Source of the DNA: an uncultured bacterium | GTDB taxonomy: Bacteria; Omnitrophota; Omnitrophia; Omnitrophales; Abzuiibacteriaceae | Assembly (NCBI GenBank): GCA_964387845.1 | Contig: CAYLXA010000008.1 | Location: 44,270-108,269 of the forward strand | DNA: 64,000 nt | Direction of reading: 5' to 3' | Part shown: piece by piece, positions 1-64,000 of the stretch | Position numbering within the stretch: position 1 is the first letter of the stretch | How the letters are laid out: every line of letters starts with the position of its first letter | Program-made: the position numbers and the translations under genes | The notes under the pieces: model-generated | The model's database searches: none | What the model saw: the letters and a program-made list of their open reading frames with translations, nothing else | Told to the model about the DNA's origin: nothing

Positions 1-923
1 TTACGCAGGTGTTTACGCGCGGAATGTGGTACACAGGCAGTGCTTCGAGGCGGTACCGTTCAGGCTCCATCCGAGGCGGCGGCCAAATTCAGGTCCTGAT
101 TTTTGTTTTGTCGATTATTTTCATCATTCTCGCGCCGATTTTAGCGCAGCTTTTGTATTTTTCGCTTTCCAGAAAACGGGAATATCTGGCGGATGCTTCA
201 GGCGTCCGCCTGACGCGCTACCCGGAAGGGCTTGCCTCTGCGCTCGAGAAAATCGCCGCGTCAGATTCTGAGATTTATGCGGCCAATGAAGTAACGGCTG
301 CCATGTTTATCGAAAATCCGTTCACAAAAGAAAATCGTTTTACGAGCCTGCTGGGAACTCATCCGCCGATCCGGGAAAGAATCAAAATTTTGCGCCATAT
401 GTCGCAAGGCGCCAGTTTGGCCAACTATGAAACCGCATTTCGCTCCGTAAAAGGAAATTCCGCGGCCGCGATTCCGGCGATGAGCCTTCAGGATGAAAAA
501 GAAATATCGCTTCGAGCGGCGCATGCGGACGCAGGAAAGCCATTTGAAGAGCCGGAATCCAAAGAGTCCGTGCGCGATGCAACCGATTTGCTGCGTGCGG
601 TCAGCGGATTTGCATTTTTAGCGTGTACTTGCGGCATTAAATTCAAAGTTCCCGCCGATTTTAACCGGCCTGAAATTATTTGTCCGCGCTGCAGCCGGAT
701 TACGGAAGTGCCGTTTGCCATTTTGGCCGGCGCTGCGATGGTGCATCAGGGAAGCGACGCATCCGGACAAAAAACAGCCGAAGAGCCGCAGGTTTACAAG
801 CGGAAGGGCGAGGGCTGGGAATCGTTTTCCTGCCGCTGCACCAAGCTGCTTCAGCTTTCTCCGCAATTTCTAGCGCCGCAAATGACCTGCAGTGCCTGCG
901 GCCGCACCACCTTGATTCAATAA
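1..923 (+). CDS. htpX: M48 family (HtpX-like) zinc metallopeptidase, 5'-truncated at window edge, with a C-terminal double zinc-ribbon extension
   Basis: The frame is open from nt 3. The C-terminal region SRKREYLADASGVRL...LLGTHPPIRERIKILRHM matches the conserved HtpX/M48 C-terminal block. It is followed by two CxxC...CxxC pairs (CTCG..CPRC; CRC..CSAC). The catalytic HEXXH would lie upstream of the window. Confidence 0.75.
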   Translation, partial: TQVFTRGMWYTGSASRRYRSGSIRGGGQIQVLIFVLSIIFIILAPILAQLLYFSLSRKREYLADASGVRLTRYPEGLASALEKIAASDSEIYAANEVTAAMFIENPFTKENRFTSLLGTHPPIRERIKILRHMSQGASLANYETAFRSVKGNSAAAIPAMSLQDEKEISLRAAHADAGKPFEEPESKESVRDATDLLRAVSGFAFLACTCGIKFKVPADFNRPEIICPRCSRITEVPFAILAGAAMVHQGSDASGQKTAEEPQVYKRKGEGWESFSCRCTKLLQLSPQFLAPQMTCSACGRTTLIQ

Positions 924-1001
924 GCCATTTTTCACTTTAAAAAATCAGAGAAGCGTGCGATAATTTTTCGTCTTTTTAATCTTGAATCAAGGAGATGAGC
1001 C

Positions 1002-1580
1002 ATGAAGAAATTATTAAACAGTGTTTTGATTTTATCCGCATTTTTGATTTCATTTTCGTCTGTTGCAGCGGCCGCGGCGTATGAAATTGACGAATCACAT
1101 TCAAGCGTTGCTTTTAAAGTGAAGCATTTTGTATCGATCGTCAGAGGCAATTTCGAAAGTTTCAAAGGTACTGTCGAATTTGACGAAGCAAATCCGGCCG
1201 CATCTTCCACAAGCGTCAGCATTGATGCAAAAACCATCAACACAAGCAACGCAAAGCGCGATGAGCATTTGAGAAACCCCGACTTTTTTGAAGTCGAAAA
1301 ATATCCGCAAATCACATTCACAAGTACAAAAGTTGAAGACGGAAAAATTACCGGAAATCTGACGATGCACGGCGTCACAAAAGAAGTGGTGCTGGATTAC
1401 ACATTCAATGGAACCGCGACCGATCCGTGGGGAGGCCAGCGCGCAGGTTTTTCGGCCACAACCGAAATCGACCGAAAAGATTTCGGCATTACCTTTAATA
1501 AGGTGCTCGACAACGGCGGCTTGATGCTCGGCGAAAAGGTCCAAATAGAGATCGAAATCGAAGCTGTGAAGAAATCGTAA
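1002..1580 (+). CDS. YceI family periplasmic (polyisoprenoid-binding) protein
   Basis: Signal peptide MKKLLNSVLILSAFLISFSSVAAA. YEIDESHSSVAFKVKHF...GNF...G...FD...SV..D..TI.T....RD.HL core typical of the YceI family. RBS AAGGAGA upstream. Confidence 0.85.
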   Translation: MKKLLNSVLILSAFLISFSSVAAAAAYEIDESHSSVAFKVKHFVSIVRGNFESFKGTVEFDEANPAASSTSVSIDAKTINTSNAKRDEHLRNPDFFEVEKYPQITFTSTKVEDGKITGNLTMHGVTKEVVLDYTFNGTATDPWGGQRAGFSATTEIDRKDFGITFNKVLDNGGLMLGEKVQIEIEIEAVKKS

Positions 1581-1614
1581 GATTCTTGCTATTTCAGCCG
1601 ATATTTCTATCGGC

Positions 1615-2943
1615 ATGGCACATCAGCTGAAGCGGGAACTTCATTTTTGGGATTCGGTTGCGATCAATATTGGCATCATCATCGGCGTCGGTATTTTCCG
1701 GGTTCCGGCTGAAGTTGCCAAACACCTCACCAATCCCGCCGTCATTTTATCCGCATGGGTCATCGGCGGCGCGATTGCGCATTTTGGCGCGCTTTGCTAC
1801 GCCGAACTTTCATCTCGTTATCCGCATACGGGCGGCACCTATGTGTTTATCCGGGAAGGTTACGGAAACTTAGCTGGGTTTCTCTTCGGCTGGACCGAAA
1901 TCGTGATCTTGAGGGCCGGTTCGATCGCAGCCGTTGCCTACGTTTTTTCCACCTATCTTCAAAATTTTTTGCAGCTCGGGCCGTGGGGCGAAAAAATCAT
2001 CGCCATCGGCTTAATCACTGTTCTGACTTTCATTAATATTCTGGGCGTGAAGCTGGGAACGCGAATTCAAAATGTTTTCAGCTCGCTGAAAGTACTCACA
2101 ATTTTAGCGATGTCGGCCGCCATTTTCTTCCTGGCCGCTAAATCATCAAATGCCTCTGTTTTTACTTTCCCGAAATTTGAAACCGCACAGCTCAATTCAC
2201 ATTCATTGTTCTTATTCGCCGCGGCAATTGTTCCGATTTTATGGACTTACGGCGGCTGGCACGAAAGCGCTTTTATGTCAGGCGAGTTTCGCGACACCAA
2301 GTGGGAACTTCCGGCGTCGCTTTTGACAAGCGCGCTAGTCGTTACCATCCTTTATGTGACGATCAATATCGCGTATTTGCAGGTGATTCCGCCTTCTGAG
2401 ATGGCAGGCACAAAAGCGATTGCATCCGAAGTGTTCCGCCGCATGTTCGGCTCTACCGGAACTATTATCATGACAACCGCAGTCCTCGTTTCATCCGTCG
2501 GCGCGCTGAACTCGACGATTATGACCGGCGGGCGAATTCCGTTTGCCGTGGCATCCGATTATCCGAAATTCAAATGGGTTGCTCAAGTTGATTCCAAATT
2601 TGAAACGCCCCGGAGGTCGCTCGAAATCAACGGCATTTGGGCGGCGGCGCTGGTTTTGTTCGGTAGTTTTGAACAGCTGGTTTATTTCTGCCAATTCGCA
2701 CAATGGCTTTTTTTCGGACTTGCGGGATTTAGTATTTTTATTGCCCGCGCAAAGCAAAAACAAATGGAAGCTTTTTCGATGCTCGGCTATCCGTTTATTC
2801 CGGCCGTCTTCACTTTGATCGCGATCGGCATTTGCGCTTCCATTATTTGGTATACGCCGCAGGCTTCTTTTGTCGGTGTGGCTCTTATTTTATTAGGAGT
2901 TCCGGTTTACCACTGGGTGAAGGGCGCTCAACATTCAAAATGA
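1615..2943 (+). CDS. APC family amino acid permease
   Basis: 12-TM hydrophobic profile. N-terminal FWDSVAINIGIIIGVGIF motif typical of amino acid/polyamine/organocation transporters. Confidence 0.85.
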   Translation: MAHQLKRELHFWDSVAINIGIIIGVGIFRVPAEVAKHLTNPAVILSAWVIGGAIAHFGALCYAELSSRYPHTGGTYVFIREGYGNLAGFLFGWTEIVILRAGSIAAVAYVFSTYLQNFLQLGPWGEKIIAIGLITVLTFINILGVKLGTRIQNVFSSLKVLTILAMSAAIFFLAAKSSNASVFTFPKFETAQLNSHSLFLFAAAIVPILWTYGGWHESAFMSGEFRDTKWELPASLLTSALVVTILYVTINIAYLQVIPPSEMAGTKAIASEVFRRMFGSTGTIIMTTAVLVSSVGALNSTIMTGGRIPFAVASDYPKFKWVAQVDSKFETPRRSLEINGIWAAALVLFGSFEQLVYFCQFAQWLFFGLAGFSIFIARAKQKQMEAFSMLGYPFIPAVFTLIAIGICASIIWYTPQASFVGVALILLGVPVYHWVKGAQHSK

Positions 2944-2962
2944 TTAGCCGAAAAATGAATCT

Positions 2963-3583
2963 ATGGGCATCTTAGATTTTGCGGTACTTTCGTTTACTTC
3001 GTTATTCGTGATCGTTGATCCTTTTTCGAGTTTGCCGGCGTTTTTAGTGATGACGCAGCGAAACTCAATTGATGAACGCATGCGGATGGCCGGGCTTGCG
3101 TCAATCGTGACGTTCTTTATTCTGGTAATTTCCTACATTGCGGGGCTCCAAGTTCTGCAGGCTTTCGGCATTACCGTCACGGCGTTTGAAATCGCGGGCG
3201 GCATCATTCTTTTGATTATCGCGCTTGACATGCTCCAGGCGAAAAGAACGGCAATTAAAGAAACACCGGAAGAGCAGGCAGAGGGCGTCAGCAAAGAAGA
3301 CGTGGCCATTACGCCGCTTGCGATTCCGATGCTCGCGGGCCCGGGTGCCATCACGGCCGTGATTCTTTTAAGCAGCCAGGCCGAAAGCTTTGTGCATCAC
3401 AGCATCGCGCTTTTGAGTATATTACTTGTATCACTTGTGACTTTTTTTGTGCTTTGGACTGCCGCAATAAAGTCGCACATGTTTTCGCGCATCACGATGA
3501 AAATTATTACGCGCGTGATGGGCCTTCTGCTTGCCGCGGTTGCCGTTCAGTTCATCATCAACGGCGTCCAGAATATTCTTTAA
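2963..3583 (+). CDS. MarC family (UPF0056) integral membrane protein
   Basis: About 200 aa, 6 TM. N-terminal FxxLFxIVDPxGxLPxFL signature (LFVIVDPFSSLPAFL). Confidence 0.8.
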   Translation: MGILDFAVLSFTSLFVIVDPFSSLPAFLVMTQRNSIDERMRMAGLASIVTFFILVISYIAGLQVLQAFGITVTAFEIAGGIILLIIALDMLQAKRTAIKETPEEQAEGVSKEDVAITPLAIPMLAGPGAITAVILLSSQAESFVHHSIALLSILLVSLVTFFVLWTAAIKSHMFSRITMKIITRVMGLLLAAVAVQFIINGVQNIL

Positions 3584-3590
3584 TCGGAAC

Positions 3591-4364
3591 GTGGAACTCT
3601 TCCTGATTTGCCTCACGGCTTTAACGGCTTCGTGCCTGACACTTTTCTCCGGATTCGGGCTCGGAACCATCCTGCTGCCGGTTTTTGCGCTTTTTTTTCC
3701 GCTTGAAACCGCAGTTGCCGTGACCGCGATCGTTCATTTTTTGAATAATCTATTCAAACTGAAATTTTTCGCGCATCACGCGGATTTCAAAATCGTTCTC
3801 CGGTTCGGAATTCCAGCCGTGATTGCCGCATTTTTCGGCGCAAAACTTCTTCAAATTCTTTCCGGCGCAGCTCCTTTTTATACCTATTCAATCGGTTCCA
3901 AACTCGCGGAAATGACGCTTTTAAAAATCGTGATCGCACTGCTTTTGGTATTTTTTGCGCTGCTTGAAATTTTTCCGGTTGAAAAGCGCCTGAAATTTGA
4001 CAGCCGGTTTTTGCCGGCCGGCGGATTTTTGAGCGGATTTTTCGGCGGGTTGTCCGGAAATCAAGGTGCCTTCCGGAGCGCATTTTTGGCGCAGCTTCCG
4101 ATTTCGAAGGAAGCGTTTATCGGCACGGGAGTCGTGATTGCGTGTTTGATTGATTTCATGCGGATTTACGTTTATAGTGCTACTTTCCTGGCAGGTGATT
4201 TACGGGAACAGGCAGTTTTGATTTTGGCGGCTGCGGCTTCGGCATTTTTGGGTGTTTATGCGGGCGCAAAACTTGTCCATAAAGTGACCATGGCGGCGAT
4301 TCAAAAAATCGTAGCAATTTTACTTGTGATTTTAGCAGCCGGAATTGGTTCCGGAATTTTATAA
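3591..4364 (+). CDS. TauE/SafE family sulfite exporter-like membrane protein
   Basis: Multi-TM protein with GFGLGTILLPVFALFF and a second half FLSGFFGGLSGNQGAFRSAFL typical of the TauE/SafE (DUF81) repeat. GTG start chosen to avoid overlap with the upstream gene. The start is uncertain (the ORF opens at 3531). Confidence 0.65.
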   Translation: MELFLICLTALTASCLTLFSGFGLGTILLPVFALFFPLETAVAVTAIVHFLNNLFKLKFFAHHADFKIVLRFGIPAVIAAFFGAKLLQILSGAAPFYTYSIGSKLAEMTLLKIVIALLLVFFALLEIFPVEKRLKFDSRFLPAGGFLSGFFGGLSGNQGAFRSAFLAQLPISKEAFIGTGVVIACLIDFMRIYVYSATFLAGDLREQAVLILAAAASAFLGVYAGAKLVHKVTMAAIQKIVAILLVILAAGIGSGIL

Positions 4365-4373
4365 GGGTGAAAA

Positions 4374-5297
4374 ATGGAATTTAATCAAATTTTATTGTGG
4401 ACAGGGTTTGGCGTTTTCGTGGTCGCGATGCTGGTGCTTGATTTGGCGGTATTTCATAAGAAAGCGCATGCCGTAAAAATCAAAGAAGCGCTCATGTGGA
4501 GCGCCATTTGGATTGCGCTCGCTTTATTTTTTAATATCGGCGTTTATATTCACAAAGGCCCCGACACGGCGCTCAGGTTTTTAACCGGCTATCTGCTCGA
4601 GAAGTCGTTGAGTGTTGATAACCTCTTTGTTTTCTTGCTGATCTTCCAATATTTTCAAGTTCCGCAGAAATACCAGCACAAAATTCTTTTTTGGGGGATT
4701 TTGGGCGCTCTGATTTTCCGCGCTATTTTCATAGCCGCCGGCATTACGCTGATTCATAAATTCCATTGGATTATTTATGTTTTTGGCGCGATTTTGATTT
4801 GGACGGGCTTGAAGCTGGCGCTCGAGAAAGAAAAGGAAGTGGAGCCGGAAAAAAATATCGTCCTTAAGATTTTCAAGAAGTTGATGCCGATTGCAAACCA
4901 ATATGAAGGCGAGAAATTTTTTATCAAAAAAGACGGCCGAAATTTTGCGACACCGCTCTTTGTCGTGCTGTTAGTGATTGAAACGACGGACGTTATTTTC
5001 GCCGTAGATTCAATTCCCGCGATTTTGGCGATCTCGCACGATCCGTTTATCGTTTATACATCAAACGTGTTTGCCATTTTGGGCCTCCGGGCGCTTTATT
5101 TTGCGCTTTCAGGCGTCATGCAAATGTTCAAACACCTTCACTACGGGCTTGCTGCGATTCTTGTGTTTGTCGGTACTAAGATGCTGATTTCTGAGTTCTA
5201 CAAAATTCCGATTTGGATTTCGCTAAGCGTTATCGCATTTATCTTGTGCCTTTCGATTATTGCGTCTACCTGGAAATTACCTGAAAAACGCGCGTAA
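4374..5297 (+). CDS. TerC family integral membrane protein
   Basis: SLSVDNLFVFLLIF and a second AVDSIPAILAISHDPFIVYTSNVFAILGLRALYF repeat are characteristic of TerC/Alx. RBS AAGGGTGA. Confidence 0.85.
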   Translation: MEFNQILLWTGFGVFVVAMLVLDLAVFHKKAHAVKIKEALMWSAIWIALALFFNIGVYIHKGPDTALRFLTGYLLEKSLSVDNLFVFLLIFQYFQVPQKYQHKILFWGILGALIFRAIFIAAGITLIHKFHWIIYVFGAILIWTGLKLALEKEKEVEPEKNIVLKIFKKLMPIANQYEGEKFFIKKDGRNFATPLFVVLLVIETTDVIFAVDSIPAILAISHDPFIVYTSNVFAILGLRALYFALSGVMQMFKHLHYGLAAILVFVGTKMLISEFYKIPIWISLSVIAFILCLSIIASTWKLPEKRA

Positions 5298-5370
5298 AAT
5301 CCGGTTTGCATTGAATCCGATTGTGAAATTTTATAAAATGACACCGGAATTATTGATTGTTAATAGTTGT

Positions 5371-5449
5371 GTCATCCTGAACGAAGTGAAGGATCTAAGT
5401 TCGTAGACCCTTCGCTCTGCTCAGGGTGACAGGAGTTGCTCAGGATGAC
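5371..5449. repeat. Hairpin-forming copies of a dispersed ~25-nt repeat (GTCATCCTGARCGWAGYGAAGGATC family)
   Basis: 5371-5395 GTCATCCTGAACGAAGTGAAGGATC. 5409-5430 is its imperfect reverse complement CCTTCGCTCTGCTCAGGGTGAC. 5434-5449 is a third partial inverted copy. The same family recurs at 10240-10264 and 10574-10619. Confidence 0.7.
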
Positions 5450-5472
5450 ATTTTAATTAGGGAGGTAATCAC

Positions 5473-6180
5473 ATGAACACCAATGAAACGTTAAATTTAG
5501 GCCTTTCGCGCGAAGCAGTTTCCGAGCGCAGTTTTCTGTCACAGGTTTATTTGTGGATGTCTATGGCGCTTGCTTTGACGGGCATCGTGGCATTTGGATT
5601 TGCACAAAATCCGGCTGTCGTCGCCAATTTAATGCGCAGCGGAATCGCGTTTTTCGTGATTATTATTGCACAGCTCGGGCTTGTATTTTGGTTAAGCGCC
5701 GGCATTATGCGGATGAGTCTCACGGCTGCAACAGTCGCGTTCAGCGTTTATTCATTCCTGAACGGATTGATTTTCTCGACGCTTTTCCTGGTTTATACGG
5801 GAAGCTCAATCGCATCCACTTTCTTCGTCACGGCCGGCACGTTTGCTGCCGTCAGTCTTTATGGCTATACGACAAAACGTGATCTGACTTCGATCGGCAG
5901 TTTCTTATTTATGGCGTTAATCGGCATGATCATCGCTTCGATTGTAAACATGTTTCTCAAGAGTCCGGCGATGTATTGGATTTTGACCTATGCCGGTGTT
6001 GCGATTTTCGTGGGGCTCACGGCATACGACACGCAGCGCCTGAAAAGAATCCACGAGCAGGGATTTCAAAGCGGTGAAATGCTTTCCAAAATGGCGCTAT
6101 TGGGTGCGCTCGCACTTTACCTCGACTTCATCAATTTGTTCCTGCTTCTTTTGCGGGTGATGGGCAGGCAGCGCAGTTAA
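5473..6180 (+). CDS. Bax inhibitor-1/YccA (TMBIM) family membrane protein
   Basis: 7-TM, 235 aa. FLSQVYLWMSMALALTG...YDTQRL conserved blocks of the BI-1/YccA family. Strong RBS GGGAGG. Confidence 0.85.
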   Translation: MNTNETLNLGLSREAVSERSFLSQVYLWMSMALALTGIVAFGFAQNPAVVANLMRSGIAFFVIIIAQLGLVFWLSAGIMRMSLTAATVAFSVYSFLNGLIFSTLFLVYTGSSIASTFFVTAGTFAAVSLYGYTTKRDLTSIGSFLFMALIGMIIASIVNMFLKSPAMYWILTYAGVAIFVGLTAYDTQRLKRIHEQGFQSGEMLSKMALLGALALYLDFINLFLLLLRVMGRQRS

Positions 6181-6183
6181 TTC

Positions 6184-7818
6184 ATGAGCCTTTTCTGGAT
6201 TGCGCTTTTTGTTTGCGCGGTTTTCTTGGCGGCTTATTGGACCTACGGACGGTTCTTAAGCCGCCATTTTTCTTTAAATCCAAGAGCCAAAACGCCTGCC
6301 TGCGAGATTAATGACGGTGTGGATTATGTTCCCGCCGAGAAAAACTTCCTTCTCAGCCAGCATTTTTCCGCGATTTCTGCCGCAGGGCCGATCGCTGGGC
6401 CGATCATTGCCGCCGTTTGGTTTGGCTGGCTGCCGGTGCTTTTATGGATTGTGTTAGGCGCGATTTTCTTCGGTGCTGTGCATGATTTTTCAAGTCTCGT
6501 CAATTCCGTCCGCCACCGCGCATTGTCAATCGTCGAAATTGTGCACGAATATTTAGGCCGGCGCGGTTATTTACTTTTTTCTGCTTTTGTTTGGCTGTCT
6601 TTGATTTACGTTATTACCGCTTTTGCTGATTTAACGAGCAATTCATTTGTCAATCCCGAACTGGGCGGCGGTGTTGCGGCTTCCTCAACTTTATATTTAT
6701 TGATCGGCTTGGCGATGGGAATCGCGCTTTATAAATTTCGGATGCCGCTAGGGCTCGCAACCGCCATTTTTCTTCCGCTCGTCATTTTCGCGATCTGGTT
6801 TGGCCAATATATTCCGATCGTGCTTCCGCAACATACCTGGAACCTAATTTTATTGGTTTATTGTTTTATCGCTTCCGTGATTCCGGTATGGCTTTTGCTC
6901 CAGCCGCGCGGATTTTTGGGCGGATTTTTTCTCTATGTGACGCTTGCGGCCGGCCTCATCGGTCTTTTCTTGGGCGGGGAAACGATCCAATATCCGGCCT
7001 TCATCGGATTTAAAAGCGAAAAGGGTTTACCGCTTTTTCCGATTTTATTCGTGACGGTTGCCTGCGGCGCTTGTTCCGGATTTCACGGGATTGTGAGTTC
7101 AGGGACAACATCCAAGCAAATTGCGAAGGAGCCGGACTGCCGGATGATCGGTTATGGCGGCATGCTTTTGGAAGGTGTTGTGGCTTTGATTTCGCTTGCG
7201 ACTGTGATGATTCTTGCGAAAGGTGATGCGCTCGTATCCGGTTCACCCGATCAAATTTACGCCGAAGGCCTCAGCCGTTTTGTAAGCAATTTCGGAATTC
7301 CGCGCGAATTTGCGCGTTCCTTCGCGCTTTTGGCTTTCACGACTTTCATTTATGACACACTCGATGTCGCAACGCGGCTTGCGCGTTATATTTTTCAAGA
7401 GGTAACCGGCTGGAAAAGCAATTGGGGAAAGTACGCCGCAACGTTTATCAGTCTTCTGATCCCGTTTTTTTGTGTCAGCATGAAATCGGTGGATGCTGCT
7501 GGCCATGCCGTTTCGGCGTGGCGGATTTTCTGGACGGTTTTCGGCACTTCCAATCAGCTTTTGGCGGCACTCACGCTCATGATGCTGACCGTTTGGCTTG
7601 TGAAAATTAATAAACCGTGGTGGATGAGCGGAATTCCGATGATTTTTATGTTTACGATGACCGTTTGGTCTTTATTTCTGATGGCTCAGCCGATGCTTTC
7701 CGGCTGGTTTTCTGGGAATTTTAGGCTGGATTTGGTGGGTTCCGTATCGATCGTTCTTTTTGTCCTTACCGCGTTATTGATTGGGGAAGTGTTGAAATTG
7801 AAGAAAATATCGCATTAG
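6184..7818 (+). CDS. cstA: Carbon starvation protein A (CstA family transporter)
   Basis: N-terminal block GRFLSRHFSLNPRAKTPACEINDGVDYVPAEKNFLLSQHFSAISAAGPIAGPIIAAVWFGWLP is the CstA signature. Large multi-TM protein. Confidence 0.9.
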   Translation: MSLFWIALFVCAVFLAAYWTYGRFLSRHFSLNPRAKTPACEINDGVDYVPAEKNFLLSQHFSAISAAGPIAGPIIAAVWFGWLPVLLWIVLGAIFFGAVHDFSSLVNSVRHRALSIVEIVHEYLGRRGYLLFSAFVWLSLIYVITAFADLTSNSFVNPELGGGVAASSTLYLLIGLAMGIALYKFRMPLGLATAIFLPLVIFAIWFGQYIPIVLPQHTWNLILLVYCFIASVIPVWLLLQPRGFLGGFFLYVTLAAGLIGLFLGGETIQYPAFIGFKSEKGLPLFPILFVTVACGACSGFHGIVSSGTTSKQIAKEPDCRMIGYGGMLLEGVVALISLATVMILAKGDALVSGSPDQIYAEGLSRFVSNFGIPREFARSFALLAFTTFIYDTLDVATRLARYIFQEVTGWKSNWGKYAATFISLLIPFFCVSMKSVDAAGHAVSAWRIFWTVFGTSNQLLAALTLMMLTVWLVKINKPWWMSGIPMIFMFTMTVWSLFLMAQPMLSGWFSGNFRLDLVGSVSIVLFVLTALLIGEVLKLKKISH

Positions 7819-8623
7819 GCAATTCCAAGTATTTCCGCCCCTCCTCCTTCTTTCCGCGCTTGATACAGCCCTCTCCGTAAATTTTGCATTTTGCTTCTAA
7901 TTCTTTAAGCGCCAAGCCTGTTTGCTTTTCATCTAAAATTCCTGATTTTAATATTTTTTCGATTGCTTGAATTCGGTAAAAATCCAAATTCGAAATTGTA
8001 TGTGATAGTTGATCCTTGTGTCCGCCGTATTTGATGACCAATCTTTCTTTGATTAAATGAATCGGAAAACGCGCAGCGACGCGCAGCCATAAATCGTAAT
8101 CTTCACAAGCAGGGAAGGATTCATCGAAGTTCCCCACGATGTCGAACAATTTCCGCCTCATCATTACAGCGGATGGGCTGACAATACATAATGGAAGACA
8201 TTCTTTAAAAATCCACCCGCCAACTTTTTGATGCTTCTTCAAAGGATTCAAATGTTTTCCGTTCCGAATCCAAATTTCATCAGTCTGACAAATCATCGCA
8301 TCCGGATTGTTTTCGAAGAACTCGACCTGCCGTTCCAATTTTTTCGGCTTCCATTCATCATCCGAATCCAGAAACGCGATGAAATCGCCCTTGGCGTGTT
8401 CCAGCCCTGTGTTTCTGGCTTTACTGACACCTTGATTTTCTTTGTGAATCAGAGTGAGATGAGGATGATGTTCCAGATTGTGGACGGTTTGGTCGGTCGA
8501 GCCGTCATCAACTACGATGACTTCGAAATGTCTGTAAGTTTGCTTAAAAACCGACTCAAGCGCTCTGTTAAGCAGTTTCACGCGGTTATAGGTTGGAATA
8601 ATGACGCTGACGAACGGATTCAT
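7766..8623 (-). CDS. Family 2 glycosyltransferase
   Basis: VSVIIPTYNRVKLLNRALESVFKQTY..FEVIVVDDGSTD..IAFLDSDDEW: GT-A fold DxD/DDGS motifs. Confidence 0.85.
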   Translation of the reverse strand: MNPFVSVIIPTYNRVKLLNRALESVFKQTYRHFEVIVVDDGSTDQTVHNLEHHPHLTLIHKENQGVSKARNTGLEHAKGDFIAFLDSDDEWKPKKLERQVEFFENNPDAMICQTDEIWIRNGKHLNPLKKHQKVGGWIFKECLPLCIVSPSAVMMRRKLFDIVGNFDESFPACEDYDLWLRVAARFPIHLIKERLVIKYGGHKDQLSHTISNLDFYRIQAIEKILKSGILDEKQTGLALKELEAKCKIYGEGCIKRGKKEEGRKYLELPNAIFSSISTLPQSITR

Positions 8624-8729
8624 AAGTCTAAATATATCATAAAGTTATAACAGAAAACCAGAATGGCTATTTAAGGGCATTTTCTATATAATAATGGCTC
8701 TCTTTAACCTTAACCAATCTGAGCCCTAA

Positions 8730-9290
8730 ATGCTGACAAGTCAGTCGATTAAGTCGTATTTAAAAGCGCTTTCAAGCGATAGCCCGACGCCCGGAGGCGG
8801 GAGTTCGTCTGCACTTGTGGCAGCCATGGGAACAGGGCTTCTATTAATGGTGGCCAAAATTGCGCGCCGGAAATTATCAAAAATAGAGCAAAAGGCGCTT
8901 GATAAGGTCATTAAATTACTCACCAAATGCTTGCGCGATATGGAAGCCGTCATTGACTTGGACGTCAAAGTGTATGATGCGGTGATGGCTGCTTATAAAA
9001 AGAAGGATGAAGCAAAAATTGAATCTGCGCTCGGCAATTCATTCCGGCTTCAGGCGGATCTGGCGTTCTTAATCGCGATGTCCAAAGAAACACTGCCGGC
9101 ACTGTTTAAAGTTGTGAAGGGCTCGATCGGGAATGATTTGATCGTCGCGCGCGCATTTTTGGACGGCGCATTTCAAGGCGCGGTTGCGACCGCGAGAATT
9201 AATGTGAAATACATGCAATCGGCAAAGAAAGATCATTTTAACCGTGCGCTTCAGCAGCTTGAGAAGCGGTATTACGGGATAAAAGCATAA
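8730..9290 (+). CDS. Cyclodeaminase/cyclohydrolase family protein (FTCD C-terminal-like; putative methenyl-THF cyclohydrolase FchA)
   Basis: SPTPGGGSSSALVAAMGTGLLLMVAKI is the hallmark N-terminal motif of the formiminotransferase-cyclodeaminase C-domain family. It lies immediately upstream of folD. Confidence 0.75.
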   Translation: MLTSQSIKSYLKALSSDSPTPGGGSSSALVAAMGTGLLLMVAKIARRKLSKIEQKALDKVIKLLTKCLRDMEAVIDLDVKVYDAVMAAYKKKDEAKIESALGNSFRLQADLAFLIAMSKETLPALFKVVKGSIGNDLIVARAFLDGAFQGAVATARINVKYMQSAKKDHFNRALQQLEKRYYGIKA

Positions 9291-9376
9291 CTAGAAAGGA
9301 AATGCCAAGCTCCAAATACCAAATTCCAAAATGCGTTATTTAGAATTTGGAGTTTAGAATTTGGAATTTTAATAAA

Positions 9377-10249
9377 ATGACTGCCAAACTTTTAGAAGGA
9401 AAAATCATAGCCGAAAAGCTGCAGAAGAAAATTGCAGCAGAGGTGCGCGATCTGACGTCCAAAACAAAGCAAACGCCCAAAATGGTGGCAATCCGGATTA
9501 ATGAAGACCAAGCCTCAGAGCTTTATTTGAAATCACAGCGGAAAGCCGCGGAGCTTGCCGGCATGAAGCATGAAACGATTACGATTTTGGGTGCGACCGA
9601 AAGACAATTAATTCAGGCCATCGAAAAAGCCAATAAAGACGTATCCATTCATGGCATCATGATTCAAATGCCGCTTCCTCAGGATTTTCATCTCGAAAAT
9701 ATTTTGGATTCCATCGATCACAAGAAAGACATCGAAGGCGTCACGAGTTTTAATTTAGGGCAATTGGTTCTCAAGAAAGACAAATTGGTTCCGTGCACGG
9801 CGCTTTCCTGCATCACTTTGATTGAAGAGACAGGCGAGAAGCTGCGCGGCAAAGAAGCTGTGATCGTGGGCTCCAGCAAAGTCGTTGGGCGCCCGGTTTC
9901 GCTTTTACTTTTAGACCGGATGGCAACCGCGACGGTTTGTCATATTGCGACTTCAGAAGCCGGGAAGCTTGAATCGCATGTGAAGCGTGCGGATATTTTG
10001 GTGGTGGCGGTCGGAAAAGAAAATGTAATTCCCGGGAAATGGGTCAAAGAAGGCGCGATTGTGATTGATGTCGGGATTAACCGTGTGAACGGAAAAACCG
10101 TGGGCGATGTGGAATTTGAAGAAGCAAAATCCAGAGCCAAATTCATTACGCCGGTCCCGGGCGGCGTGGGCCCAATGACGGTGACGATTTTAATGCACAA
10201 TTTGGTAACGGCGTACAGGTGGCAGACAGAGAATGCGTCGTCATTCTGA
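9377..10249 (+). CDS. folD: Bifunctional methylenetetrahydrofolate dehydrogenase/methenyl-THF cyclohydrolase FolD
   Basis: MTAKLLEGK..., the NAD(P)-binding GSSKVVGRPVSLLL block and a PGGVGPMTV C-terminus are conserved in FolD. Start taken at ATG 9377 (GGAG 9355). Confidence 0.9.
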   Translation: MTAKLLEGKIIAEKLQKKIAAEVRDLTSKTKQTPKMVAIRINEDQASELYLKSQRKAAELAGMKHETITILGATERQLIQAIEKANKDVSIHGIMIQMPLPQDFHLENILDSIDHKKDIEGVTSFNLGQLVLKKDKLVPCTALSCITLIEETGEKLRGKEAVIVGSSKVVGRPVSLLLLDRMATATVCHIATSEAGKLESHVKRADILVVAVGKENVIPGKWVKEGAIVIDVGINRVNGKTVGDVEFEEAKSRAKFITPVPGGVGPMTVTILMHNLVTAYRWQTENASSF

Positions 10250-10264
10250 GCGTAGCGAAGAATC
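10240..10264. repeat. Copy of the dispersed 25-nt repeat (GTCATTCTGAGCGTAGCGAAGAATC), overlapping the folD stop
   Basis: Direct-orientation copy. Its inverted partner lies at 10574-10598, and together they bracket the GIY-YIG gene. Confidence 0.65.
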
Positions 10265-10273
10265 TCTGTTTCG

Positions 10274-10564
10274 ATGAAGAAGGGTTACGTTTATTTGCTT
10301 GCGAACAAAGTTAACACTGTAATTTATATCGGAGTTACAAGCAATCTTGCAAAAAGAATTTGGGAACATAAAAAGAAGCTGGTAGAAGGATTTACAAAGA
10401 AATATAACGTAGACAAACTAGTTTATTATGAAATTTTCGAGTTAGTTGTTGATGCAATAAAAAGAGAAAAGCAAATTAAAGGTTGGGTCAGAAAAAAGAA
10501 AGTGGACTTAGTCGAATCACTTAACCCTAATTGGAACGATCTATACAAGAACTTAAACGAATAA
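10274..10564 (+). CDS. GIY-YIG nuclease family protein (URI-domain, COG2827-like)
   Basis: GYVYLLANKVNTVIYIGVTSNLAKRIWEHK...KKY..L.Y.E.F........E..IKGW is the GIY-YIG motif. 96 aa. Confidence 0.85.
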   Translation: MKKGYVYLLANKVNTVIYIGVTSNLAKRIWEHKKKLVEGFTKKYNVDKLVYYEIFELVVDAIKREKQIKGWVRKKKVDLVESLNPNWNDLYKNLNE

Positions 10565-10573
10565 GATGTACGA

Positions 10574-10619
10574 GATCCTTCGCTTCGCTCAGGATGACGG
10601 GCGAAGGGTTCAGGATGAC
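10574..10619. repeat. Inverted copy of the 25-nt dispersed repeat plus a partial second copy
   Basis: 10574-10598 GATCCTTCGCTTCGCTCAGGATGAC is the reverse complement of the consensus. 10610-10619 TCAGGATGAC is a partial repeat. It overlaps the panB ribosome-binding region. Confidence 0.65.
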
Positions 10620-10620
10620 G

Positions 10621-11415
10621 ATGAAAACCTCAATCCAACACATCCTTAATAAGAAAAAAGCCAAACAGAAAATCACGGCGCTTAGCACCTACGATTTTGC
10701 ATTTGCGAAGCTCGTCGATCAATCAGGTGCGGATATTGTTTTGGTCGGCGATTCCGTCGGCATGGTCCAGCTCGGTTACGAATCCACGTTGCTTGTGACT
10801 TTGGATGAGATGATTCATCACACGAAGGCGGTTTCGCGCGCCGTAAAGCGTGCGCTTGTTGTGGCGGATATGCCGTATAAAACTTACGAAACAGCCGTTT
10901 CGGCGATTAAATCTGCACGGCGGTTTATTGAAGATGCCAAAGCTGATGCGGTGAAGTTAGAAGGCGGCGAGAAAGTTGTGAAGCAGGCCAAGGCACTCAC
11001 ACGGCTGGGTATTACAGTCATGGGCCATCTCGGAATGTTGCCGCAGTCGATTGAGAAGACAGGCGGCTATAAGGTTCAGGGTAAGGACAAAAAGCAAGCC
11101 GATCAAATTTTAAAAGATGCAAAAGCACTCGAAGAAGCCGGAGCATTTTCTATCGTTTTGGAATGCATTCCGTATGAGCTTGCGAAGAAAATCACGGAAT
11201 CCATAAAAATTCCGACCATCGGAATCGGCGCCGGGCCTTATTGTGACGGACAAATTTTAGTGCTGCATGATTTACTTGGGTTTAAATCGAGTGTCAGCCC
11301 GCGCTTTGTGAGGCGCTACATGGATTTTGATGCGCTGGCCAGTAAAGCTCTGGAGCAATTCCGCCATGATGTCGAAACCGCCAAATTTCCGTCTCTAAAA
11401 GAGAGTTTTGAGTAA
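10621..11415 (+). CDS. panB: 3-methyl-2-oxobutanoate hydroxymethyltransferase (ketopantoate hydroxymethyltransferase)
   Basis: LSTYDFAFAKLVDQSGADIVLVGDSVGMV...VVADMPY...VKLEGG...MGHLGMLPQS..GGYKVQGK are PanB conserved blocks. Start at ATG 10621 (alternative 10615). Confidence 0.9.
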   Translation: MKTSIQHILNKKKAKQKITALSTYDFAFAKLVDQSGADIVLVGDSVGMVQLGYESTLLVTLDEMIHHTKAVSRAVKRALVVADMPYKTYETAVSAIKSARRFIEDAKADAVKLEGGEKVVKQAKALTRLGITVMGHLGMLPQSIEKTGGYKVQGKDKKQADQILKDAKALEEAGAFSIVLECIPYELAKKITESIKIPTIGIGAGPYCDGQILVLHDLLGFKSSVSPRFVRRYMDFDALASKALEQFRHDVETAKFPSLKESFE

Positions 11416-12236
11416 TGACCAGTTCCTATCTGATCCTTATTTTGCTAATCGTTCTTTATGCGGTTTCGTTTCTGGTACATTTAGGGAATTTTCTTAACAA
11501 AGAAACCAGATCGATCAATCCCAACCTGCTTTTTGAAATCGGATTCCTGCTCCACACATTTTTAATTTTCACGGAAGCGCGCGAAACCCAATTTTTTCTT
11601 CCGGTAACGACTTTCCGGGAAGTTTTGATCTTTTTTGCCTGGTCGCTCGCGTTTGTGTTTGTGATTTTACTCAGGCGAATCAAGCAGGAAAGTTTCGGAA
11701 TTGTGCTCATTCCATTTTTGCTGAGTTTTCTGGCGGTCGCGCTCGTGATTGAAGACGGAAAAGCTATTCCGACGACTTATTTCAGCGACCATTATTTTTT
11801 GGTCCACATTTTATCGGCCTTTTTTGCTTACGCCAGTTTCACACTTTCTTTCGTGGCGTCAGTTTTGTATTTAATTCAATCGCGCCTTATAAAATCCAAG
11901 CAGCTTGGCAGTTTTTACCACAAATTGCCGCCTTTAAATGAGCTGGAAAAATTCATTGTGTATGCAATTGCATGGGGCCTTGTGCTGCTTGGCATCGGGA
12001 TTTTGAGCGGGTTTTTGTGGGCGCACAATTCGTTTAAATCTTTTTCGCTTTTGGAACCAAAAACGATTTCCAGCCTGGTGACGTGGCTGGCGTACGGCAT
12101 TATTTCCTTTCTTTACCGTTTTTCCATTGTGCGCGGAAAACGGAACGCCAAAGTCGTTTCGCTGACGTTTGCACTTGTTTTGTTTACGTTTTTAGGAACC
12201 AGTTTGTTTCAAAATACTTTACATATCGGAATGTAA
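11415..12236 (+). CDS. Cytochrome c assembly protein family (CcsA-like) membrane protein, HemX-like by operon position
   Basis: 8-TM protein. The C-terminal LLEPKTISSLVTWLAYGIISFLYR resembles the CcsA WDPKE...W..Y...L..R block. It sits directly upstream of hemA, as hemX does in Bacillus-type hemAXCDBL operons. Confidence 0.6.
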   Translation: MTSSYLILILLIVLYAVSFLVHLGNFLNKETRSINPNLLFEIGFLLHTFLIFTEARETQFFLPVTTFREVLIFFAWSLAFVFVILLRRIKQESFGIVLIPFLLSFLAVALVIEDGKAIPTTYFSDHYFLVHILSAFFAYASFTLSFVASVLYLIQSRLIKSKQLGSFYHKLPPLNELEKFIVYAIAWGLVLLGIGILSGFLWAHNSFKSFSLLEPKTISSLVTWLAYGIISFLYRFSIVRGKRNAKVVSLTFALVLFTFLGTSLFQNTLHIGM

Positions 12237-12238
12237 CC

Positions 12239-13537
12239 ATGAACCGGCTTTGCTGTATTGGAATTGACCATCATAAAACGCCCGTTGCGCTGCGCGAACG
12301 GCTCTCGATTTCGGATAAGAGAGTTCCGGAAGTGCTGGAGGCGGTCCGCAGAATCGAAGGTGTGCGCGAATGTTTTCTGCTTTCCACTTGTAACCGTTTT
12401 GAACTTTACGCGCGCGGCGATGAGTCCATTCTTCAGGCGCTCCCCAAATTTTTAAGTTCTTTGCACAATATCGAAGAAAACGAAATCAATGCGCATCGTT
12501 ATTTGTTCCGCGGCGAGGAAGCTGCCCGGCATTTGTTCCGGGTCACGTGCGGTTTGGAATCGATGGTGGTCGGCGAATACGAAATTTACGGGCAAATCAA
12601 ACGGGCGTTTCAAGCCGCGATCGCAGCCGGCACCGTCGATTCCGTAATGTTTCAGTTGATCGAACGGGCGCTTAAAATCGGCAAACGCGTCCGCGCAGAA
12701 ACGAACATCAGCAAAGGCGCCGTCAGTGTTTCATCCGTTGCGGTGGAGCTTGCGGAGAAAATTTTCGGGCGTTTGAGCGGCGAGCAGGTGCTTGTGATCG
12801 GCACCGGCGAGATGAGCGAACTTGCGCTTCAGCATCTTGTTAAAGCAGGCGCCGGAAAAATTATTGTGACCAGCCGGAGTTTCGAAAGGGCGCTCGGACT
12901 TGCGCAAAAGTTCGGCGCAGAGCCCATCCCGTTTGACGAATGGCTGCGCGCGCTCAGAACAAGCGACATCGTCATTTCATCGACCGCCGCGCCGCACGCG
13001 ATCATCAAAGCTGCCGACGTAAAATCGGTCATGCAGGAGAGGCGCCGCAAGCCGCTTTTCTTTATTGATATTGCCGTGCCGCGCGATGTGGAATCGGCCG
13101 TTCAGCACATTGATGACGTCTATTTGTATAACATTGATGATTTGCAGTCTGTGATTCACACCAACGTCCGCGAACGGAAACGCGAAATCGAAAAATGCGA
13201 AAAAATCATCGATCACGAGCTTTTGCAATTTGAAGGCTGGATCGAGCAATTAGAATTGAAACCGACTTTAAGCTGGTTTCAGAATTATTTCGAGACCGTG
13301 GTGCACGAAGAAATCGAAAAATCCCGGCCAAAATTTGCGGGCAAAGAAGATGAGCTTGAGAGTCTAATGGTGCGCGTTCGGAAGAAATTATTTCACCGGC
13401 CGCTTAAGAATCTCAAACAGGCCTCGCGCGAGGGAACGCTTTACCGGTATTTGCAAATGGTCCGCGAGCTCTTCTCCGATCATTCTCAAAAGTTCGGCCA
13501 GCCGTCGGAAAATCCAAAAGAAGATTCGCGTGTATGA
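12239..13537 (+). CDS. hemA: Glutamyl-tRNA reductase
   Basis: MNRLCCIGIDHHKTPVALRERLS, LSTCNRFELY (catalytic Cys) and ESMVVGEYEIYGQIK. NADP-binding VLVIGTGEMSELA. The ORF opens at 12083 but the conserved N-terminus begins at ATG 12239. Confidence 0.9.
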   Translation: MNRLCCIGIDHHKTPVALRERLSISDKRVPEVLEAVRRIEGVRECFLLSTCNRFELYARGDESILQALPKFLSSLHNIEENEINAHRYLFRGEEAARHLFRVTCGLESMVVGEYEIYGQIKRAFQAAIAAGTVDSVMFQLIERALKIGKRVRAETNISKGAVSVSSVAVELAEKIFGRLSGEQVLVIGTGEMSELALQHLVKAGAGKIIVTSRSFERALGLAQKFGAEPIPFDEWLRALRTSDIVISSTAAPHAIIKAADVKSVMQERRRKPLFFIDIAVPRDVESAVQHIDDVYLYNIDDLQSVIHTNVRERKREIEKCEKIIDHELLQFEGWIEQLELKPTLSWFQNYFETVVHEEIEKSRPKFAGKEDELESLMVRVRKKLFHRPLKNLKQASREGTLYRYLQMVRELFSDHSQKFGQPSENPKEDSRV

Positions 13538-14463
13538 GTTTTTCGCTCCGGATCGGTACTCGGGGAAGCAAGCTTGCGCTTTATCAAGCGCAGCTGGTTG
13601 AATCCGGAATCCGGAAAGCTTTTCCGGATCTCAAAATCGAGACGGTGAAGATTAAAACAAAGGGCGATGCGGTTCAGCAGGGCTCCATCTCTTCGATCGG
13701 GCGCGGAATTTTTACCCGTGAAATTGAAGAAGCATTGTTGAGACGAGAAGTCGATCTGGCGGTCCACAGCGCGAAAGATTTAGAAACAGAGCTTCCGAAA
13801 GGATTGACGATCGGTGCTGTACTGGAGCGCGAAGATGCGCGCGATTGTTTGATTACGCTGGATCGGCGGAAATTCGGTGATTTGCCGAGAAAAGCCAAGA
13901 TCGGTACGAGTTCTTTGAGGCGAAAAGCGCAGCTTTTGCATCTTCGGCCGGATTTCAATGTTGCCGATTTGCGCGGTAATGTGGATACGCGCGTCAAGAA
14001 GCTCGAATCCGGCGAGTTTGAAGCGATTGTGATGGCCGCAGCCGGCATTAAACGGCTTGGGCTGTCGAGTTTGATTACGGAAATTCTGGATGACAGTAAA
14101 ATGCTGCCGCAAGCCGCGCAGGGCGCTATCGCGGTTGAATTAAGGCAGGATGATCAGAAAGTGAGAGATCTTGTGAAGCTAATCAATCACGAGAAAAGTT
14201 TTCTACAAGCGGAAGCGGAACGCGCGTTTTTACGGACTTTGCATGGCGGCTGCCAGATTCCAGTTGGGGTGAAAAGTGATTTTAATCAAACGCATTTTCA
14301 TATGAAAGCTGCTGTATTTTCTTTGGACGGAAAAAAAGCGGTTCGGAATGAATTGTCGGGACCGAAAGAAAAAGCAAAAGAGCTCGGAATTCAGTTGGCT
14401 GAGAAATTATTGTCGCAGGGCGCGCGCGAAATTCTGGAAGATATTCGAAAAAATTTAAAATGA
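13534..14463 (+). CDS. hemC: Hydroxymethylbilane synthase (porphobilinogen deaminase)
   Basis: LRIGTRGSKLALYQA..., SAKDLETELP, TSSLRRKAQL, RGNVDTRVKKL, GGCQIPVG are conserved HemC motifs. ATGA overlap with hemA. Confidence 0.9.
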   Translation: MSFSLRIGTRGSKLALYQAQLVESGIRKAFPDLKIETVKIKTKGDAVQQGSISSIGRGIFTREIEEALLRREVDLAVHSAKDLETELPKGLTIGAVLEREDARDCLITLDRRKFGDLPRKAKIGTSSLRRKAQLLHLRPDFNVADLRGNVDTRVKKLESGEFEAIVMAAAGIKRLGLSSLITEILDDSKMLPQAAQGAIAVELRQDDQKVRDLVKLINHEKSFLQAEAERAFLRTLHGGCQIPVGVKSDFNQTHFHMKAAVFSLDGKKAVRNELSGPKEKAKELGIQLAEKLLSQGAREILEDIRKNLK

Positions 14464-15977
14464 AGAAACTAGGAACCGTTTATTTAGTCGGTGCCGGCCC
14501 CGGAAATCCGAAATTGATTACGGTGCGTGGGCGCGAACTGCTTGAAGCTTGCGATATTGTGATTTACGATTCGCTGATTTCCGAATCGTTACTCAACTGC
14601 GCAAAAAATGCGGTCAAAATTTATGCCGGCAAAACCAGCAAAACACATAGAAAATTCAGCCAAGTTGAAATTGAAAAAATGTTGATTCATTATGCAAAAC
14701 TCGGAAAATCGGTCGTCCGTTTAAAAGGCGGCGACCCCTTTATCTTTGGCCGCGGTGGTGACGAGGCGCTGGCTTTGCAAAACGCCAAAATTCCATATGA
14801 AATTGTGCCCGGCATTACAGCAGCGATTGGTGCATCCGCTTTTGCGGGAATTCCGATGACGCACCGGCAAATGGCTTCTGACGTCACATTTATCACTGCT
14901 CACGAAGATCCGCTGAAACCCGACGTTCAAGTGAATTGGAAAGCGATCGCGAGCCTCACCGGAACTCTCGTGATTTATATGGGCGTTTACAGGTTAGAAG
15001 ATGTTGCAACTCGATTAATTCAACTTGGAAAAAATCCTGAAACGCCCACGGGAATTATCGAATGGGGAACCACTTCTAATCAAAAAACTGTGACAAGCAC
15101 TTTGGATAAGATTGCAGAAACAGCAGAAATGGCGAACATAAAGTCGCCAGCAGTTATCGTGATCGGAGAAGTTGTTTCGCTTAGGAAGCAGCTTGCGTGG
15201 TTTGAGGAAAGGCCGCTTTTTGGAAAAACGGTTGTTGTCACGCGGCCTCGCCATCAAGCCGGGGCGCTCGCTGAACTTTTAGAAAGCCAAGGTGCGCGTG
15301 TGGTTGAAATTCCCACAGTTGAAATTCATCCCGTCAAAAATTTGAAAAAAGCGGACGAGTCCATCCGCCAGATTTCAAAATACAATTGGCTGGTGTTTAC
15401 GAGTGAGAACGGCGTTGAATATTTTATGAAGCGGTTAAAGCAAATCGGTTTTGACGCGCGGAAGTTAAATAAAATTAAAATTGCAGTTGTCGGGCCGGGA
15501 ACAGAAAAAAAAATAAATTCTTATTCATTGAAAGCAGATTTTGTTCCGGAAGTATTTTCAACCGAAGACCTTTTCCGGGATTTAAAGCGAAAAAAAATGG
15601 TTCGCGGGAACCATTTTTTGCTGGTCCGGACGACAATTGCCAATGACGAACTCAAGAAATCGATTCAAAAAGAGGGCGGTTTTGCAACAGAGCTTTCGAT
15701 TTATGAAACACGCAAACCAAAGTTAGACCGCCGAAAGGTAAAATCGGCGGTCGAAAAGGTCGATTATGTGACGTTTACGAGCGCATCAACCGCAAATAAT
15801 TTTTTCAGTCTTTTTTCACGCGCGGAATTGAAAAATATAAGAAGTAAATTCATATCCATCGGGCCGGTTACCTCGCAAGCCATTCGAAGCTTCAAAGTTC
15901 CCGTGTATAAACAAGCGAATCCTTACACAATTCCCGGGCTTGTGGACGCAATCACGAACGGAAACGGAAAAAACTAA
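14460..15977 (+). CDS. cobA/hemD: Fused uroporphyrinogen-III C-methyltransferase / uroporphyrinogen-III synthase
   Basis: N-terminal VYLVGAGPGNPKLITVRGRELLEACDIVIYDSL...GGDPFIFGRGGDE is CobA/SUMT. C-terminal PLFGKTVVVTRPRHQAG...LVFTSENGV is the HemD fold. Confidence 0.9.
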   Translation: MKKLGTVYLVGAGPGNPKLITVRGRELLEACDIVIYDSLISESLLNCAKNAVKIYAGKTSKTHRKFSQVEIEKMLIHYAKLGKSVVRLKGGDPFIFGRGGDEALALQNAKIPYEIVPGITAAIGASAFAGIPMTHRQMASDVTFITAHEDPLKPDVQVNWKAIASLTGTLVIYMGVYRLEDVATRLIQLGKNPETPTGIIEWGTTSNQKTVTSTLDKIAETAEMANIKSPAVIVIGEVVSLRKQLAWFEERPLFGKTVVVTRPRHQAGALAELLESQGARVVEIPTVEIHPVKNLKKADESIRQISKYNWLVFTSENGVEYFMKRLKQIGFDARKLNKIKIAVVGPGTEKKINSYSLKADFVPEVFSTEDLFRDLKRKKMVRGNHFLLVRTTIANDELKKSIQKEGGFATELSIYETRKPKLDRRKVKSAVEKVDYVTFTSASTANNFFSLFSRAELKNIRSKFISIGPVTSQAIRSFKVPVYKQANPYTIPGLVDAITNGNGKN

Positions 15978-16948
15978 TGGCATATCCCAAAACGCGGCTT
16001 AGAAGGCTCCGGCGCACGGAAAATCTGAGGCGCCTTGTCAAGGAAACACATCTTTCTCCGGATCAGTTGATCATGCCGTATTTTGTTTCGGAACTGATCC
16101 GAGGCAAAGAGCCGATTCAATCAATGCCGGGACAATTCCGGTATTCAATATCCGCGCTTTTATCAGAGCTCGATGGTTTAAGCCGCACAGGGGTTCGAAA
16201 TATCATCCTGTTCGGAATTCCGAAGAACAAAGATGAAAAAGCGCGCAGTGCTTATTCATCAAAGGGAATTATTCAACAAACCACGCGCCAAATCAAAAAG
16301 CGTTTTCCGGGGCTGAATGTGATCACGGATGTTTGCCTGTGCGAATACATGAGCCACGGCCATTGCGGCATCATTCAAAAAAACCATGTTCAAAATGATG
16401 CAACGCTTACGCTTCTTGCCAAAACTGCGCTTTCGCATGCCGAGGCCGGCGCCGACATTGTGGCGCCGAGCGACATGATGGACGGCCGGATTGCCGCGAT
16501 CCGCAAAAATTTAGACCGAAGCGGTTTTGAGGAATTGCCGATAATGAGTTATGCCGCGAAATTTGCCTCAGCTTATTATGGGCCGTTCCGTGAGGCCGCG
16601 CATTCTGCTCCGTCATTTGGCGACCGGAAAAGTTATCAGATGAATCCGGCCAACCGGAAAGAGGCCTTGCGCGAAATCGAAACGGATATTGAAGAAGGCG
16701 CCGATATTGTCATGATCAAGCCGGCGCTGCCGTATTTGGACGTGATTCGGGATGCGAACGCGAAGTTTCAAATTCCGTTTGCGGCCTATCAAGTGAGCGG
16801 TGAGTATTCGATGATCAAAGCGGGTGCCAAAGCCGGGTTTATGGATGAGCGGCAGCTGGTTTTGGAAACATTGCTTTCAATTAAACGGGCGGGAGCCAAT
16901 ATCATTCTGACGTATTTTGCAAAAGACGCTGCGAAATGGCTGAAATGA
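15977..16948 (+). CDS. hemB: Porphobilinogen synthase (delta-aminolevulinic acid dehydratase)
   Basis: RLRRLRRTENLRRLVKETHLSPDQLIMPYFV, cysteine cluster CLCEYMSHGHCG (Zn-type), DIVMIKPALPYLD, YQVSGEY active-site lysine region. Confidence 0.9.
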   Translation: MAYPKTRLRRLRRTENLRRLVKETHLSPDQLIMPYFVSELIRGKEPIQSMPGQFRYSISALLSELDGLSRTGVRNIILFGIPKNKDEKARSAYSSKGIIQQTTRQIKKRFPGLNVITDVCLCEYMSHGHCGIIQKNHVQNDATLTLLAKTALSHAEAGADIVAPSDMMDGRIAAIRKNLDRSGFEELPIMSYAAKFASAYYGPFREAAHSAPSFGDRKSYQMNPANRKEALREIETDIEEGADIVMIKPALPYLDVIRDANAKFQIPFAAYQVSGEYSMIKAGAKAGFMDERQLVLETLLSIKRAGANIILTYFAKDAAKWLK

Positions 16949-17964
16949 ATCAATCAGTTTCAAAACACTCCTCACCCCAACCCTCTCCCATGGGGAGAGG
17001 GCAGGGTGAGGGGTCGAGAAGATTTCATTTTTCAATTCTTGTTTTTTTCGGTACGTTCATCCTTTGCTTCGCGCTCTGGATGACTTATCTACAGCAAGTC
17101 GGCTCCTCCGAAAATCATTTCGGAAGTTACCTGATTCTGATCATGGGCCTTTTATTTTCGGCAGCCTGCGGACTTTTTGTTTGGTCGCTTGAGTCCCGGG
17201 AACAGTTTCTCAAGAATGAAGTTGAGAAGCGGACGGTTCAGCTTCAAAGCATTAATGAGGAACTCGCCGAAAAGAATAAAGAAATCGAAAGCTTTGCTTA
17301 CGCCATCTCGCACGATTTAAAAGCACCGCTGGTTTCCATTCAAGGTTTTACGTCATTATTAAAATCCGAACTCGGAAAAACTGCCGAAGGGCCTGTCGGT
17401 GCTCAACTAGACCGTATTTCAGCAAACGTAAAACAGATGAGTGCGCTTATTCAGGATATCTTGGAATTTTCAAGAGTCGGCCGCATGGAAGAAGAGCAGG
17501 AAAGTGTCGATATGAATGAGCTTTTCAAGGAAATCACGGCTGCGCTGAGGCCTCAAATTGAAAGCAAAAAAATCATACTTGAAATTAAACCGCCTTTTTC
17601 AACGCTGTGGGGATCCCGGAAGCGCCTTCAACAGGTATTTATGAATTTGATCGGAAATTCCGTTAAATATATAGGTACTACGCCCAGCCCCAAGGTTAAA
17701 GTATATGGCCGGGAATCCGGAAACGGGCTTTTTGAGATTTGCGTTGAAGACAACGGCATCGGGATCCCGAAAGAAGCTCAGGAAAAGGTATTTAAAATTT
17801 TTCAGCGTTTTCATCCTAAATTGGGCGTCGAAGGGACCGGAATCGGTTTGAGCACCGTCAAGAAAATCGTAGAGACGAGCGGCGGGCGGATTTCGTTTAC
17901 GTCGGAACCCGGCAAAGGAACGTCTTTTTTTATCGCCTGGCCGAAAACGGATTTAAAAAAATGA
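16945..17964 (+). CDS. Sensor histidine kinase (2 TM, HisKA + HATPase_c) with an in-frame palindromic-element insertion near the N-terminus
   Basis: H-box FAYAISHDLKAPL, N-box LIGNSVKY, G-boxes DNGIGIP / GTGIGLSTV. Start placed at the ATG overlapping the hemB stop (ATGA). The ORF opens at 16936. Confidence 0.8.
   Translation: MNQSVSKHSSPQPSPMGRGQGEGSRRFHFSILVFFGTFILCFALWMTYLQQVGSSENHFGSYLILIMGLLFSAACGLFVWSLESREQFLKNEVEKRTVQLQSINEELAEKNKEIESFAYAISHDLKAPLVSIQGFTSLLKSELGKTAEGPVGAQLDRISANVKQMSALIQDILEFSRVGRMEEEQESVDMNELFKEITAALRPQIESKKIILEIKPPFSTLWGSRKRLQQVFMNLIGNSVKYIGTTPSPKVKVYGRESGNGLFEICVEDNGIGIPKEAQEKVFKIFQRFHPKLGVEGTGIGLSTVKKIVETSGGRISFTSEPGKGTSFFIAWPKTDLKK
16970..17011. repeat. REP-like nested palindrome CCTCACCC-CAA-CCCTCTCCC-ATGG-GGAGAGGG-CAG-GGTGAGG inside a coding region
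   Basis: Perfect nested inverted repeat. It is translated in-frame as SPQPSPMGRGQGEG in the kinase N-terminus. A related double unit is at 41725-41808. Confidence 0.7.
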
Positions 17965-18374
17965 AACAGATTTTCATGGTCGAAGATAATCCCGATCATG
18001 CGTTTTTGATTCAAACCGCAATCGGGGAAGATGACTGCAAAATTACGCATTTTCCGGAAGGGCTGTCGCTATTTGAATTTTTTGAATCAAACCAAAGCCC
18101 CGAAGCGCTCCCGGAGCTGGTTTTGCTGGACCTGAATCTTCCGCAGCTGGATGGTTTTCAGATTTTGAGCAAAATGCGGGCAAATGCGAGGTTAAAACTC
18201 ATTCCGGTCGTCATGCTTACGACTTCGAAAAGGCCGGAAGAAATTAAGCGTGCTTATGAGTTGGGTGCACATGGGTTTGTATCGAAGTCAGAAGATTTCG
18301 GAAACCTAAAGAATCAGTTGGCATGTGTTAAAAATTATTGGCTGAAAACAGTGGAGAAACCGAGCGTCACATGA
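17961..18374 (+). CDS. Single-domain response regulator (REC only)
   Basis: MVEDNPDHAFLI...LVLLDLNLPQLDGF...LTTSKRPEEIKRAYELGAHGFVSK: phospho-acceptor Asp and conserved Thr/Lys present. No output domain. Confidence 0.8.
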   Translation: MKQIFMVEDNPDHAFLIQTAIGEDDCKITHFPEGLSLFEFFESNQSPEALPELVLLDLNLPQLDGFQILSKMRANARLKLIPVVMLTTSKRPEEIKRAYELGAHGFVSKSEDFGNLKNQLACVKNYWLKTVEKPSVT

Positions 18375-19585
18375 TGAAGCGGGCGTCATTCCGGATTTTA
18401 GTTGTTGAAGATAACCCTGACCACGCGCAGCTTGTCAAATCCACGATCGAAATGGCAAAAAAGGGCGCTTACGAAGTCCAGGTTGCGGCGAGCGTTGAAG
18501 AAGCGGTTGAAATTCTGGGGCGCGATAGTTTCAGTTTAATCATGTCCGATTTTAATTTGCCGGGTAAAAGCGGGCTTCATTTGCTTGAATGGCTGAACGA
18601 AAAAGGCAGCACGGCGCCTTTTATCATGTTGACCGGTTCCGGGGATGAAAAAATTGCAGTCAAAGCGATGCAGGAAGGTGCATACAATTATGTGGTGAAA
18701 GACGAATCCTACCTGCAGGTTGTGCCGCATGTGATTGATGAGGCGCTCCTTAAGTATTTAGCCAACCAGGAAAAAGAGCATCTCGAAAAGGAAATCCGTG
18801 AGAAAAATATTGCGCTCGACCAGGCCAACCGCAAACTCAGGAAGCTTGATGAATTAAAATCCAATTTTACGGCGTCGGTGAGCCACGAAATCAGGACGCC
18901 GCTTAATTCGGTCCGCGAAAGTTTGACGCTTCTTTTAGACGGCGTTGCCGATCCCAAAACGGAACGCGGGCAGCGCGTGCTTGAAATTGCGCGGCGCAAT
19001 ATTGACCGTTTGACGTCTATGATTAATGATTTGCTTGATTTTTCAAAAATCGAGGCCGGAAAATTGCAGGTCCATTTGGCGGACTGCAATTTAGAAACAC
19101 TGCTTGACGAAGTTGTGACGGGTTTTCAAGGGCTCGCCCAATCCAAAAAAATCAAGCTGGTTTTTCAACCAAAAGAGAAAACACAGAACGTTTATGCCGA
19201 TGCCGAGCGCGTGATTCAAATCATCACAAATTTAGTCAATAATGCGGTTAAATTTACGGCGCCGGGCGGCACCATTACGGCTGACTATCGTTTGACCGAA
19301 AATGACATGGCGCAGGTTACCGTCACGGATTCGGGGCTCGGAATTCCGAAAGAGGATTTGGAACGTATTTTTGAACGTTTTGAACAATCTGAGCATTCAA
19401 ACCAAAATATTCCGAAAGGTACGCGCGGAACGGGCATCGGGCTTTCGATTTGCAGCGAGCTTATCAAGATGCATCATGGTAGGATTTGGGCGGATAGTGA
19501 ACTCGGCAAAGGAAGCAAGTTTCATTTTACGCTTCCGTTAACGCAGGCGGTATTTGAAAAAGCAGAAGGCGTCAAGCAGTCTTAA
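18371..19585 (+). CDS. Hybrid response-regulator/histidine kinase (N-terminal REC + HisKA + HATPase_c)
   Basis: REC: ILVVEDNPDH...IMSDFNLPGKSGL...MLTGSGDEK. Kinase: SVSHEIRTPLNSV, NLVNNAVKFT, DSGLGIP, GTGIGLSICS. ATGA overlap with the upstream receiver gene. Confidence 0.8.
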   Translation: MMKRASFRILVVEDNPDHAQLVKSTIEMAKKGAYEVQVAASVEEAVEILGRDSFSLIMSDFNLPGKSGLHLLEWLNEKGSTAPFIMLTGSGDEKIAVKAMQEGAYNYVVKDESYLQVVPHVIDEALLKYLANQEKEHLEKEIREKNIALDQANRKLRKLDELKSNFTASVSHEIRTPLNSVRESLTLLLDGVADPKTERGQRVLEIARRNIDRLTSMINDLLDFSKIEAGKLQVHLADCNLETLLDEVVTGFQGLAQSKKIKLVFQPKEKTQNVYADAERVIQIITNLVNNAVKFTAPGGTITADYRLTENDMAQVTVTDSGLGIPKEDLERIFERFEQSEHSNQNIPKGTRGTGIGLSICSELIKMHHGRIWADSELGKGSKFHFTLPLTQAVFEKAEGVKQS

Positions 19586-19599
19586 CGAGGAGAGGCGAG

Positions 19600-20001
19600 A
19601 TGAAGCGAAAATTGCTGTTGGTGGATGACGACAGGGAGTTTGCGGAACTATTCCGGAAGCGCGCTGAAGGGTCCGATTGGCAGATGGTTTGGCTGAACGA
19701 CGGTACGGACGCGGTCAAGATTGCCAAAGCCGAAAAGCCGGACGTCATTATTCTGGACGTTTTTTTGCCGGAAATGGACGGCTTTACGACTTTGAAGAGC
19801 CTTAAAATGAAAGTGGACCCAGAAACCAAAACACCTTCAGCAGTTTGCGATATTCCGGTCGTGGTCATGACCGGCAAAGCGCCGATGATGGAAGATATGG
19901 TCCGGTTTGAAGGAGCAGTCGATTTTTTTACGAAGCCGGTCGACGGCGCTTCGCTTCTCAAGCGCATCAACGAGATTGTGGAGAAGAAACAAAAAGCATA
20001 A
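19600..20001 (+). CDS. Single-domain response regulator (REC only)
   Basis: LLLVDDDREFAELF...VIILDVFLPEMDGF...VVVMTGKA...FFTKP. Confidence 0.75.
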   Translation: MKRKLLLVDDDREFAELFRKRAEGSDWQMVWLNDGTDAVKIAKAEKPDVIILDVFLPEMDGFTTLKSLKMKVDPETKTPSAVCDIPVVVMTGKAPMMEDMVRFEGAVDFFTKPVDGASLLKRINEIVEKKQKA

Positions 20002-20006
20002 CGCCG

Positions 20007-20396
20007 ATGAAACGCGTTCTCATTATCGATGACGACAAAGATTATGCCGATCTTCTGATGATCCGGCTGAACCAAGCCGGTTACGAAGCCGAATGGTTCA
20101 ACGGATGTGAAGCTGCGACACAACGCCTCGATAAGAGCATGGATTTTGATGTGGTTGTCTTGGATGTTGAAATGCCGGAGAAAAACGGCATGGCCACTCT
20201 CGCTTACCTCAAAAATCATTTCAAAGCCCGAGGATTTAACAAATTCCCCATTCCCGTCATTGTCGCAACCGGCCTTCAAAGCCAGGAGCTCCGCGAAATT
20301 TTCCTCGATCAAGACGTCGCCGATTACATTCAGAAACCCTTCGATTCCTCCGTCCTCACCAAGAAAATCGAAAACATCCTCTCCAAAAATAAATAA
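20007..20396 (+). CDS. Single-domain response regulator (REC only)
   Basis: VLIIDDDKDYADLL...VVVLDVEMPEKNGM...VIVATGL...YIQKP. Confidence 0.75.
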   Translation: MKRVLIIDDDKDYADLLMIRLNQAGYEAEWFNGCEAATQRLDKSMDFDVVVLDVEMPEKNGMATLAYLKNHFKARGFNKFPIPVIVATGLQSQELREIFLDQDVADYIQKPFDSSVLTKKIENILSKNK

Positions 20397-20409
20397 GTAA
20401 GTAAGCACC

Positions 20410-20660
20410 CAAGGAGAGTGTTCCGTCGGCGCCGGCGTTCATTCGCTCCAGTCCCAATTGTCATCAAAGCCTTAAAGCGCTTATTTATAGGTGAATTGGG
20501 GCTGCCCTCACCTTCAAAGAAAATACAATGTAGGTGATGGGCTGCAGTGAATGCCGCCTGCCGCTCACTCATTGAACCCGCGCCACTTTGCTTCACGAAG
20601 TAAAGTGGCGGGGACCAAGCTTCAACGAGCTCCGAGAGCCGCCTTTGGAACACTCTCCTT
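20410..20660. other. Structured ~250-nt intergenic element bounded by perfect 16-bp terminal inverted repeats (MITE-like element or novel structured RNA)
   Basis: CCAAGGAGAGTGTTCC at 20410-20425 pairs exactly with GGAACACTCTCCTTGG at 20645-20660. The interior holds several nested hairpins (for example CGCCACTTT-GCTTCACGAAG-TAAAGTGGCG, GGCGCCGGCG) and a direct repeat AGGTGA..GGGCTGC x2. It is higher in GC than its flanks, has no convincing ORF, and did not match the rRNA/tRNA/RNase P/tmRNA/SRP signatures I could recall. Confidence 0.35.
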
Positions 20661-20882
20661 GGATGCAGAAGGGCGGGAGTGAGCCGAGATGTTCTCCGGA
20701 GCGCCATTATTCGGAAAGATTGAAGGGCTCAATCTTTCCGAATAGGCTGAGCACGGCAATTTTTGCTTAGGCAATACGCCTAAAAATTGCCGCGCGGAGG
20801 AAAGCGTAAGAGAAGCGTCTCGGCGAATGACCTCATATTTATTCTTGAAGCAGTGCGTGTTTCATGCTTCAATAGCGGTCTC

Positions 20883-21221
20883 ATGAGCATTCAGGAATTC
20901 CCCGAAATAGAAACATTTCATAAGCTTCCGCGCAAAGTCATCGTCAAAGGCGGAAGTTCCGGCTTCTCCGCGCAAGGCAAACCTGAGCTTCGCGGTATCG
21001 TTATCAACAATATCGGCCATACCGTCAAGGAAGTCCGTGTATCGCTCATTATTTTCAACCAGGATGAAATTCCGGTTTTAAACACGAGCATATCCGCGGA
21101 CCCCGAAATTCTGCAGCAGGGCGGTATCGGCTCGTTTACATTTACTTTGGATGATTACGGCAAAGAAATTACCAACTACTACCTCTATGCCAACTGGAAG
21201 TACGACGACTCAAACTGGTAA
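20883..21221 (+). CDS. Hypothetical protein (112 aa)
   Basis: ORF in coding-like sequence between the structured element and acs. I recognised no family. The ORF opens at 20787, and ATG 20883 is chosen as the start. Its 3' end overlaps the putative acs start by about 35 nt. Confidence 0.35.
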
Positions 21222-23193
21222 ATCTAAAAAATCCGAAACGATTGATTCGCTTCTTTCGGAAACACGCAAGTTCAAGCCTTCCGTTTCTTTTCAAAAATCC
21301 GCCTGGGTCAAAAGTTCTTCAATCTATAAAACCGCCGGGAAAAATTCTCAGAAATTTTGGGAATCGTTTGCCCGAGAACTGGCGTGGTTTAAGCCCTGGA
21401 AAAAAACGCTCGAATGGAATCCGCCGTATGCGAAATGGTTTATCGGTGGAAAGATTAACGTGAGCTTCAATTGCGTCGACCGGTGGGCGCAGTCCAATGC
21501 ACGCAATAAAGCCGCGATCATTTGGGAGGGCGAACCGGGCGATGAGCGGACCCTTACGTATTGGGATTTGTATAGGGAAGTTTCAAAATTTGCGAACGCT
21601 CTGAAATCACTTGGTGTTCGCAAAGGTGACCGGGTGGCGATTTATATGCCGCTTGTGCCCGAAGCCGCGATCGCAATGCTGGCTTGTACGCGGATTGGTG
21701 CGGTTCACAGCGTTGTTTTCGGCGGATTCAGTGCCGAAGCACTTCGCGACCGGATCAATGATGCCGAAGCGAAAGTTTTAATTACTGCTGACGGCGGATG
21801 GCGCCGGGGCGGGGTGATTCCGCTCAAGAAATTTGCAGATGAAGCGTTGAAGGCTACGCCGAGCATCAAGCATGTTGTGATTTTAAAGCGCACGGGCACG
21901 GAAATTCATGTACAGGAAGGCCGCGATCATTGGTGGCACCGTTTGATGCAGGATGCGAAATCAGATTGCAAACCCGAGGCGATGGATTCTGAAGATATGC
22001 TCTTTACACTTTACACATCCGGCACAACGGGAAAGCCGAAAGGAATTGTTCATACAACCGGCGGCTATTTGACCGGAACTTACGCAACAACCAAATGGGT
22101 TTTTGATTTAAAGCCGGAAGATGTTTATTGGTGCACAGCCGATGTCGGCTGGATCACGGGGCACAGTTACCTGGTTTACGGCCCGCTTGCTAACGGCGCA
22201 ACGGTTGTGATGTACGAAGGAAGCCCCGATTGGCCCGAAAAGGAACGTTTCTGGCGCATTATCGAAAAATACGGCGTCACGATCTTTTACACGGCCCCAA
22301 CCGCGATTCGTACTTTTATGAAATGGGGCACGGAATTTCCGGAGCGCTGCAATTTATCATCGCTCCGCCTTCTCGGAAGTGTCGGTGAGCCGATCAATCC
22401 CGAAGCGTGGATGTGGTATCACAAATATATCGGCCGCGGCAAATGTCCGATTGTCGATACCTGGTGGCAAACGGAAACGGGCGCCATCATGATTACACCG
22501 CTTGCGGGTGTCACGACACTCCGGCCCGGGTCAGCATCACGGCCTTTTCCTGGAGTTGAAGCAAAAGTGATGAATGAAGCAGGCGAAGAAGTCAAAATCG
22601 GTGGCGGTTATTTGGCGCTCACCAAACCTTGGCCGTCCATGCTGCGCGGTATTTTTAATGATCCGGAACGTTACGAAAAACAATACTGGTCCAAGTGGCC
22701 TCATCTCATTGGCACCAAGAAAAACGTTTACTTTACGGGCGATGGCTGCAAAATCGACAAAGACGGTAATTATTGGCTGCTCGGACGCGTCGACGATGTG
22801 ATGAATGTTTCGGGCCACCGGATTTCCACAATGGAAGTTGAAAGCGCGCTTGTCGATCATCCGGCGGTTGCCGAATCGGCGGTCGTGAGCAAGCCGCATG
22901 ACGTGAAAGGCGAGGGAATCGCCGCATTTGTGACGATCAAGGAAGGATTTTCTGCCAGTAAAGAATTAGTCAACGAACTAAAAGAGCATGTTGTCAAAAA
23001 AATCGGTTCACTCGCGCGCCCCGAAGATATTATTTTCTCAGCCGACCTCCCCAAAACCCGCTCCGGCAAAATCATGCGCCGGCTCCTCAAAGATATAGCA
23101 GCCGGGAAAGTCCTGGGCGATACGACCACGCTCGCCGATCCTGGTGTTGTGGAGCGGCTTAAGCAATCCTACGCCGAAGATGCCGAATCTTAG
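21187..23193 (+). CDS. acs: Acetyl-coenzyme A synthetase (AMP-forming)
   Basis: [43 protein letters not shown] (AMP-binding P-loop), [29 protein letters not shown]-terminal [13 protein letters not shown]. Start ambiguous (21151 or 21187). Confidence 0.9.
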
Positions 23194-23211
23194 GGCTGTA
23201 ACACGTAAAGT

Positions 23212-23300
23212 AGGGTCAAGGGTCACGTAGCAAGGGGCAAGGTAAGAATAACAATTTCATTTGCGCCTTGACCTATGACCCTTAGCACTTGACCCTATGG
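23212..23300. promoter_or_regulatory. Cluster of direct and inverted TGACCC/GGGTCA hexamers in the acs / giant-gene intergenic region
   Basis: AGGGTCAAGGGTCAC (23212-23226) and CCTTGACCTATGACCCTTAGCACTTGACCCTATGG (23266-23300). This gives five or more copies of the hexamer in both orientations over about 90 bp. It is a candidate transcription-factor operator or terminator region. Confidence 0.3.
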
Positions 23301-23378
23301 TTTGCCTTCCAAAATCTCCTAATATTATTACTAATAAGTCATAATTAATAACATTTATAACATTTTTAAGTCCTGATA

Positions 23379-23407
23379 TTGAGTTTTATCAGTTTTCGAG
23401 ATATAAT
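23379..23407 (+). promoter_or_regulatory. Putative sigma70-type promoter of the giant gene
   Basis: TTGAGT (23379-23384), 17 nt spacer, TATAAT (23402-23407), about 40 nt upstream of the GTG start. An 8-bp inverted repeat CGAGATA...TATCTCG overlaps the -10 and start region. Confidence 0.4.
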
Positions 23408-23446
23408 TTACCCAATCTTTATCTCGAAAGGATTTCAAGCTCCCCA

Positions 23447-26400
23447 GTGCGCAAAAAGCCATTTTTCATCAAAGCAATTGCCCTAGCGCTTTGCTTTACT
23501 TTTATCGCTACCGATACCATCGCTTATTCCGACGCAGCTCAGACATCTCCGCAACTGGCGGAGATGCTGAAGCAGTCCTCGAACTGGTTGAGTTTGAGGG
23601 CCGCTACCATTTCGGGACTTTTCCGCAACGCCGCACCTTCTGTTTCCGGTACGCGTTTACCTGCCGCAGCTCCCAAGTTCGCCCGTTACTTGTCAGAACT
23701 TCGAAATGAAGCCAATGAAAAACCGGTTACGGCTGACTACATATCCGCTCAAACAATTCAGAATCAAAAAACCAATGAAATTACGCCTCCGCCTCAATCT
23801 GAATTACGCCAAGAGAAGCCCAGATTTAAATCGCGGCACAGCTTTTTTAACCATGCCATACAGTTAAGCCGCAACTTATTCAAGCTTTCAGAGTGGAAAC
23901 ACCGGATTTTGAGATTGTCCAGCAGCTTCGGAAACCTTCCAGATGACATTCTGTTTCTAGTTACAACTCTTCCCATATTGATCGGAATATTGATAGTGGA
24001 TGCTCTTGATAATTTTCATGATAACCCCAAAACAAACGCAAGAATATGGTTCTGGGTTGTTACGAGTTCAGCGGTGTGGCTCTTCTCAGTGTTAACTGCC
24101 AATGTTGTTTTATTCAGATTTCAGAAACCTGCAAAAAGAAAATTGCCGGCAAAATCTGATCAGAAAGTTCAACGATCTGAATTGCGCGGCCATTCGGGCG
24201 TAGGGAGTTATGTCATTGGCGATTTGGAATTTAATAAAGGTGATCCAACCGGCTTTGAATTGATTAAACGGTTGATCGGAGAAGTAAGAGCAGGTCTTTT
24301 AACCGGCGAACTTCAAAAAGCCGGCTTGGATCAAGATTCTATTTCACATATATTCCGGCTTGCTTCTTCGCCTAGTAAAAGTGCGCGCGAGCCAATTGGT
24401 TTCAAATACAGTGAAGCGGCCGGTCAGTTTGAGCTGATTAAAAATGATTTGCGCACCTATCTTCATCAGCTTCAGAAAACACAAAATCATGATCACGAAA
24501 TCAATGTTTATGCGCTTGGGTTAGGCAATCTTCCGGTTGAAGCAGAGGAAGTCATCAAGTTGTTTCTGAACGTCATGGAAGAGGAGCTTGGCGAAGCAGC
24601 CAAAAATTGGTCTTTTAATTTTATCGGAATTGATTTTCAAGACGAACCCATCAAAGTCGCGCGAAAATACTTTGCAGAAGATATGGCTTCTCTAAAAGAA
24701 AAAGGATTCCGGAAAGTCACTTTACAAGCTGTGAAGGCAAACGCACTGTCATCTTCAGAGCTGACGCGGGTATTTGAAGAAACGGGTGGCTCTAAGAAAG
24801 CAGACTATTTATTTCATCGGCATGTGATGTATGTAAACCGTGCTTCAAGTTGGTTAAATCAGCTTCGAGGCCTCACTCCTATCACGATGTTACGGCCTGT
24901 GCTTGCTGACGCGTTGGAGTCGTACCTTCAATCACAGAATTTGATCGGCGCATTTACAAAAACAGGTACACGTTATGTTATTGAACCTCTCGCCAGCTCA
25001 GACCCAAGCATACGGGAAGTTGTCATTCCGGGATCCAGCGTTTTGCCGCAGGAAAATGGCGCAGCCGGCAGCGGGATTTATATTGTGAATGACCCCGCCG
25101 TTTTTACAGCAACCGGCTTCATTCAATATCTCCAGGATCAGCTTGGAGAAAATTTCTCCATCTCCGGCCCTCTTCGGGTCGATCGGACTGGAGGCCGGGG
25201 AGAGCTGCGCCGGGCTTCGAATTTTCATTTTGTAAACACAGTACGCAGAGTGTTGCGGCGGGAAATCGCCCAAATAGAAAAAGACAAGTGGCAAAACTGG
25301 GCAGTTGGTTTTGAGCCTGTGCAAGATGTTGCAAGCCACCTTGTCCGCGGTGCAAAGGGCGAGCTATGGATTCATTTGCACTTAACCTACCACGGACATG
25401 ATAAACGTGCTCGTTTCGCCGAAAATGGCGTCTATGACTTGGGATTGCTTTTCCGGATAACCGATCGAGAGAATCAATTAACTCTTGATGCCCCCATGAT
25501 TGAACCGCAAATAGGCCGGTCTGACTATTTTGCTTTTACACGCGCCGAAACGGTGCTTTCTTCCGAGCAGGCGGCCCGGCTTGTGAAGGAGGGAACGGAA
25601 TTTGTCAATTCGCACGCCGGTCCGATCCGCAGTGCAATGCGTCTTGCCAAGAAAAAACCGAGCTCAATTCATAATCTATTGGGCCGTGCAGTATCGCCCC
25701 GGCACGCACGAGGCCTTTACAACATGATGACATTAGGGCATGAGGAAAAGCGTGTGATTGACCGTACAAAAAGGCGCTCGGTTACTTATCGGTTTGTGGG
25801 CAGCCGGCGAAGCGAGCTGCGTCAAAAATCGGAATTAGATTCGGCCCGAGAGTTTGTGGCTCACGCTATCCAAACCGGCCAATTGAAATTAGATCTGTTT
25901 GATCGGGGAAGGGAGCCTGCAAAACAAATTCTTCAGGAAGTTTTAGCTGAAAATCAAAAGCGAAAAACGGATCATATTCAAGAAGTCGAAACCGCAAGGC
26001 ACAAAATAGCAACTTTCGAATCAAGGTTCAAAAAAATCCGTGATGAAATTGATTTTGACCCGTTTAAACCTCTGGCGCCGACGGAGCAGGAAAAAATCAT
26101 GGAATGGTGGGCTGATGACCTGTACATGATGGAATATGAAATCAGAAATTATTTAGCCGAAATTCAGTCGGGGCAGCATCCGTTTTCAGGAAACGAATTG
26201 GATCAAGTAGTGGATGCTTTAATAGCCGCTTACCGGTGGAGTATGGATGTTGTTGCTTTTTTTGAAAAACAAAAAGCAGAACTATTATTCTTTCGAAATC
26301 AAGAGACCACCGACAGCGAAGAGTCGGCCGATACCATGGCGGCACTTTCAGGCGCATTTTCAGTTTTAGCCGACATCAAATCTCCGCGCGGACAAATCCC

Positions 26401-29400
26401 GGAAAATGTTTTTTTTGCCATAGCTGCAACCAAGCGCCACAAAGCGAAAGAATTTTTACTTTCTGTTCTTCGTGAGATTGGTTTCGATAAAACAAAATCC
26501 GAAACCCAGAAAATCGTGAGAGGAAGGGCGCTTAATTATCTGTTTGCCCACTTTCACAGCTCGGAACTTGCAGCACTGGCCCGGCAGGCAATTGAAAATT
26601 TAGGCAGAGAGCAAAGATTTGATTACGATGGCTGGGCATTTGATAGCGCGTTCATGGAACTTTTGCCTTATCTCGGAGATGAGAATGTTAAAGCGTATAT
26701 TTTTAATTACTTAAAAGATGATTTTCAATTCGGAAAAGCTCTCGAAGCTGGGAACTGTTTGGAATACTTGCTGTTCGATTTAGAAACCGCGGAGGTCCCG
26801 GGTTGGTTTAAGGAGCGCTTGCAGATTTATTCGGAAAAAAATGCAGCGGCTATGGATGATTTTGGAATTACGGAAAATCAGGAAGCCTATTTAAATCGAA
26901 TTAAAAAATTAAATGATTTTCTAGCTCTAAAAGAAGCCGGAATCGGGCTGCCGTCTTATCAATTTTCAAAATACGTTTTTCGGCCTATTCATTCACAGGA
27001 TGAAATAGACACACTGCGCAAAATGAGCGGTTCATTTCCCGGACGACGCCCTGGTTGGAGCCCATGGGATATGACCGATTTTGTATTGGAAGATAGCAAG
27101 ACCCGTCAAATTGTCGGAGGCGGCATGATTTCGGAGCATGACTACGACACAGAAGCGCACCATATTCATCTTGTTGCTCTGAGTGACCAGCTGCAAGGCC
27201 GGGATAGGGCAGATGCGTTTGTGTTTATTCTCGCCGGCATGTTGCAATCCATGTCGCCAAAAATCAAAGGCCGGAAAGTTGTTTGGCGCACATGGGTAAA
27301 AGATATTCTGGAAAAGACACTCGCGCTTGATTTGGCGGGCGTTGATTTAGAACCTCTCATCAATCAAAACCCTGATGATGCACGCTCGGAATTGCTCAGT
27401 AAGCCTGAATCGCAGAATCCTATCCTCGAAATCAATCAAGATTGGCGAAACATTTTTGATGACAACGCAAAACCGCTGGTGGTGGATGTCGGGTTCGGAA
27501 ACGGAGAAACACTGCTTTACCGAGCACAGCACGAGCCGGACAAAAATTTCATCGGTATCGAACTTCCCGAAGAGCCGTATGCGGATATGCTGGCTGAAAG
27601 GATTCAAACAGTGGGAATCAAAAACCTAAAAGTCCTCAAAGTGGCTGATTTTGAGGCATTTCGCACTCAACTCAAATTCGGGAACCAAGCAATCGTTTCA
27701 GAGCTAACTTATTACGATCCGTTTCCGGATAGTCCTTATGTATTTAGAGAACATACCGCTGATTTACAGCAAATTTTAAAACCCGGCGCGCTCGTTAAAA
27801 TCATGGTTTTTGAACACGAATTTTGGCAAGAACTGTCCGGCATTTTTGAATCCAACGGATTTCAAACGCTAAATCCTGCCGACCATGTTTTTGAGGATAA
27901 TCATGATACGCAGGATTCAAATGAGGCATTTAGCACTCAACTGAAACTTATTTTCCGATGGCCCGGTCTATCATCAAATCGTTCCGAATTGCGCCAAGAC
28001 CTCAAAATTCAGACGATTCTAAACGATATTGCCCAAAGCAGATTGATTTCGGAGAATCAGCCGGAAACTCGGTCTTTTTTTAATAGAATTTCGGATCGGT
28101 TAAAACAAAAATCAGTTTCCCAAACTTTCTTTTTGACCGGATTGTTACTTTCATCTTATGTCTATATTTTATTCGAGCGCTGGCTTGCTGCCGAGCCGGT
28201 CGAATCGAATGCTCAAGAAATAGCTGCCGCCATTTTACTATTGGGCATTATTTCTACGATTTTTACCACGATCGTTAAGAGAATGAATAAGTCTAGTACA
28301 TCCTGGCGCTGGGATGTTATTAGCTTTTCGGAAAATCAAATCATAGAAGATGCATTGACTTTTCTGGACCCTCACAAACATCAATTAAATCCCAATGTGG
28401 ATATTATTGTTGAGAAAAGAAGCCACAGGTTTAAGCGTATTGCCATCGGATTTTTCAAAGAAAGTTTAAAAAATCTTGGCGCCGGTGCAATGTTTTTATT
28501 GATAGGAGGCTTTTTAGCTTGGAAAATTGGATACGGCCTTCTTGATTTGTACAAGCAAGACCTGCACGCTGCATTTAAAGTCCCTGTCTATGGCATATTC
28601 GGCGCGGGGCTGATTGTGTTTGGTTTTGTGGGCATGATGGGATTTACCGTGCTTTTTCTATCTCCGTTCATTGCTCTTATGCAGGCTTGGGATGGAGAGT
28701 TTTCAGATAAGGGAATCGAGGACCAAAGAATTTTTGTCCAGCACCAAGAATCCGAAGATGTTTTTTACGAGACGCTAGTTGAAGAATTAAATCACCGTTT
28801 CAAACTCCGCCGAGAGCCGCTTCCGGAGTTTCCAAAAACACTGGATGGTTTGCGGCTCGCCATGATACTCAAACGCTACGGCCTCCCCGGCAGTGAAATT
28901 GCGAATCGTTCCGCCTCCGGCCTCCTCCGGGTCTTGCGCCCTGAAGGGTCAGAGACCGCAGACCGTAACGCTCTCCGAGCCAACGGCTCGATGGAGCCGA
29001 GGGCACGGGGGGAACTTCGGCAGTCGGAACCTCGGAAGATGAGCAGGGCTGAGCTCGCCTCTTTATTCAGGGCGCAGCTACGCGAGGCGAATTTCATTGC
29101 ATCGATACCGGTGTTGATACAACACGTATGGAATGTAATCGCCAAATTAGCAAAGCCCCTCAACTTCCAGTTTCGCGAACTAGGCCTAACGCAAGAGCTC
29201 CTCCGTTTGCAGACAGGGTTTTGGATCACCCGATTTGGGCCTGAAGACCGGATGTGGTGGGGACTCCGCGACGGCATGAAGTTCGGAGATACCGTTAATT
29301 GGTGGGGGCCTAAACAAAAAAGACCGGAGCCCCTGGGTTTTCATACCGGGATTGATTTTGTGATGTATCAAAATTTTCAAAAGGCCTGGAAAACAATTCC

Positions 29401-38400: not shown

Positions 38401-38992
38401 ACAAAACAGGTTGGATGCCGTCATTCATGAAATCCGGAATAATTCATCAAGTGCCGTACGTTCAGAATTAAAAGTTCAGAGCGAGAAATTGGTTCAATTT
38501 TTAACCGGCGGACAAAATAGAGCCACGTCATTGTCGGGCACTGCCGAAGCTGCCAACGCGCGCTCGGCGTTTGTCTTTTTGCCCGGAACCACCAATGAGC
38601 TGGGCGCTGTTTTTAACCAGATTACAGAAGCTCTTGCCGCCAAAAGCGAATTGAGAGCCGAAATCATTGCTTACGTGGATGGCCCGTTGATGGCGCGCAC
38701 AATCCGTGAAATCATCCTCGGTGTTCAGGGCGCTGAGCGTGTCCATATCGTGGCGAGTAATGAAGAGGCCGTGGCTAAAGCTCAGTCTCTAAACGTTGCG
38801 CATGCACATTTGATCGGATGGGAGGGGGAGCTTGAAGCGCCGTTTGTCCAAAATTTGGAGGACAGCTACCTGAAGCTCGGTATTCGCGTGGTGAAGAAAA
38901 ATGTAAGTGATTTCATGAGTTTTCTCGGGCGTGAGGCCGCTCGTTTTATCCAAGGATGGAAATCAGCAGTTCTCTACGCCAAATCCGCATAA
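23447..38992 (+). CDS. Giant (5181 aa) secreted/membrane-anchored mosaic protein with about 18 [RK]SELR linker motifs, 3+ methyltransferase domains, an M23 peptidase domain, HhH and HTH modules, and FYN-G beta-repeats
   Basis: Uninterrupted 15,546-nt ORF. N-terminal signal peptide MRKKPFFIKAIALALCFTFIATDTIAYS. TM clusters at about 23.84-24.12, 28.09-28.69, 31.0-31.35 and 35.46-35.83 kb. Recognisable modules: TrmB-like MTase (VVDVGFGNGETLL...FIGIEL), M23 (GFHTGIDF...PHLHLSIGW), RpoA-alphaCTD-like HhH (ISRLNIRYRLQRRIRQAGIRTVGQLVDL), MTS-type MTase (LVVGSGSGFDTW...FDRIIWNMPEH), PIMT (GQTISQPS...VLEVGAGSGW...PFDKIVVSAG...GGLLIIPV), 3 x HTH, 6 x FY(N/D)xxGxLL repeats. Confidence 0.85.
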   Translation: MRKKPFFIKAIALALCFTFIATDTIAYSDAAQTSPQLAEMLKQSSNWLSLRAATISGLFRNAAPSVSGTRLPAAAPKFARYLSELRNEANEKPVTADYISAQTIQNQKTNEITPPPQSELRQEKPRFKSRHSFFNHAIQLSRNLFKLSEWKHRILRLSSSFGNLPDDILFLVTTLPILIGILIVDALDNFHDNPKTNARIWFWVVTSSAVWLFSVLTANVVLFRFQKPAKRKLPAKSDQKVQRSELRGHSGVGSYVIGDLEFNKGDPTGFELIKRLIGEVRAGLLTGELQKAGLDQDSISHIFRLASSPSKSAREPIGFKYSEAAGQFELIKNDLRTYLHQLQKTQNHDHEINVYALGLGNLPVEAEEVIKLFLNVMEEELGEAAKNWSFNFIGIDFQDEPIKVARKYFAEDMASLKEKGFRKVTLQAVKANALSSSELTRVFEETGGSKKADYLFHRHVMYVNRASSWLNQLRGLTPITMLRPVLADALESYLQSQNLIGAFTKTGTRYVIEPLASSDPSIREVVIPGSSVLPQENGAAGSGIYIVNDPAVFTATGFIQYLQDQLGENFSISGPLRVDRTGGRGELRRASNFHFVNTVRRVLRREIAQIEKDKWQNWAVGFEPVQDVASHLVRGAKGELWIHLHLTYHGHDKRARFAENGVYDLGLLFRITDRENQLTLDAPMIEPQIGRSDYFAFTRAETVLSSEQAARLVKEGTEFVNSHAGPIRSAMRLAKKKPSSIHNLLGRAVSPRHARGLYNMMTLGHEEKRVIDRTKRRSVTYRFVGSRRSELRQKSELDSAREFVAHAIQTGQLKLDLFDRGREPAKQILQEVLAENQKRKTDHIQEVETARHKIATFESRFKKIRDEIDFDPFKPLAPTEQEKIMEWWADDLYMMEYEIRNYLAEIQSGQHPFSGNELDQVVDALIAAYRWSMDVVAFFEKQKAELLFFRNQETTDSEESADTMAALSGAFSVLADIKSPRGQIPENVFFAIAATKRHKAKEFLLSVLREIGFDKTKSETQKIVRGRALNYLFAHFHSSELAALARQAIENLGREQRFDYDGWAFDSAFMELLPYLGDENVKAYIFNYLKDDFQFGKALEAGNCLEYLLFDLETAEVPGWFKERLQIYSEKNAAAMDDFGITENQEAYLNRIKKLNDFLALKEAGIGLPSYQFSKYVFRPIHSQDEIDTLRKMSGSFPGRRPGWSPWDMTDFVLEDSKTRQIVGGGMISEHDYDTEAHHIHLVALSDQLQGRDRADAFVFILAGMLQSMSPKIKGRKVVWRTWVKDILEKTLALDLAGVDLEPLINQNPDDARSELLSKPESQNPILEINQDWRNIFDDNAKPLVVDVGFGNGETLLYRAQHEPDKNFIGIELPEEPYADMLAERIQTVGIKNLKVLKVADFEAFRTQLKFGNQAIVSELTYYDPFPDSPYVFREHTADLQQILKPGALVKIMVFEHEFWQELSGIFESNGFQTLNPADHVFEDNHDTQDSNEAFSTQLKLIFRWPGLSSNRSELRQDLKIQTILNDIAQSRLISENQPETRSFFNRISDRLKQKSVSQTFFLTGLLLSSYVYILFERWLAAEPVESNAQEIAAAILLLGIISTIFTTIVKRMNKSSTSWRWDVISFSENQIIEDALTFLDPHKHQLNPNVDIIVEKRSHRFKRIAIGFFKESLKNLGAGAMFLLIGGFLAWKIGYGLLDLYKQDLHAAFKVPVYGIFGAGLIVFGFVGMMGFTVLFLSPFIALMQAWDGEFSDKGIEDQRIFVQHQESEDVFYETLVEELNHRFKLRREPLPEFPKTLDGLRLAMILKRYGLPGSEIANRSASGLLRVLRPEGSETADRNALRANGSMEPRARGELRQSEPRKMSRAELASLFRAQLREANFIASIPVLIQHVWNVIAKLAKPLNFQFRELGLTQELLRLQTGFWITRFGPEDRMWWGLRDGMKFGDTVNWWGPKQKRPEPLGFHTGIDFVMYQNFQKAWKTIPEGTEVQALYGGTVVSVFQDDMQSTLVVNQEITDTDGGNTLVTIYAHIEPETNVQPGVKIEAGDVLGRIRRSRNERSIVSPHLHLSIGWAKPEFFERLKSDGVDWPFVDALAKEGLLTYVDPLTFLDKNEADHFFMNAQHNKLKKILILNTQPGAQFFLTRQVIEKQFPGVTTLAVRSFEEAQKILNDPSSEIDAVVRVDESASISFPRKYLKRTAVLDYQEKNKREFLRQLHVVNVIGRLYHEPISRLNIRYRLQRRIRQAGIRTVGQLVDLANLPKKFRKFTTGLSKVPEGLERRLQGSRYKDEIIRAIVSVQPQAILTRSILHRRSLGFFQMAYRLTFGFEYHPETRNFAELILFLNGLSGSVFKELVKQFDVHIQTDLIDILQRVARIAPEAISVNVLEMFIDDEETPKRMRENFNTLADLIHMARNDTKRFKEIFGYQISWHVLLLLLEILYDAVPGEIMWQEWPDLVHTVLNPHNLPRTFGSGGLSGHINAYSAAIQAHWRRLMAEHKGYAKRKDRSELRQAGDRQIFQRAFQGIAFGGYGAGLIAATWQMLTVYPQMLRPSLFVILLTWNFYQIVKLILKQPFVSQEKINQEKYINRQLIITHLPQLGLIKAHMLAPWLEAFMQAPEVGALFLTVSGLLVSKLAFDSYLRNDGRASGRSELRTNDPEEPNAKNPRTSTYETIISNRPQMNPTESNTEQASLFMAPLENVTPDAVRWLDRVFNSRLPKGQYVFVGVVVDRKSKDIQAFQDGVYMIAKFLEVGGAFEEIGLNEIKNKKLRRRITAVGKGSSVRVIEFASVGGGDDYEIPLRRLQGVVEDYYSNEPIVWIPISPEGELSSTLGWKPKNRAFHLTLVHQAPEQEPEARSELRNDGGIILEAGQQIKAVEGYQMQLQENGSVAFYRERLSSPEPDPVEVVKPTMAGMPVYDEAGNIMGYVGITHDFEGQGEDRKLIARTAFYPEPEFDIEKTHVPSTWPAWELLKAVGLLIPKEDAHILKIEDISQTSDSKIHRITVRVPEEQSFPLRGIEILARELIENPSAEQQFDLVYNEKGHLLAVFPVFGNENRAAAEDGLFLDVSPYYFEVPKDIRGESKLLIDQFLREWRQNQQHIQAYQKKHFGSNRMNFWHFSYNNDENNDEDNKEEPLYQFYHLLHSHGHDLSYLGEVEVQSLEHIFYYVSKDPDRKMLLLPIFPTVFPPSGDPQHDTEYHKAILIDPRFDLNENQRTLVVGSGSGFDTWLVSLKTRKTVSVIDINPLAVANTKALAKIAGFKVLARTADNIVDESGKPTFPDARFDRIIWNMPEHVEGDGPSHGQLATQRTKWYLTDHWDGDVDGFSLTRFASGLCDILNPDSRVLIWNSNNEDSILNAFENRGMEVERAGLNYRYSLYFIQPSAAAGELLEPISNSADQRSEPQKHIAVLQRFKHNPTGFMGWLKNEIAEVLTIIDMPSGQFMKLPDAERRKKNQRIENAISMLYGVEDFISAKDAAKIIKNIDEARRMLDEIYQMSEWRKNDFSAIRGGKQDSKLPASTEQAWHARDIFNEFLPKNGLGEALQKYTGDKKVLDTAAEKWLPVFTRVPKHLFMPKYLRQDAYLHDAPYRIGYGQTISQPSLVAFILALLDLEPSDEVLEVGAGSGWLAALMSQQAAHVYATELIPQLAGRAERVIENMGIQNVSIVEADGSVGYPQAAPFDKIVVSAGSPNVPELLVNQLREGGLLIIPVLDPAASKKQKSYKLTLFVKEGGKLTEKLAIDRVNFVDLRGVHGWQPAPKRSELRRAAQPKDSNSEKSTPKPETESDRRIIRAVNYFLKEKRPFNQGDIAKKARVSLQTVTNRKHANPSIARFVDWALEKAPKAEPKSVQALIRAAKQLKKEGKSGVTNSVVADLAGYHPQTVTSISKLYPKVKQAVQGARQSPHAQISPTIQKVVDVIKAAAKKKQVFQNEGQIAQAAEIRPETLSRIKKRRSSYREPFLQLLQYAVSDPDRALEIIKKHFSIHSEQRVSVQASAQDENLRSELRADGAIQDPGMVVTALIGVAAFGILIFGFDSVRERAFKVGSAALKLIRRLFWLWTGVLWISTHLAYAAHRVRPDSQDKIYQATGFDPGDLNYSEFLYPWAIFTVFIYPVAAFGLMRYLNRLVMRRNVLPFETSPSRSIPAHPTTSELDINRKVGTAQPSDQYSKDPLMKGRAELRASGSNPKKKDTSKATDLEKRFKELLEEADRTLEANKQLEDGLDEIHKVLPELPKDIIDGRSELRQSDPIGTASALPGPLAKSELRNFLPNQNPINRLDAKQGSGIGARGNVLEGRSGSNSEFYNYRGEKVLVLPTSTAKGILGLGDFIVVMPRPKPGTQDHILFYNSSGSLLFEAVNVSDYSLVGENMAIKFANGNIQFYDKTGKKLLSSFDHFSNFHPSQIDLQGDLLVFKKSSNEVGFYNSTGSLILRKSKGTDFDSFYVKGSFIVLVKKDNHHVYSGLTGKLIAKTQASVGETAQFDGDFFAVVNWNEFTFYNLQGKKILEKRTGSGDDNFINWSGEGGLLTFDKTHSRTFYDENGKLLAAIQKRVFASRVVNKVLRLEDNADFYEWYDFSPNALSASSKGQKSLDQIFSHNPAMLSRIRDYVKRRYDNPLMSREEPNHDLSSDLDDASNLIQLEKMPTEWIDDLSSLVLTGYNPSDKGARSILKEAAIQLGLIQAPSSQTKEAVPITYNQKALMRILSSGVITEAIRNGQFSFPTTGKRSSLIFLSDDGTNVKRIDETDSAKANVQLEFYLSSDNRTVGVSISVRDDNKASGWRVQHEEPKQLKDLQTSIEPASSKPSLTIVSARKQRTLDELINKVSKFPGWSNPGPSTYSFAHQATQISAFYTGIVPNLQPRWAWHLKVISSGYNLSVVVEDHIQSPGKWITVVKFNNSGSNNSVASQEWGNHLIDIEQNGLKTNIYMTKAYVDSLVKNRIPLKGATIDGVEWEFIPINPKQILPAKSELRTQAEQVSIETLDAALSVEPKAQNRLDAVIHEIRNNSSSAVRSELKVQSEKLVQFLTGGQNRATSLSGTAEAANARSAFVFLPGTTNELGAVFNQITEALAAKSELRAEIIAYVDGPLMARTIREIILGVQGAERVHIVASNEEAVAKAQSLNVAHAHLIGWEGELEAPFVQNLEDSYLKLGIRVVKKNVSDFMSFLGREAARFIQGWKSAVLYAKSA

Positions 38993-39038
38993 TTTTCCAG
39001 TTGCCTCCAAAACCTTCTCAGCCGTATGATGTTGCGCT

Positions 39039-40304
39039 ATGAGTCAATCAAGTAAGCTGTTCCAGCAGTCTAAAACACATTTCCCGGGAGGTGTGAATTC
39101 ACCGGTACGGGCGTTTCGTGCTGTCGGAGGATCGCCGCGTTTTATTGCGAAAGCCAAAGGGCAATTTATTTGGGACGCAGACGGCAAAAAATATCTCGAT
39201 TTCTGCCAGTCTTGGGGCCCGATGATTTTGGGCCACGCGCATCCGAAAGTAGCGAAAGCAATCTCCGATCAAGCCAAAAAAGGAACGAGTTACGGCGCGC
39301 CGACCGAAAATGAATCGAAACTTGCTTCCTTAATTAAAGAAGCATTTCCATCCATTCAGAAAATGCGGTTTACGTCATCCGGCACGGAAGCCGCGATGTC
39401 CGCAATCCGGGTTGCGCGCGGATTCACGAAACGGAAGAAAATCCTCAAATGCGACGGCTGCTATCATGGCCATAGCGATTCGTTGCTTGTGAAAGCCGGC
39501 TCGGGTGGTGCGACATTCGGTGTTCCGGATTCGGCCGGTGTGCCGGAAGACCTCGCGAAGCTCACGATTACGATTCCGTACAACGATTTTGACGCGCTTG
39601 AGCGTATATTTAAAAAAGAAGGAAAAAACATCGCTGTTTTTGCTCTGGAGCCCGTTCCGGCCAATATGGGCGTTGTATTGCCAAAACCCGGCTTCCTGGA
39701 GTTTGCGAGGGCCCTGACTAAGAAATACGGCACTTTGCTCATGTTTGACGAAGTCATTACGGGTTTTCGCATCGCTTTTGGCGGTGCGCAGGAATATTAC
39801 GGAATTAAAGCTGATCTCACATGCCTAGGAAAAATCGTAGGCGGCGGGCTTCCGATCGGTGTTTTCGGCGGCCGCGCAGACATTATGAGCAAAATTTCAC
39901 CGGAGGGGGCTGTTTATCAAGCCGGAACTTTGTCGGGAAATCCTCTGGCGACTGCGGCCGGCATTGCGACCTTGACGGAATTAAAGAAAAAGGATTTTTA
40001 CAAGCAGCTTAATATCAAGGCTCTTGAATTTTTCGGGATGCTGGATGATGTGTTCGAACGGGGAAGTTATCCGGTAACGCTCAACCGGATCGGCTCCATG
40101 TTCACAATTTTTTGTACACCAAACCCCGTATTTGATTACGAGTCCGCAAAATTTGCACATCCGGAGTGTTACGCCCAAATGTTTCAAAGTTTGCTTTCCA
40201 AAGGGGTTTATTTCGCGCCGTCACAGTTTGAAGCCAACTTTATTTCACAGGCAATGACACGCGAAAATCTTCAAAAAGTCGTTTCAGTTATTTCTCGTTT
40301 TTAA
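39039..40304 (+). CDS. hemL: Glutamate-1-semialdehyde 2,1-aminomutase
   Basis: FPGGVNSPVRAFRAVGG, GPMILGHAHPKV, FTSSGTEAAMSAIRVARGFT, PLP-lysine region GKIVGGGLPIGVFGGR. Confidence 0.9.
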   Translation: MSQSSKLFQQSKTHFPGGVNSPVRAFRAVGGSPRFIAKAKGQFIWDADGKKYLDFCQSWGPMILGHAHPKVAKAISDQAKKGTSYGAPTENESKLASLIKEAFPSIQKMRFTSSGTEAAMSAIRVARGFTKRKKILKCDGCYHGHSDSLLVKAGSGGATFGVPDSAGVPEDLAKLTITIPYNDFDALERIFKKEGKNIAVFALEPVPANMGVVLPKPGFLEFARALTKKYGTLLMFDEVITGFRIAFGGAQEYYGIKADLTCLGKIVGGGLPIGVFGGRADIMSKISPEGAVYQAGTLSGNPLATAAGIATLTELKKKDFYKQLNIKALEFFGMLDDVFERGSYPVTLNRIGSMFTIFCTPNPVFDYESAKFAHPECYAQMFQSLLSKGVYFAPSQFEANFISQAMTRENLQKVVSVISRF

Positions 40305-40411
40305 TTTTCTCACCTGCTATACATTCAAAAAATACACGGCAAATTTTAGTTTGCAAGCAAACCGAAAAAGAAAATTCAGGGATAATTTTCTAAGGTTTTG
40401 CCGGATAGATG

Positions 40412-40479
40412 AGCGGTTGAAAAACCGCTTGTCGGAAACTTTTTAAAAGTAGGCAGCGGGGCGCGCGAACTTTTAAAAA
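40412..40479. terminator. Two hairpins between convergent hemL and macB (candidate bidirectional terminators)
   Basis: AGCGGTT-GAAAA-AACCGCT (40412-40429) and the palindrome CGAACTTTT-AAAAAGTTCG (40461-40479) with flanking A/T runs. Confidence 0.4.
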
Positions 40480-40491
40480 GTTCGGATGAGA

Positions 40492-42486
40492 TTATTCGTA
40501 ACGAAGTGCTTCGATAGGATCGAGTTTGGCAGCTTTTTGTGCGGGCCAAATGCCGAAAATGATGCCGACGGCGGAGGAGAATCCGACGGAGAGCAGAATT
40601 GAATTGAGGGAAACACGGACGGCCCATCCAAAAGCATGCGCTAAACCGTAAGCGACGGCAGAACCGATCAAAATGCCGGCAGCGCCTCCGATCAAGCTGA
40701 CCACCATCGATTCAACCAAAAATTGCAAATAAATGTCCTTCCTCTTTGCGCCGATGGCCTTCCGGAGGCCGATCTCTTTTGTTCTTTCCGTAACGGATAC
40801 GAGCATGATGTTCATGATACCGATTCCGCCGACAAGAAGCGCAATTCCGGCGATAGAGCCCAGAAAAATCGTCATGGTTTGAGTGACTTTTGCGATGGAT
40901 TCCTGAATCTCCGTCATGTCGCGGATTGTGAAGCTGTCTTTACGGGTTTCGGGGAGCCGGTGGCTTCTGATGAGCATGGGAATAATCGCATCCTTTACGT
41001 CCTGAATTTTTTCTTTTGCTTCAACTTCAACTTCGATGGTGCGCAAATAATCGGTGCCGATGAGCCGTTTCATGGCGGTCATGATCGGAATGATGACCAC
41101 ATCGTCTTGATCGCGCCACTGGTTTCCGCCTTTTTCGGGAAGGACGCCGATGACGCGGAAGGCGATCCGGTTGATACGGATAATTTTGTTAATCGGATCT
41201 TCTTTATCAAAAAGTTTCTGGCGGACTGTTTTGCCGATCACAACTACTTTGGCTCTTGTCATATTTTCCCTGTCCGTAAAGAACCGTCCGAGAACAGGTT
41301 CTGCCGCGCGCATTGAAGCGTATTCGGGAGCAACGCCCTGGACTTCCGAATTCCAATTTTTGTTTTGATACACCAGCTGTACGCCGGCCTGGACCGTGGG
41401 GTTGACGCGTTTAACATTCGGAAGTTCACGAACGGATTTCAGGTCGTCCAACGTGAGCCGCGCCGCAGCGCCTTCTGCCATGGCAACGCCGCGCAAAATC
41501 GCGTTGTTGGGCCTCACGACGATTAAATTAGAGCCCAATCTTTCGAGGTCAGCCGTCATGGAAGCTTTGGTGCCTTCACCGAGCGCGAGCATCGCAATCA
41601 CGGATCCGACACCGATTAAAATTCCGAGCATTGAAAGCACCGAACGGACTTTATTGGCAAGAATGGCGGTGATGGCTTGTTGAACAAAGATGCTGATTTC
41701 TTTGAGGATTGAAGAAGAAGGCTTCCCCTCACCCTTACCCTCTCCCCTTAGGGGAGAGGGAAAAGAATTCGATCCCCCTCTCCCTCCGGGAGAGGGTGGG
41801 GTGAGGGAGGTTGAAGAGCCTGAGTCAGAAACGATCTGCCCGTCTTTCATTCGGATTTGGCGCTTTGCATATTCCGCGACTTCTTCTTCATGCGTCACCA
41901 GAATAATCGTGAGCCCCTTTTCATTCAGATTTTTAAGCAGTTTCATAATTTCAGTTTGCGTGTGTGAATCCAAATTTCCTGTCGGTTCATCCGCCATGAT
42001 GATTTTAGGATCGTTGATGAGTGCGCGAGCGATGGCAACGCGCTGCTGTTCGCCGCCTGAGAGTTGGTTGGGTTTGTGCTGTGCGCGTTTCTCGAGATTG
42101 ACTTCGCGTAAGCGTGTCAGAATTTTCTCTTCATTTTGGGAATCTGCATTCGGGCTATAAATCAGCGGCAGCGCCACATTTTTGGATGCGGTCGTGCGGG
42201 AAAGCAGGTTGAACATTTGAAAAATAAAGCCGATTTTTTGATTTCTCAAAACCGCAAGCGCATCATCCGAAAGCTCCGAAATTTGCTCGCCGTCCAAAAT
42301 AAATTCGCCGGAGTCCGGAACATCCAAAAGGCCCAGGACGTGCATCAAAGTTGATTTTCCGGAGCCCGACGGGCCCATGATGGCAATAAATTCGCCGGGT
42401 TGAATGTCGAGTGAAACACCGCGGAGTGCGTGGACTGAGGTTTCGCCGGAAGAGTAGGTTTTTTGAATATTTTTGAGCTTGATCAT
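40492..42486 (-). CDS. macB: MacB-type ABC transporter (fused ATPase + FtsX-like permease) with an in-frame palindromic-element insertion in the linker
   Basis: Walker A GPSGSGKST, Q-loop, signature LSGGEQQRVAIARAL, Walker B IIMADEPTGNLD. C-terminal 4-TM FtsX domain. The linker PSPGGRGGSNSFPSPLRGEGKGEG is encoded by the repeat at 41725-41808. Confidence 0.9.
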   Translation of the reverse strand: MIKLKNIQKTYSSGETSVHALRGVSLDIQPGEFIAIMGPSGSGKSTLMHVLGLLDVPDSGEFILDGEQISELSDDALAVLRNQKIGFIFQMFNLLSRTTASKNVALPLIYSPNADSQNEEKILTRLREVNLEKRAQHKPNQLSGGEQQRVAIARALINDPKIIMADEPTGNLDSHTQTEIMKLLKNLNEKGLTIILVTHEEEVAEYAKRQIRMKDGQIVSDSGSSTSLTPPSPGGRGGSNSFPSPLRGEGKGEGKPSSSILKEISIFVQQAITAILANKVRSVLSMLGILIGVGSVIAMLALGEGTKASMTADLERLGSNLIVVRPNNAILRGVAMAEGAAARLTLDDLKSVRELPNVKRVNPTVQAGVQLVYQNKNWNSEVQGVAPEYASMRAAEPVLGRFFTDRENMTRAKVVVIGKTVRQKLFDKEDPINKIIRINRIAFRVIGVLPEKGGNQWRDQDDVVIIPIMTAMKRLIGTDYLRTIEVEVEAKEKIQDVKDAIIPMLIRSHRLPETRKDSFTIRDMTEIQESIAKVTQTMTIFLGSIAGIALLVGGIGIMNIMLVSVTERTKEIGLRKAIGAKRKDIYLQFLVESMVVSLIGGAAGILIGSAVAYGLAHAFGWAVRVSLNSILLSVGFSSAVGIIFGIWPAQKAAKLDPIEALRYE
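41725..41808. repeat. Double-unit REP-like palindromic element inside macB
   Basis: CCCCTCACCC..CCCTCTCCCC-TTAG-GGGAGAGGG...CCCCCTCTCCC-TCCG-GGAGAGGG-TGGGGTGAGGG. Two inner palindromes sit within outer CCTCACCC/GGGTGAGG arms. It is related to the unit at 16970-17011. Confidence 0.7.
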
Positions 42487-42492
42487 GAACGA

Positions 42493-43449
42493 TTAAGCCG
42501 ACATGAAGGATTTCTTTTTGTTGGACCTTTTTGTATCCTCTTTTTTTGATTTGATGACAATCGTATCATTTTCTTGAAGGCCGCTCATGATTTCATAAGA
42601 AATATTGTCATCAATTCCGACTTCAATTTCGCGGGAAGCAGTTTTGGATTTTTCTTTGACCATTACATGCTTTTTATTGCCGCGCTCCTGCACGGCTTCA
42701 ATTGGAATTAAAAGTGCATTGTCTTTACGCGCAATTTCGATTTCAACATTGGCGGTCATGCCTGAAGCGAATTGATCGGGAACTTTTTCGGGCAGGATGT
42801 CGACTTTATAGATGATGACATTATTGACCGTTTCGGATTCGTACGCGATATGGTCTACTCTCGATGAAATTTTCAAATCCGGATACGCATCCAGATAAAT
42901 TACAGCATGCTGGCCGATTTTGACTTGTCCGATGTCGGTTTCGTCCACAGACGCTTTCACAATTAAGCGGTCGGCAAGAACGAGCACCACGTCGCTTGTA
43001 TTCACGGTTTGGCCCGGCTCAACACGGCGGACAATCACCGTACCGTCAATCGGCGCAAGGAGCGGCGTGGGTTTGTAAACATTCTGCCAGTCCGTACTTT
43101 GTTCGCCGCCATTTCCCTGAAGATGCATCGCATCCAAAAGCACGACACGGTCTGTGGAGCTCATCCAAGCCAGGATTTCACCTTTTTTAACTTCGCGGCC
43201 TTCTTTGACAAGAACATCGTCGATACGGCCTGCGACAGGCGGTTTAATTTCAAGTCTGTTTTGCGGTTTCACTTCGCCGGTCGCTGTGATGGTGACGGTC
43301 AAATCGCCGCGCGTTACTTTGATTTGCTTCTCAACTTCTTTGCTATCTTTTTCAGATAGTTTTCCGCTGACGATGCGGAAGCCTGCGAAAGCGATCAGTA
43401 AAACGACCAGAATTTTAATGGGTGTTAATTTAAGATTGCCGGAAGCCAT
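42493..43449 (-). CDS. macA: HlyD/MacA family periplasmic adaptor (membrane fusion protein)
   Basis: N-terminal TM anchor, then coiled-coil and beta-barrel blocks (VTRGDLTVTITATGEVKP...IKPPVAGRIDDVLVKEGREVKKGEIL). Start chosen at ATG 43449. It overlaps the tolC stop by about 20 nt. Confidence 0.85.
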   Translation of the reverse strand: MASGNLKLTPIKILVVLLIAFAGFRIVSGKLSEKDSKEVEKQIKVTRGDLTVTITATGEVKPQNRLEIKPPVAGRIDDVLVKEGREVKKGEILAWMSSTDRVVLLDAMHLQGNGGEQSTDWQNVYKPTPLLAPIDGTVIVRRVEPGQTVNTSDVVLVLADRLIVKASVDETDIGQVKIGQHAVIYLDAYPDLKISSRVDHIAYESETVNNVIIYKVDILPEKVPDQFASGMTANVEIEIARKDNALLIPIEAVQERGNKKHVMVKEKSKTASREIEVGIDDNISYEIMSGLQENDTIVIKSKKEDTKRSNKKKSFMSA

Positions 43450-44758
43450 ATTCAAAACCCAATCCCTGCCGTTGAATCCAGCGCGCAATGGCAATCAGCG
43501 CATCGCGTTGTGCGTCCAAATACGCCTTTCGCGCGCTTGATAATTCGTCTTCAATTTGATTCCAATCCTCAAACAGTTCCGTGCCGCTGGCATATTGCGC
43601 AGATGAAACTTCGGCGCGGAGCATTGCGGCGTCCAGGAATAATTTTCGCACATCGACTTGCGCAATTGCATCAATTGCCCGCGCCCATTGATCTTCAATA
43701 TTGATTACTACGTCATTGAAAGCGCCTTGCTCATCATCAATCGCTTTCTCGTAATCTGCTTTTGCCTTGGAAAGTGCAAATACTTTTTCGCCGCCTTCAA
43801 ATAGCGGCTGCCGGACAGTTGCCAAGATGCTCCACGAATGCCCATTGACGGCACGCCAACGGTCGGGTGCGCTGAGTTGCTGTGAGACCGACAAATCCAG
43901 AGTCGGGAAAAATTCCGCCCACTTGCTGACAACAGTCCAGCGTTCGGATTTGCGGCTTGCCGCTGCTTGAAGCAAGCCCGGGTGTTTGGCGGCTAACTCA
44001 TCCGGTTTAATTTCATCTTCGATTGGCTTGATGTCAAAATTGCCTTGCGCGACAAGCGGCGTGAATTCCCGGCGCCCGAGTGTTTGATTCAGTCTCCGCT
44101 GATTCACCCGGAGCCCGCGTTTGGCTTGTTCGATTTCAAATTTGGCCTGTGCAAGATTGGCTTGCGCGCGAAGCAAGGCGCCACGGTTTTCGCGGCCGCC
44201 TTGATAGCGCAAATCAACCAAGTTCACGTTGATTTGCCGCCGCTCGGCGATTTCTTCCGTGATTTGGATTAATCTCTGAGTCCGCAGCAATTCTACAAAG
44301 TTTGACCTTAATTCAAGCAGAATATCCGCGGAGGCTGCCGCATAAAATTGCCGCGCCGCTTCCAAAAGCTGTGATTGCGATAAAATATTGGCCGGCGTTT
44401 TAAAGGAATCAAAAATGAGCTGGCTTCCCGAGAGTTCGTAATCAGTGTCGTAGGTATGTTTGACATGTGGTGTCTTTGCGACCGTGTTGTCCATATTGAC
44501 GGAAACCTGGGGCAGGTAAGCGCTGATAGCTCCTCGCTTATCCGCAAGCGCCGATTTGATACTTTCCCGGGCGGCGTTCAGATCAGGGTTATTGTTGTAA
44601 GTCTCAAGCAAGCACTCATCCAAGGTCAGAGACCATTTTGCCGTAATCTGAGCTTCCTGTGCGGCCAATGGATTGGAGAATGACAATACAAATGCAATAG
44701 CCGACAAAACAGGCAAAACATGGAAGGAGTTCGATTTAACTATCTGCAAAAGCTTCAT
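43430..44758 (-). CDS. tolC: TolC family outer-membrane efflux protein
   Basis: Signal peptide, tandem alpha-helical/beta repeats with LTLDECLLETYNNNPDLNAARESIKSA... typical of TolC/OprM-family channels. First gene of the minus-strand tolC-macA-macB operon. Confidence 0.85.
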   Translation of the reverse strand: MKLLQIVKSNSFHVLPVLSAIAFVLSFSNPLAAQEAQITAKWSLTLDECLLETYNNNPDLNAARESIKSALADKRGAISAYLPQVSVNMDNTVAKTPHVKHTYDTDYELSGSQLIFDSFKTPANILSQSQLLEAARQFYAAASADILLELRSNFVELLRTQRLIQITEEIAERRQINVNLVDLRYQGGRENRGALLRAQANLAQAKFEIEQAKRGLRVNQRRLNQTLGRREFTPLVAQGNFDIKPIEDEIKPDELAAKHPGLLQAAASRKSERWTVVSKWAEFFPTLDLSVSQQLSAPDRWRAVNGHSWSILATVRQPLFEGGEKVFALSKAKADYEKAIDDEQGAFNDVVINIEDQWARAIDAIAQVDVRKLFLDAAMLRAEVSSAQYASGTELFEDWNQIEDELSSARKAYLDAQRDALIAIARWIQRQGLGFEYGFRQS

Positions 44759-44872
44759 AGGTCACTTTTATCGGCCAATTTTATCAGTTTACTAACCAGA
44801 TAAGAAGCGTAAAGTTAATCTCATGGTTAGGCTGATTAAGACGATAATGAATGGAGCAAGGTTTAAAAGAAA

Positions 44873-45085
44873 ATGGATTCAGAAACACTAATTAAATTAC
44901 TAGCAGTATTCGGTGTGAGCGGGCTCTGCACGCTGGTCGTTTATTGTGCGACAGCGCTGCCCGGCCTGGCTTCGGAGGATCATCCCAACAAGATGCGCAC
45001 TTATCTTATCGTTACCGTGATGGTTGCTTTTATTGTTTTAAGCTTCCTTGGTATTTTCTTCCTGGTTAAATACAAGCCGGAATAA
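44873..45085 (+). CDS. Small (70 aa) two-TM hypothetical membrane protein
   Basis: ORF with two hydrophobic helices between tolC and ispH. No family recognised. Confidence 0.3.
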   Translation: MDSETLIKLLAVFGVSGLCTLVVYCATALPGLASEDHPNKMRTYLIVTVMVAFIVLSFLGIFFLVKYKPE

Positions 45086-45132
45086 AACCTGCCTAGACCC
45101 CAGTTTCAGTTTGCGTTATAATCGCCATCCCT

Positions 45133-46362
45133 ATGAAGATCGAAAAATCCGATAAACATATCCGCACCAGTATGGGCTTCCGGGATGAAGTACTTCCGGT
45201 CCTGAATGAAGCCTACGCAAGTCCTTTAATTGAAAGGATTAAGGAAAATAACTATCAGTTAAAAGCGGGCAATATTTTGATTTGCCTGGCAGTCGAATTC
45301 GGCTTTTGCTACGGCGTTGACCGGGCCGTCATTTTGGCCTACGAAACCCGCAAAAAATTCCCCAATAAGCGCATTTTTCTGACTTCTGAAATCATCCACA
45401 ATCCGCAGGTCAATTCCAAACTGAAAGAGAAGGGAATCTATTTTCTGTCTGATCCGGAATGGAAAGACCAGGGTTATGACGCCATCCAAGCGGAAGATGT
45501 CGTGATTATTCCGGCCTTTGGAACCACAACGGAAGATTTATTGAAGCTTCAAAATAAAGGTGCCACACTCGTGGATACAACCTGCGGTTCCGTGATGAAT
45601 GTATGGAAGCGGGTTGATAGTTACGGCCGCGACGGATTTACATCTGTGATTCACGGTAAATATGACCACGAAGAAACGCGCGCTACCAGTTCGCGTGCGA
45701 CGGAATTTCCGAACGGGCACTTTTTGATTGTTCGCGATTTAGAGCAGGCGAAGGTCGTTTGCGATTTTATCCGAGGGGAAATTTCAAAATCCGATTTCAT
45801 TGCAAACTTCAAGTCCGAAGCCATGTCCGAAGGATTTGACCCCGGGCGCGATCTTGAAAAAGTCGGCTGCGCGAATCAGACGACGATGCTTTCCAGTGAA
45901 TCGATTGAAATCGCGGACATGATTCAAGAAGCCATGAAGGAACGCTACGGCCCGGAAGCGCATAAACACTTCCGCCATTTTGATACGATTTGCAGCGCGA
46001 CGCAGGACCGGCAGGATGCAATTATTAAATTGGTCCGGAATGGGATCGATTTGGCGCTGGTGATCGGTGGCTACAATTCATCGAATACCGGGCATTTGGT
46101 CGAAATTGCTTCTGAATTCTGTCCGGCCTTTCATATTAATGATGCTTCAGAGATTCTCTCTAAGACCGAAATACGGCATCAGCCGGCATTTAAGAAGGAA
46201 ACCGTCATAAAAAAAGAGTGGCTTCCGGATAGGCCATTGAAAATCGGCGTGACTGCAGGCGCCTCGACGCCGAACCGTGTAATAGAAGACGTGATTTGCC
46301 GGATTTTGGAAGTCACCGGTAATCTTCCAGAAGATTTACATCCCCTCCTTAAGTCAGTGTAA
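45133..46362 (+). CDS. ispH: 4-hydroxy-3-methylbut-2-enyl diphosphate reductase (long form)
   Basis: FGFCYGVDRAV (first Fe-S Cys), IIHNPQV, TTCGSVMNVW (second Cys), CANQTTMLS, TICSATQDRQ (third Cys), GGYNSSNT are LytB/IspH motifs. Confidence 0.9.
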   Translation: MKIEKSDKHIRTSMGFRDEVLPVLNEAYASPLIERIKENNYQLKAGNILICLAVEFGFCYGVDRAVILAYETRKKFPNKRIFLTSEIIHNPQVNSKLKEKGIYFLSDPEWKDQGYDAIQAEDVVIIPAFGTTTEDLLKLQNKGATLVDTTCGSVMNVWKRVDSYGRDGFTSVIHGKYDHEETRATSSRATEFPNGHFLIVRDLEQAKVVCDFIRGEISKSDFIANFKSEAMSEGFDPGRDLEKVGCANQTTMLSSESIEIADMIQEAMKERYGPEAHKHFRHFDTICSATQDRQDAIIKLVRNGIDLALVIGGYNSSNTGHLVEIASEFCPAFHINDASEILSKTEIRHQPAFKKETVIKKEWLPDRPLKIGVTAGASTPNRVIEDVICRILEVTGNLPEDLHPLLKSV

Positions 46363-46381
46363 AGGATGCGTAAAAAATTAA

Positions 46382-46410
46382 TTGACAGTGTTTTGAGGAT
46401 TGAATATCAT
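46382..46410 (+). promoter_or_regulatory. Putative sigma70-type promoter
   Basis: TTGACA (46382-46387), 17 nt, TATCAT (46405-46410), upstream of the 46544 secreted-protein gene. Confidence 0.45.
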
Positions 46411-46543
46411 CGCCTCACTGGGGGAGGCCCAGCCAAAGCAATTCTCGCTTCATTCATTAAAATTAAATAATAATTTGAAATATTTATTTTTTAAATTAAA
46501 TCAAACAAAAGCCAAATCAATCATCTCAAGCGGAGAAAAACCA

Positions 46544-47095
46544 ATGAGACAAAAATTTCTGGCCTTACTGCCGGTGTTGACGCTTGCTTTTGCGTTTTCA
46601 ATGCCGTCAGCATTGCATGCCGAAGATTCCTACATTGATCAATTAGCACGCCAAGTTCAGCAAGACATCCAATCCGGCGCCATTAAAGACAAAGTTAAGC
46701 CGGTGGACACTACCACGCAGACAACTCCGCCTGCGCAGCCGCAAACACCTCCACGGAGCCAATATGACCGTGAGTTAGATCAGCTTCATCTTGCAAGGTT
46801 TTTCGGAACTATCTTAGGTCCGGATGAATTTTCAAAGGATGAATTTTGGGAAGGACCGGATGATGAATCGGGCGACTATATGTTTGGCGATAGCTTGATC
46901 AATGTAACGCACATTGATTATCTTGGTACCGGCAATGGCCGTGTCATCGGTTCCGACACAGACTATGCAAGGCCTTGGAGTGTTAATGATAATATTCTTC
47001 GCGATGCTATTAATAGCAATGATTTTTCTACCCTAAGCCAGCGTCTTATTGAGTTGGGGTATCGCACTGGCGAGTTCAGGATTGAGGCTCAGTGA
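46544..47095 (+). CDS. Secreted hypothetical protein (signal peptide, Pro/Thr/Gln-rich linker)
   Basis: MRQKFLALLPVLTLAFAFSMPSALHA signal peptide. RBS GGAGAAAAACC. No family recognised. The ORF opens at 46400. Confidence 0.5.
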   Translation: MRQKFLALLPVLTLAFAFSMPSALHAEDSYIDQLARQVQQDIQSGAIKDKVKPVDTTTQTTPPAQPQTPPRSQYDRELDQLHLARFFGTILGPDEFSKDEFWEGPDDESGDYMFGDSLINVTHIDYLGTGNGRVIGSDTDYARPWSVNDNILRDAINSNDFSTLSQRLIELGYRTGEFRIEAQ

Positions 47096-47142
47096 TCATC
47101 ATGCGTAAATCACAGCTCATAAAATCAAAGGGACCTGTCACC

Positions 47143-48474
47143 ATGGATAAAAAAATCATAAAATTGCTTGTTCTTCATTTGGTAATGGCGCTTGCATTCA
47201 GCGCCGTTCCGTTTACGCCGGCCTATGCTTCTGATGGCGTTAGTGCTGCCGCCGGTTTTGCGGATGATATTTTAAACGGGCTCGAAAACCTCGTCCACAA
47301 GAGCGGGTTGATCGATCTCAAGTATAAGATTAAAGAACAATACGGTTTGCTGGTAAAGCCGTTCTTGAAAACGGGTTATGACTATTCTTCTAACGTTTTC
47401 AAAGCCAACAGCGTGAATTCAGCCGGTGATAATATTTGGACCGTCACGCCGGGCGTTCAGTTCAAGTACAAGAATGAACAAGCCACTATCGGTGGTGCCT
47501 ATGAAGCGCCTTTCCGCTGGCTGGCGAATTATTCCGAACAAAATACACAGACACAGCGTTTCATGGTGTATGCCAATTTAGAGCCTTCCGATGATTTTTA
47601 CATCAACATCGGCGAGCGCTTTGCGTCGGAAGAATCGATCTCTGGCTCTTCAACGTCAGAGCCGGTTGCTTTCTTGGACAATACTGTGAACGTTACTTTA
47701 GGATACCGCGCTGACGAGGATTACACCTACGAAGTTGGTTATGAATTGTTTGACCGCAACTTCCGTTCCACAGCAGCGGATATCTATAGCTATTCTGTTA
47801 ACAAATTCTCACCCCGAGTTTACCGCAAAGTTGAAGGCGGCAAAGTGTATACGGGCGTTGATGTCGGTATTGTGAATTTCAACAAAACCGATAGCCGCGA
47901 TACCGTTTACACCGAAATTCCGGTGGGCTATCAAGGCGAACTTCCGTTTTGGGGTTTGATCGGCGATGTGAAGGTTGGTTATCATAATCGCAGTCTCCAA
48001 GGCCACGCAGGGCGCAATGACTGGAGAAACATTGTTACCAATCTTGCGGTTCAAAAACGCCTGAATGGCGACAAAACCGTTGTGTCGGCTGGTTTCACGC
48101 GTCAACCGGTTGAGTCCAGCTTTGCAACTGCCACGACCTATGACGAGAAGTCATTTTTTGGTTCCGTGAAGCATTTAATCACGCCAAAACTCAGAGGCCG
48201 CGCTTCGGTGCGTTTTGCCAATGAGGATTATTATGACGGAACGGCAGTTGGCAGCCGCATAGCGGTTGCAGGCACGAATGTTATTATTGTTGTTCCGGGT
48301 GGCATTGTGAAAAGAGACGATGATGTATTCAACTATAATCTCGGCCTCGATTACAATGTCCGCAAATGGCTGATATTGCACGCGGATTATCAGTTTACGC
48401 GCCGCAATTCTAACATTTCAGCTTTGGATTATACGGACAACACAATTTCACTCGGCAGCACCATCCCGCTCTAA
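47143..48474 (+). CDS. Putative outer-membrane beta-barrel protein
   Basis: Signal peptide MDKKIIKLLVLHLVMALAFSAVPFTPAYA. Alternating hydrophobic/polar amphipathic beta-strand pattern rich in Y/G/N/T throughout. Confidence 0.5.
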   Translation: MDKKIIKLLVLHLVMALAFSAVPFTPAYASDGVSAAAGFADDILNGLENLVHKSGLIDLKYKIKEQYGLLVKPFLKTGYDYSSNVFKANSVNSAGDNIWTVTPGVQFKYKNEQATIGGAYEAPFRWLANYSEQNTQTQRFMVYANLEPSDDFYINIGERFASEESISGSSTSEPVAFLDNTVNVTLGYRADEDYTYEVGYELFDRNFRSTAADIYSYSVNKFSPRVYRKVEGGKVYTGVDVGIVNFNKTDSRDTVYTEIPVGYQGELPFWGLIGDVKVGYHNRSLQGHAGRNDWRNIVTNLAVQKRLNGDKTVVSAGFTRQPVESSFATATTYDEKSFFGSVKHLITPKLRGRASVRFANEDYYDGTAVGSRIAVAGTNVIIVVPGGIVKRDDDVFNYNLGLDYNVRKWLILHADYQFTRRNSNISALDYTDNTISLGSTIPL

Positions 48475-48503
48475 AGAAATAAAGCGGTTTCTGAGAATCA
48501 AAT

Positions 48504-48545
48504 ACAAAACGGGACAGCTTTTAAGCTGTCCCGTTTTGTATTTGA
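48504..48545 (+). terminator. Rho-independent terminator
   Basis: CAAAACGGGACAGC-TTTTA-GCTGTCCCGTTTTG followed by TATTT. Confidence 0.65.
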
Positions 48546-48731
48546 CCCTTCTGTGTAGGTTCTAGCAATTCAGATTCTGATATGAAAGGTTACAATATTA
48601 GGTCGATAAATATATATAATCGGTATATTCAATTTAGAATATCAATGTAAGTCTTTTATTTATAATACTTTATGTATTTATATTTCATTTGAACAAACGA
48701 GATTAAAGTGCTAAGATTCGATCACGGTTAA

Positions 48732-51700
48732 ATGAAAGTTATGCAAGGCCAAAAATATACCGCTCACCTTAAATTTGTTTCCTTATTCTTAATTATCACA
48801 CTTCTTTTAAACTCAGTTGCTTGGGCAGATCCGCCGAACGCTCATTTCTCGAAACTACCGCCCCATGTTTCGGTTTCTCATGTTAGTGAACCGATTCAAC
48901 TCCGCGATTTAAATGTCCTCGTTGATTACTTGACCGCCGACTTAAAGAACGAAGTTAAAATTGATATATCCAAAGAAACAGGAATCATTCGATCTATTTT
49001 ACGACATGATTCGCATTCTAGCCCTTTTGATTTTGATGTTGTTTTAATTCAGGATGCGCATGTCGATAACGAAGCGCAAACCAATATTCGACAAATTCTT
49101 CATTCTTTGTCAAAACAGATCGACCAACCGTTACTTATTGCGTTGGAGGGTACGAGCGGAAATTTAGAACCGAATATATTAAATTTCTTTCCGGACTATC
49201 CAAAAATCAATTCAATAATTGTGGAGGACTTGGAAAAGAGGGGAGAGCTGACAGGCGCTGAACGCTTCGCGTTTGAAAATCAACGGAATAAAACGCTTCT
49301 GGAATTTTGGGGGGCCGAAAACATTGATCAATACAAACAAAACCTTTCCGAATTTCGAGACGCTCTTCGGTTTTTTATAAATCATACCTCAGAACTCGAG
49401 CAAGCTGAGAGCCGGCTTGCCGGATTTCGCAAGCAAATTTTGAATCCTGAATTATGGTTCTTCCTAGAAAAGAGGGATGCTTTTTTAAAGGAAGAAGTTG
49501 ATTTAGCTGCTTATCTTACTTTTCTTCAGAGTGAGGCGATTCAGCATATAAAGCTTAATTTAGCCGATATTAAGCACCAATTTGATTTTCCAAATCTGGT
49601 TCGCTTTTCAAAACTTAAATACGAGGAAAATAAATTAAATCCTGAAAAGGCTTTGGAAGAATGCAGCAAACTTCTCTCTCTCGTTCAGAAGGAAATACCG
49701 AAAGGAAAAATTCAAAGTTATCTAACAGAACATCTCTGGCATCTTTCAAGAGATGTTTCTTTGCAACTGCCACAAAGTTCTCATCAAAATTTTTTTACTT
49801 CTGACCGACCTGTTATTACAGAAAAATCGCCGAACGTACGAGAGTTGTTTGAAATACTTCACGCTTCTTCGTTTATCTACAAATTTTCATTAGTACCGTT
49901 TCGAAACCTCATCCGTCTCGGACGTTTTTTGGCATTTCAATCGGAAATTGATGCCGCATCATTTTTTCAGGAGGTCCGTAAATTAGAAAGTTTGATCATT
50001 CGACGATTGGCCAAAACGCGCGAAGAGAAAAGACTTTTAGCTGCTGTGACTCGATGGAATTTGGTAAAAAAACTTTATGCACTTGAACTCAGTCGTTCGG
50101 AATTTTTGGATTATCAAAAATCGAAGCCACGGATATTAAAAACAATCTTGCGCTTTTTCCCCGCGCTTCCGGCGCCTGCACTTTCAGAAAAATTCTACGA
50201 TGGAGCATTAAAGCGCGACCATGTTCTTGTCCAAAACGCGCTTAATCATGCGGCCGGACGGCCCGTCATCATGGTAGCGGGCGGGTTTCATGCTGACGGA
50301 ATCGAATCTTATCTTCAAGACAACAATTTATCGTACGCAACCATTTCTCCGTCTATCAAAAACCCGAGCAAAGACCGCGAATCCTATTTTAAAACCTTTC
50401 AAGACGAAAACATCTCCTTTATTGTGGATATGCTGCGCACGAGCAATCCCGGCTTTTTTCGATCTGTCCGCGGCGAAAGACAATTCAATCTATTCGCTTT
50501 GGCAATTAGAAATCAGGAGGCCAATTTAGTTCGCATTTATTCTTTGACCCCCGAACAAGCGCGCTCGGAAATCAGGCAGGCGCTGGATCGGTGGCGTTTT
50601 CAATCCAGATCGGAATTGCGGCAAGACAGAAGTACCATTGTTACACCTGATAAAATCGAATCAAATTTTTCCAACAGTTCAGCAAGTCGCGCTCGAGAAA
50701 CGATCATTCCTCAAAGAATTCATCCCGGCACAATTGAAAAAATGCAAATTCCGTGGAGTTACAAATTAAGTCCAAAGTATTTTTGGAATTATCACAAAGC
50801 TTTAAGCCTGTCGGGCCTGGTTGTTTTTGGCCTGCTTTTATTTACAGCCGTAACCGGAAGAATTTTAGAACCGTTTACTGTTTTTTACTCCACGGTTTTT
50901 GCAGGCCTTTTAATGGCTCAAGCGGCCCGGTTTATCAAGAACCTCCTGATTCCTCCGGCGCATTATGTCATGCGAGATGACGGTGTCGCATTATTAGATA
51001 CTCATAACATAGAAATATTAAATCAAATCGTCTATCAATCCGAGATTCCATCCGCGATTTACATTGCCGTTGAAGATCAATTTGAAGGCAAAGATGAGAA
51101 AAGGCCGAATTATGAGGCCGTAAAAGCCTATGTTGAATTTCGCCAGGGATCATCACAGGGGTTTCGAAAAGTGAAAATCATTCCGCTCAGTAGATTGGGG
51201 CGGTTGTATTACACAAACCTTTACAATCAAAATCAAACCGGTGTGAAAAACATCATTTCAAGAAGTTTTCTCTTTGTGTGGAAATGGAAATTGTGGATAT
51301 GGATGCCTTTACTGCTTCCGGTTTGGTTGGCCGCAAATTTTCTCACGTTTGGTTATCTCAATCACGATTCTTTAATTCATTTTTACGGCGTAAAACCATT
51401 GCAAGGATGGGTAAGCTTGACGGATGTATCCGAATGGCTTCTGCATCTCAAATGGAGTTTTCTGCATCGAATCGAAATTCTCTTGTTCCTGGCGAATGAT
51501 TGGTTTAACAACACAAACAGCCTGTCCCCATGGTTTCAAACTATCGTATCGAATATTTTAACCAATCTAAGCGCCAAGTTATTTTCGTTATCAGAAACGC
51601 CGGGGTTATTCAGCTTGTACGCGGCAAAAGAAAAGGCAACAGACTACATTGCCTGGACTACGGTGATGGAGTCACTGACGTTTATCAGTTTTTTAGGTTT

Positions 51701-53426
51701 GGTAACGTTGGCGATGCTTTGGCTCCATTGGCAGCGGAGCCGCGAGAAAATTACTTATACGTTAACTGGCAAATCGCTTCCTGCGAAAGGAAAAATAAAA
51801 GGAATTTTTAATATAGGACTGATATCAATTCTGTTTTTAGCGGTCCCGGTTTTAATAGCCCCTCTCACCAATGGATTTATTTTGAGCCCGGTTGCGCAAA
51901 AGGCAATTCAGAATGACTTTAGCGAAGACAGGTCTTCGCTGGGTTTTATGTTTAAATATGCGGTTGAGCGGCAAGAGAATATTCGAAAAGATGATGAGGG
52001 ATTGAGAAGAGTGTTTGTGAAACTTCTCGAAAAGTTTGGGAAGGACGAAGATTTCACCAAAAACGGAGCATTTGACAAATATTTTGGGCGGCTCGGTCTG
52101 CAGGAATTTGAGTTTTTGATTAATCAATATCCGGAAGCGCGAACAGGGCTTTTGCAGTTATTAATCAAAGATCTGAACTTAGATCAAATTTTATTAACAC
52201 CCGGTATGGCGGCTCAAAGATTTCCTGGAAGCATTCAAGTTAAAGACAAGATCGACAAAATAAAGAATGTTAAATTGCCGGCAGATTTGAAAAAATTAAA
52301 ATTAGTTTTTGAAAACATGATTCAAGAATGGGAATCGGGAGGCAGCGAGCTTTTCAATGATCTTTTGAAGATCCAGGTTTTTGCGTTTGAAGATCAATAT
52401 TCTCCACTTTATATTGTTCCCTTAGGAGAAGAAGATCAGCTGGAAAAGTTTTTGAAGAATCTTGGAGAATTTGAAAAACCTCAGCAAGGGACAGAGGCTT
52501 TAGTTCCGGCATTGATTAAATTGGCCAAGAAGATGAGTTATTTGCCAAAAATAAGCCTGCAAGTGCCCAAGGCTAAAGATTTCAACCGGTCAGAGTTGCG
52601 CAAACCAACTTCGCGTTCTCAAATTTTATCGCGAATGCCGGATCATAACAATAAACATATTCACCATGCACTAAGCGCACGATTTTCATTTCAAGCTTCC
52701 GTGCTTTTTTTAGGAATTTTACCGGCCGCGTTCTCTGGAATTTCACCACCCGCCGGAAGACCGAATTTTGGTCTGCAGTCTTTACAGCATGAAGATTTTC
52801 AAGCAGTGATCCGATGGCTGCGTGAAAAAACGGATTCGCGGCTCAAAAAACAAGCAATTGAGTATTATACCGGTTTTTTTCAAGCGGAGCCCTCAACCGT
52901 TCCACAAACCATTATTCTTACGAGCGATTTGTTAACCCCCGAAGTGGTTGATGGAATTAACCAAGTAAGCTTAAATCCAAACGCAAAAATCATCGTTTAT
53001 GATGTAGGTGATTTAACAGCGCGATCCCTTCTTCCGCAACTTATCCGTGCGTCAGTTCGAAAAATATCAAAAAATGGCGCGGGATTTGATATCAATCAAT
53101 TCTTAAAAGAGGAAGTGCGCTCCGATAGATTGCCGCATACCGCTGTCTGGACAACGGAAACACATTTCGCAGATATTGAAAAAAATAAAGGTTTTCAATT
53201 TGTGGCGAAAAATCAATTGATGCGCGACGACAAATTGCGCGGGGCAGCGCTTTTATTACAATTCTTGCTCGTTCAGTTAGTTGCCAAACTCGGCATATTT
53301 CCTCAAAATCGAGACGAACTTTGGAAAAGAACATCCGACAATCGAATTGAATTTAATTTAACCAATCGAATTTTACAAATCCAAATGATTCATTCGGAAA
53401 TAAAAACGCTGCTGAGTTTTGCTTGA
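48732..53426 (+). CDS. Large (1564 aa) secreted/membrane hypothetical protein carrying two RSELR motifs, in a low-GC segment
   Basis: Uninterrupted 4.7 kb ORF. N-terminal signal/TM region (FLIITLLLNSVAWA), internal TM cluster at about 50.78-51.85 kb, mostly predicted helical. RSELR at 50607-50621 and 52587-52601. GC is clearly lower than the flanking housekeeping genes, with a very AT-rich upstream region. Confidence 0.75.
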   Translation: MKVMQGQKYTAHLKFVSLFLIITLLLNSVAWADPPNAHFSKLPPHVSVSHVSEPIQLRDLNVLVDYLTADLKNEVKIDISKETGIIRSILRHDSHSSPFDFDVVLIQDAHVDNEAQTNIRQILHSLSKQIDQPLLIALEGTSGNLEPNILNFFPDYPKINSIIVEDLEKRGELTGAERFAFENQRNKTLLEFWGAENIDQYKQNLSEFRDALRFFINHTSELEQAESRLAGFRKQILNPELWFFLEKRDAFLKEEVDLAAYLTFLQSEAIQHIKLNLADIKHQFDFPNLVRFSKLKYEENKLNPEKALEECSKLLSLVQKEIPKGKIQSYLTEHLWHLSRDVSLQLPQSSHQNFFTSDRPVITEKSPNVRELFEILHASSFIYKFSLVPFRNLIRLGRFLAFQSEIDAASFFQEVRKLESLIIRRLAKTREEKRLLAAVTRWNLVKKLYALELSRSEFLDYQKSKPRILKTILRFFPALPAPALSEKFYDGALKRDHVLVQNALNHAAGRPVIMVAGGFHADGIESYLQDNNLSYATISPSIKNPSKDRESYFKTFQDENISFIVDMLRTSNPGFFRSVRGERQFNLFALAIRNQEANLVRIYSLTPEQARSEIRQALDRWRFQSRSELRQDRSTIVTPDKIESNFSNSSASRARETIIPQRIHPGTIEKMQIPWSYKLSPKYFWNYHKALSLSGLVVFGLLLFTAVTGRILEPFTVFYSTVFAGLLMAQAARFIKNLLIPPAHYVMRDDGVALLDTHNIEILNQIVYQSEIPSAIYIAVEDQFEGKDEKRPNYEAVKAYVEFRQGSSQGFRKVKIIPLSRLGRLYYTNLYNQNQTGVKNIISRSFLFVWKWKLWIWMPLLLPVWLAANFLTFGYLNHDSLIHFYGVKPLQGWVSLTDVSEWLLHLKWSFLHRIEILLFLANDWFNNTNSLSPWFQTIVSNILTNLSAKLFSLSETPGLFSLYAAKEKATDYIAWTTVMESLTFISFLGLVTLAMLWLHWQRSREKITYTLTGKSLPAKGKIKGIFNIGLISILFLAVPVLIAPLTNGFILSPVAQKAIQNDFSEDRSSLGFMFKYAVERQENIRKDDEGLRRVFVKLLEKFGKDEDFTKNGAFDKYFGRLGLQEFEFLINQYPEARTGLLQLLIKDLNLDQILLTPGMAAQRFPGSIQVKDKIDKIKNVKLPADLKKLKLVFENMIQEWESGGSELFNDLLKIQVFAFEDQYSPLYIVPLGEEDQLEKFLKNLGEFEKPQQGTEALVPALIKLAKKMSYLPKISLQVPKAKDFNRSELRKPTSRSQILSRMPDHNNKHIHHALSARFSFQASVLFLGILPAAFSGISPPAGRPNFGLQSLQHEDFQAVIRWLREKTDSRLKKQAIEYYTGFFQAEPSTVPQTIILTSDLLTPEVVDGINQVSLNPNAKIIVYDVGDLTARSLLPQLIRASVRKISKNGAGFDINQFLKEEVRSDRLPHTAVWTTETHFADIEKNKGFQFVAKNQLMRDDKLRGAALLLQFLLVQLVAKLGIFPQNRDELWKRTSDNRIEFNLTNRILQIQMIHSEIKTLLSFA

Positions 53427-53500
53427 TGTCTGAGCTTTATTATAAATTATTATTTTGTAATATCTGACGTAAAAAGTGATTAAAAACAAAAGGAGAAAAA

Positions 53501-53779
53501 ATGAAGCTCAATTCGAAAATAATAACAATACTGATGGGTGCAATGGCGTTGGTTATGCTTTTTGCTGACGTATCGCTTTTTGCTGCGGTGGACCAGGGTC
53601 CTCGCGTTGAAATTTCAAGAAGGCAAAGGCGATTTACGACAGGCATAGGCATCAACGCGCAAGGAAGCGCTGTCATTGCAGAGCACTGCACGTATTATGA
53701 AATTACATGGTCTGACGGGTCGGTTTCTAGTACACGGCCAGATTGCTACGAGGATTTTATATCTTCGAACGATCGTTAA
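53501..53779 (+). CDS. Small secreted hypothetical protein (92 aa, 4 Cys)
   Basis: Strong RBS AAAGGAGAAAAAATG. Signal peptide MKLNSKIITILMGAMALVMLFADVSLFAAV. Confidence 0.45.
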   Translation: MKLNSKIITILMGAMALVMLFADVSLFAAVDQGPRVEISRRQRRFTTGIGINAQGSAVIAEHCTYYEITWSDGSVSSTRPDCYEDFISSNDR

Positions 53780-53974
53780 TATAGCGAACGGTTTATTTAC
53801 TGCGCTTGAAATAAGCAGTTGGTATTGTTTTGAGCAGATTCCGGCAGATTTGTTCAAGGCAATACCAACCAACGCTAGCAGTTATTGAGTGATGAATAAT
53901 TAGTTGATACAACGATATCGCTTGATAGCTTACCCCATGTGGTATACGTTATTTTATCTGTTTTTTCAATTCGC

Positions 53975-64000: not shown

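What the first reader, a model, noticed from the sequence alone, without database searches (positions are those of the whole stretch)
10240..10619. GIY-YIG nuclease gene bracketed by inverted copies of a dispersed 25-nt repeat; the same repeat forms a hairpin at 5371-5449
GTCATTCTGAGCGTAGCGAAGAATC (10240-10264, overlapping the folD stop) and its reverse complement GATCCTTCGCTTCGCTCAGGATGAC (10574-10598, plus a partial copy to 10619 overlapping the panB RBS) flank the 96-aa GIY-YIG ORF precisely. A third locus (5371-5449, between terC and the BI-1 gene) has two inverted copies forming a ~22-bp stem plus a partial third copy. This looks like a small cassette, nuclease plus terminal inverted repeats, inserted between folD and panB. 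The repeat may be the nuclease's recognition or mobility element, and the orphan hairpin a solo remnant.
Basis: seen in the sequence. Interest (0 to 1): 0.55.

Follow-up and report, generated by a model that had tools for sequence, protein, structure and literature searches.

The report
Ssn nuclease cassette with hairpin repeats
The small GIY-YIG gene and its flanking inverted 25-nt repeats are a new example of the Ssn single-strand DNA nuclease and its hairpin recognition repeats (described in 2025), here caught as a roughly 385-nt insertion between folD and panB that close relatives lack.

Summary
Four full copies of a 25-nt unit (consensus GTCATCCTGAGCGAAGCGAAGGATC) lie at 5371-5395(+), 5406-5430(-), 10240-10264(+) and 10574-10598(-). 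Two further 12-nt half copies are present. Shuffled sequence gives none. Two inverted copies bracket a 96-aa single-domain GIY-YIG ORF (10274-10564).

The system is already published: Ssn nucleases and their Ssn-related motifs (SRM/NTS), Chenal et al. 2025, PMC11893778. The window protein is 47% identical, without gaps, to the Neisseria gonorrhoeae SsnA orthologue, and the three residues mutated in that study are conserved. The repeats follow the SRM grammar: Y-GTC, a palindrome starting with AT, then C. The hairpin is supported by compensatory changes. The published degenerate search string does not match this variant.

New here:
- Seven contigs from relatives have folD and panB overlapping by 4 nt, with no cassette.
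- The cassette occurs in two different clades. It is about 90% identical between them, against 76-80% for the flanking genes (dS 0.42 against 1.3 and 2.4).
- Short flanking tracts are shared along with it, which indicates lateral transfer by homologous recombination.
- The insertion boundaries are compatible with the published Ssn cut position.

Verdict: a new member of a known kind.

The parts
10240..10264 (+). Left SRM unit GTCATTCTGAGCGTAGCGAAGAATC (preceded by C10239). A hairpin of ATTCT/AGAAT with a G-A internal loop and a GC-GTA-GC tip. It contains the folD stop codon TGA at 10247-10249.
   Evidence: Model R1: 43.3 bits, E 1.1e-8. Hairpin covariation.
10274..10564 (+). ssn gene: a 96-aa single-domain GIY-YIG nuclease, homologous to Neisseria SsnA. 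Catalytic Y7, Y18 and E65 are conserved. G+C is 33% against 46-51% in the flanks.
   Evidence: Pfam PF01541, E 8e-18. BLASTP to the N. gonorrhoeae SsnA orthologue: 47% identity, E 1e-30. dN/dS 0.13 against L002. G+C dip.
10574..10598 (-). Right SRM unit, inverted relative to the left one and an exact match to the consensus GTCATCCTGAGCGAAGCGAAGGATC.
   Evidence: Model R1: 44.7 bits, E 4.9e-9.
10608..10619 (-). Extra 5' half unit GTCATCCTGAAC outside the right unit. It is part of a 21-nt segment absent from L002. Its AGGA lies 7 nt before the panB ATG.
10236..10623 (.). Extent of the insertion relative to empty sites. Because ATG/TG occurs at both junctions, the limits are ambiguous by up to 3 nt (10234-10620 to 10236-10623). 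The second reading places both limits 4 nt outside a GTCAT.
   Evidence: Alignments A1. Published cut position.
10216..10235 (+). Left co-transferred flank: the last codons of folD, identical in the window and L002 (GGTGGCAGACAGAGAATGCG) but different from the empty-site relatives of both clades.
10621..10660 (+). Right co-transferred flank: the first ~12 codons of panB (MKTSIQHILNKK). These resemble L002 (MKISIQSILNKK), not the empty-site relatives (MKKVTTSDILQK).
5371..5395 (+). Solo SRM unit GTCATCCTGAACGAAGTGAAGGATC. The inner pair has changed from G-C to A-T, a compensatory change.
   Evidence: Model R1 E 1.7e-8..
5406..5430 (-). Solo SRM unit GTCACCCTGAGCAGAGCGAAGGGTC, inverted, 10 nt from the previous one, so the two form a doublet. 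Its basal stem is ACCCT/AGGGT.
   Evidence: Model R1 E 2.5e-7. The doublet folds at -17.5 kcal/mol, z -4.3.
5438..5449 (-). 5' half unit GTCATCCTGAGC outside the doublet. This is the same arrangement as at 10608-10619.

Best explanation
This is an Ssn-SRM module. The 96-aa protein belongs to the Ssn family of site-specific single-stranded-DNA endonucleases, and the 25-nt repeats are its cognate Ssn-related motifs (SRM).

Inferred by homology: when the DNA is single-stranded, each unit folds into a short hairpin. The hairpin has a 5-bp basal stem beginning with AT, a purine-rich internal loop and a GC-GNA-GC tip. The protein binds the hairpin together with the C that follows it, reads the GTC that precedes it, and nicks that strand about 3-4 nt upstream. 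The complementary strand, double-stranded DNA and RNA are not substrates.

Shown here: the module SRM-ssn-SRM is a compact cassette of 365-388 nt that was inserted between the formerly overlapping folD and panB genes. It is absent from the closest relatives. It was passed between two species-level clades together with about 20 and about 40 nt of flanking sequence, meaning by homologous recombination. The gene is under purifying selection.

Inferred: in the cell the nuclease most likely cuts SRM-bearing single-stranded DNA, such as incoming transforming or conjugative DNA or replication intermediates, as shown for Neisseria. The cassette and its solo hairpin copies behave as a selfish, IS-like element. 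The first insertion step is probably linked to Ssn cleavage at its ends.
For: Identity with the Ssn family:
- tblastn to two N. gonorrhoeae chromosomes gives E 1e-20.
- BLASTP to the 94-aa orthologue gives 47% identity over 89 residues without gaps, E 1e-30. Y7, Y18 and E65 align with the published mutant positions Y6, Y17 and E64.
- That orthologue is flanked by canonical NTS repeats.

SRM grammar. In 121 units flanking 81 homologues:
- the base after the palindrome is C in 116;
- the base before GTCAT is C or T in 111;
- neither feature was imposed by the search. They match the published key positions.

Hairpin:
- 97.2% of cells are paired;
- 5 of 7 pairs show changes on both sides;
- 0 of 500 shuffles reach the observed value.

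Association with the gene:
- 51 of 81 homologues are flanked on both sides, against a chance rate of about 3.5% per side.
- Density is 27.8 strict units per 10 kb within 300 nt of ssn, 1.08 elsewhere and 0.13 in shuffles.
- Model R1 finds units flanking ssn in loci that were not used to build it.

Insertion:
- The site is empty in L003-L006, L111-L113 and L115/L116.

Lateral transfer:
- By FolD and PanB the window groups with the empty L003/4/6, and L002 groups with the empty L111/112.
- The cassette is 90-95% identical between the window and L002, against 68-84% for the flanks.
- dS is 0.42 for ssn, against 1.27 for folD and 2.42 for panB; Fisher p = 1.5e-6.
- G+C dips to 33% over the gene.

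Purifying selection: dN/dS is 0.13.
Against: No biochemical test exists for this protein or for this SRM variant. The published degenerate SRM search string does not match the window's units, and it matches flanks of only 10 of the 81 closest homologues. The specificity of this subfamily is therefore extrapolated. The nearest-neighbour energy of a single unit is weak (-1.6 to -3.7 kcal/mol, not better than shuffles), so the hairpin rests on covariation and on the published data. Only 64 kb of the genome is visible, with two SRM loci, so the genome-wide abundance of SRMs is unknown. Spread by homologous recombination needs no nuclease, so Ssn-driven mobility is not demonstrated. In one MAG the duplicated unit that contains ssn is bounded by different outer inverted repeats, not by the SRMs.
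Confidence: 0.85

Rival explanations
1. An autonomous transposon of a new mechanistic class. Ssn itself would act as the transposase, nicking each strand 4 nt outside the terminal GTCAT of the two inverted SRMs, and the excised or copied segment would integrate elsewhere. Solo doublets would be non-autonomous derivatives, comparable to MITEs or REPINs.
For: The architecture is IS-like, as the authors of PMC11893778 also note. The cassette is an insertion. In L002, one of the permitted junction alignments puts both limits exactly 4 nt outside GTCAT, the published cut position. Homologues at 55-72% identity occur in more than 15 phyla and in unrelated gene contexts. Two copies that are 97% identical sit at unrelated loci in one MAG. 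Solo doublets differ between relatives.
Against: GIY-YIG nucleases hydrolyse DNA without a covalent intermediate, so strand transfer would need other factors (established knowledge of the superfamily). The two ends are cut on opposite strands, unlike IS200/IS605. The only transfer documented here carried flanking host sequence, which points to recombination. The junction is ambiguous by 3 nt. The duplicated unit in L055/L101 ends at other inverted repeats, 30-75 nt beyond the SRMs.
Confidence: 0.3
2. A free-standing GIY-YIG homing endonuclease gene. The protein would cut the empty folD-panB junction in double-stranded DNA, and repair from a filled allele would copy the gene in, with co-conversion of the flanks.
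For: The same site is occupied in two clades, with short shared flanking tracts. This is the classical signature of homing. There is a weak match to TIGR01453, group I intron endonuclease.
Against: The protein is 96 aa and has no DNA-binding domain. The TIGR01453 score of 24.9 is far below the cut-off of 56 and covers only the first 36 residues. Family members tested did not cut double-stranded DNA. The inverted hairpin repeats and the solo copies are not explained. Close homologues sit in unrelated sites.
Confidence: 0.05
3. The repeats are ordinary RNA-level elements, such as terminators, mRNA stabilisers or attenuators, that happen to lie beside a housekeeping GIY-YIG repair nuclease.
For: The units are hairpins in intergenic positions. 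The left unit supplies a stop codon and the right unit a Shine-Dalgarno-like AGGA.
Against: None of the units was called terminator-like, and none is followed by a T-run. Only 2 loci are present among roughly 60 genes. No Rfam family matches. The orientation rule (GTCAT outward on both sides) and the conserved unpaired GTC and C are not expected of terminators. SsnA does not bind RNA.
Confidence: 0.03

Closest known systems
Ssn (SsnA) single-stranded DNA endonucleases with NTS/SRM hairpin repeats (Chenal et al., Nat Commun 2025, PMC11893778)
   Same: Both are single-domain GIY-YIG proteins of about 95 aa, 47% identical to the Neisseria orthologue with the catalytic residues conserved. In both, the gene is bracketed by inverted hairpin repeats with GTC before and C after the palindrome. 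Additional solo copies occur elsewhere.
   Different: The hairpin sequence differs (ATCCT-GAGCGAAGCGA-AGGAT instead of ATTCCCGCG-MAV-CGCGGGAAT) and is missed by the published degenerate search string. The host is an uncultivated lineage whose PanB is nearest to Omnitrophota entries at 61-64% identity. This locus also documents an empty site and lateral transfer, which the paper raised only as a hypothesis.
REP/REPIN elements and their RAYT (TnpA-REP, HUH Y1) transposases; IS200/IS605
   Same: In both, a short hairpin carries a conserved unpaired 5' tag (GTAG there, GTC here) and is recognised as single-stranded DNA. The nuclease gene is flanked by inverted copies, and doublets are dispersed in intergenic regions.
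   Different: The enzyme fold and chemistry are unrelated: a hydrolytic GIY-YIG nuclease rather than an HUH tyrosine transesterase. No Y1_Tnp domain is present.
GIY-YIG homing endonucleases (I-TevI, I-BmoI)
   Same: They share the GIY-YIG catalytic domain. Spread into the same site, with co-conversion of flanks, resembles homing.
   Different: Homing enzymes are about 250 aa with a C-terminal DNA-binding domain and cut double-stranded DNA. This protein is the catalytic domain alone, and its relatives cut only single-stranded DNA.
Bacterial MITEs such as Correia elements and Rickettsia palindromic elements
   Same: Both are small palindromic insertions at gene boundaries that can supply stop codons or ribosome-binding sites without disrupting the neighbouring genes.
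   Different: Those elements are mobilised by DDE transposases and leave target-site duplications. No transposase is present here and no duplication could be established.

Membership tests
Ssn/SRM system (PMC11893778) | Single-domain GIY-YIG protein of about 94 aa | tested here: met
   The protein is 96 aa. PF01541 covers residues 3-76 and no other domain is found.
Ssn/SRM system (PMC11893778) | Homology to Neisseria SsnA (the paper's criterion: tblastn E < 1e-10) | tested here: met
   tblastn E 1e-20 to N. gonorrhoeae chromosomes. BLASTP 47% identity, E 1e-30, no gaps.
Ssn/SRM system (PMC11893778) | Catalytic residues corresponding to Y6, Y17 and E64 of SsnA | tested here: met
   Y7, Y18 and E65 align with them. 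They are invariant in 20 homologues.
Ssn/SRM system (PMC11893778) | [quoted passage not shown] | not testable with these tools
   No CDD search is available. NCBIfam has no specific model for this family.
Ssn/SRM system (PMC11893778) | Gene flanked on both sides by hairpin repeats | tested here: met
   Units at 10240-10264(+) and 10574-10598(-), E about 1e-8.
Ssn/SRM system (PMC11893778) | Repeat grammar: conserved GTC before the palindrome and C after it, giving the repeat an orientation | tested here: met
   All four window units read (Y)GTC-palindrome-C. The same holds in 116 and 111 of 121 flanking units of homologues.
Ssn/SRM system (PMC11893778) | Match to the published degenerate SRM string HGTCWYN(0-2)YYVSBRHN(0-5)WNVSBRGN(0-2)RNCYNB | tested here: not met
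   None of the window's units matches. The only window match is a coding-region hit at 9938-9971. This string is a search device built from 29 genomes, not a definition of the family.
Ssn/SRM system (PMC11893778) | Hairpin structure of the repeat | tested here: met
   97.2% of cells are paired, 5 of 7 pairs have changes on both sides, and 0 of 500 shuffles reach the observed value. The predicted DNA fold is the same hairpin.
Ssn/SRM system (PMC11893778) | Binding and cleavage of single-stranded DNA only, a few nt upstream of the repeat | not testable with these tools
   This needs biochemistry. The insertion limits are compatible with the published cut position.
Ssn/SRM system (PMC11893778) | Many dispersed copies of the repeat in the genome | tested here: inconclusive
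   Only 64 kb is visible. One solo doublet is present (5371-5430). Strict units number 4 real ones plus 1 chance-like hit, against 1.0 in shuffles.
REP/RAYT and IS200/IS605 | HUH Y1 transposase (Y1_Tnp) | tested here: not met
   The only Pfam family found is GIY-YIG.
GIY-YIG homing endonucleases | Nuclease domain joined to a DNA-binding domain; family model TIGR01453 | tested here: not met
   The protein is 96 aa. The TIGR01453 score is 24.9 bits against a cut-off of 56.05, over residues 3-38 only.
Classical IS or MITE | Target-site duplication at the insertion | tested here: inconclusive
   ATG occurs on both sides of the insertion. The flanks were co-transferred from another lineage, so the original target cannot be reconstructed.
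Intrinsic terminator | G+C-rich stem followed by a T-run | tested here: not met
   No terminator-like call falls on any unit.

The most novel reading that the evidence does not exclude
SRM-ssn-SRM is an active mobile element of a new mechanistic class. A hydrolytic GIY-YIG single-strand nuclease would define the element's ends by nicking 4 nt outside each terminal GTCAT, and the solo hairpin doublets would be its non-autonomous derivatives. The folD/panB filled and empty pair would then be the first mapped insertion of such an element.
Probability: 0.3. Interest if true: 0.75.

Novelty: new member of a known kind. Interest (0 to 1): 0.4.

Why it matters
The Ssn family was described only in 2025. 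Its role outside Neisseria is open, as is the question of whether the repeat-gene-repeat module is mobile.

This locus gives a clean natural experiment:
- an insertion mapped to within 3 nt between two overlapping housekeeping genes;
- empty sites in the nearest relatives;
- evidence that the cassette crossed between two clades with short co-converted flanks;
- evidence that the gene stays under purifying selection.

It also shows that the hairpin class most common around the nearest homologues of this protein is missed by the published search string, so SRM abundance in uncultivated phyla is probably underestimated. For biotechnology, this is a further candidate pair of enzyme and recognition sequence with a different specificity.

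Tried and rejected
- Rfam at gathering thresholds and tRNA scans of the whole window found nothing.
- Literature searches for the repeat sequences themselves, and for GIY-YIG with REP, REPIN or COG2827, found nothing relevant. The Ssn paper surfaced only from a broad GIY-YIG plus hairpin search. No supplementary files are held for it.
- A first hairpin detector that used an RNA folding-energy threshold was too strict, because G-A pairs are not rewarded. A loose detector allowing G-T pairs had a chance rate equal to the background. It was used only for the flank test. A stricter version was used for densities.
- No Ssn-family structure was found in the PDB; the best GIY-YIG match was 1zg2, E 0.1.
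- No homologue was found in the phage collection.
- No relatives at 90% identity exist for TerC or BI-1, so presence or absence of the 5371-5449 doublet in relatives could not be tested.
- The fifth model hit, 17058-17084 (E 0.0035), was rejected as an SRM insertion. The same stretch is conserved coding sequence in L111.
- The metagenome scan was not used. The 5.8-billion-protein search already showed only one relative above 72% identity.
Full report
**1. The observation**

- The consensus 25-mer GTCATCCTGAGCGAAGCGAAGGATC matches at 5371-5395(+), 10240-10264(+) and 10574-10598(-) with at most 3 mismatches. None of 100 dinucleotide shuffles gave a match.
- The 12-nt 5' half also occurs at 5419-5430(-), 5438-5449(-) and 10608-10619(-).
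- The ORF 10274-10564 encodes a 96-aa protein that is a GIY-YIG domain and nothing else (PF01541, E 8e-18).
- Its neighbours are FolD (9377-10249) and PanB (10621-11415). The second repeat locus lies between TerC and a BI-1 family gene.
- No Rfam family and no tRNA is found in the window.

**2. Each 25-mer is a hairpin**

Copies collected without any structural requirement (at most 5 mismatches to the consensus; 79 copies, 31 distinct sequences, none in shuffles) show compensatory changes:

- basal stem ATCCT/AGGAT, ATTCT/AGAAT, ATGCT/AGCAT and ACCCT/AGGGT;
- inner pair G-C to A-T.

On the structure ...(((((..((...))..))))). 97.2% of cells are paired and 5 of 7 pairs have changes on both sides. 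Twenty-four cells are doubly changed, against 5.5 in shuffles, and 0 of 500 shuffles reach the observed value. Slid registers give 26-47% pairing. DNA folding predicts the same hairpin. Its computed energy is weak (-1.6 to -3.7 kcal/mol), because the tandem G-A pairs and the GNA loop are not rewarded.

The window's two cassette units differ at two positions that compensate within each unit, not between the units. A covariance model built from these copies (R1) finds four full units in the window at E <= 2.5e-7.

**3. The gene-repeat association is general**

The protein has 4348 relatives in the large protein database, at 63-72% identity in Omnitrophota, Deferribacter and Legionella. Many sit on very short contigs. 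A scan of one genome per species returned more than 591 relatives. The 80 best come from more than 15 phyla.

Around 81 such genes:

- 59 have a GTCAT-hairpin unit within 150 nt upstream on the gene's strand, 62 have one downstream on the opposite strand, and 51 have both. Chance is about 3.5% per side.
- The hairpin sequence differs between lineages. GTCATTGCGAG...GAAGCAATC is the most common. GTCATTCCGGC...GCCGGAATC and GTCATGCTGAAC...GTTCAGCATC also occur.
- Two features not required by the search are nearly constant: C after the palindrome (116 of 121) and a pyrimidine before GTCAT (111 of 121).
- Strict units occur at 27.8 per 10 kb within 300 nt of the gene, 1.08 per 10 kb elsewhere in the same loci, and 0.13 in shuffles.
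- The exact 25-mer also occurs in 24 IMG/VR contigs that have no such gene.
- Model R1 finds units flanking ssn in L117-L120, which were not used to build it.

**4. The system is already known**

Chenal et al. (Nat Commun 2025, PMC11893778) described the following:

- SsnA is a 94-aa single-domain GIY-YIG protein of Neisseria meningitidis, in CDD family cd10448.
- It binds the hairpin repeat NTS (CGTCATTCCCGCGMAVGCGGGAATCYRG) only as single-stranded DNA, and only in one orientation.
- It cuts 3 nt upstream of the repeat.
- The GTC before the palindrome is needed for cutting, and the C after it for binding.
- The protein lowers transformation by NTS-bearing DNA.
- Homologues across bacteria are flanked by related motifs (SRM), and homologues from other species cut their own SRM.
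- The authors note that NTS-ssnA-NTS looks like an insertion sequence and compare it with REP/RAYT. They do not show mobility.

**5. Membership**

Two N. gonorrhoeae chromosomes that are filed as plasmids in PLSDB match the window protein (tblastn E 1e-20). The ORF there is 94 aa and is flanked by canonical NTS repeats. It is 47% identical to the window protein over 89 residues without gaps (E 1e-30). Y7, Y18 and E65 align with the mutated residues Y6, Y17 and E64.

The published degenerate SRM string does not match the window's units. It hits flanks of only 10 of the 81 nearest homologues. This string is a search aid built from 29 genomes. The grammar it encodes (Y-GTC, palindrome, C) is met. 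CDD assignment and biochemistry could not be tested.

**6. The cassette is an insertion**

These contigs come from relatives and have no GIY-YIG gene at the site:

- L003, L004/L005 and L006 (PanB 91-92% identical): the folD stop overlaps the panB start (GAGAAATGAAG).
- L111-L113 (83%): same overlap.
- L115/L116 (67%): same overlap.
- L114 (70%): a 29-nt gap instead.

The window, and L002 (Ssn 91% identical), carry the cassette at this junction. It is about 388 nt in the window and about 367 nt in L002. The difference is a 21-nt segment holding the extra half unit, which L002 lacks.

The insertion replaced the folD end (WQVEK* became WQTENASSF*), with the stop codon lying inside the left unit. 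It left panB with an AGGA from the right repeat 7 nt before its ATG.

The limits are ambiguous by 3 nt, because ATG occurs on both sides. One reading (10236-10623) puts both limits 4 nt outside GTCAT, which is the published cut position. In L002 both of those GTCAT belong to full units. This is compatible with Ssn cleavage at the ends, but it does not prove it.

**7. Lateral transfer**

- FolD and PanB place the window with the empty-site L003/4/6: folD 87-92% and panB 83-84% nucleotide identity.
- They place L002 with the empty-site L111/112: 88% and 81%.
- Between the two clades the values are 78-81% and 75-77%.
- The cassette is 90-95% identical between the window and L002.
- Synonymous divergence is 0.42 for ssn, against 1.27 for folD and 2.42 for panB. 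Fisher p is 2e-4, 1e-7 and 1.5e-6 for folD, panB and the two combined.
- The last 20 nt of folD and the first ~40 nt of panB are shared by the two filled genomes and differ from the empty relatives of both clades.
- G+C falls to 33% in the gene, against 46-51% beside it.

The simplest reading is that the cassette entered one or both lineages by homologous recombination from a third lineage, with short co-converted flanks. dN/dS of 0.13 indicates a functional protein. The next closest homologues (70-71%) sit in an unrelated context.

**8. Mechanism and rivals**

The explanation best supported is the published one, applied to this locus. The protein is a hairpin-guided single-strand nuclease with its cognate repeats, carried on a compact selfish cassette.

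Whether Ssn itself drives transposition remains open.

- In favour: the IS-like architecture, the junction geometry, the wide and patchy distribution, two 97% identical copies in one MAG, and solo doublets that differ between relatives.
- Against: hydrolytic chemistry, cuts on opposite strands, recombination-type transfer here, and the fact that the duplicated unit in that MAG ends at other inverted repeats.

A double-strand homing endonuclease is unlikely, given the protein's size, the TIGR01453 score below cut-off and the published lack of duplex cleavage. A terminator or RNA element is excluded by the absence of T-runs, the orientation rule, and the conserved unpaired GTC and C.

**9. Verdict**

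This is a new member of a known kind. It has a variant recognition hairpin and an informative filled/empty site pair. Interest is moderate.

Noticed in passing
window 16970-17013, 41727-41760 and 41776-41805: A second, unrelated palindromic repeat (CCTCACCCNNACCCTCTCCC...GGGGAGAGGG...GGTGAGGGG) occurs three times. The copy at 16970-17013 is an insertion of about 40 nt relative to the syntenic region of L111, at the start of a histidine kinase ORF.
   Followed up: partly
window 17058-17084 (-): An SRM-like sequence (GTCATCCAGAGCGCGAAGCAAAGGATG, model R1 E 0.0035) lies inside the N-terminal membrane segment of the histidine kinase ORF 16936-17964. The stretch is homologous coding sequence in L111, so it is probably a chance resemblance and not an insertion.
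   Followed up: yes
L111 1439-1509 and L002 1-52: A doublet of a different SRM type (GTCATTGCGAGCGAAGCGAAGCAATC, TACGTA, then an inverted unit) sits at the cstA stop codon in clade B relatives. It is absent from the window, where cstA and the glycosyltransferase gene overlap (7766-7818). The L002 contig begins inside this doublet, which suggests an assembly break at a repeat.
   Followed up: partly
L055 9978-10492 and L101 (same MAG, CAVWTD01): Two copies of a 515-nt unit containing SRM-ssn-SRM are 97% identical and sit at unrelated loci. The unit ends in 17-nt outer inverted repeats (CATAAGCGCTAACTTAA / TTAAGTTAGCGCTTATG), 30-75 nt beyond the SRMs. L049 shows the same outer repeat. This may be an ssn cassette nested in another palindromic element.
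   Followed up: partly
window 5438-5449 and 10608-10619; loci L059, L075, L105 and others: Extra 5' half units or full units on the same strand lie just outside the full unit in 11 of 121 cases, and never just inside. Both window loci show this arrangement. The origin is unknown: footprints, nested insertions or split recognition sites are all possible.
   Followed up: partly
L007-L030 (IMG/VR contigs): The exact 25-mer occurs in 24 contigs classed as viral, none with an ssn gene within the stretch held. No homologue of the protein is found in 50,697 phage records. It was not examined whether these contigs are host fragments or phages carrying SRMs.
   Followed up: no
L038 9995-10714: Two identical ssn cassettes lie in tandem, 426 nt apart, each with its own flanking units.
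   Followed up: no
PLSDB records NZ_CP119140.1 and NZ_CP119142.1: Two 2.17-Mb Neisseria gonorrhoeae chromosomes are filed as plasmids in the plasmid collection. This was useful here, because it gave access to the SsnA orthologue.
   Followed up: no

Follow-up and report, generated by a model that had tools for sequence, protein, structure and literature searches.

BoxC/PIT/TMECO repeats within the histidine kinase and MacB reading frames of an uncultured Omnitrophota bacterium, and their association with DUF559 genes elsewhere

The 64,000-nucleotide stretch of DNA analysed here (the window) comes from an uncultured Omnitrophota bacterium of about 47% GC and carries two short palindromic features. 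The first, site 1 (16970 to 17013, forward strand), lies in a histidine kinase ORF with HisKA and HATPase_c domains (16936 to 17964, forward strand), in the N-terminal cytoplasmic tail ahead of the first transmembrane helix. Upstream is hemB (ALAD, porphobilinogen synthase; 15977 to 16948, forward strand), whose stop codon is 22 nt from site 1 and overlaps the kinase start as ATGA at 16945-16948. The second, site 2 (41725 to 41808, reverse strand, which is the gene strand), falls within macB (40492 to 42486, reverse strand), encoding a 664-aa fusion of an ABC ATPase with MacB_PCD and an FtsX permease. It occupies the linker that leads from the ATPase to the first transmembrane segment (approximately residues 227-254), between ABC_tran (residues 21-169) and MacB_PCD (from residue 282). 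The three genes were assigned from their ORFs and domain searches, with homologue comparison for the kinase and MacB and gene callers for the kinase.

Site 1 is a single unit composed of a C-arm, a hairpin and a G-arm, delimited by pattern match, fold and alignment with relatives. On the forward strand, the C-arm CCTCACCC (16970-16977, with one further C to 16978) is followed by the spacer CAA, the left stem CCCTCTCCC (16981-16989), an ATG loop (between 16989 and 16993), the right stem GGGAGAGGG (16993-17001), a second loop CA (between 17001 and 17004) and the G-arm GGGTGAGG (17004-17011, extended by GG to 17013). Its length is 42 nt, or 14 codons, and the encoded peptide is SPQPSPMGRGQGEG. 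Site 2 is a double unit, identified by two pattern matches (one per strand), its fold and alignments with contigs L005, L004 and L330. Read on the forward strand, it contains a C-arm CCCCTCACCC (41725-41734), TTA, a first hairpin (41738-41760), a 15-nt A/T-rich spacer (41761-41775), a second hairpin (41776-41796), a T and a G-arm GGGGTGAGGG (41798-41807). Terminal inverted repeats are present, the entire unit being its own reverse complement. The core hairpin pattern matches three times in the window against 0.00 expected (100 shuffles), GGGAGAGGG occurs six times against 0.25 expected, and the four occurrences of GGGTGAGG are confined to the two sites. Considering Watson-Crick pairing only, the predicted RNA folds reach -38.8 kcal/mol for site 1 (z -5.6) and -63.6 kcal/mol for site 2 (z -4.2). 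An Rfam scan of 16000-18000 gave only sub-threshold chance matches (mir-593, 23.5 bits versus a gathering score of 100). No further unit was found on Logan contigs that extend the window by about 8 kb upstream, which amounts to two loci (three modules) per approximately 72 kb of contig; the whole MAG was not covered.

A sequence-only reading of this DNA had described palindromes at 16970-17011 and 41725-41808, inserted in frame into two unrelated genes at places that tolerate extra sequence. These palindromes are real, are arranged exactly as described and would not be expected by chance. Both lie inside ORFs whose frame is intact, the translations given for the kinase (...SSPQPSPMGRGQGEG...) and, on the gene strand, for macB (...PPSPGGRGGSNSFPSPLRGEGKGEG...) are correct, and both segments vary freely among homologues. 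The same reading had raised the question of a single translated frame, and here the data point the other way. A third in-frame double unit is present in a 704-aa TPR membrane protein on contig L330, which derives from the same sequencing run as the window (SRR15237813) and has a similar GC content, without membership in the same genome being proven. The spacer of this unit resembles those of relative L004 and the window macB, and L330 as a whole holds two repeat loci. The kinase and MacB read PSP..GRG and the TPR protein PLP..GEG / GER, which means that two or more of the three open frames are in use, and the single-frame hypothesis was rejected.

Judged by their sequence, both features are members of an already described repeat family, BoxC/PIT/TMECO, also called the "intrastrand triplex motif" (TM). 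The published pattern is CCCTCNCCC-N3-6-GGGNGAGGG-N3-GGGNGAGGG, with 9-nt blocks and one mismatch allowed (PMC4666352). With the second loop relaxed to 2-3 nt, the window contains three exact matches where none is expected. The match at 41726-41760 (reverse strand) fits the strict published pattern, with loops of 5 and 3 nt, whereas the other two, at 16981-17012 and 41776-41807, depart from it by a second loop of 2 nt. What had been taken for outer arms is the third block of this three-block motif. The block composition is that of the oligonucleotides characterised in PMC4666352, and there are no data on triplex folding of the window copies. Like BoxC/PIT/TMECO, the window units combine the three-block sequence CCCTCTCCC, GGGAGAGGG, GGGTGAGGG with short loops, have stems far better conserved than loops and vary locally between close relatives; they also appear to be dispersed, often as inverted pairs. 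Two hairpin variant types occur, CCCTCTCCC and CCCTCCCC.

Dispersed copies of the motif were already known from E. coli and numerous further bacteria (Holder et al., 2015, PMC4666352; Enterobacter sp. 638, PMC2869309), and we found its 26-base core in at least 120 stretches from many phyla, including Omnitrophota, as well as in viral contigs. In E. coli K-12, 23 of 23 copies are reported to be intergenic (PMC4666352), and most copies were also intergenic in the other low-GC genomes that we scanned. In contrast, the copies of the window, L330 and L004 lie inside ORFs, those of the window in frame. The modules are also oriented differently: pairs in E. coli face inwards, while in the window the two modules point outwards (C-arm, hairpin ... 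hairpin, G-arm) or have a single hairpin in common. In the published work considered, no function and no mobilising enzyme have been found for the family, which is linked there only to local genome instability, and Holder et al. found no link of TMECO to known mobile elements (PMC4666352). We found no later TMECO/BoxC work in the literature searched, the coverage of which was incomplete.

Alignments with close relatives demonstrate lineage-specific gain and loss of units in both genes. Among three relatives, the number of hairpins in the kinase gene is 0, 1 or 2 (none in L002/L003, one in the window, two in L004). In MacB, the window has a perfect double unit and L005, a relative that is 90% identical, a decayed single unit with a fold z of +0.25. 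In both genes, the single form is shorter than the double form by exactly 36 nt. The peptide is absent from about 236 other, more distant MacB or kinase homologues, its carriers among the 240 belonging to the window's clade only, so that orthologues with the same peptide but no palindromic DNA, which would have spoken against an insertion, were not observed. P0123, which has no element, may hold a remnant (GGGAAAAGG) instead of an empty site, and more probably reflects loss or decay than a site that was never occupied. In P0002, which has a decayed single unit, the linker is of ordinary length, and the unit may therefore have taken the place of linker sequence instead of lengthening it. We detected no direct repeat that could represent a target-site duplication at the junctions of the copies in the window, L004, L330 and L184, and there is no clean empty site to define these junctions. 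The proposal that these units are a mobile element thus gains support from the dispersed copies of one family and from their differences in presence and copy number among close relatives, while mobility itself is inferred from such comparative patterns.

Of special interest are genes encoding DUF559, which adjoin these modules at L111 (PriA), L014, L035 and E. coli ycjD. We searched with a DUF559 profile built from domain-only seeds, and examined 80 metagenomic loci selected for DUF559 alone, which were the best matches to seeds themselves adjoining TM modules. A strict BoxC hairpin lies within 150 nt of the gene in 41 of these 80 loci, versus 5 of 70 control ORFs in the same loci (Fisher p 1.6e-9), and hairpin density is 2.13 per kb near the DUF559 gene versus 0.11 per kb in the far flanks. 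Given how the loci were drawn, the association concerns that subfamily and not all DUF559. Upstream, a hairpin followed by a G-arm predominates (42 versus 9, binomial p 3e-6); downstream, it is a C-arm followed by a hairpin (39 versus 9, binomial p 1.5e-5). The DUF559 unit is discrete, of approximately 410-440 bp, with a hairpin and G-arm upstream and a C-arm and hairpin downstream. This full form is present in L330, L184 and many metagenomic loci, and the unit occurs in unrelated genomic contexts, including L330 from the window's own sequencing run. DUF559 is sometimes also embedded in frame in host genes, as in those for PriA (L111) and a methylase (L128). A structure is available for a DUF559 relative (3hrl). 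In the literature searched, again with incomplete coverage, no paper links DUF559 to BoxC. As a candidate empty site in E. coli we considered ycjD-negative strains such as O157, which carry a different island after fabI and are thus uninformative on excision.

We consider it probable that the window copies are non-autonomous BoxC/PIT/TMECO copies that persist in genes and derive from a DUF559-bracketed element. Neither the window nor the adjoining 8 kb of recovered contig contains a DUF559 gene, and these copies can therefore only be non-autonomous derivatives. The basic module consists of three blocks: a C-rich arm, the complement of this arm and a second G-rich arm. The MacB copy corresponds to two modules placed back to back, in the order C-arm, hairpin, 15-nt spacer, hairpin and G-arm, and the kinase copy to a MacB-type structure collapsed on one shared hairpin, with the loss of one hairpin and the spacer, exactly 36 nt. 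Derivation of the double unit by internal deletion of the DUF559 element is unsupported: its module order is circularly permuted relative to hairpin/G-arm - DUF559 - C-arm/hairpin, so it is not a simple internal deletion. In the complete element, the upstream hairpin and G-arm may double as the ribosome-binding site of the DUF559 gene, and the downstream C-arm and hairpin supply its C-terminal tail and stop. Solo modules such as those of the window are inferred to be relics or satellites of the element, spread and homogenised when breaks made by DUF559 are repaired by copying from another copy. Several properties may explain their persistence in genes: a unit length that is a multiple of three, use of a frame that avoids the single TGA of GGGTGAGGG, landing in segments that are disordered and vary in length (the N-terminal tail of the kinase and, in MacB, the linker between ATPase and permease), and Pro/Ser/Gly/Arg/Glu peptides that would be harmless.

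Our conclusion is that both copies in the window are non-autonomous relics, which are tolerated where the host protein is disordered, the reasons for their persistence being inferred. Mobilisation by DUF559 is likewise inferred and has not been shown; we know of no demonstrated transposase or homing activity for DUF559. A broader hypothesis, which we put forward tentatively and which falls a little short of what we would call probable, is that BoxC/triplex-motif repeats are the termini and relics of an ultra-compact (approximately 0.4 kb) selfish element found across bacteria. Its sole gene, a DUF559 Vsr-like endonuclease, would recognise or cut the structured module and thereby drive the copying both of the element and of derivatives that lack the gene; either form could live in frame in host proteins. 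The host proteins concerned are the kinase, MacB and the TPR protein in the present case, and in other loci PriA, a DNA methylase and UDP-galactopyranose mutase.

DUF559 may not be the mobiliser, the repeats instead spreading via host recombination, replication slippage or an unknown enzyme, and DUF559 genes either homing into modules or using them as expression signals (a Shine-Dalgarno-like G-arm and a 3' hairpin). The distance from G-arm to start codon clusters at 5-17 nt, as would a ribosome-binding site, and the DUF559 gene of L111 looks as if it had been inserted into a double unit, whose spacer it occupies. Solo copies make up the majority of the TM family, DUF559 being found in only 5 of 240 loci that were picked by the TM motif, and approximately 38% of E. 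coli genomes lack ycjD yet retain the TM match. We nevertheless find this reading rather doubtful. Homology between independent copies stops exactly at the outer hairpin edges, indicating that gene and modules move as one unit: L330 and L184 align over only 409 nt, from hairpin to hairpin, with unrelated flanks, and eight further pairs give discrete alignments of 431-441 nt. The enrichment is moreover very strong and the orientation fixed, and self-propagating elements are usually built in this way, with an endonuclease embedded between copies of a structured sequence that is conserved.

A separate question is whether site 1 is translated at all. Site 1 can be coding only with a kinase start at the ATG at 16936 or 16945, and not with one at the hairpin-loop ATG at 16990. 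Were the latter used, or the unit otherwise untranslated, site 1 would be an ordinary intergenic or 5'-leader BoxC copy, and only MacB would contain a true in-frame insertion. A start at this loop ATG, which is in frame, would leave an 11-residue tail resembling that of some orthologues, such as P0129, P0131 and P0133, and the conserved MAExNQ codons upstream overlap the hemB C-terminus, which could account for their conservation. However, no purine-rich leader precedes the loop ATG, which would lie buried within the -38.8 kcal/mol hairpin. A start that overlaps the hemB stop as ATGA is typical of coupling. Whether 0, 1 or 2 units are present, the frame stays open, and the lengths differ by multiples of three. 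In L004, no in-frame start codon exists within or after the double unit up to the transmembrane helix, so translation there must begin upstream. In three relatives, all three gene callers (NCBI, Logan, JGI) place the kinase start upstream of the unit. Translation of the kinase through site 1 is thus likely, if not proven, and a non-coding site 1 is in our view unlikely.

The units might also be structured nucleic acids selected by the host. At the hemB-kinase junction such a structure could stabilise mRNA, in MacB it could make translation pause between ATPase and permease, and it could alternatively serve as a signal for recombination or replication; the stems would then be under purifying selection, with no selfish mechanism maintaining them, and the peptides a by-product. 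Conservation gives this idea some substance. The stems of the window and L004 are identical at 44 of 45 positions despite 75.5% identity of the genes in DNA and differing loops and spacer, and the approximately nine differences between the window and L005 MacB units all break the L005 palindrome and none that of the window. The predicted folds are very stable, and the kinase tree suggests that the unit was kept since before the split of the three relatives. Gene conversion among copies would, however, conserve the stems equally well. The unit is also dispensable, since it has disappeared or degenerated in P0123 and L005 and no other homologue has it, and the occurrence of the same sequence in unrelated genes and unrelated phyla argues against a gene-specific role. 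Together with the lack of promoter or terminator activity in E. coli tests (PMC4666352), this leads us to regard host selection as quite improbable. That the segments are native low-complexity linkers or assembly artefacts, for which one could cite only the typical linker length in P0002 and the possible remnant in place of an empty site in P0123, is effectively refuted by the alignments with relatives, by the identity of the DNA with a perfect copy of a repeat widespread in other genomes, by recovery of the same units in independent assemblies (the NCBI MAG and Logan contigs L001, L004 and L005) and by the absence of the peptide from other homologues.

BoxC/PIT/TMECO repeats are among the most widespread and best conserved bacterial repeats, and their origin and spread have been unexplained since the 1990s. 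If confirmed, our interpretation would mean that the family can persist in frame in essential-type genes of a candidate phylum, with stems remaining perfect over approximately 25% DNA divergence, which implies active homogenisation or selection. The tight and oriented association would make DUF559 a concrete candidate for the enzyme behind these repeats, and DUF559 may be the long-missing engine that spreads the BoxC family. It would also suggest what the very large family of 'endonuclease domain-containing' proteins, E. coli YcjD among them, may do. In annotation work the units should be recognised for what they are, since they give rise to spurious small ORFs and to odd Pro/Gly-rich inserts.

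The sequence-only reading had called the palindromes REP-like, a label that does not fit. REP/REPIN-RAYT systems share with this family short G/C-rich palindromes, often in inverted doublets, and many solo copies for each small repeat-flanked gene. That gene is an IS200/IS605-type tyrosine (HUH) RAYT transposase in REP, versus a DUF559 (PF04480) Vsr-like PD-(D/E)XK nuclease here, although no exhaustive RAYT scan of the window ORFs underlies this distinction. REP sequences carry a conserved GTAG/CTAC tetranucleotide at the 5' end, and both GTAG and CTAC are absent from 16960-17020 and 41715-41818. REP are also species-specific, while the window motif is nearly identical across phyla. REP/RAYT identity was therefore rejected, both sequence and associated gene being different.

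MITEs such as Correia, ERIC and Nezha resemble the window units in being small, having inverted-repeat ends and no transposase, and sometimes lying within genes with in-frame read-through. They differ in that the window units show no evident target-site duplication and end in self-complementary three-block modules, and in that the family has no known parental insertion sequence with a recognised transposase, its sole associated gene being DUF559. The DUF559 element in turn recalls free-standing homing endonuclease genes and Vsr-fold nucleases, as a small nuclease gene forming a discrete unit in unrelated contexts and in some cases lying in frame within a host gene. Unlike them, it involves no intron or intein, and its own structured repeats, rather than a split host target, bracket the gene; there are no data on its nuclease activity and specificity.

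The Rickettsia palindromic elements (RPE) are likewise in-frame palindromic repeats in unrelated coding genes, which add a tolerated peptide and encode no transposase. As far as the summary in PMC10969869 conveys, they are approximately 100-150 bp long and restricted to Rickettsia (Ogata et al., 2000). The window units are 42-84 nt long, have BoxC-type sequence and reside in an Omnitrophota host; no alignment to an RPE consensus was made. RPE are unrelated in sequence to the window's repeat family, which in contrast extends across bacteria and is linked to a nuclease gene.

The window (~92% coding, ~47% GC) derives from an uncultured Candidatus Omnitrophota genome, a name its homologues also bear, and Logan run SRR15237813 holds a contig identical to its own. 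The sequence-only reading had described REP-like mobile palindromes inserted in frame into a histidine kinase gene and macB. Re-read from the window, the sequences at both sites are exactly as it gave them, and its interpretation is upheld in substance as regards reading frame, variable segments and turnover among relatives. The first palindrome (16970-17011) reads CCTCACCC-CAA-CCCTCTCCC-ATG-GGGAGAGGG-CA-GGGTGAGG. The second (41725-41808) has the same outer arms around two hairpins, CCCTCTCCC(C)-loop-(G)GGGAGAGGG, with an A/T-rich spacer of ~15 nt between them. The window has three instances of the core hairpin pattern and 100 shuffles gave none, and within the 64 kb the 9-mers GGGAGAGGG and GGGTGAGG are confined to these two sites. 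Predicted single-strand folds are -38.8 kcal/mol (z -5.6) and -63.6 kcal/mol (z -4.2), respectively; an Rfam scan of 16000-18000 matched no family.

The second palindrome lies in a 664-aa MacB ORF (40492-42486, minus strand), in the linker after ABC_tran (residues 21-169) and before MacB_PCD (from residue 282), which is unalignable and length-variable among 40 homologues. A 156-aa antisense ORF (41690-42160, plus strand) runs across this unit (…PSPLPSPLRGEGKEFDPPLPPGEGGVRE…); it owes its existence solely to both strands of the palindrome being open, and exemplifies the spurious ORFs that these repeats make. The first palindrome, 22 nt after the hemB stop, sits in the N-terminal tail of the kinase (HisKA/HATPase_c, 16936-17964), whose orthologues carry a cytoplasmic tail of ~4-27 residues followed by a conserved transmembrane helix. 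Translation of the kinase probably begins at ATG 16936 or at ATG 16945, whose overlap with the hemB stop reads ATGA. For the window, initiation at the loop ATG (16990) remains possible; it is nonetheless unlikely, since the related kinase of contig L004 has no in-frame start within or downstream of its unit and needs an upstream one, and the frame is open across 0, 1 and 2 hairpins in the window and its relatives.

Judged by sequence, the repeat is a motif already in the literature, the BoxC/TM (triplex motif) family, known as BoxC in E. coli since the 1990s, as the PIT element (Hoyne/Maher 2000) and as TMECO (Holder et al., 2015, PMC4666352). As published, the TMECO pattern is CCCTCNCCC-N3-6-GGGNGAGGG-N3-GGGNGAGGG (PMC4666352); it has three exact matches in the window if the second loop is allowed 2-3 nt. 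The "outer arms" of the sequence-only reading are therefore this motif's third block, which occurs on both strands. A scan with a 26-base core, taking one genome per species, returned at least 120 stretches. The matches listed include Pseudomonadota, Planctomycetota, Chloroflexota, Cyanobacteria, Acidobacteriota, Verrucomicrobiota, Elusimicrobiota, Bacteroidota, Actinomycetota and two Omnitrophota, and viral contigs were matched as well, in a number that is likewise a minimum.

Comparison with close relatives shows that units are gained, shrink through a 36-nt collapse, and decay. In the kinase, the palindrome is absent from L002/L003 (P0123), a single 42-nt unit in the window, and 78 nt long in L004 (P0122), where the outer arms enclose two hairpins and a 15-nt spacer. 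In MacB, the window carries a perfect double unit of 84 nt, and L005 (P0002, 90% identical) a single unit with ~9 substitutions that abolish pairing (fold z +0.25). Single and double forms are exactly 36 nt apart in both genes, equal to one hairpin plus spacer, which recombination or slippage between two identical hairpins would produce. Across 240 MacB and kinase homologues, the encoded peptides are limited to the window's clade. Outside the N-terminus, kinase identity is 82.9% between P0122 and P0123, 80.0% between the window and P0122, and 76.8% between the window and P0123; the common ancestor of these three thus probably had the unit, with loss or decay following in P0123. The P0123 locus retains GGGAAAAGG at the position of GGGAGAGGG in the others and does not amount to a clean empty site. 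Arms and stems of the window and L004 are identical at 44/45 positions, against 75.5% for the gene DNA, while loops and spacer differ; between the window and L005 MacB copies, every difference is on the L005 side. In some lineages, therefore, the palindromes are under selection or undergo repeated homogenisation, and in others they decay.

In low-GC genomes of the core scan, in which a long open frame carries information, the majority of copies lie in short open frames and are therefore intergenic. Exceptions are a unit within the GLF domain of a Muribaculaceae UDP-galactopyranose mutase (L122) and two in-frame cases with DUF559 (L111 and L128). Two more are TM units that form the last residues and stop of a long ORF, in an Omnitrophica MAG (L030:1150-1170, ...PSPRGRGIG*) and an Elusimicrobiota genome (L073:1805-1827, ...PLPLRERVRVRGN*). 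All non-autonomous copies seen in the window's lineage are in frame within genes: the kinase copies of the window and L004, the MacB copies of the window and L005, and a third double unit on contig L330, within a 704-aa TPR membrane protein (translated ...NPHPNPLPQVGEGIKEVFPRPVGERGRVRG...). Arms and hairpins are common to the three double units, whose A/T-rich spacers (14-15 nt) are similar; they form one element family of ~80 bp. A single translated frame for all copies, a possibility raised by the sequence-only reading, does not hold, because the frame differs from copy to copy. The hairpin is stop-free in every frame and the sole stop is the GGG-TGA-GGG of the G-rich arm (G-arm), so to survive in a gene a copy needs a length divisible by three, a frame avoiding this TGA, and a permissive site.

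Of special note are modules adjoining DUF559, a Vsr-like endonuclease family (PF04480) whose closest solved structure, 3hrl, was deposited as an "endonuclease-like protein". A PriA ORF from a Gastranaerophilales MAG (L111:1774-4404) contains, in frame, a C-rich arm (C-arm), a hairpin, 363 nt coding for DUF559 (PF04480, E 9e-39), a hairpin and a G-arm; the domain, with half-units on both sides, lies ~10 residues upstream of the helicase Walker A motif. A metagenomic N6_N4 DNA methylase ORF (L128:1432-5508, 1358 aa, GC 0.47) is in frame across several TM units (PSPLRGGGWGEG, PSPLRGEGWGEG, PSPPWGEGWGEG, PSPQKGEG) and a complete DUF559 domain. Modules stand on either side of a DUF559 gene in Acinetobacter (L014), and one adjoins a DUF559 fragment in Dyella (L035). 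In E. coli K-12 (L126, 1349500-1352500), the C-terminus of the DUF559 protein YcjD (...SPSP*) lies within a degenerate BoxC hairpin; TMECO no. 9 is 168 nt beyond the ycjD end, with a duplicated DUF559 3'-end fragment of ~30 nt in between. This is the fabI/envM region, in which BoxC was originally described. Of 5,426 complete E. coli genomes, 3,378 carry ycjD and 38% lack it; O157 has a TetR/RND island in its place. In the literature searched, DUF559 is mentioned by 25 papers, none of which ties it to these repeats.

Among 80 metagenomic loci selected by DUF559 homology alone, 41 had a strict hairpin within 150 nt of the domain (30 carry it upstream and 24 downstream, 13 of these having both), compared with 5/70 for other ORFs of the same loci (odds ratio 13.7, p 1.6e-9). 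Strict hairpin density was 2.13 per kb near DUF559 and 0.11 per kb in far flanks. A generic C/G-rich hairpin finder, applied to the 67 loci with both flanks available, gave at least one side in 58 and both in 34. Module orientation is fixed: "hairpin then G-arm" upstream (42 vs 9 in the opposite order, p 3e-6) and "C-arm then hairpin" downstream (39 vs 9, p 1.5e-5). In about half of the loci the G-arm ends 5-17 nt before the DUF559 start codon, a Shine-Dalgarno-like spacing, and many DUF559 ORFs end inside or just ahead of the downstream module. Since the 80 loci were the best matches to seeds themselves adjoining TM modules, the association is valid only for the sampled subfamily. In the reverse direction, DUF559 occurred in 5/240 TM-selected loci, each time 10-187 nt from a hairpin; solo modules are thus far commoner than gene-bearing ones. 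Downstream of DUF559, L154, L163, L181 and L193 carry variant modules with CCCTCCCC/GGGGAGGG replacing CCCTCTCCC/GGGAGAGGG and unchanged architecture, a hint of possible covariation between the hairpin's sequence and the lineage of DUF559.

Together with the modules on either side, DUF559 genes form discrete units that recur in unrelated surroundings. In nine locus pairs, alignments covered only ~410-440 nt with kilobases of flank available. One pair joins L184 to L330, a contig of GC 0.48 that shares its sequencing run with the window and encodes DUF559 protein P0242: homology is restricted to 409 nt, exactly hairpin to hairpin, and neighbouring genes are unrelated. L184 and L002 come from one JGI sample, and the identity of P0242 to the L184 protein (78%) agrees with that of the kinase pair (76%), which suggests, without proving, that each of two related genomes carries one DUF559 element, at different places.

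Other repeats were also seen. A/T-rich imperfect palindromes with CAAAT/CCAAA-like hexamers occupy short intergenic gaps at 9300-9369 and 58688-58744 and may be a second, unrelated family; similar "caaattgcagatt" repeats lie upstream of the L154 DUF559 element. An imperfect palindrome at 61634-61691 (GCTTCAAG...CTTGAAGC, arms 27 nt, 78% complementary) separates ORFs 61128-61628 and 61937-63136, and a perfect 23-nt inverted repeat (48498-48545, loop 2 nt) directly 3' of ORF 47092-48474 looks like a terminator. The window also holds three giant ORFs (23447-38992, 48732-53426 and 54071-58684; 5181, 1564 and 1537 aa); neither the 1564-aa product nor, in L001 (the contig identical to the window's), the truncated product of the largest gene has a recorded Pfam match.

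We propose that solo and double units may be satellites or relics of the DUF559 element. Its nuclease would act on the structured module, and break repair copying from another copy would spread and homogenise modules; the encoded peptides would be passive. This mechanism explains neither why BoxC 9-mers are nearly invariant across phyla nor why the window's double unit is a circular permutation of the canonical gene-bearing form, and none of the junctions showed a target-site duplication. Of these results, the association with DUF559 most merits pursuit, and E. coli ycjD allows a direct test.

TMECO numbers 3,610 copies in 262 proteobacterial genomes; the 23 in E. coli K-12 are all reported as intergenic, with inverted pairs at five sites (PMC4666352). 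Its isolated G-strand forms a triplex in vitro, none being detected in vivo; neither promoter/terminator activity nor a tie to known mobile elements was found, and its flanks vary more than control regions (PMC4666352). In Enterobacter sp. 638, the hairpin lies at gene 3' ends, in 100 copies (PMC2869309). Rickettsia RPEs and some other MITEs offer precedents for palindromic repeats in frame within genes (PMC10969869), and our literature search found no report of BoxC in frame inside genes. The window's units belong to BoxC/TM and reside in frame within variable protein segments; the family is already known, and such residence in this Omnitrophota lineage is a new variant of a known behaviour.

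Follow-up and report, generated by a model that had tools for sequence, protein, structure and literature searches.

The intergenic region upstream of the acs gene in this Omnitrophota genome appears to hold two adjacent, independent structured modules, here called D1 and D2, within an insertion of about 440 nt that follows a response-regulator operon and precedes the promoter of the next unit. Each module is closed by a terminal inverted repeat of 16-27 bp. The two belong to separate families of insertion elements that are dispersed in Omnitrophota and occur sporadically among lineages, and in both families the base-paired architecture is preserved through compensatory change. The explanation that we favour, tentatively and with a little less than even confidence, is that D1 and D2 are dispersed, insertion-type structured modules, similar to MITEs and BIMEs but atypical, with a possible role at the tail of an operon.

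In the window, that is, the whole stretch of 64,000 nt that was analysed, the neighbouring genes all lie on the plus strand. The genes hemD and hemB, a histidine kinase gene and four response-regulator genes (the last at 20007-20396) precede the non-coding region, which is followed by a 112-aa gene (20883-21221), acs (to 23193) and an ORF of 5181 aa. The 112-aa gene, which separates the element from acs, encodes a protein without a Pfam match, and its homologues all belong to Candidatus Omnitrophota. The 5181-aa ORF (23447-38992) lies between acs and hemL (39039-40304); since acs and hemL are directly adjacent in several other Omnitrophota loci, this giant gene seems to have been inserted at their junction in a lineage-specific manner.

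The element described in the original prediction, D1, is only the first half of a structured, non-coding block (20397 to about 20838) that has no assigned strand and constitutes extra DNA in comparison to sister lineages. The second half, which had been overlooked, is a closed three-way-junction module, D2 (20677-20834). On its 5' side the block is bordered by the stop codon of the response-regulator gene (20394-20396) and on its 3' side by the promoter-like region of the 112-aa gene. This region (20840-20882, plus strand) has the form TTGAAG-17 nt-TTCAAT, lies outside the element directly 5' of the ATG, and is conserved as TTGnnn-17 nt-TTCAAT in lineages with and without D1-D2. A GTTTCRTGYTTCAATA motif is found 8-10 nt 5' of the ATG in the window, L074, L091, L092, L093 and L076, implying that the leader is very short or absent; more distant Omnitrophota have TATAATAC about 20 nt upstream of the ATG instead. 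Because a promoter-like motif stands next to the ATG, the block comes after the end of the response-regulator operon and before the signals that start the following unit. For the element itself, a promoter and terminator scan yielded neither a sigma-70-like promoter nor a canonical terminator.

D1 (20405-20666, no assigned strand) measures 262 nt and consists of a long closing helix that encloses a multi-branch interior. The perfect 16-bp terminal inverted repeats that had been proposed are indeed exact reverse complements, but their coordinates were 1-2 nt off: the 16-mer CCAAGGAGAGTGTTCC spans 20409-20424 and is matched by an exact complement spanning 20647-20662. In a longer form, the closing-helix arms comprise 27 nt each (20405-20431 and 20640-20666) with 85% complementarity. 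A third copy of the 16-nt repeat does not occur within the 64 kb, even if up to three mismatches are allowed. The predicted internal features are present as well, namely an inner hairpin with 17-nt arms (20578-20594 and 20597-20613), the palindrome GGCGCCGGCG (20428-20437) and the direct repeat AGGTGA..GGGCTGC, which is found twice (20489-20505 and 20532-20545).

The interior can be described by comparison with an orthologous copy in a related lineage, L076. Core block 1, GCGCCGGCGTTCATTCGCTC (20429-20448), forms the 5' side of an inner hairpin and is 100% identical in L076. The loop of this hairpin is expanded by 93 nt of AT-richer sequence (20450-20542), which holds the AGGTGA..GGGCTGC repeat and is found in the window copy only; in L076 and in a third copy, L042, the loop reads CCUGC. 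It is followed by core block 2, GAATGCCGCCTGCCGCTCACTCATTGAACC (20549-20578), with 3 differences over 30 nt, and by the apical hairpin with the 17-nt arms (20578-20613), the equivalent position of which is taken by a different hairpin in L076. Finally, core block 3, CCAAGCTTCAACGAGCT (20615-20631), is again 100% identical and is able to pair with CTCATTGAA of block 2.

The claim that the element is highly structured holds on both strands. Folded as RNA, the plus strand of 20400-20670 reaches -124.7 kcal/mol (z -8.7, with 0 of 200 shuffles equally good) and the minus strand -128.3 kcal/mol (z -7.4, equalled by no shuffle); in a GC-corrected scan the D1 region ranks first as the most structured 240-nt stretch of the 64-kb window. 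The GC content is 0.52-0.57 over the element versus about 0.45-0.49 in its flanks and about 0.47 in the genome. Furthermore, as had been supposed, no plausible protein is encoded, with stops in all six frames and no conserved reading frame. The sole long ORF common to the window and L076 copies is a minus-strand frame of 125 aa overlapping D1, which an 8-nt indel between these orthologues shifts to a different frame.

The fold of 20397-20840 consists of two closed domains, corresponding to D1 and D2 (z -9.1). D2 is 158 nt long and is closed by a helix of about 20 bp (20677-20696/20810-20834) that encloses two hairpins, arranged as a three-way junction. Hairpin A (20708-20744) has a perfect 16-bp stem with the loop AGGGC and shows double changes in 7 of its 11 modelled pairs, and hairpin B (20751-20795) contains the motif GAGCACGG..TGCTTAGGC..GCCTA..CCGCGCG, kept in all three copies of the module. 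In the window block, 143 Watson-Crick pairs are counted versus 12 G-U pairs. The block as a whole folds about equally well on both strands; D1, in each of its three copies, is more stable by 4-15 kcal/mol when folded from the strand opposite the plus strand of the window, and D2 is unbiased. The first reading had recognized no canonical RNA family, and Rfam 15 likewise gives no match in the window at 20300-20900 or in L076. At gathering thresholds there are zero matches in the whole 64-kb window, and at E<=10 only noise (E>0.9) is obtained for 20300-20900 and for L076 1-460. ARAGORN detects neither a tRNA nor a tmRNA.

Indications of mobility come from the orthologous site in relatives. In a collection of 15 billion proteins, a response regulator directly precedes the 112-aa gene in six lineages only, and among these D1-D2 is present in the window and L076 only. 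Four of the six have 45-71 nt at the site (45 nt in L073/L074/L075 and L091, 71 nt in L093); in one lineage, L092, an unrelated element of the GTCATTCTGAGC hairpin type (265-385), flanked by a target duplication (CTTAG), takes the very site of D1-D2 in the window. In gene trees the window is nearest to L091, the site of which is empty, so that the distribution demands either several losses or some lateral movement. In most Omnitrophota a gene of about 566 aa encoding an RR-GGDEF-HD protein precedes the 112-aa gene, with fewer than 100 nt between the two; in the clade of the window this gene has been lost and has left no trace in the spacer, as judged against L077, L089 and L002-L072.

The orthologous block of L076 (55-400) comprises about 345 nt, is about 70% identical to that of the window and is devoid of the 93-nt loop expansion. 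The core blocks of 20, 30 and 17 nt have 90-100% identity, and the third codon positions of the flanking genes have 48-52%, which is near saturation. The conservation of the internal blocks suggests in situ purifying selection, a pattern typical of functional RNA. The 70% identity of the non-coding DNA versus 48% at synonymous sites is in itself weak evidence for such selection, because an identical pattern would result if the element had spread laterally at a more recent time.

Homologues of the two modules are found separately at other sites. A two-sequence nhmmer profile gave a marginal match in L011, and the covariance model of D2 (R1), which scores 201.6 bits for the window and 207.5 bits for L076, assigns 65.9 bits (E 1.7e-14) to L011:5285-5448(-), the copy being delimited more narrowly as 5296-5437. 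It lies in reverse orientation downstream of acs in an acs-hemL spacer of 406 nt; the spacer is about 70-120 nt in L021 and L006, and larger in L005 and L013. The covariance model of D1 (R2) scores 176.7 bits for the window, 192.9 bits for L076 and 39.2 bits (E 7e-8) for L042:823-977. The L042 copy occupies a spacer of 334 nt that separates panB from an RR-GGDEF gene, and is upstream of the RR-GGDEF gene. In most relatives, with 82-86% nucleotide identity, this spacer measures 0-36 nt, and in L051 it contains a different insertion of about 160 nt; the comparison of the occupied and empty site was made for L042 versus L049, L057, L061, L038 and L063.

Directly 5' of the D2 homologue in L011 lies another module, X (5455-5615, minus strand), a closed multi-hairpin structure of about 160 nt whose closing helix measures about 20 bp. 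It was considered as a homologue of D1 and rejected: model R2 does not recognize it, and it shares only the CCUGCG loop and a UCACCG motif. No D2 was found beside the D1 copy of L042. As X is not recognized as D1 and L042 is without D2, D1 and D2 are independent units. A descent of both from a tandem duplication was likewise discarded, the weak similarity of their 5' arms (z 3-4) being visible in the L076 copy and absent in the window copy.

The L011 and L042 copies were recovered solely with the two-sequence profile and the covariance models; single-sequence blastn or nhmmer searches revealed no other copies in 71 GTDB Omnitrophota loci, and a three-sequence D2 model revealed no further ones in 515 kb. 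The copy count therefore amounts to one in the 64 kb of the window and one non-orthologous copy per family in 515 kb from about 75 Omnitrophota genomes. Plasmid and phage collections contain no blastn match to the element. Of three exact-pattern scans of IMG/VR, two gave chance matches in coding DNA and one gave none, and a scan of JGI metagenomes with TTGAACCN{15,45}CCAAGCTTCAACGAG gave chance matches only. The original prediction had named absence from close relatives together with a lack of copies elsewhere as grounds for rejecting it; the element is indeed absent in relatives, but copies exist at other sites, in L011 and L042.

An alignment of homologous loci reveals the excess of compensatory changes that had been suggested as a check (permutation P <=0.001). 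Over the three copies of D1, double changes occur in 14 of 40 pairs with 94.9% of cells paired, versus 0-3 in slid controls; for D2 they occur in 22 of 49 pairs with 100% of cells paired, versus 2-6. Since both counts derive from three sequences per family, two of them orthologous, and from model-fitted alignments, they are supportive rather than conclusive. When the structure of one copy is tested on the other, 13 double-change pairs are found versus 5.2 expected (P about 0.001), and a second such test gives 15 versus 4.7 (P<0.0005). The changes are frequent in the closing helices: both sides differ in 9 of 14 pairs of the D1 closing helix (helix 1), where the sequence of the arms has changed and the pairing has been kept, and in 9 of 16 pairs of that of D2. 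The terminal arms are thus the least conserved, co-varying part of the modules, with core blocks that stay nearly identical. A non-selective process, the template-switch correction of quasipalindromes, may also produce apparent compensatory changes in short-loop hairpins. The word "remnant", which the original prediction had attached to a transposon origin, does not fit a structure that is actively maintained in this way.

Prokaryotic MITEs are smaller than 500 bp, have terminal inverted repeats of 4-30 bp and give rise to transcripts that form very stable stem-loops (PMC10969869). Judged by the characteristics listed in that work, D1 (262 nt) and D2 (158 nt) are short and non-coding, their terminal inverted repeats are of appropriate length (16 nt exact or 27 nt at 85% for D1, about 20 bp for D2), and an empty-site polymorphism is seen at the site in the window and L076 as well as at the L042 site. 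Flanking direct repeats, shared terminal sequences or a cognate IS, and AT-richness were not found for D1 and D2. As flanking direct repeats fade with age (PMC10969869), a missing target duplication is only weak evidence against a MITE. In the window, neither of the modules nor the block as a whole is surrounded by such a duplication; in L076 a 3-nt AGT flanks D1 and TAAT flanks the block, possibly by chance. The MITE-like nature originally proposed is therefore borne out by insertion polymorphism, dispersal and terminal inverted repeats, and not by target duplications, terminal sequence conservation or base composition.

In many aspects the modules resemble QMITE2 of Coxiella, the Correia/NEMIS elements of Neisseria and the enterobacterial ERIC/IRU elements: they have a length below 500 nt, inverted repeats of 16-27 bp around a core of 120-210 nt, an intergenic location, a presence or absence that varies between close relatives, stable predicted stem-loops and dispersed copies. 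In contrast to these elements, D1 and D2 have no target duplications, have co-varying terminal repeats, are GC-rich, occur at a very low copy density and lack a known cognate IS, and their copies are deeply diverged (39-66 bits) with the structure nevertheless kept. The modules are also reminiscent of the BIMEs of E. coli and the pneumococcal BOX A-B-C elements, in which different hairpin modules stand side by side in variable combinations. Such combinations are seen here as D1 with D2 in the window and L076, X with D2 in L011, and D1 with other hairpins in L042. Clusters of the BIME and BOX type are cotranscribed with adjacent operons, whose transcripts they can stabilise or terminate. However, D1 and D2 are branched three-way junctions of 150-260 nt instead of simple palindromes of 35-60 nt, and few copies are seen.

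The interpretation as mobile modules relies on several elements: the insertion polymorphism, with D1-D2 in the window and L076 and 45-71 nt in four lineages; the dispersal of each module alone, D2 in L011 and D1 in L042; the terminal repeats, small size and missing ORF; helices that are almost entirely Watson-Crick, with strands that overall fold about equally well; and the location in what appears to be an insertion hotspot, in a window with further repeat-bounded cassettes and palindromic repeats. D1 and D2 would then be palindromic elements of small size, mobile but non-autonomous, that assemble into mosaic clusters as MITEs or BIMEs do, and the feature that is recognized or selected would be the folded structure together with a short internal core, rather than the terminal sequence. 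Some observations argue against this. The terminal arms co-vary, whereas a repeat recognized by a transposase should keep its sequence; the GC content of the modules exceeds that of the genome, whereas a typical MITE is AT-rich; the conserved internal blocks fit purifying selection in situ; and the observed copies are few. A transposase or cognate IS with the ends of D1 or D2 was not seen in the window. Transcription of the response-regulator operon probably extends through the block, which would form the tail of its transcript. If there is any effect on the host, it could be imagined that the very stable RNA hairpins act as a 3'-end barrier or insulator between two transcription units, although such a role is at odds with the lack of a canonical terminator and with the sister lineages that manage without the element.

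The spacer that holds D1-D2 is an insertion hotspot in a genome rich in palindromic insertions. In the window, a gene for a GIY-YIG nuclease of 96 aa (10274-10564; PF01541, E 8e-18) is flanked by the inverted repeats CGTCATTCTGAGCG/CGCTCAGGATGACG (10239-10599), which belong to the GTCATTCTGAGC family, and a hairpin of this family without an ORF is present at 5370-5450. A 124-aa gene of the 23S_rRNA_IVP family (58727-59101; PF05635, E 7e-12) lies in an AT-rich spacer (58687-59170) bounded by 42-nt inverted repeats with 86% complementarity, and looks like a repeat-bounded small-gene cassette. Palindromes of the form CCCTCTCCC..GGGAGAGGG occur three times, with 0 expected (16981-17001, 41738-41760 and 41776-41796), all inside ORFs. 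One is located in the N-terminus of a histidine kinase, where it encodes the peptide SPMGRGQGEG, and two in the linker of a MacB-type ABC transporter (40492-42486, minus strand); they look like in-frame insertions of palindromic repeats. Finally, a perfect 23-bp palindrome, TCAAATACAAAACGGGACAGCTT/AAGCTGTCCCGTTTTGTATTTGA (48498-48545), in an AT-rich spacer resembles a bidirectional terminator.

Equivalent spacers of other Omnitrophota also contain very stable multi-hairpin blocks, unrelated to D1 and D2: L009:535-740, L010:2857-2968, L029:2780-2925 and L051:1307-1470. The fold z-scores of the first three range from -7 to -10, with -10 for L009. The L029 block has a closing helix of 27 bp, and the L010 block is a 110-nt module with a perfect 17-bp terminal repeat, apparently inserted in a duplicated ATAAT -10 box. 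Repeats of about 45 nt are common to unrelated positions and orientations, as between the L013 spacer and L071:3421-6311 and between the L057 spacer and L061, L047, L043 and L068, which indicates the existence of REP-like multi-copy families in this phylum. Some of the spacer repeats in other Omnitrophota loci are clearly multi-copy.

The main rival explanation, possible but on balance doubtful, sees in each module a gene or a domain of a new accessory non-coding RNA, structured and confined to Omnitrophota. Their closing helices, long and co-varying, would in that case be processing stems, for example for RNase III, that free the conserved inner cores from a longer transcript. A conserved core with a co-varying periphery is in accordance with this, as are the excess of compensatory changes (13 versus 5.2, 15 versus 4.7), the hairpin loop of variable length (expanded by 93 nt in the window, CCUGC elsewhere), the GC enrichment relative to the genome and the identity of about 70% in non-coding DNA versus 48% at synonymous sites; being negative in Rfam, the RNAs would be new. 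On the other hand, the closest relatives lack the element, D1 and D2 occur separately, and their position and orientation relative to neighbouring genes are inconsistent. Perfect helices of 16-20 bp with few G-U pairs are unusual for functional RNAs, the strand is inconsistent, D1 folding better on the opposite strand and D2 showing no bias, and promoter and terminator were not found. The families have only three sequences each, in alignments fitted to the models. The novel structured RNA of the original prediction is still a live alternative, by virtue of its Rfam-negative status, covariation and conserved core blocks.

The modules can also be compared with large accessory structured RNAs of the type described by the Breaker laboratory from GC-rich intergenic regions (for example raiA, ROOL and HEARO). 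They share with these a GC-enriched structured intergenic sequence, covariation, a conserved junction or core, variable loop expansion and a sporadic phylogenetic distribution. They differ in being Rfam-negative, in their unusually long and perfect helices, in the three copies per module and in the lack of a consistent strand, context or transcription signal. Both ideas can also be combined: D1 and D2 could be two new Omnitrophota-specific RNAs carried on a small mobile cassette, with processing stems that free conserved three-way-junction cores, each of which would bind a specific partner, a combination that we regard as unlikely.

It is more improbable still that the modules act as folded single-stranded DNA, being substrates of a structure-recognizing recombinase or of a transposase of the HUH type, in the manner of REPIN/RAYT systems or integron attC sites. 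If the structure is what is recognized, pairing rather than sequence should be conserved at the ends, and this is what the terminal arms display. The absence of strand asymmetry, the nearly exclusive Watson-Crick pairing and the insertion in either orientation without an obvious target duplication would also be explained. However, genes for a recombinase, a RAYT or an integron integrase were not seen near any copy, REP and attC sites are far smaller and less branched than the modules, and no R'/R'' boxes of the attC type were noticed in a non-systematic inspection.

The possibility that the element is a cis-regulatory leader or riboswitch of the 112-aa gene and acs, as had been suggested from its location, has very little left in its favour. 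In the window and L076 it does lie upstream of these genes on the same strand. Three-way-junction architectures are common among riboswitch aptamers, and the modules have such an architecture. Nevertheless, the element is missing from the same operon in four sister lineages, and the promoter-like motif conserved in all lineages is situated downstream of it. Across relatives, position and strand are not constant: in L011 the D2 homologue follows acs and is on the opposite strand, and in L042 the D1 homologue lies 5' of an unrelated RR-GGDEF gene. In addition, closing helices of 20-27 bp leave no room for a switching P1, and Rfam riboswitches give no match. On these grounds the leader was rejected.

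Least probable of all is a decayed RR-GGDEF-HD gene or a small-protein gene, which would accord with the RR-GGDEF-HD gene found exactly here in distant relatives and with the 125-aa ORF on the minus strand. At the sensitivity of the searches, a remnant is ruled out by tblastn with nine RR-GGDEF-HD proteins (best E 0.18 against the block), and a small protein or type I toxin by the lack of a conserved frame, the stops in all frames and the frame shift relative to L076; a six-frame pseudo-protein search of 5.8 billion proteins gave no match, and the compensatory changes fit a folded nucleic acid. A retron msr/msd RNA was also dismissed, since no reverse-transcriptase gene is adjacent, the neighbours being response regulators, the Pfam-less 112-aa protein and acs.

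Omnitrophota are uncultivated and their non-coding repertoire is hardly described; a literature search on this subject found nothing relevant. The locus yields two families defined by covariance models, consisting of large, branched intergenic modules that conserve their structure and vary between close lineages. For annotation, this means that neither acs leader nor riboswitch is an appropriate label for the element. If the modules are mobile, they would be unusual MITE-like elements in which pairing is conserved and terminal sequence is not, pointing to a mobilisation mechanism that recognizes structure. If they are RNAs, they would constitute new accessory RNA classes, and if they are RNAs on a mobile cassette, they would form a new accessory class of ribonucleoprotein RNAs, in a phylum without a cultured model.

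Follow-up and report, generated by a model that had tools for sequence, protein, structure and literature searches.

A pentapeptide-punctuated mosaic of unrelated modules in a 5181-residue bacterial protein and its possible processing as a polyprotein

The window analyzed here, a 64,000-nucleotide stretch of DNA from an uncultured bacterium (GCA_964387845.1 CAYLXA010000008.1:44270-108269), encodes a chain in which unrelated modules follow one another behind a signal-type leader, split by transmembrane (TM) clusters and by a conserved pentapeptide. This layout, recognized in the first-pass annotation and borne out by our analysis, raises the question of whether such a gene specifies one giant working protein or the precursor of many.

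The gene and its neighborhood

The ORF occupies 23447..38992 of the plus strand, exactly the extent and length first annotated. It begins with a GTG, the sole start that retains the signal peptide, and runs uninterrupted for 5181 amino acids; an identical protein (P0001) is present in an NCBI record. It had been placed between hemB and hemL: hemL does follow directly, whereas hemB ends already at 16948, with two histidine kinases and an acetyl-CoA synthetase between it and the ORF. Downstream of hemL, both here and at the locus of a syntenic relative (see below), lies a block coding for a MacB-type ABC component, an MFP and an OEP. Scanning the window for Rfam families and tRNAs gave no hits. 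The relatives of the protein include P0006/PIW65784.1, which, like locus L005 (PCVY01000001.1), is labelled Candidatus Omnitrophica bacterium; this points to an Omnitrophota-type bacterium as the probable host.

An ORF of this length invites the suspicion of an assembly chimera, or of a decayed or fused pseudogene without single-chain translation. The Logan assembly of SRR15237813 gives this some footing: it carries the window from 26812 onward, including 12.2 kb of the ORF (26812-38992), and its contig breaks inside the gene at that point, so that the independent reproduction extends to all of the gene except its first 3.4 kb, to which no bridge was found. We nevertheless consider an artefact very improbable. 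A run of 5181 stop-free sense codons is impossible by chance; the family-specific leader and C-terminal domain are both present and in the correct order; the motifs are as dense, and cysteine as depleted, on one side of the break as on the other; the Logan contig matches the window at 100% identity, without a mismatch, over the 21.3 kb compared, starting at window 29039; and the JGI and Logan data independently yield one and the same sequence for a 5133-residue relative. The ORF is a genuine, selectively maintained gene.

Leader, modules and C-terminal domain

The protein is organized as a leader, then repeated units of a junction and a module, and then a final junction with a conserved C-terminal domain (Table 1). 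The signal peptide proposed earlier corresponds to a Sec-type signal/anchor helix in the leader, the end of which is marked by the first junction motifs (residues 82-86 and 117-121). The roughly 17 modules are unrelated to one another and are complete, protein-sized units with a median of about 200 residues. TM calls are by hydropathy only, which gives about 12-14 hydrophobic segments in five clusters: the N-terminal signal-type helix and the four anticipated in the first-pass annotation (residues 168-223, 1556-1748, 2521-2631 and 4011-4117). The motifs fall at unit borders: the C-terminus of the PCMT domain abuts a junction, and the TM clusters are discrete motif-bounded modules, as in module B between the motifs at nt 23795-23809 and 24173-24187.

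Table 1. Features of the 5181-residue protein and of a second motif-bearing ORF in the window
Feature	Residues	Nucleotides	Strand	Description
Junction motifs (19)		within 23690..38656	+	[RK/x]-[SAG]-E-L-[RKL], 15 nt each
Junction-motif starts, first ten		23690, 23795, 24173, 25196, 25808, 27383 (SELL), 27980, 29006, 30962, 31391	+	
Junction-motif starts, last nine		32009, 34718, 35441, 35963, 36155, 36218, 38324, 38459 (SELK), 38642	+	
Conserved leader	1-117	23447..23797	+	Helix at residues 7-25 (...AYSDA), then LPAAAPK..YL; alignment and hydropathy
Module B	118-243	23798..24175	+	TM hairpin; uncharged 168-184 and 200-223
Module C	244-584	24176..25198	+	Possible SAM MTase fold; Methyltransf_31 E=5e-4 to 5e-3, below cutoff
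Module D	585-788	25199..25810	+	No detectable family; starts at RGELR, nt 25196-25210
Module E	789-1313	25811..27385	+	Mostly helical by eye, no detectable family; ends at RSELL
Module F	1314-1512	27386..27982	+	TrmB-like SAM methyltransferase; length of a whole TrmB catalytic core
Module G	1513-1854	27983..29008	+	TM cluster of 4-5 helices and soluble tail
Module H	1855-2506	29009..30964	+	Hydrophobic helix 1881-1899, then M23, then unassigned region
Module I	2507-2649	30965..31393	+	TM cluster of 2-3 helices
Module J	2650-2855	31394..32011	+	No detectable family; only Imm26, E=0.08
Module K	2856-3758	32012..34720	+	903 residues, three domains
Module L	3759-3999	34721..35443	+	Three HTH-like units, sub-threshold
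Module M	4000-4173	35444..35965	+	TM cluster 4011-4031, 4052-4071, 4097-4117
Short modules N and O	4174-4237 (64 aa), 4238-4258	35966..36220	+	
Module P	4259-4960	36221..38326	+	Six FY[ND]xxG beta-propeller-like repeats, then helical and beta-rich regions
Conserved C-terminal unit	4961-5181	38327..38989	+	Helical pre-region, then five-stranded alpha/beta domain
Second motif-bearing long ORF		48732..53426	+	1564 aa, 1 Cys, no Pfam match

Four catalytic domains named in the first-pass annotation recur in profile searches. Module F matches Pfam Methyltransf_4 (PF02390; residues 1342-1454, 4.9e-11, 42.8 against a cutoff of 24), in keeping with a TrmB-like MTase; its residues 1327-1486 align to positions 32-193 of the 224 in the NCBIfam profile NF001080, it matches PDB 1yzh (1.9e-6), and its motif I reads VVDVGFGNG. 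It scores below the TrmB equivalog cutoffs (TIGR00091, 49.4 against 112.65; NF001080, 41.8 against 132). The M23 metallopeptidase of module H (PF01551; residues 1984-2071, 3.5e-9, 37.2 against 28.7 bits) has its zinc-ligand motifs HxxxD and HxH intact as HTGID and HLH. Module K includes an MTS/HemK2-like MTase spanning residues ~3200-3367 (Pfam MTS at ~3207-3295, 3.1e-5, 24.1 bits against a cutoff of 23; HemK2/MTQ2 TIGR00537, 8e-15) and a PCMT match at ~3556-3746, with the domain extending to 3752 (PF01135, 3.2e-48, 164.7 against 20.3 bits). The latter exceeds the pimt cutoff (TIGR00080, 166 against 159.05), lies just below that of NF001453 (183.5 against 188) and matches PDB 1jg1 (1.6e-33); going by its sequence, the region 3556-3752 is a bona fide PCMT domain.

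Other early assignments fared less evenly. The RpoA-alphaCTD-like element (residues 2226-2257) is a sub-threshold match to PF03118 (E=0.012, 15.7 against 23.8 bits), and the supposed three HTH modules give E values of 0.004-0.17, likewise below threshold. The six FY(N/D)xxG repeats are real, at residues 4299-4531 within a repeat region reaching 4545; module P, which contains them, has weak similarity to a repeat protein, P0005 (E=1.5e-4), and the single-sequence AF2 model of residues 4280-4960 has a pLDDT of 33.8. Some motif-bounded units are very short (21-64 residues), among them module O, which holds a 17-residue spacer between two junction motifs; the spacer recurs in the relative P0003 and in the L004 fragment. 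A homology between module G and an HExxH-containing TM module of P0003 was considered and dropped (BLASTP E=0.11). The chain closes with an alpha/beta domain of about 145-150 residues ending in an invariant AK[SA]A-COOH; none of its positions is an invariant Ser, His, Cys or Asp, and its fold matches are generic only. The conserved domain with its tail might act in sorting or recognition.

Junction motif, cysteine depletion and cargo replacement

The giant protein contains 15 copies of [RK]-[SAGT]-E-L-R and 17 of xELR (14 exact SELR, two GELR and one AELR); degenerate SELL (residue 1314) and SELK (residue 5006) raise the total to 19, close to the "about 18" pentapeptide linkers first reported. 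The composition of the protein predicts 0.16 SELR where 14 are observed, and 2000 shuffles never yielded more than 3. Across 52 instances in 6 proteins, conservation is confined to positions -1 to +3, with a basic residue at -1 and a small one at 0, and the sequence on either side leans slightly toward polar, disorder-type residues. Neither GltB nor 40,945 residues of ordinary ORFs contain the motif, which occurs 39 times in five long ORFs spread over three genomes and two families unrelated to each other. Since the codons of these 39 motifs span all six for Leu, both for Glu, five for Arg and five for Ser, it is the peptide that is conserved and not the DNA; no DNA repeat family or tandem repeat was found beneath the motifs. 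A DNA or RNA element or a recombination footprint is ruled out by the same varied synonymous codons and lack of DNA repeats, and internal translation starts were dropped as an explanation because no Met or start codon regularly follows the motifs. A profile of 41 junction windows searched against the protein index, which is poor at long proteins, returned 43 candidates, none of which scored.

Cysteine is nearly absent from the five motif-bearing ORFs (3/5181, 1/1564, 0/1432, 2/5133 and 0/2483) versus 0.91% in neighboring genes (p ~4e-17), a compositional signature that separates the motif-bearing class from ordinary proteins and that matches the envelope proteins of the window.

The family is small, with four clusters among 1.84 billion representatives. 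In alignments the leader is 49% identical to that of P0003 (locus Ga0268299_1000424) and 32% to that of P0002, with FFI.AIA..TF, LPAA and YL invariant. The syntenic relative mentioned above is a 5133-residue ORF flanked by hemL and ispH genes with 87.7% and 87.9% amino acid identity to those of the window. The two giants share the leader (46% over 84 residues by BLAST), the C-terminal domain (29%) and one module of about 100 residues, and have no DNA similarity. Thus, cargo at a single chromosomal position is almost wholly different between close relatives, and the leader, tail and junction persist. Alike in flanks, leader and tail and different in cargo, these two close relatives show modules to be exchanged as units. 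Homology between the window protein and P0003 begins at motifs: a beta module at the start of module K (residues 2853-2953) is common to both (32% over 106 residues) and starts at a motif in each. Motif-bounded modules also match whole stand-alone proteins, namely the TrmB core and a PglC-like sugar transferase, the latter being the first module of P0003 (residues 83-290), a complete Bac_transf covering profile positions 8-177 of 179. A NUDIX match in the ORF at locus L002 is weak. Leader, C-terminal domain and motif thus define a small family with swappable cargo. This family and its near-absence of cysteine had been overlooked in the first-pass annotation.

In the protein index, which is poor at long proteins, a C-terminal-domain profile retrieved only a 225-residue fragment (P0004) and residues 1-1320 had no match, even to themselves; a scan of genome contigs with residues 1855-3758 found nothing, and an IMG/VR scan with the C-terminal-domain profile yielded no relatives. 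The near-identical cluster mates of P0002 diverge too little to be informative about selection on the motif.

Possible processing of the chain

The first-pass annotation likened the layout to MARTX toxins and viral polyproteins. A polyprotein or MARTX-like logic is the best reading, and we rate at about even the chances that the protein is a polyprotein of the cassette type, cleaved at the motif by a trans-acting protease. Sec-type leader and TM modules would bring the precursor into or across the membrane, and cleavage would then release some 17 individual proteins, membrane-bound and soluble, with the junction as the recognition site of a site-specific endopeptidase acting in trans. As a basic -1 and a small 0 residue resemble a P1/P1' pattern, the scissile bond could be R|S. 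Alternatively, it could be L|R by analogy with the sites of S1P/SKI-1-type subtilases, which cut at R-x-x-L. The scarcity of cysteine, the turnover of the cargo and the presence of a cell-wall hydrolase suggest that the protein acts in the envelope or in cell-cell interaction, perhaps in predation or episymbiosis, as has been proposed for Omnitrophota giant proteins. Several observations complicate cleavage. The search for a candidate processing protease found none, the peptidoglycan-type M23 being the only peptidase in the chain. One KSELR (residues 5066-5070), created by a 4-residue insertion, occupies a loop of the C-terminal fold itself, an awkward place for an obligatory cleavage site. 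Several junction-free stretches, such as module K, are multi-domain. SAM- and UDP-sugar-dependent modules need the cytoplasm and M23 needs the periplasm, a conflict that turns on a sidedness of modules beyond the reach of crude hydropathy. A literature search on bacterial or Omnitrophota polyproteins found nothing relevant. A more specific idea is that Omnitrophota possess a hitherto overlooked polyprotein system processed at [RK]-[SAGT]-E-L-R, in which membrane and soluble proteins amounting to an operon's worth would be made as one Cys-free chain, released by a dedicated protease and diversified by cassette swapping between fixed ends; it is offered tentatively and is on balance doubtful.

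The failure to find a protease, the motif copy within the C-terminal domain and the multi-domain stretches would all suit an uncleaved scaffold, that is, one membrane-tethered multi-enzyme chain in which the motif is a short linear element between modules, for instance one that docks a partner or chaperone or forms a structural linker cap; a 2026 preprint on Omnitrophota (10.64898/2026.06.07.730766) treats such proteins as single membrane-anchored chains. We find this possible but rather unlikely: a strict pentapeptide at nearly every border of unrelated protein-sized units, TM modules included, is the signature of a processed polyprotein, linkers normally need no sequence conservation, and the 21-64-residue units are hard to accommodate as scaffold domains. 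The motif might instead be a signal to the machinery of insertion or secretion, whether or not cleavage follows, for instance in translocon re-engagement or in handing periplasmic modules to the adjacent MacB-type ABC/MFP/OEP pump. The Sec-type leader and TM modules, the envelope-like lack of cysteine and the presence of the pump block at both syntenic loci are compatible with such an export signal, which we nonetheless judge improbable, given that the motif resembles no known export signal, that it lies anywhere between 12 and 50 residues from the TM helix that follows, that the pump may merely reflect the synteny of close relatives, and that the second motif-bearing family and P0002 have no such pump nearby at the loci examined.

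Least credible of all, alongside an artefact, is membership of a characterized toxin or adhesin family (MARTX/RTX, polymorphic Rhs-type, giant adhesins) or a viral origin. Conserved ends around variable effector-like cassettes, a Leu-containing inter-module motif and an adjoining ABC/MFP/OEP export system do recall MARTX toxins. That exporter is of the MacB/FtsX type and not the HlyB type of the T1SS that would go with MARTX. Profile searches, however, found no RTX, CPD (Peptidase_C80), Rhs/YD or adhesin-repeat matches. The absence of RTX repeats and a cysteine protease domain, noted at the outset, is upheld by the want of any Pfam or NCBIfam match, by the lack of tandem repeats and by the presence of only 3 Cys. 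A defense-system search gave only a generic PCMT-fold match to mad2, and the IMG/VR scan with the C-terminal-domain profile found no relatives.

[quoted passage not shown] 2023, 10.1101/2023.11.21.568195; Seymour et al. 2023, PMC10066038; 10.64898/2026.06.07.730766). In that literature, cleavage of the long proteins is suspected and the cleavage points are stated as unknown; it does not mention the leader, the AK[SA]A C-terminal domain, the [RK][SA]ELR junction, the near-absence of cysteine or syntenic cargo replacement. Our protein resembles those giants in its phylum (as judged from its relatives), its many unrelated enzyme domains, signal peptide and many TM helices, its methyltransferases and peptidase (with a sugar transferase and a weak NUDIX in relatives), and the scarcity of domains that can be annotated, together with low conservation and fast turnover. 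It differs in size (5.2 kaa against at least 10 or over 30 kaa) and in lacking SecA-DEAD, C39, S8, dockerin and TSP3; the first three gave no Pfam or NCBIfam match at E<=0.1. Compared with the "Archaeovorin" type of West-Roberts et al., it has numerous TM helices (~12-14 segments, by hydropathy only) and, going by labelled relatives, probably an Omnitrophota genome, but its gene is 15.5 kb and not over 90 kb (5181 against over 30,000 residues), it has neither a SecA DEAD-like domain nor C39 or S8 near the N-terminus, and of glycosyltransferases, methyltransferases, glycosyl hydrolases, peptidases and NUDIX it has only methyltransferases and M23. It resembles class 1 of the "multi-enzyme clusters" (10.64898/2026.06.07.730766), as four Pfam families and unannotated modules tile the chain with none dominant, behind a signal peptide and with TM helices; at 5181 residues it falls short of the threshold of at least 10,000 residues of that catalogue.

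More distant parallels bear on the polyprotein reading. In common with MARTX, the protein has conserved terminal regions around variable unrelated cargo; it differs in having no inositol-hexakisphosphate-activated cysteine protease domain and no RTX repeats, in carrying TM modules and housekeeping-type enzymes as cargo, and in the absence of any sequence relationship. In MARTX toxins of Vibrio the conserved ends bracket strain-variable, unrelated effector domains exchanged by recombination, and the effectors are released by cleavage of inter-domain linkers after Leu. Viral polyproteins, such as those of picornaviruses and flaviviruses, likewise yield membrane and soluble proteins from one ORF, and flavivirus NS3 sites have a basic P1 and a small P1'. 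Our protein shares with them the mixture of membrane and soluble units and a short conserved peptide at each junction, but it is encoded by a chromosomal bacterial gene in a heme-biosynthesis neighborhood and has no in-chain processing protease, and the IMG/VR scan found no viral relatives. The RgpA/Kgp/HagA precursors of Porphyromonas gingivalis are envelope or secreted proteins cut at Arg/Lys between domains to give several functional pieces, as is putatively the case here; there, the gingipain protease lies inside the precursor, the domains are related adhesin and protease units with a T9SS C-terminal domain, and the extended junction motif and TM modules seen here are lacking.

Omnitrophota carry the longest known bacterial genes, and a 5.2-kaa protein is small enough for analysis. 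The junction peptide offers a handle for proteome searches, for mutation or for splitting giants for structure prediction. If cleavage is true, a cellular organism would be making many unrelated proteins in the manner of viral polyproteins, which is rare; and if this junction code or one akin to it also runs through the 10-150 kaa Omnitrophota giants, the cleavage map missing for them could be read from it.

The first-pass annotation saw no other gene above 1.6 kb of comparable density; the window also holds gltB (1537 aa) and the second motif-bearing ORF of Table 1, which it overlooked. A shared C-terminal domain between this 1564-residue neighbor and the giant was considered and dropped (hhalign probability 0.3). 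The neighbor belongs to the other motif-bearing family: it has RSELR at nt 50607-50621 and 52587-52601, and its N-terminus is homologous to a 3189-residue RxELR-rich ORF beside P0002.

The motif bordering the modules of the giant ORF

The giant ORF reads without interruption from its GTG codon to the stop (ORF listing and translation), as the first-pass annotation had held; this GTG is the sole upstream start retaining the hydrophobic N-terminus, and the relatives likewise begin with GTG/Val. The reported pentapeptide linker is indeed present, with 14 exact SELR, two GELR and one AELR copies alongside degenerate SELL and SELK, where composition predicts 0.16 SELR and 2000 shuffles gave at most three. 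In a logo of 52 instances, with E, L and R preset by the search pattern, conservation is confined to positions -1 to +3: R occupies -1 in 73% (K or H in most of the rest), position 0 holds S (62%), A (21%) or G, T or P, and small polar residues follow, while the flanks show a modest enrichment in polar, disorder-type residues. This junction motif is a peptide-level signal, not a DNA repeat. The 39 motifs of five ORFs use all six Leu, both Glu, five Arg and five Ser codons, and no dispersed or tandem DNA repeat was found in the giant ORF; the varied synonymous codons and the absence of such repeats rule out an origin as repeated DNA.

The stretches between motifs have a median size of ~200 aa. 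The TrmB-like module (199 aa) has the extent of a complete catalytic core, 6-12 residues separate the end of the PCMT domain from the motif after it, and each TM cluster forms a motif-bounded module of its own. Some motif-free stretches are multi-domain, such as module K, which comprises a small beta module, an MTS domain and the PCMT domain, and very short bounded units of 21-64 aa also exist. Most of the domain content first proposed is borne out: hydropathy recovers the signal-type N-terminal helix and four TM clusters, Pfam recovers Peptidase_M23, and the six FY[ND]xxG repeats are present. The MTS-type methyltransferase has a borderline Pfam match and in addition an NCBIfam HemK2/MTQ2-like one, and the protein-L-isoaspartate O-methyltransferase matches Pfam PCMT (3e-48) and the NCBIfam pimt equivalog over its cutoff. 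The TrmB-like assignment stands as Pfam Methyltransf_4, but the NCBIfam TrmB equivalogs fall far under their cutoffs; the RpoA-alphaCTD and three HTH calls yield sub-threshold matches only. PDB sequence matches agree with the Pfam/NCBIfam calls, and the catalytic motifs of the M23 and SAM-binding modules are intact. The only PADLOC match on the giant ORF is that of the PCMT module to mad2 (PDLC04134, methylation-associated defence; 2e-33), which most likely reflects the common PCMT fold and not a defence role.

Three proteins (QSDPIGTASALPGPLAK, QSGLIGATLASSRPAMM, ASPIGLPSVQSLSRLNA) have in common a 17-aa spacer between two junction motifs, each time of equal length and opening with S-x-(P/L)-I-G, a similarity too short for statistics; the spacer may be a small conserved module or a peptide that is set free.

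Coordinates of the giant ORF, its modules and associated features
Feature	Window (nt)	Strand	Protein or other locus
hemA, hemC, cobA-hemD, hemB	12083-16948		
Giant ORF	23447-38992	+	5181 aa
Methyltransf_4			aa 1342-1454
Hydrophobic helix opening M23 module			aa 1881-1899
Peptidase_M23			aa 1984-2071
Module K			aa 2856-3758
mad2 match	34112-34684		
17-aa spacer site	36155-36232		aa 4237-4262; P0003 (syntenic relative) aa 2001-2026; L004 (a fragment) frame-3 ORF aa 34-59
KSELR in C-terminal domain	38642-38656		aa 5066-5070
AK[SA]A-COOH	38978-38989		
hemL	39039-40304		
MacB/MFP/OEP block	40492-44758	-	L008 (locus of P0003) 13428-17711 (+)
1564-aa ORF	48732-53426	+	RSELR at aa 626-630, 1286-1290
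3189-aa ORF			L002 (locus of P0002) 16849 onward
P0003 Bac_transf module			aa 83-290
P0003 HEVIH			aa ~4560; L008 ~8900

Cargo exchange between a conserved leader and C-terminal domain

Among 1.84 billion representatives, exhaustive phmmer searching with aa 4000-5181 returned four family members only: the window protein itself as an NCBI record on a 108-kb contig (P0001), P0003 (5133 aa, 15 xELR), P0002 (1432 aa, 9 xELR) and P0004 (225 aa), the last part of a longer reading frame that leaves a 1.7-kb contig and has a further SELR upstream. A cluster mate of P0002 (90% identity) appears at NCBI as a 'Candidatus Omnitrophica bacterium' protein, and a GTDB scan places the P0002 gene also in Ca. 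Omnitrophica bacterium CG11_big_fil_rev_8_21_14_0_20_45_26; given these labels, the family belongs to the Omnitrophota, as probably does the organism of the window. P0002 and P0003 share the leader, with FFI.AIA..TF, LPAA and YL invariant (49% identity to the window protein for P0003 and 32% for P0002), yet their interiors, carrying the same motif throughout, are unrelated to the window protein and to one another.

P0003, identical in two datasets, is encoded on a 136-kb JGI contig and immediately followed by a hemL 87.7% identical to that of the window (81% at the nucleotide level), and ispH is 87.9% identical. Against this backbone the two giants have three parts in common: the leader (46% over 84 aa), the C-terminal unit (29% over 264 aa) and one ~100-aa module (32%) that begins at a motif in both and has motifs on both sides in P0003. 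No DNA similarity is detectable between the giant ORF and the last 10 kb of P0003. The first motif-bounded module of P0003 is a complete Bac_transf sugar transferase (1.4e-28, profile positions 8-177 of 179). Its further cargo includes an MTS methyltransferase, and DHH gives a weak match. In these proteins a leader and a tail, both conserved, enclose cassette-like cargo, with a junction motif conserved at the peptide level.

In P0003 an HEVIH (HExxH) motif comes after a TM module, so this module may resemble a membrane metalloprotease; the matching window-protein region reads EELNH, a similarity that is not significant (E=0.11).

In the window the order is hemA-hemC-cobA/hemD-hemB, two histidine kinases, acs, giant ORF, hemL, MacB/MFP/OEP, ispH, a porin-like gene, the 1564-aa ORF, gltB and gltD. 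The placement between hemB and hemL is thus exact on the hemL side, but the kinases and acs intervene on the other, parting the heme block from hemL together with the 15.5-kb ORF. The giant gene is an island within a conserved housekeeping backbone. At the P0003 locus the MacB/MFP/OEP genes separating hemL from ispH have the opposite orientation and are just 51/48/34% identical, against 88% for hemL and ispH; beside the giant gene they form a second segment that evolves fast or has been replaced. From 26812 onward the window is reproduced in the Logan assembly of SRR15237813, with 100% identity over the 21.3 kb compared; as the Logan contig ends there, inside the giant gene, independent confirmation is confined to that part, with the initial 3.4 kb of the ORF outside. 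Other Logan breaks occur in the window, e.g., near 5433.

A motif-bearing, cysteine-depleted class and the described Omnitrophota giants

In ordinary ORFs (six-frame, 100-1400 aa, window and fetched loci, 40,945 residues) [RK][SATG]ELR has no copies, and GltB (1541 aa) likewise has none, whereas five long ORFs hold 39: the giant ORF, the 1564-aa ORF, P0002, the 3189-aa ORF and P0003. The 3189-aa ORF, which follows P0002 at a distance of 2.5 kb in Ca. Omnitrophica CG11, forms with the 1564-aa ORF a second family (23% identity over 493 aa) unrelated to the giant ORF. Their homology lies at the N-terminal ~460 aa of the 1564-aa ORF, which has a signal-type N-terminus, one Cys and no Pfam or NCBIfam match; the 3189-aa ORF is RxELR-rich and Cys-free. 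The motif-bearing long ORFs show a class-specific cysteine depletion (3/5181, 1/1564, 0/1432, 0/2483 and 2/5133) relative to the 0.91% average of other window proteins (binomial p ~4e-17), with the envelope proteins of the window comparably cysteine-poor.

Long and giant Omnitrophota ORFs have been described as poorly conserved, TM-rich enzyme mosaics with a possible role in predation or attachment, for which cleavage is suspected and the cleavage points are stated to be unknown (PMC10066038; 10.1101/2023.11.21.568195; 10.64898/2026.06.07.730766). The first-pass remark that no described bacterial family with this domain combination was known does not hold, the relatives being Omnitrophota in which such mosaics are known; the mosaic itself is confirmed as an observation and its interpretation is supported in part only. 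The giant ORF does not represent a new protein kind. Neither its size nor its domain set matches the 'Archaeovorin' definition, and it is shorter than the 10-kaa minimum set by the 2026 catalogue (10.64898/2026.06.07.730766); it is hence classed as a variant of the described long proteins and not as a member. The likeness drawn to MARTX toxins and viral polyproteins survives as a functional analogy only: RTX repeats and a cysteine protease domain are absent (Pfam, NCBIfam), as had been noted, and a scan of IMG/VR with the C-terminal-domain profile gave no viral relatives. The three sources do not mention the junction motif or cysteine depletion, no description of a conserved leader, C-terminal domain or syntenic cargo swap was found, and literature searches on Omnitrophota or bacterial polyproteins yielded nothing relevant. 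Apparently, the junction code and cassette architecture are undescribed in Omnitrophota long proteins.

Putative processing, topology and the C-terminal tail

S1P/SKI-1-type subtilases cut at R-x-x-L-type sites. It is plausible, with about even chances, that the junction motif is an endoproteolytic processing site and that the gene encodes a polyprotein. Cleavage might use the basic and the following small residue as the P1/P1' pair, or might fall after R-x-x-L in the manner of those subtilases. S8 and C39 domains occur in other Omnitrophota giants (West-Roberts et al., 10.1101/2023.11.21.568195); neither was found in the giant ORF. The SAM- and UDP-sugar-dependent modules need a cytoplasm, whether of the bacterium itself or of its prey; the M23 module, which has a hydrophobic helix at its start, needs either the periplasm or the wall of a prey cell. 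By hydropathy the TM clusters have maybe 2, 4-5, 2-3 and 3 helices, and with such counts the modules could alternate between sides of the membrane.

The C-terminal unit common to the four family members spans ~150-200 aa and has an invariant AK[SA]A end. AF2 on the four-sequence alignment models it as a five-stranded alpha/beta sandwich (pLDDT 72.9, core >85). PDZ-containing tail-specific proteases and some secretion or degradation systems read nonpolar C-termini, and the invariant extreme C-terminus suggests, speculatively, a recognition tail. The AK[SA]A end is invariant across four domains just 25-32% identical to the window sequence. The KSELR within the C-terminal domain of the window protein lies in a loop of the AF2 model and arose by a 4-aa insertion missing from the three relatives.

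Follow-up and report, generated by a model that had tools for sequence, protein, structure and literature searches.

In viral polyproteins, with picornavirus 3C, flavivirus NS3 and potyvirus NIa as processing proteases, a short consensus recurs at the domain junctions; it is common to the sites of one genome and changes from lineage to lineage along with the specificity of the protease, and the residues flanking the sites are not conserved. Among bacteria, the Omnitrophota and related uncultured lineages carry giant genes, some of more than 100,000 codons, and it is an open puzzle whether their products act as one chain or are cut. The published Omnitrophota giants (the 'Archaeovorins' and other very long proteins) are multi-enzyme, transmembrane-anchored and poorly conserved, with many methyltransferases and peptidases among their domains; they are suspected of being cleaved after translation, at points given as not known. 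In the MARTX toxins a protease within the same protein separates the modules at short linker sites, and this protease, CPD, cuts only after Leu (PMC2780291, PMC5218395).

Here we describe a pentapeptide, R-[SA]-E-x-R (RSELR in the present genome), that is a short linear delimiter in the flexible linkers of giant, Cys-poor, membrane-associated multi-module proteins, and that is the first concrete candidate for the points where such giants might be cut or read.

The pentapeptide in the 5,181-residue protein

The window, i.e., the whole stretch of 64,000 nucleotides that was analysed, contains a giant ORF with a signal-like segment at the N-terminus, four transmembrane blocks, four or five methyltransferase-like domains (PCMT included), an M23 peptidase and three HTH-like repeats. 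The domains detected with Pfam are Methyltransf_4 (aa 1342-1454), M23 (aa 1984-2071), MTS (aa 3207-3295) and PCMT (aa 3556-3746). The protein has three Cys in 5,181 residues and ends in ...AKSA, and as a long, multi-enzyme, transmembrane-anchored and poorly conserved product it resembles the Omnitrophota giants in these respects. The zinc and catalytic motifs of the M23 peptidase are intact, the HxxxD motif being present as HTGID at aa 1966 and the HxH motif as HLH at aa 2066. This is the sole module in common with other giants: a search with the C-terminal 1,200 residues found nothing, the N-terminal 1,312 residues had no homologues in GTDB genomes, and comparison of the modules with 79 metagenomic loci of the same protein family returned a single weak module match. 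A single-sequence AF2 model of aa 1290-1540 had a pLDDT of 41, too low to reveal the linkers. The chromosomal neighbours of the giant gene are ordinary (e.g., acs, hemL and gltB). HemL, encoded downstream, has its best GTDB match (57%) in a Verrucomicrobiia MAG, and neither a giant gene nor the motif was found in any of 80 GTDB loci around hemL, which served as a background set only.

All 18 copies of the pentapeptide listed in the initial annotation, and a partial copy, KSELD, were located in this ORF at the positions reported there. They comprise nine RSELR, three KSELR, two RGELR, and one each of RAELR, RSELK, QSELR and RSELL. The features of the giant are:

23447-38992, + strand: giant ORF, 5,181 aa (from translation)
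23690-23704, + strand: LSELR, aa 82-86, a degenerate copy absent from the initial list
23795-23809, + strand: QSELR, aa 117, upstream of the first transmembrane pair
24173-24187, + strand: RSELR, aa 243, directly after the first transmembrane pair
25196-25210, + strand: RGELR, aa 584
25808-25822, + strand: RSELR, aa 788, followed by the partial copy KSELD (25826-25840)
27383-27397, + strand: RSELL, aa 1313, N-terminal boundary of a 194-aa TrmB-like methyltransferase module
27980-27994, + strand: RSELR, aa 1512, C-terminal boundary of the TrmB-like module, before the second transmembrane block
29006-29020, + strand: RGELR, aa 1854, marking the M23-containing module on its N-terminal side; RSEQR occupies the equivalent place in the homologue P0002
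29396-29659, + strand: M23 peptidase domain, aa 1984-2071 (PF01551, E=3.5e-9)
30962-30976, + strand: RSELR, aa 2506, marking the M23-containing module on its C-terminal side; an RSEQR of P0002 lies within ~15 aligned residues
31391-31405, + strand: RSELR, aa 2649, after the third transmembrane block
32009-32023, + strand: RSELR, aa 2855
34718-34732, + strand: RSELR, aa 3758, 12 residues past the end of the PCMT domain
35441-35455, + strand: RSELR, aa 3999, directly before the fourth transmembrane block
35963-35977, + strand: RAELR, aa 4173, after the fourth transmembrane block
36155-36169, + strand: RSELR, aa 4237
36218-36232, + strand: KSELR, aa 4258
38324-38338, + strand: KSELR, aa 4960
38459-38473, + strand: RSELK, aa 5005
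38642-38656, + strand: KSELR, aa 5066, the final copy, 116 aa short of the C-terminus

The frequency of the motif in the giant is far above the random, composition-based expectation, with 9 RSELR observed against 0.01 expected, 12 against 0.019 for [RK]SELR, and 16 against 0.115 for [RK][SGA]EL[RK]. An empirical background was obtained from 2.53 million six-frame residues of the fetched loci, which contained 12 [RK]SELR in total; five of these belong to two loci that are copies of the window, and the seven left, from unrelated GTDB loci, correspond to a rate of ~0.014 per 5,181 aa. The copies are written in different codons, and no DNA repeat longer than ~30 nt underlies them, which bears out the initial reading of a peptide motif under selection and not a DNA repeat, and led us to reject a recombination scar as well. 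Since, in addition, dozens of unrelated metagenomic contigs carry the motif independently, the probability that it reflects chance, compositional bias or a DNA-level repeat is negligible. Other repeated short peptides (KDPDKS, IKDPR, TNVVP and LHFSY) were considered as delimiters and rejected, because their flanks are conserved, as in ordinary domain repeats.

The placement of the copies in linker-like sequence, never inside a predicted domain, was likewise borne out: none falls in a Pfam-detected domain, and the 15-residue flanks have an order-promoting fraction of 0.246 versus 0.334 for the whole giant, a value reached in 0 of 20,000 resamplings. The flanks are Pro-rich and aromatic-poor, and each of the five core positions carries 3-3.9 bits of information while no other position exceeds 1.4 bits, so that the motif has the short conserved core, unconserved flanks and few order-promoting residues typical of short linear motifs. 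It had also been stated that the pentapeptide is often followed by Q, D or N; this is correct for Q (7/20) and N (2/20) at the position directly after the motif, but not for D (0/20), which is common one residue further on. The median spacing between copies is 261 aa, about one domain; copies bracket each transmembrane block of the giant, and the TrmB-like domain is bracketed exactly. The location at module boundaries proposed initially thus agrees with our analysis, as does the behaviour of a short linear recognition motif, and the recurrence of one consensus at module junctions, uniform within the genome, is the pattern of polyprotein sites.

A second motif-bearing protein with a TIKI-like domain

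Strict copies of the motif ([RK]SELR or R[SGA]ELR) are present in frame in only one other ORF of the window, which codes for 1,564 residues and is organised as a signal-like N-terminus, a TIKI/ChaN-like domain, a multi-transmembrane block and a ~280-aa C-terminal module. It has one Cys, ends in ...LSFA, and shows no Pfam M23 match and no detectable methyltransferase. Its features are:

48732-53426, + strand: second motif-bearing ORF, 1,564 aa
48981-50351, + strand: TIKI/EreA/ChaN/RRSP-like hydrolase domain, aa ~84-540, with conserved D108-x-H110, E139 and GGFH520
50562-50576, + strand: RSEIR, aa 611, adjoining the end of the TIKI-like domain and aligned with RSEHR of P0002 and RSEMR of P0003
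50607-50621, + strand: RSELR, aa 626
52587-52601, + strand: RSELR, aa 1286, 279 aa from the C-terminus, the typical last-copy position in the family

With the loosest pattern, [RK][SGA]EL[RK], there is one further in-frame match in the window, RAELK at 15819 in the ORF 14460-15977, which is about chance level. The RSELR at 52169 is out of frame, in a reading frame rich in stops, and was discarded as a chance match.

The domain at the N-terminus of the family members is TIKI/RRSP-like, as identified in this analysis; the TIKI superfamily takes in Tiki, TraB/PrgY, ChaN, the erythromycin esterases and RRSP. In the 1,564-aa protein it falls below the Pfam threshold (PF04187, E=0.076) and is split into two halves by a ~380-residue helical insertion; it has the alpha/beta organisation with a parallel beta-sheet core of this fold, and D108-x-H110, E139 (29 residues past H110) and H520 are invariant or nearly so. 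In the sequence comparison these residues appear to parallel E3900-x-H3902, E3930 and H4030 of RRSP, and they are candidates for the catalytic 2His/2Glu residues of the superfamily. A sequence search of the PDB with the profile of the domain gave nothing meaningful. The domain forms the N-terminus of most family members, including motif-bearing giants of other genomes. Motif density does not correlate with an intact TIKI-like signature, and the signature is kept in motif-free members, such as the ~1,050-aa proteins of loci L107-L115, so that presence of the domain is no predictor of the motif.

Conservation and turnover across the family

The initial annotation had proposed that homologous giants be checked for the motif, and we found that they carry it, in part at equivalent positions. 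In the 79 family loci RSExR is observed 103 times versus 3.5 expected, and permuted controls give 1-7; RSExR is absent from about half of the family giants. The enrichment depends on protein size: in ORFs below 900 aa R[SA]ExR is at expectation (6 observed versus 8.0 expected, and 6 versus 3.1), whereas it is enriched 12-20-fold in larger ORFs (21 versus 1.8, 45 versus 2.4, and 125 versus 6.4), as expected if only multi-module precursors need the motif. Homologues of the N-terminal domain are labelled Candidatus Omnitrophota, and the family proteins show an extreme depletion of Cys and a conserved C-terminal tail, ...[SAQ]A.

Some sites are retained among distant homologues. RSEIR, RSEHR and RSEMR are aligned directly after the N-terminal domain in three proteins with ~25% identity, the M23 module is bracketed by copies both in the giant and in P0002, and alignment columns shared between homologues include VRSELRD, ARSELRS and VRAEVRQ. 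The site groups shared between orthologues are 4/16, 4/13 and 2/8, and many sites are found at indel edges. The motif is therefore kept in kind among homologues while individual sites turn over, as is seen for short linear motifs. Of 30 independent proteins, 11 have their last copy 270-330 aa before the C-terminus (p=1.5e-5), and for the ~300-aa C-terminal modules homology is undetectable beyond small clusters.

The fourth residue of the motif is characteristic of each genome, the "house" residue being L, V, A, M or Q. Within proteins, the fraction of site pairs with the same fourth residue is 0.579 versus 0.228 after shuffling, and none of 5,000 shuffles reached the observed value; the same variant is also common to different proteins on one contig. 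In other lineages AARLA or A[AS]SLG is found in the same kind of context instead. Taken together, these data show a motif that is preserved as a peptide, that is specific for proteins of at least ~900 aa, and that marks module junctions as well as the edges of inserted or deleted modules.

How the delimiter may be read, and comparison with known systems

We consider it very probable that the motif is functional and read in trans, by a factor encoded elsewhere in the genome. Such a factor would recognise the motif of its own genome, and the specificity of the factor would co-evolve with it. The chances that the reading event is proteolysis seem to us slightly short of even; the reader would then be a site-specific endopeptidase, and cutting of the giant precursor at the motif would release separate soluble and membrane-anchored modules. 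By analogy, cutting at linker sites as in viral polyproteins and MARTX toxins would be the most likely form of the event, and yet a recognition motif that stays uncleaved would explain the sequence data nearly as well as cleavage. We know of no protease consensus that matches the motif, and the consensus [small]-R-[SA]-E-[aliphatic]-R fits none of the known motifs considered (PEXEL/RxLR, furin/kexin, S1P, separase ExxR, D-box, and PilZ RxxxR).

Two candidate cognate proteases are present, the TIKI-like domain and the intact M23 peptidase, and neither correlates with motif presence. In this genome the TIKI-like domain is on a separate protein, so that its action on the 5,181-aa giant would be in trans. 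That this domain is the protease is doubtful: it sits behind a signal-peptide-like segment, whereas the SAM-dependent methyltransferase modules should be cytoplasmic, which counts against it, and TIKI-fold proteins include esterases and haem binders too. Autoprocessing by the M23 domain, proposed in the initial annotation, is unlikely as a general mechanism, as the motif also occurs in proteins without a Pfam M23 match, such as the 1,564-aa ORF; M23 peptidases are Gly-Gly peptidoglycan endopeptidases. The suggested link to an HtpX (M48) protease is unsupported, since the ORF concerned (9-923) is 23 kb away among unrelated housekeeping genes, and we found no support for a link between the motif and the protein-repair methyltransferase (PCMT). 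Topology has also to be considered. In a crude hydropathy count the number of transmembrane helices is odd between 20 consecutive copy pairs and even but non-zero between eight, which, if the predictions are right, places copies on both sides of the membrane and is awkward for a one-compartment protease; a same-side-of-membrane comparison based on crude hydropathy and K/R bias gave 8 versus 5, with one tie.

An uncleaved docking motif, in which a genome-encoded partner (chaperone, insertase/secretion component or scaffold) binds each inter-module linker and organises, exports or holds the intact chain, is possible though somewhat unlikely. The linker context, the turnover between orthologues and the genome-specific fourth residue fit it equally well, closely spaced copies (21 aa apart in the giant, and overlapping as RSEARAEVR in L101) would raise avidity, and the conserved tail and Cys depletion would point to an export or recognition machinery. 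However, docking gives no obvious reason for the absence of the motif from proteins below 900 aa, or for copies at almost all module junctions, down to the precise edges of single domains. A co-translational signal on the nascent chain, with a ribosome pause or a hand-over to the targeting machinery allowing each module of the 15-kb message to fold or insert before the next, would be useful precisely at module boundaries and before transmembrane blocks, and would work whichever side of the membrane a module ends on. We nevertheless judge it very unlikely, because a signal addressed to the ribosome would be expected to keep its fourth residue from genome to genome and not to be exchanged for AARLA or A[AS]SLG, and 132 of the 160 intervals between consecutive copies have no transmembrane segment; to our knowledge, the motif has no similarity to known arrest peptides.

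The same lineage-specific variation bears on the two remaining alternatives. A site of post-translational modification (Arg/Glu methylation or Ser phosphorylation), perhaps by an embedded methyltransferase-like module, would be in line with the four or five such domains of the giant, with the PrmA-type protein methyltransferase domain of the family member P0158, and with methyltransferases being among the commonest domains of Omnitrophota long proteins. Still, it is unlikely: Ser can be replaced by Ala or Gly, so that its phosphorylation cannot be essential, the 1,564-aa ORF bears the motif with no methyltransferase detected, and neither a lineage-specific fourth residue nor replacement by pentapeptides with no modifiable residue in common suits a fixed chemistry. 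Equally, a purely structural linker element with no dedicated reader (a hinge, helix cap or salt-bridged turn) would account for the linker location, and the R..E.R charges could make local salt bridges, but such a generic element would be expected in ordinary multidomain proteins below 900 aa, which is not observed, and would give neither a genome-specific fourth residue common to unrelated proteins nor a wholesale replacement by chemically different pentapeptides in sister lineages; it is therefore quite unlikely.

Returning to a delimiter read in trans, and extending it to processing, we tentatively propose, as possible rather than probable, that free-living bacteria of the Omnitrophota type make true cellular polyproteins, in which a lineage-specific delimiter code (R[SA]ExR with its house residue, AARLA or A[AS]SLG) and a co-evolving processing enzyme, perhaps the TIKI/RRSP-like domain, would serve to cut giants into dozens of enzymes and membrane anchors, with the ...[SAQ]A tail and Cys avoidance belonging to the same export and processing pathway. 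A genome-tuned junction motif makes the question of one chain or many testable, since it predicts fragment boundaries for proteomics, and provides a principled way to divide giants into modules for structure prediction and annotation, and a comparison of complete genomes can relate the variation of the fourth residue to candidate reader enzymes. Should the sites be cleaved, the polyprotein strategy of viruses and toxins would extend to the core proteome of a bacterial phylum; without cleavage, the motif still identifies a novel recognition system specific to giant proteins.

The papers on Omnitrophota giant proteins describe no delimiter motif, and with 5.2 kaa the present giant is below their thresholds of 10-30 kaa. 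In the literature searched there was no mention of RSELR, RSEVR, RAEVR or RSExR in this sense, and the matches in the alginate-lyase literature concern an unrelated active-site motif. Unlike the viral polyproteins, the giant is encoded on a cellular chromosome, and a chymotrypsin-like or papain-like protease was not detected in it. It differs from the MARTX toxins in having only three Cys, a five-residue consensus instead of Leu plus a small residue, and modules that are housekeeping-type enzymes among transmembrane blocks and not host-directed effectors; no Pfam match to C80/CPD or RTX repeats was obtained for it, whether its two halves were searched at E<=0.01 or, at E<=1, nine segments delimited by the motif that together span most of the non-transmembrane parts. 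Both are nevertheless bacterial proteins of up to ~5,200 aa built as a string of unrelated modules, and the TIKI fold of the N-terminal domain of the family proteins is also that of the MARTX effector RRSP.

Motif copies in the giant protein and the window

Translation of the gene encoding the giant protein yields RSELR nine times, KSELR three times, RGELR twice, and RAELR, RSELK, QSELR and RSELL once each, together with a partial KSELD. The initial annotation had listed about 18 copies of this kind, all of which are present exactly where it had placed them, and the translation contains one variant that was absent from its list:

23447-38992, + strand: giant ORF, a single open reading frame of 5,181 codons
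23690, + strand: LSELR, the variant absent from the earlier list (translation of the giant)

From the composition of the giant itself, 0.01 copies of RSELR are expected against the nine observed, and 0.115 matches to [RK][SGA]EL[RK] against 16; as an empirical background, [RK]SELR occurs seven times in unrelated GTDB loci (six-frame set of 2.53 million residues). The nine RSELR copies use four codons for Arg, five for Ser, two for Glu and four for Leu, and there are no direct DNA repeats above ~30 nt within the gene, so the motif is conserved as a peptide and not as a DNA repeat, as first proposed. A 25-nt near-duplicate (92%) encoding EAF[RS]TQLK was also observed, at 27652-27676 and 27922-27946, both inside the TrmB-like module.

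None of the copies falls inside a Pfam-detected domain of the giant, their flanks are significantly depleted in order-promoting residues, and copies bracket each of the four transmembrane blocks as well as the 194-aa TrmB-like methyltransferase. In its M23 domain the HxxxD and HxH motifs are intact. The giant also contains three tandem helix-turn-helix-like repeats (window 34733-35440, giant aa 3763-3998), weakly matching several HTH Pfam families, which are odd within a membrane-associated giant.

A six-frame scan of the window revealed a sole other gene with the motif in frame, encoding a protein of 1,564 aa:

48732-53426, + strand: ORF of the 1,564-aa protein
aa 626 and 1286 of this ORF, + strand: RSELR (six-frame scan)
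aa 611 of this ORF, + strand: RSEIR (six-frame scan)

The remaining ORFs of the window, in which the in-frame scan found no strict copy, are ordinary housekeeping genes (among them those for haem synthesis, gltBD, acs, cstA, ispH and a MacB-type efflux system), and the one loose in-frame match outside both motif-bearing ORFs, RAELK at 15819, is at about chance level. An off-frame RSELR at 52169-52183, in frame +2 relative to ORF 48732-53426 and in a frame rich in stops, was judged to be due to chance. Around the giant gene there are only ordinary chromosomal genes, and nothing that points to a mobile element or a secretion system. The giant gene and acs part a haem-synthesis cluster (12083-17964; hemA, a cobA-hemD fusion and neighbours) from a gene for a class-III aminotransferase at 39039-40304, which we read as hemL and whose best GTDB match is at 57%. 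The 108-kb NCBI contig of the window was likewise assembled from SRR15237813.

Distribution, position and variation across a protein family

In an exhaustive profile search with residues 1859-3058 of the giant, the M23-containing module was the only part common to other proteins, several of them giants. These proteins have a motif of this type, but its fourth residue differs (RSEQR ten times and RSEHR once in P0002, of 5,822 aa; RSE[MDSIF]R five times in P0046; GARSELR twice in P0022), and the general form is therefore R-S-E-x-R. BLAST showed homology between the N-termini of those M23-sharing giants and that of the 1,564-aa protein, over its first ~500 residues. In other genomes this N-terminal domain, an M23-like module and the motif lie on one chain; in the present genome the domain and the M23 module are split over two proteins, each with RSELR. 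The database entries of two homologues of this domain bear the label Candidatus Omnitrophota.

When metagenomes were scanned with an alignment of this N-terminal, TIKI-like domain, 79 loci were recovered; in most cases the domain is at the start of an ORF that exceeds 3,000 codons and extends past the fetched DNA. Over the 153,959 residues of family ORFs at these loci, RSExR was observed 103 times against 3.5 expected, the permuted controls RES.R, SRE.R, ERS.R, RSD.R, RTE.R and KSE.K one to seven times each, and RAExR 43 times. What the initial annotation had observed in the giant is confirmed as real and highly non-random, and it also generalises to a protein family. The consensus of 188 R[SA]ExR sites is [A/P/S/V/G]-R-[S/A]-E-[V/L/A/M/I]-R-[A/G/S/E/N], in Pro-rich, aromatic-poor flanks and with a median spacing of 261 residues. 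Enrichment is 12-20 times in ORFs of at least 900 aa, and the motif is at expectation in those of 150-900 aa. Two or three tandem genes, each opening with a TIKI-like domain, were seen on several contigs (L089, L091, L105, L140, L141, L143), and the 2.17-Mb contig Ga0315338_1000003 encodes three TIKI-like-domain giants, none of them with RSExR.

In three proteins of ~25% identity, RSEIR, RSEHR and RSEMR align immediately past the N-terminal domain, and copies flank the M23 module both in the giant (1854, 2506) and in P0002 (3454, 4068). In orthologous giants the motif columns are kept despite changes of variant (e.g. VRSELRD, ARSELRS, VRAEVRQ); 4/16, 4/13 and 2/8 site groups are common to orthologues of 35-79% identity, and many unshared sites are exactly at the edge of an indel, that is, of a module gained or lost. 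Among 30 independent complete proteins (complete family ORFs in loci L088-L153, P0002 and the 1,564-aa protein), 11 have their final copy 270-330 residues before the C-terminus, where the spacing distribution predicts 8% (p=1.5e-5); the 1,564-aa protein is one of these 11, with RSELR at 52587, 279 residues before its end. The C-terminal modules that follow, among which no sequence homology is detectable beyond small clusters, may be a domain kept in structure and diverged in sequence.

The fourth residue is shared by a fraction of 0.579 of within-protein pairs, a value reached in none of 5,000 shuffles, against 0.228 by chance. This house variant is, for example, L throughout the window, V in L104, L110 and L132, A in L121 and L126, M in L094 and L153, and Q in P0002, and is common to different proteins of one contig. 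Some lineages of the family lack RSExR and have another pentapeptide in a similar unconserved, linker-like context: AARLA seven times in P0033 (0.011 expected), and A[AS]SLG five or six times in L117 (9959-21352) and L122 (9815-21226) (~0.02 expected), both nearly missing from other giants. L140 (2279-9655) is listed with these three among sister-lineage users of alternative delimiters. Together, positional conservation, house variant and replacement are the pattern expected of a recognition site that would co-evolve with a factor whose gene lies elsewhere in the genome. A functional recognition motif, as initially suggested, is well supported.

Possible roles and a candidate reader

Our tentative preference is for endoproteolytic processing, either at the motif or beside it, because the motif is restricted to multi-module proteins of very large size, is present at almost every junction, brackets single domains and transmembrane blocks, and is uniform within a genome with drift between genomes, as is typical of polyprotein cleavage sites. 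The fourth residue is aliphatic in 179 of the 188 R[SA]ExR sites and in the alternative delimiters position 4 is Leu and the next residue is small, which would, speculatively, make a cut after position 4 as possible as one after the final Arg. The main point against simple proteolysis is that copies possibly lie on both sides of the membrane, since a crude and unreliable hydropathy count often places one transmembrane helix between consecutive copies. Rather unlikely, in our view, is that the motif serves as an uncleaved docking site for export, insertion or scaffolding machinery. Modification by the methyltransferases embedded in these proteins appears improbable, and a structural element without a reader slightly more so; positional conservation, house variant and replacement fit neither a generic structural element nor a leftover of duplication. 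That the motif is a co-translational signal seems the most improbable.

A candidate for the reader of the motif is the TIKI-like domain of the 1,564-aa protein (48981-50351). Its fold is TIKI/ChaN/EreA/RRSP-like and includes a helical insertion of ~380 residues. It matches PF04187 at E=0.076, under Pfam detection, and seems to represent an undescribed subfamily with which many giant ORFs begin. In the family alignment His110 (in IQDAH) and Glu139, 29 residues further on, are invariant, and Asp108 and GGFH520 nearly so. RRSP, a metal-independent, site-specific TIKI endopeptidase, has Glu3900, His3902, Glu3930 (28 residues on) and His4030 as essential residues (PMC6254334). The domain is thus plausibly a hydrolase, in a superfamily with site-specific proteases among its members, hence its candidacy, and it would act in trans on the giant of the window and in cis in most of the family. 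Esterases and haem binders are likewise found among TIKI-fold proteins, and family members without any motif have the domain just as intact. As for the M23 domain of the giant, the motif is present also in proteins that lack such a domain.

Composition of the giants and comparison with known systems

Cysteine is almost wholly avoided in both motif-bearing proteins (3 in the 5,181 aa of the giant, 1 in the 1,564-aa protein; 1.19% in ordinary window proteins), and in loci L083-L161 it amounts to 0.12-0.15% in ORFs of at least 900 aa versus 0.85-1.46% in smaller ones. Such paucity is typical of proteins that have to cross a translocon unfolded. A C-terminal Ala was found in 37 of 47 complete family ORFs of at least 900 aa, 62% ending in [SAQ]A (e.g. 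...NHLATQA, ...AESA, ...IATAA), and in only 8% of ORFs of 200-500 aa. This conserved tail, noted for ORFs of L085-L153 and for both window proteins, could be a recognition, secretion or tail-specific-protease signal. In the window the translated ends are:

38981-38989, + strand: ...KSA, C-terminus of the giant
53415-53423, + strand: ...SFA, C-terminus of the 1,564-aa protein

Giant ORFs of Omnitrophota are described in three recent papers as multi-enzyme, transmembrane-anchored and poorly conserved. One of them proposed post-translational cleavage from embedded C39 and subtilisin domains, and explicitly stated that the cleavage points are unknown, which had blocked module-wise structure prediction. 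A recurrent delimiter is mentioned in none of these papers, and searching the literature in full text with the motif strings returned nothing relevant. The closest mechanistic analogue is the processing of MARTX toxins, in which a built-in protease cuts after Leu in the linkers between effectors (PMC2780291). The giant itself is not a MARTX toxin, as Pfam detected neither a CPD nor RTX repeats (two halves at E<=0.01, nine motif-delimited segments covering most non-transmembrane parts at E<=1) and it has only 3 Cys. We place the motif with polyprotein delimiter sites, in an unexpected setting, with cleavage at the motif as a candidate function.
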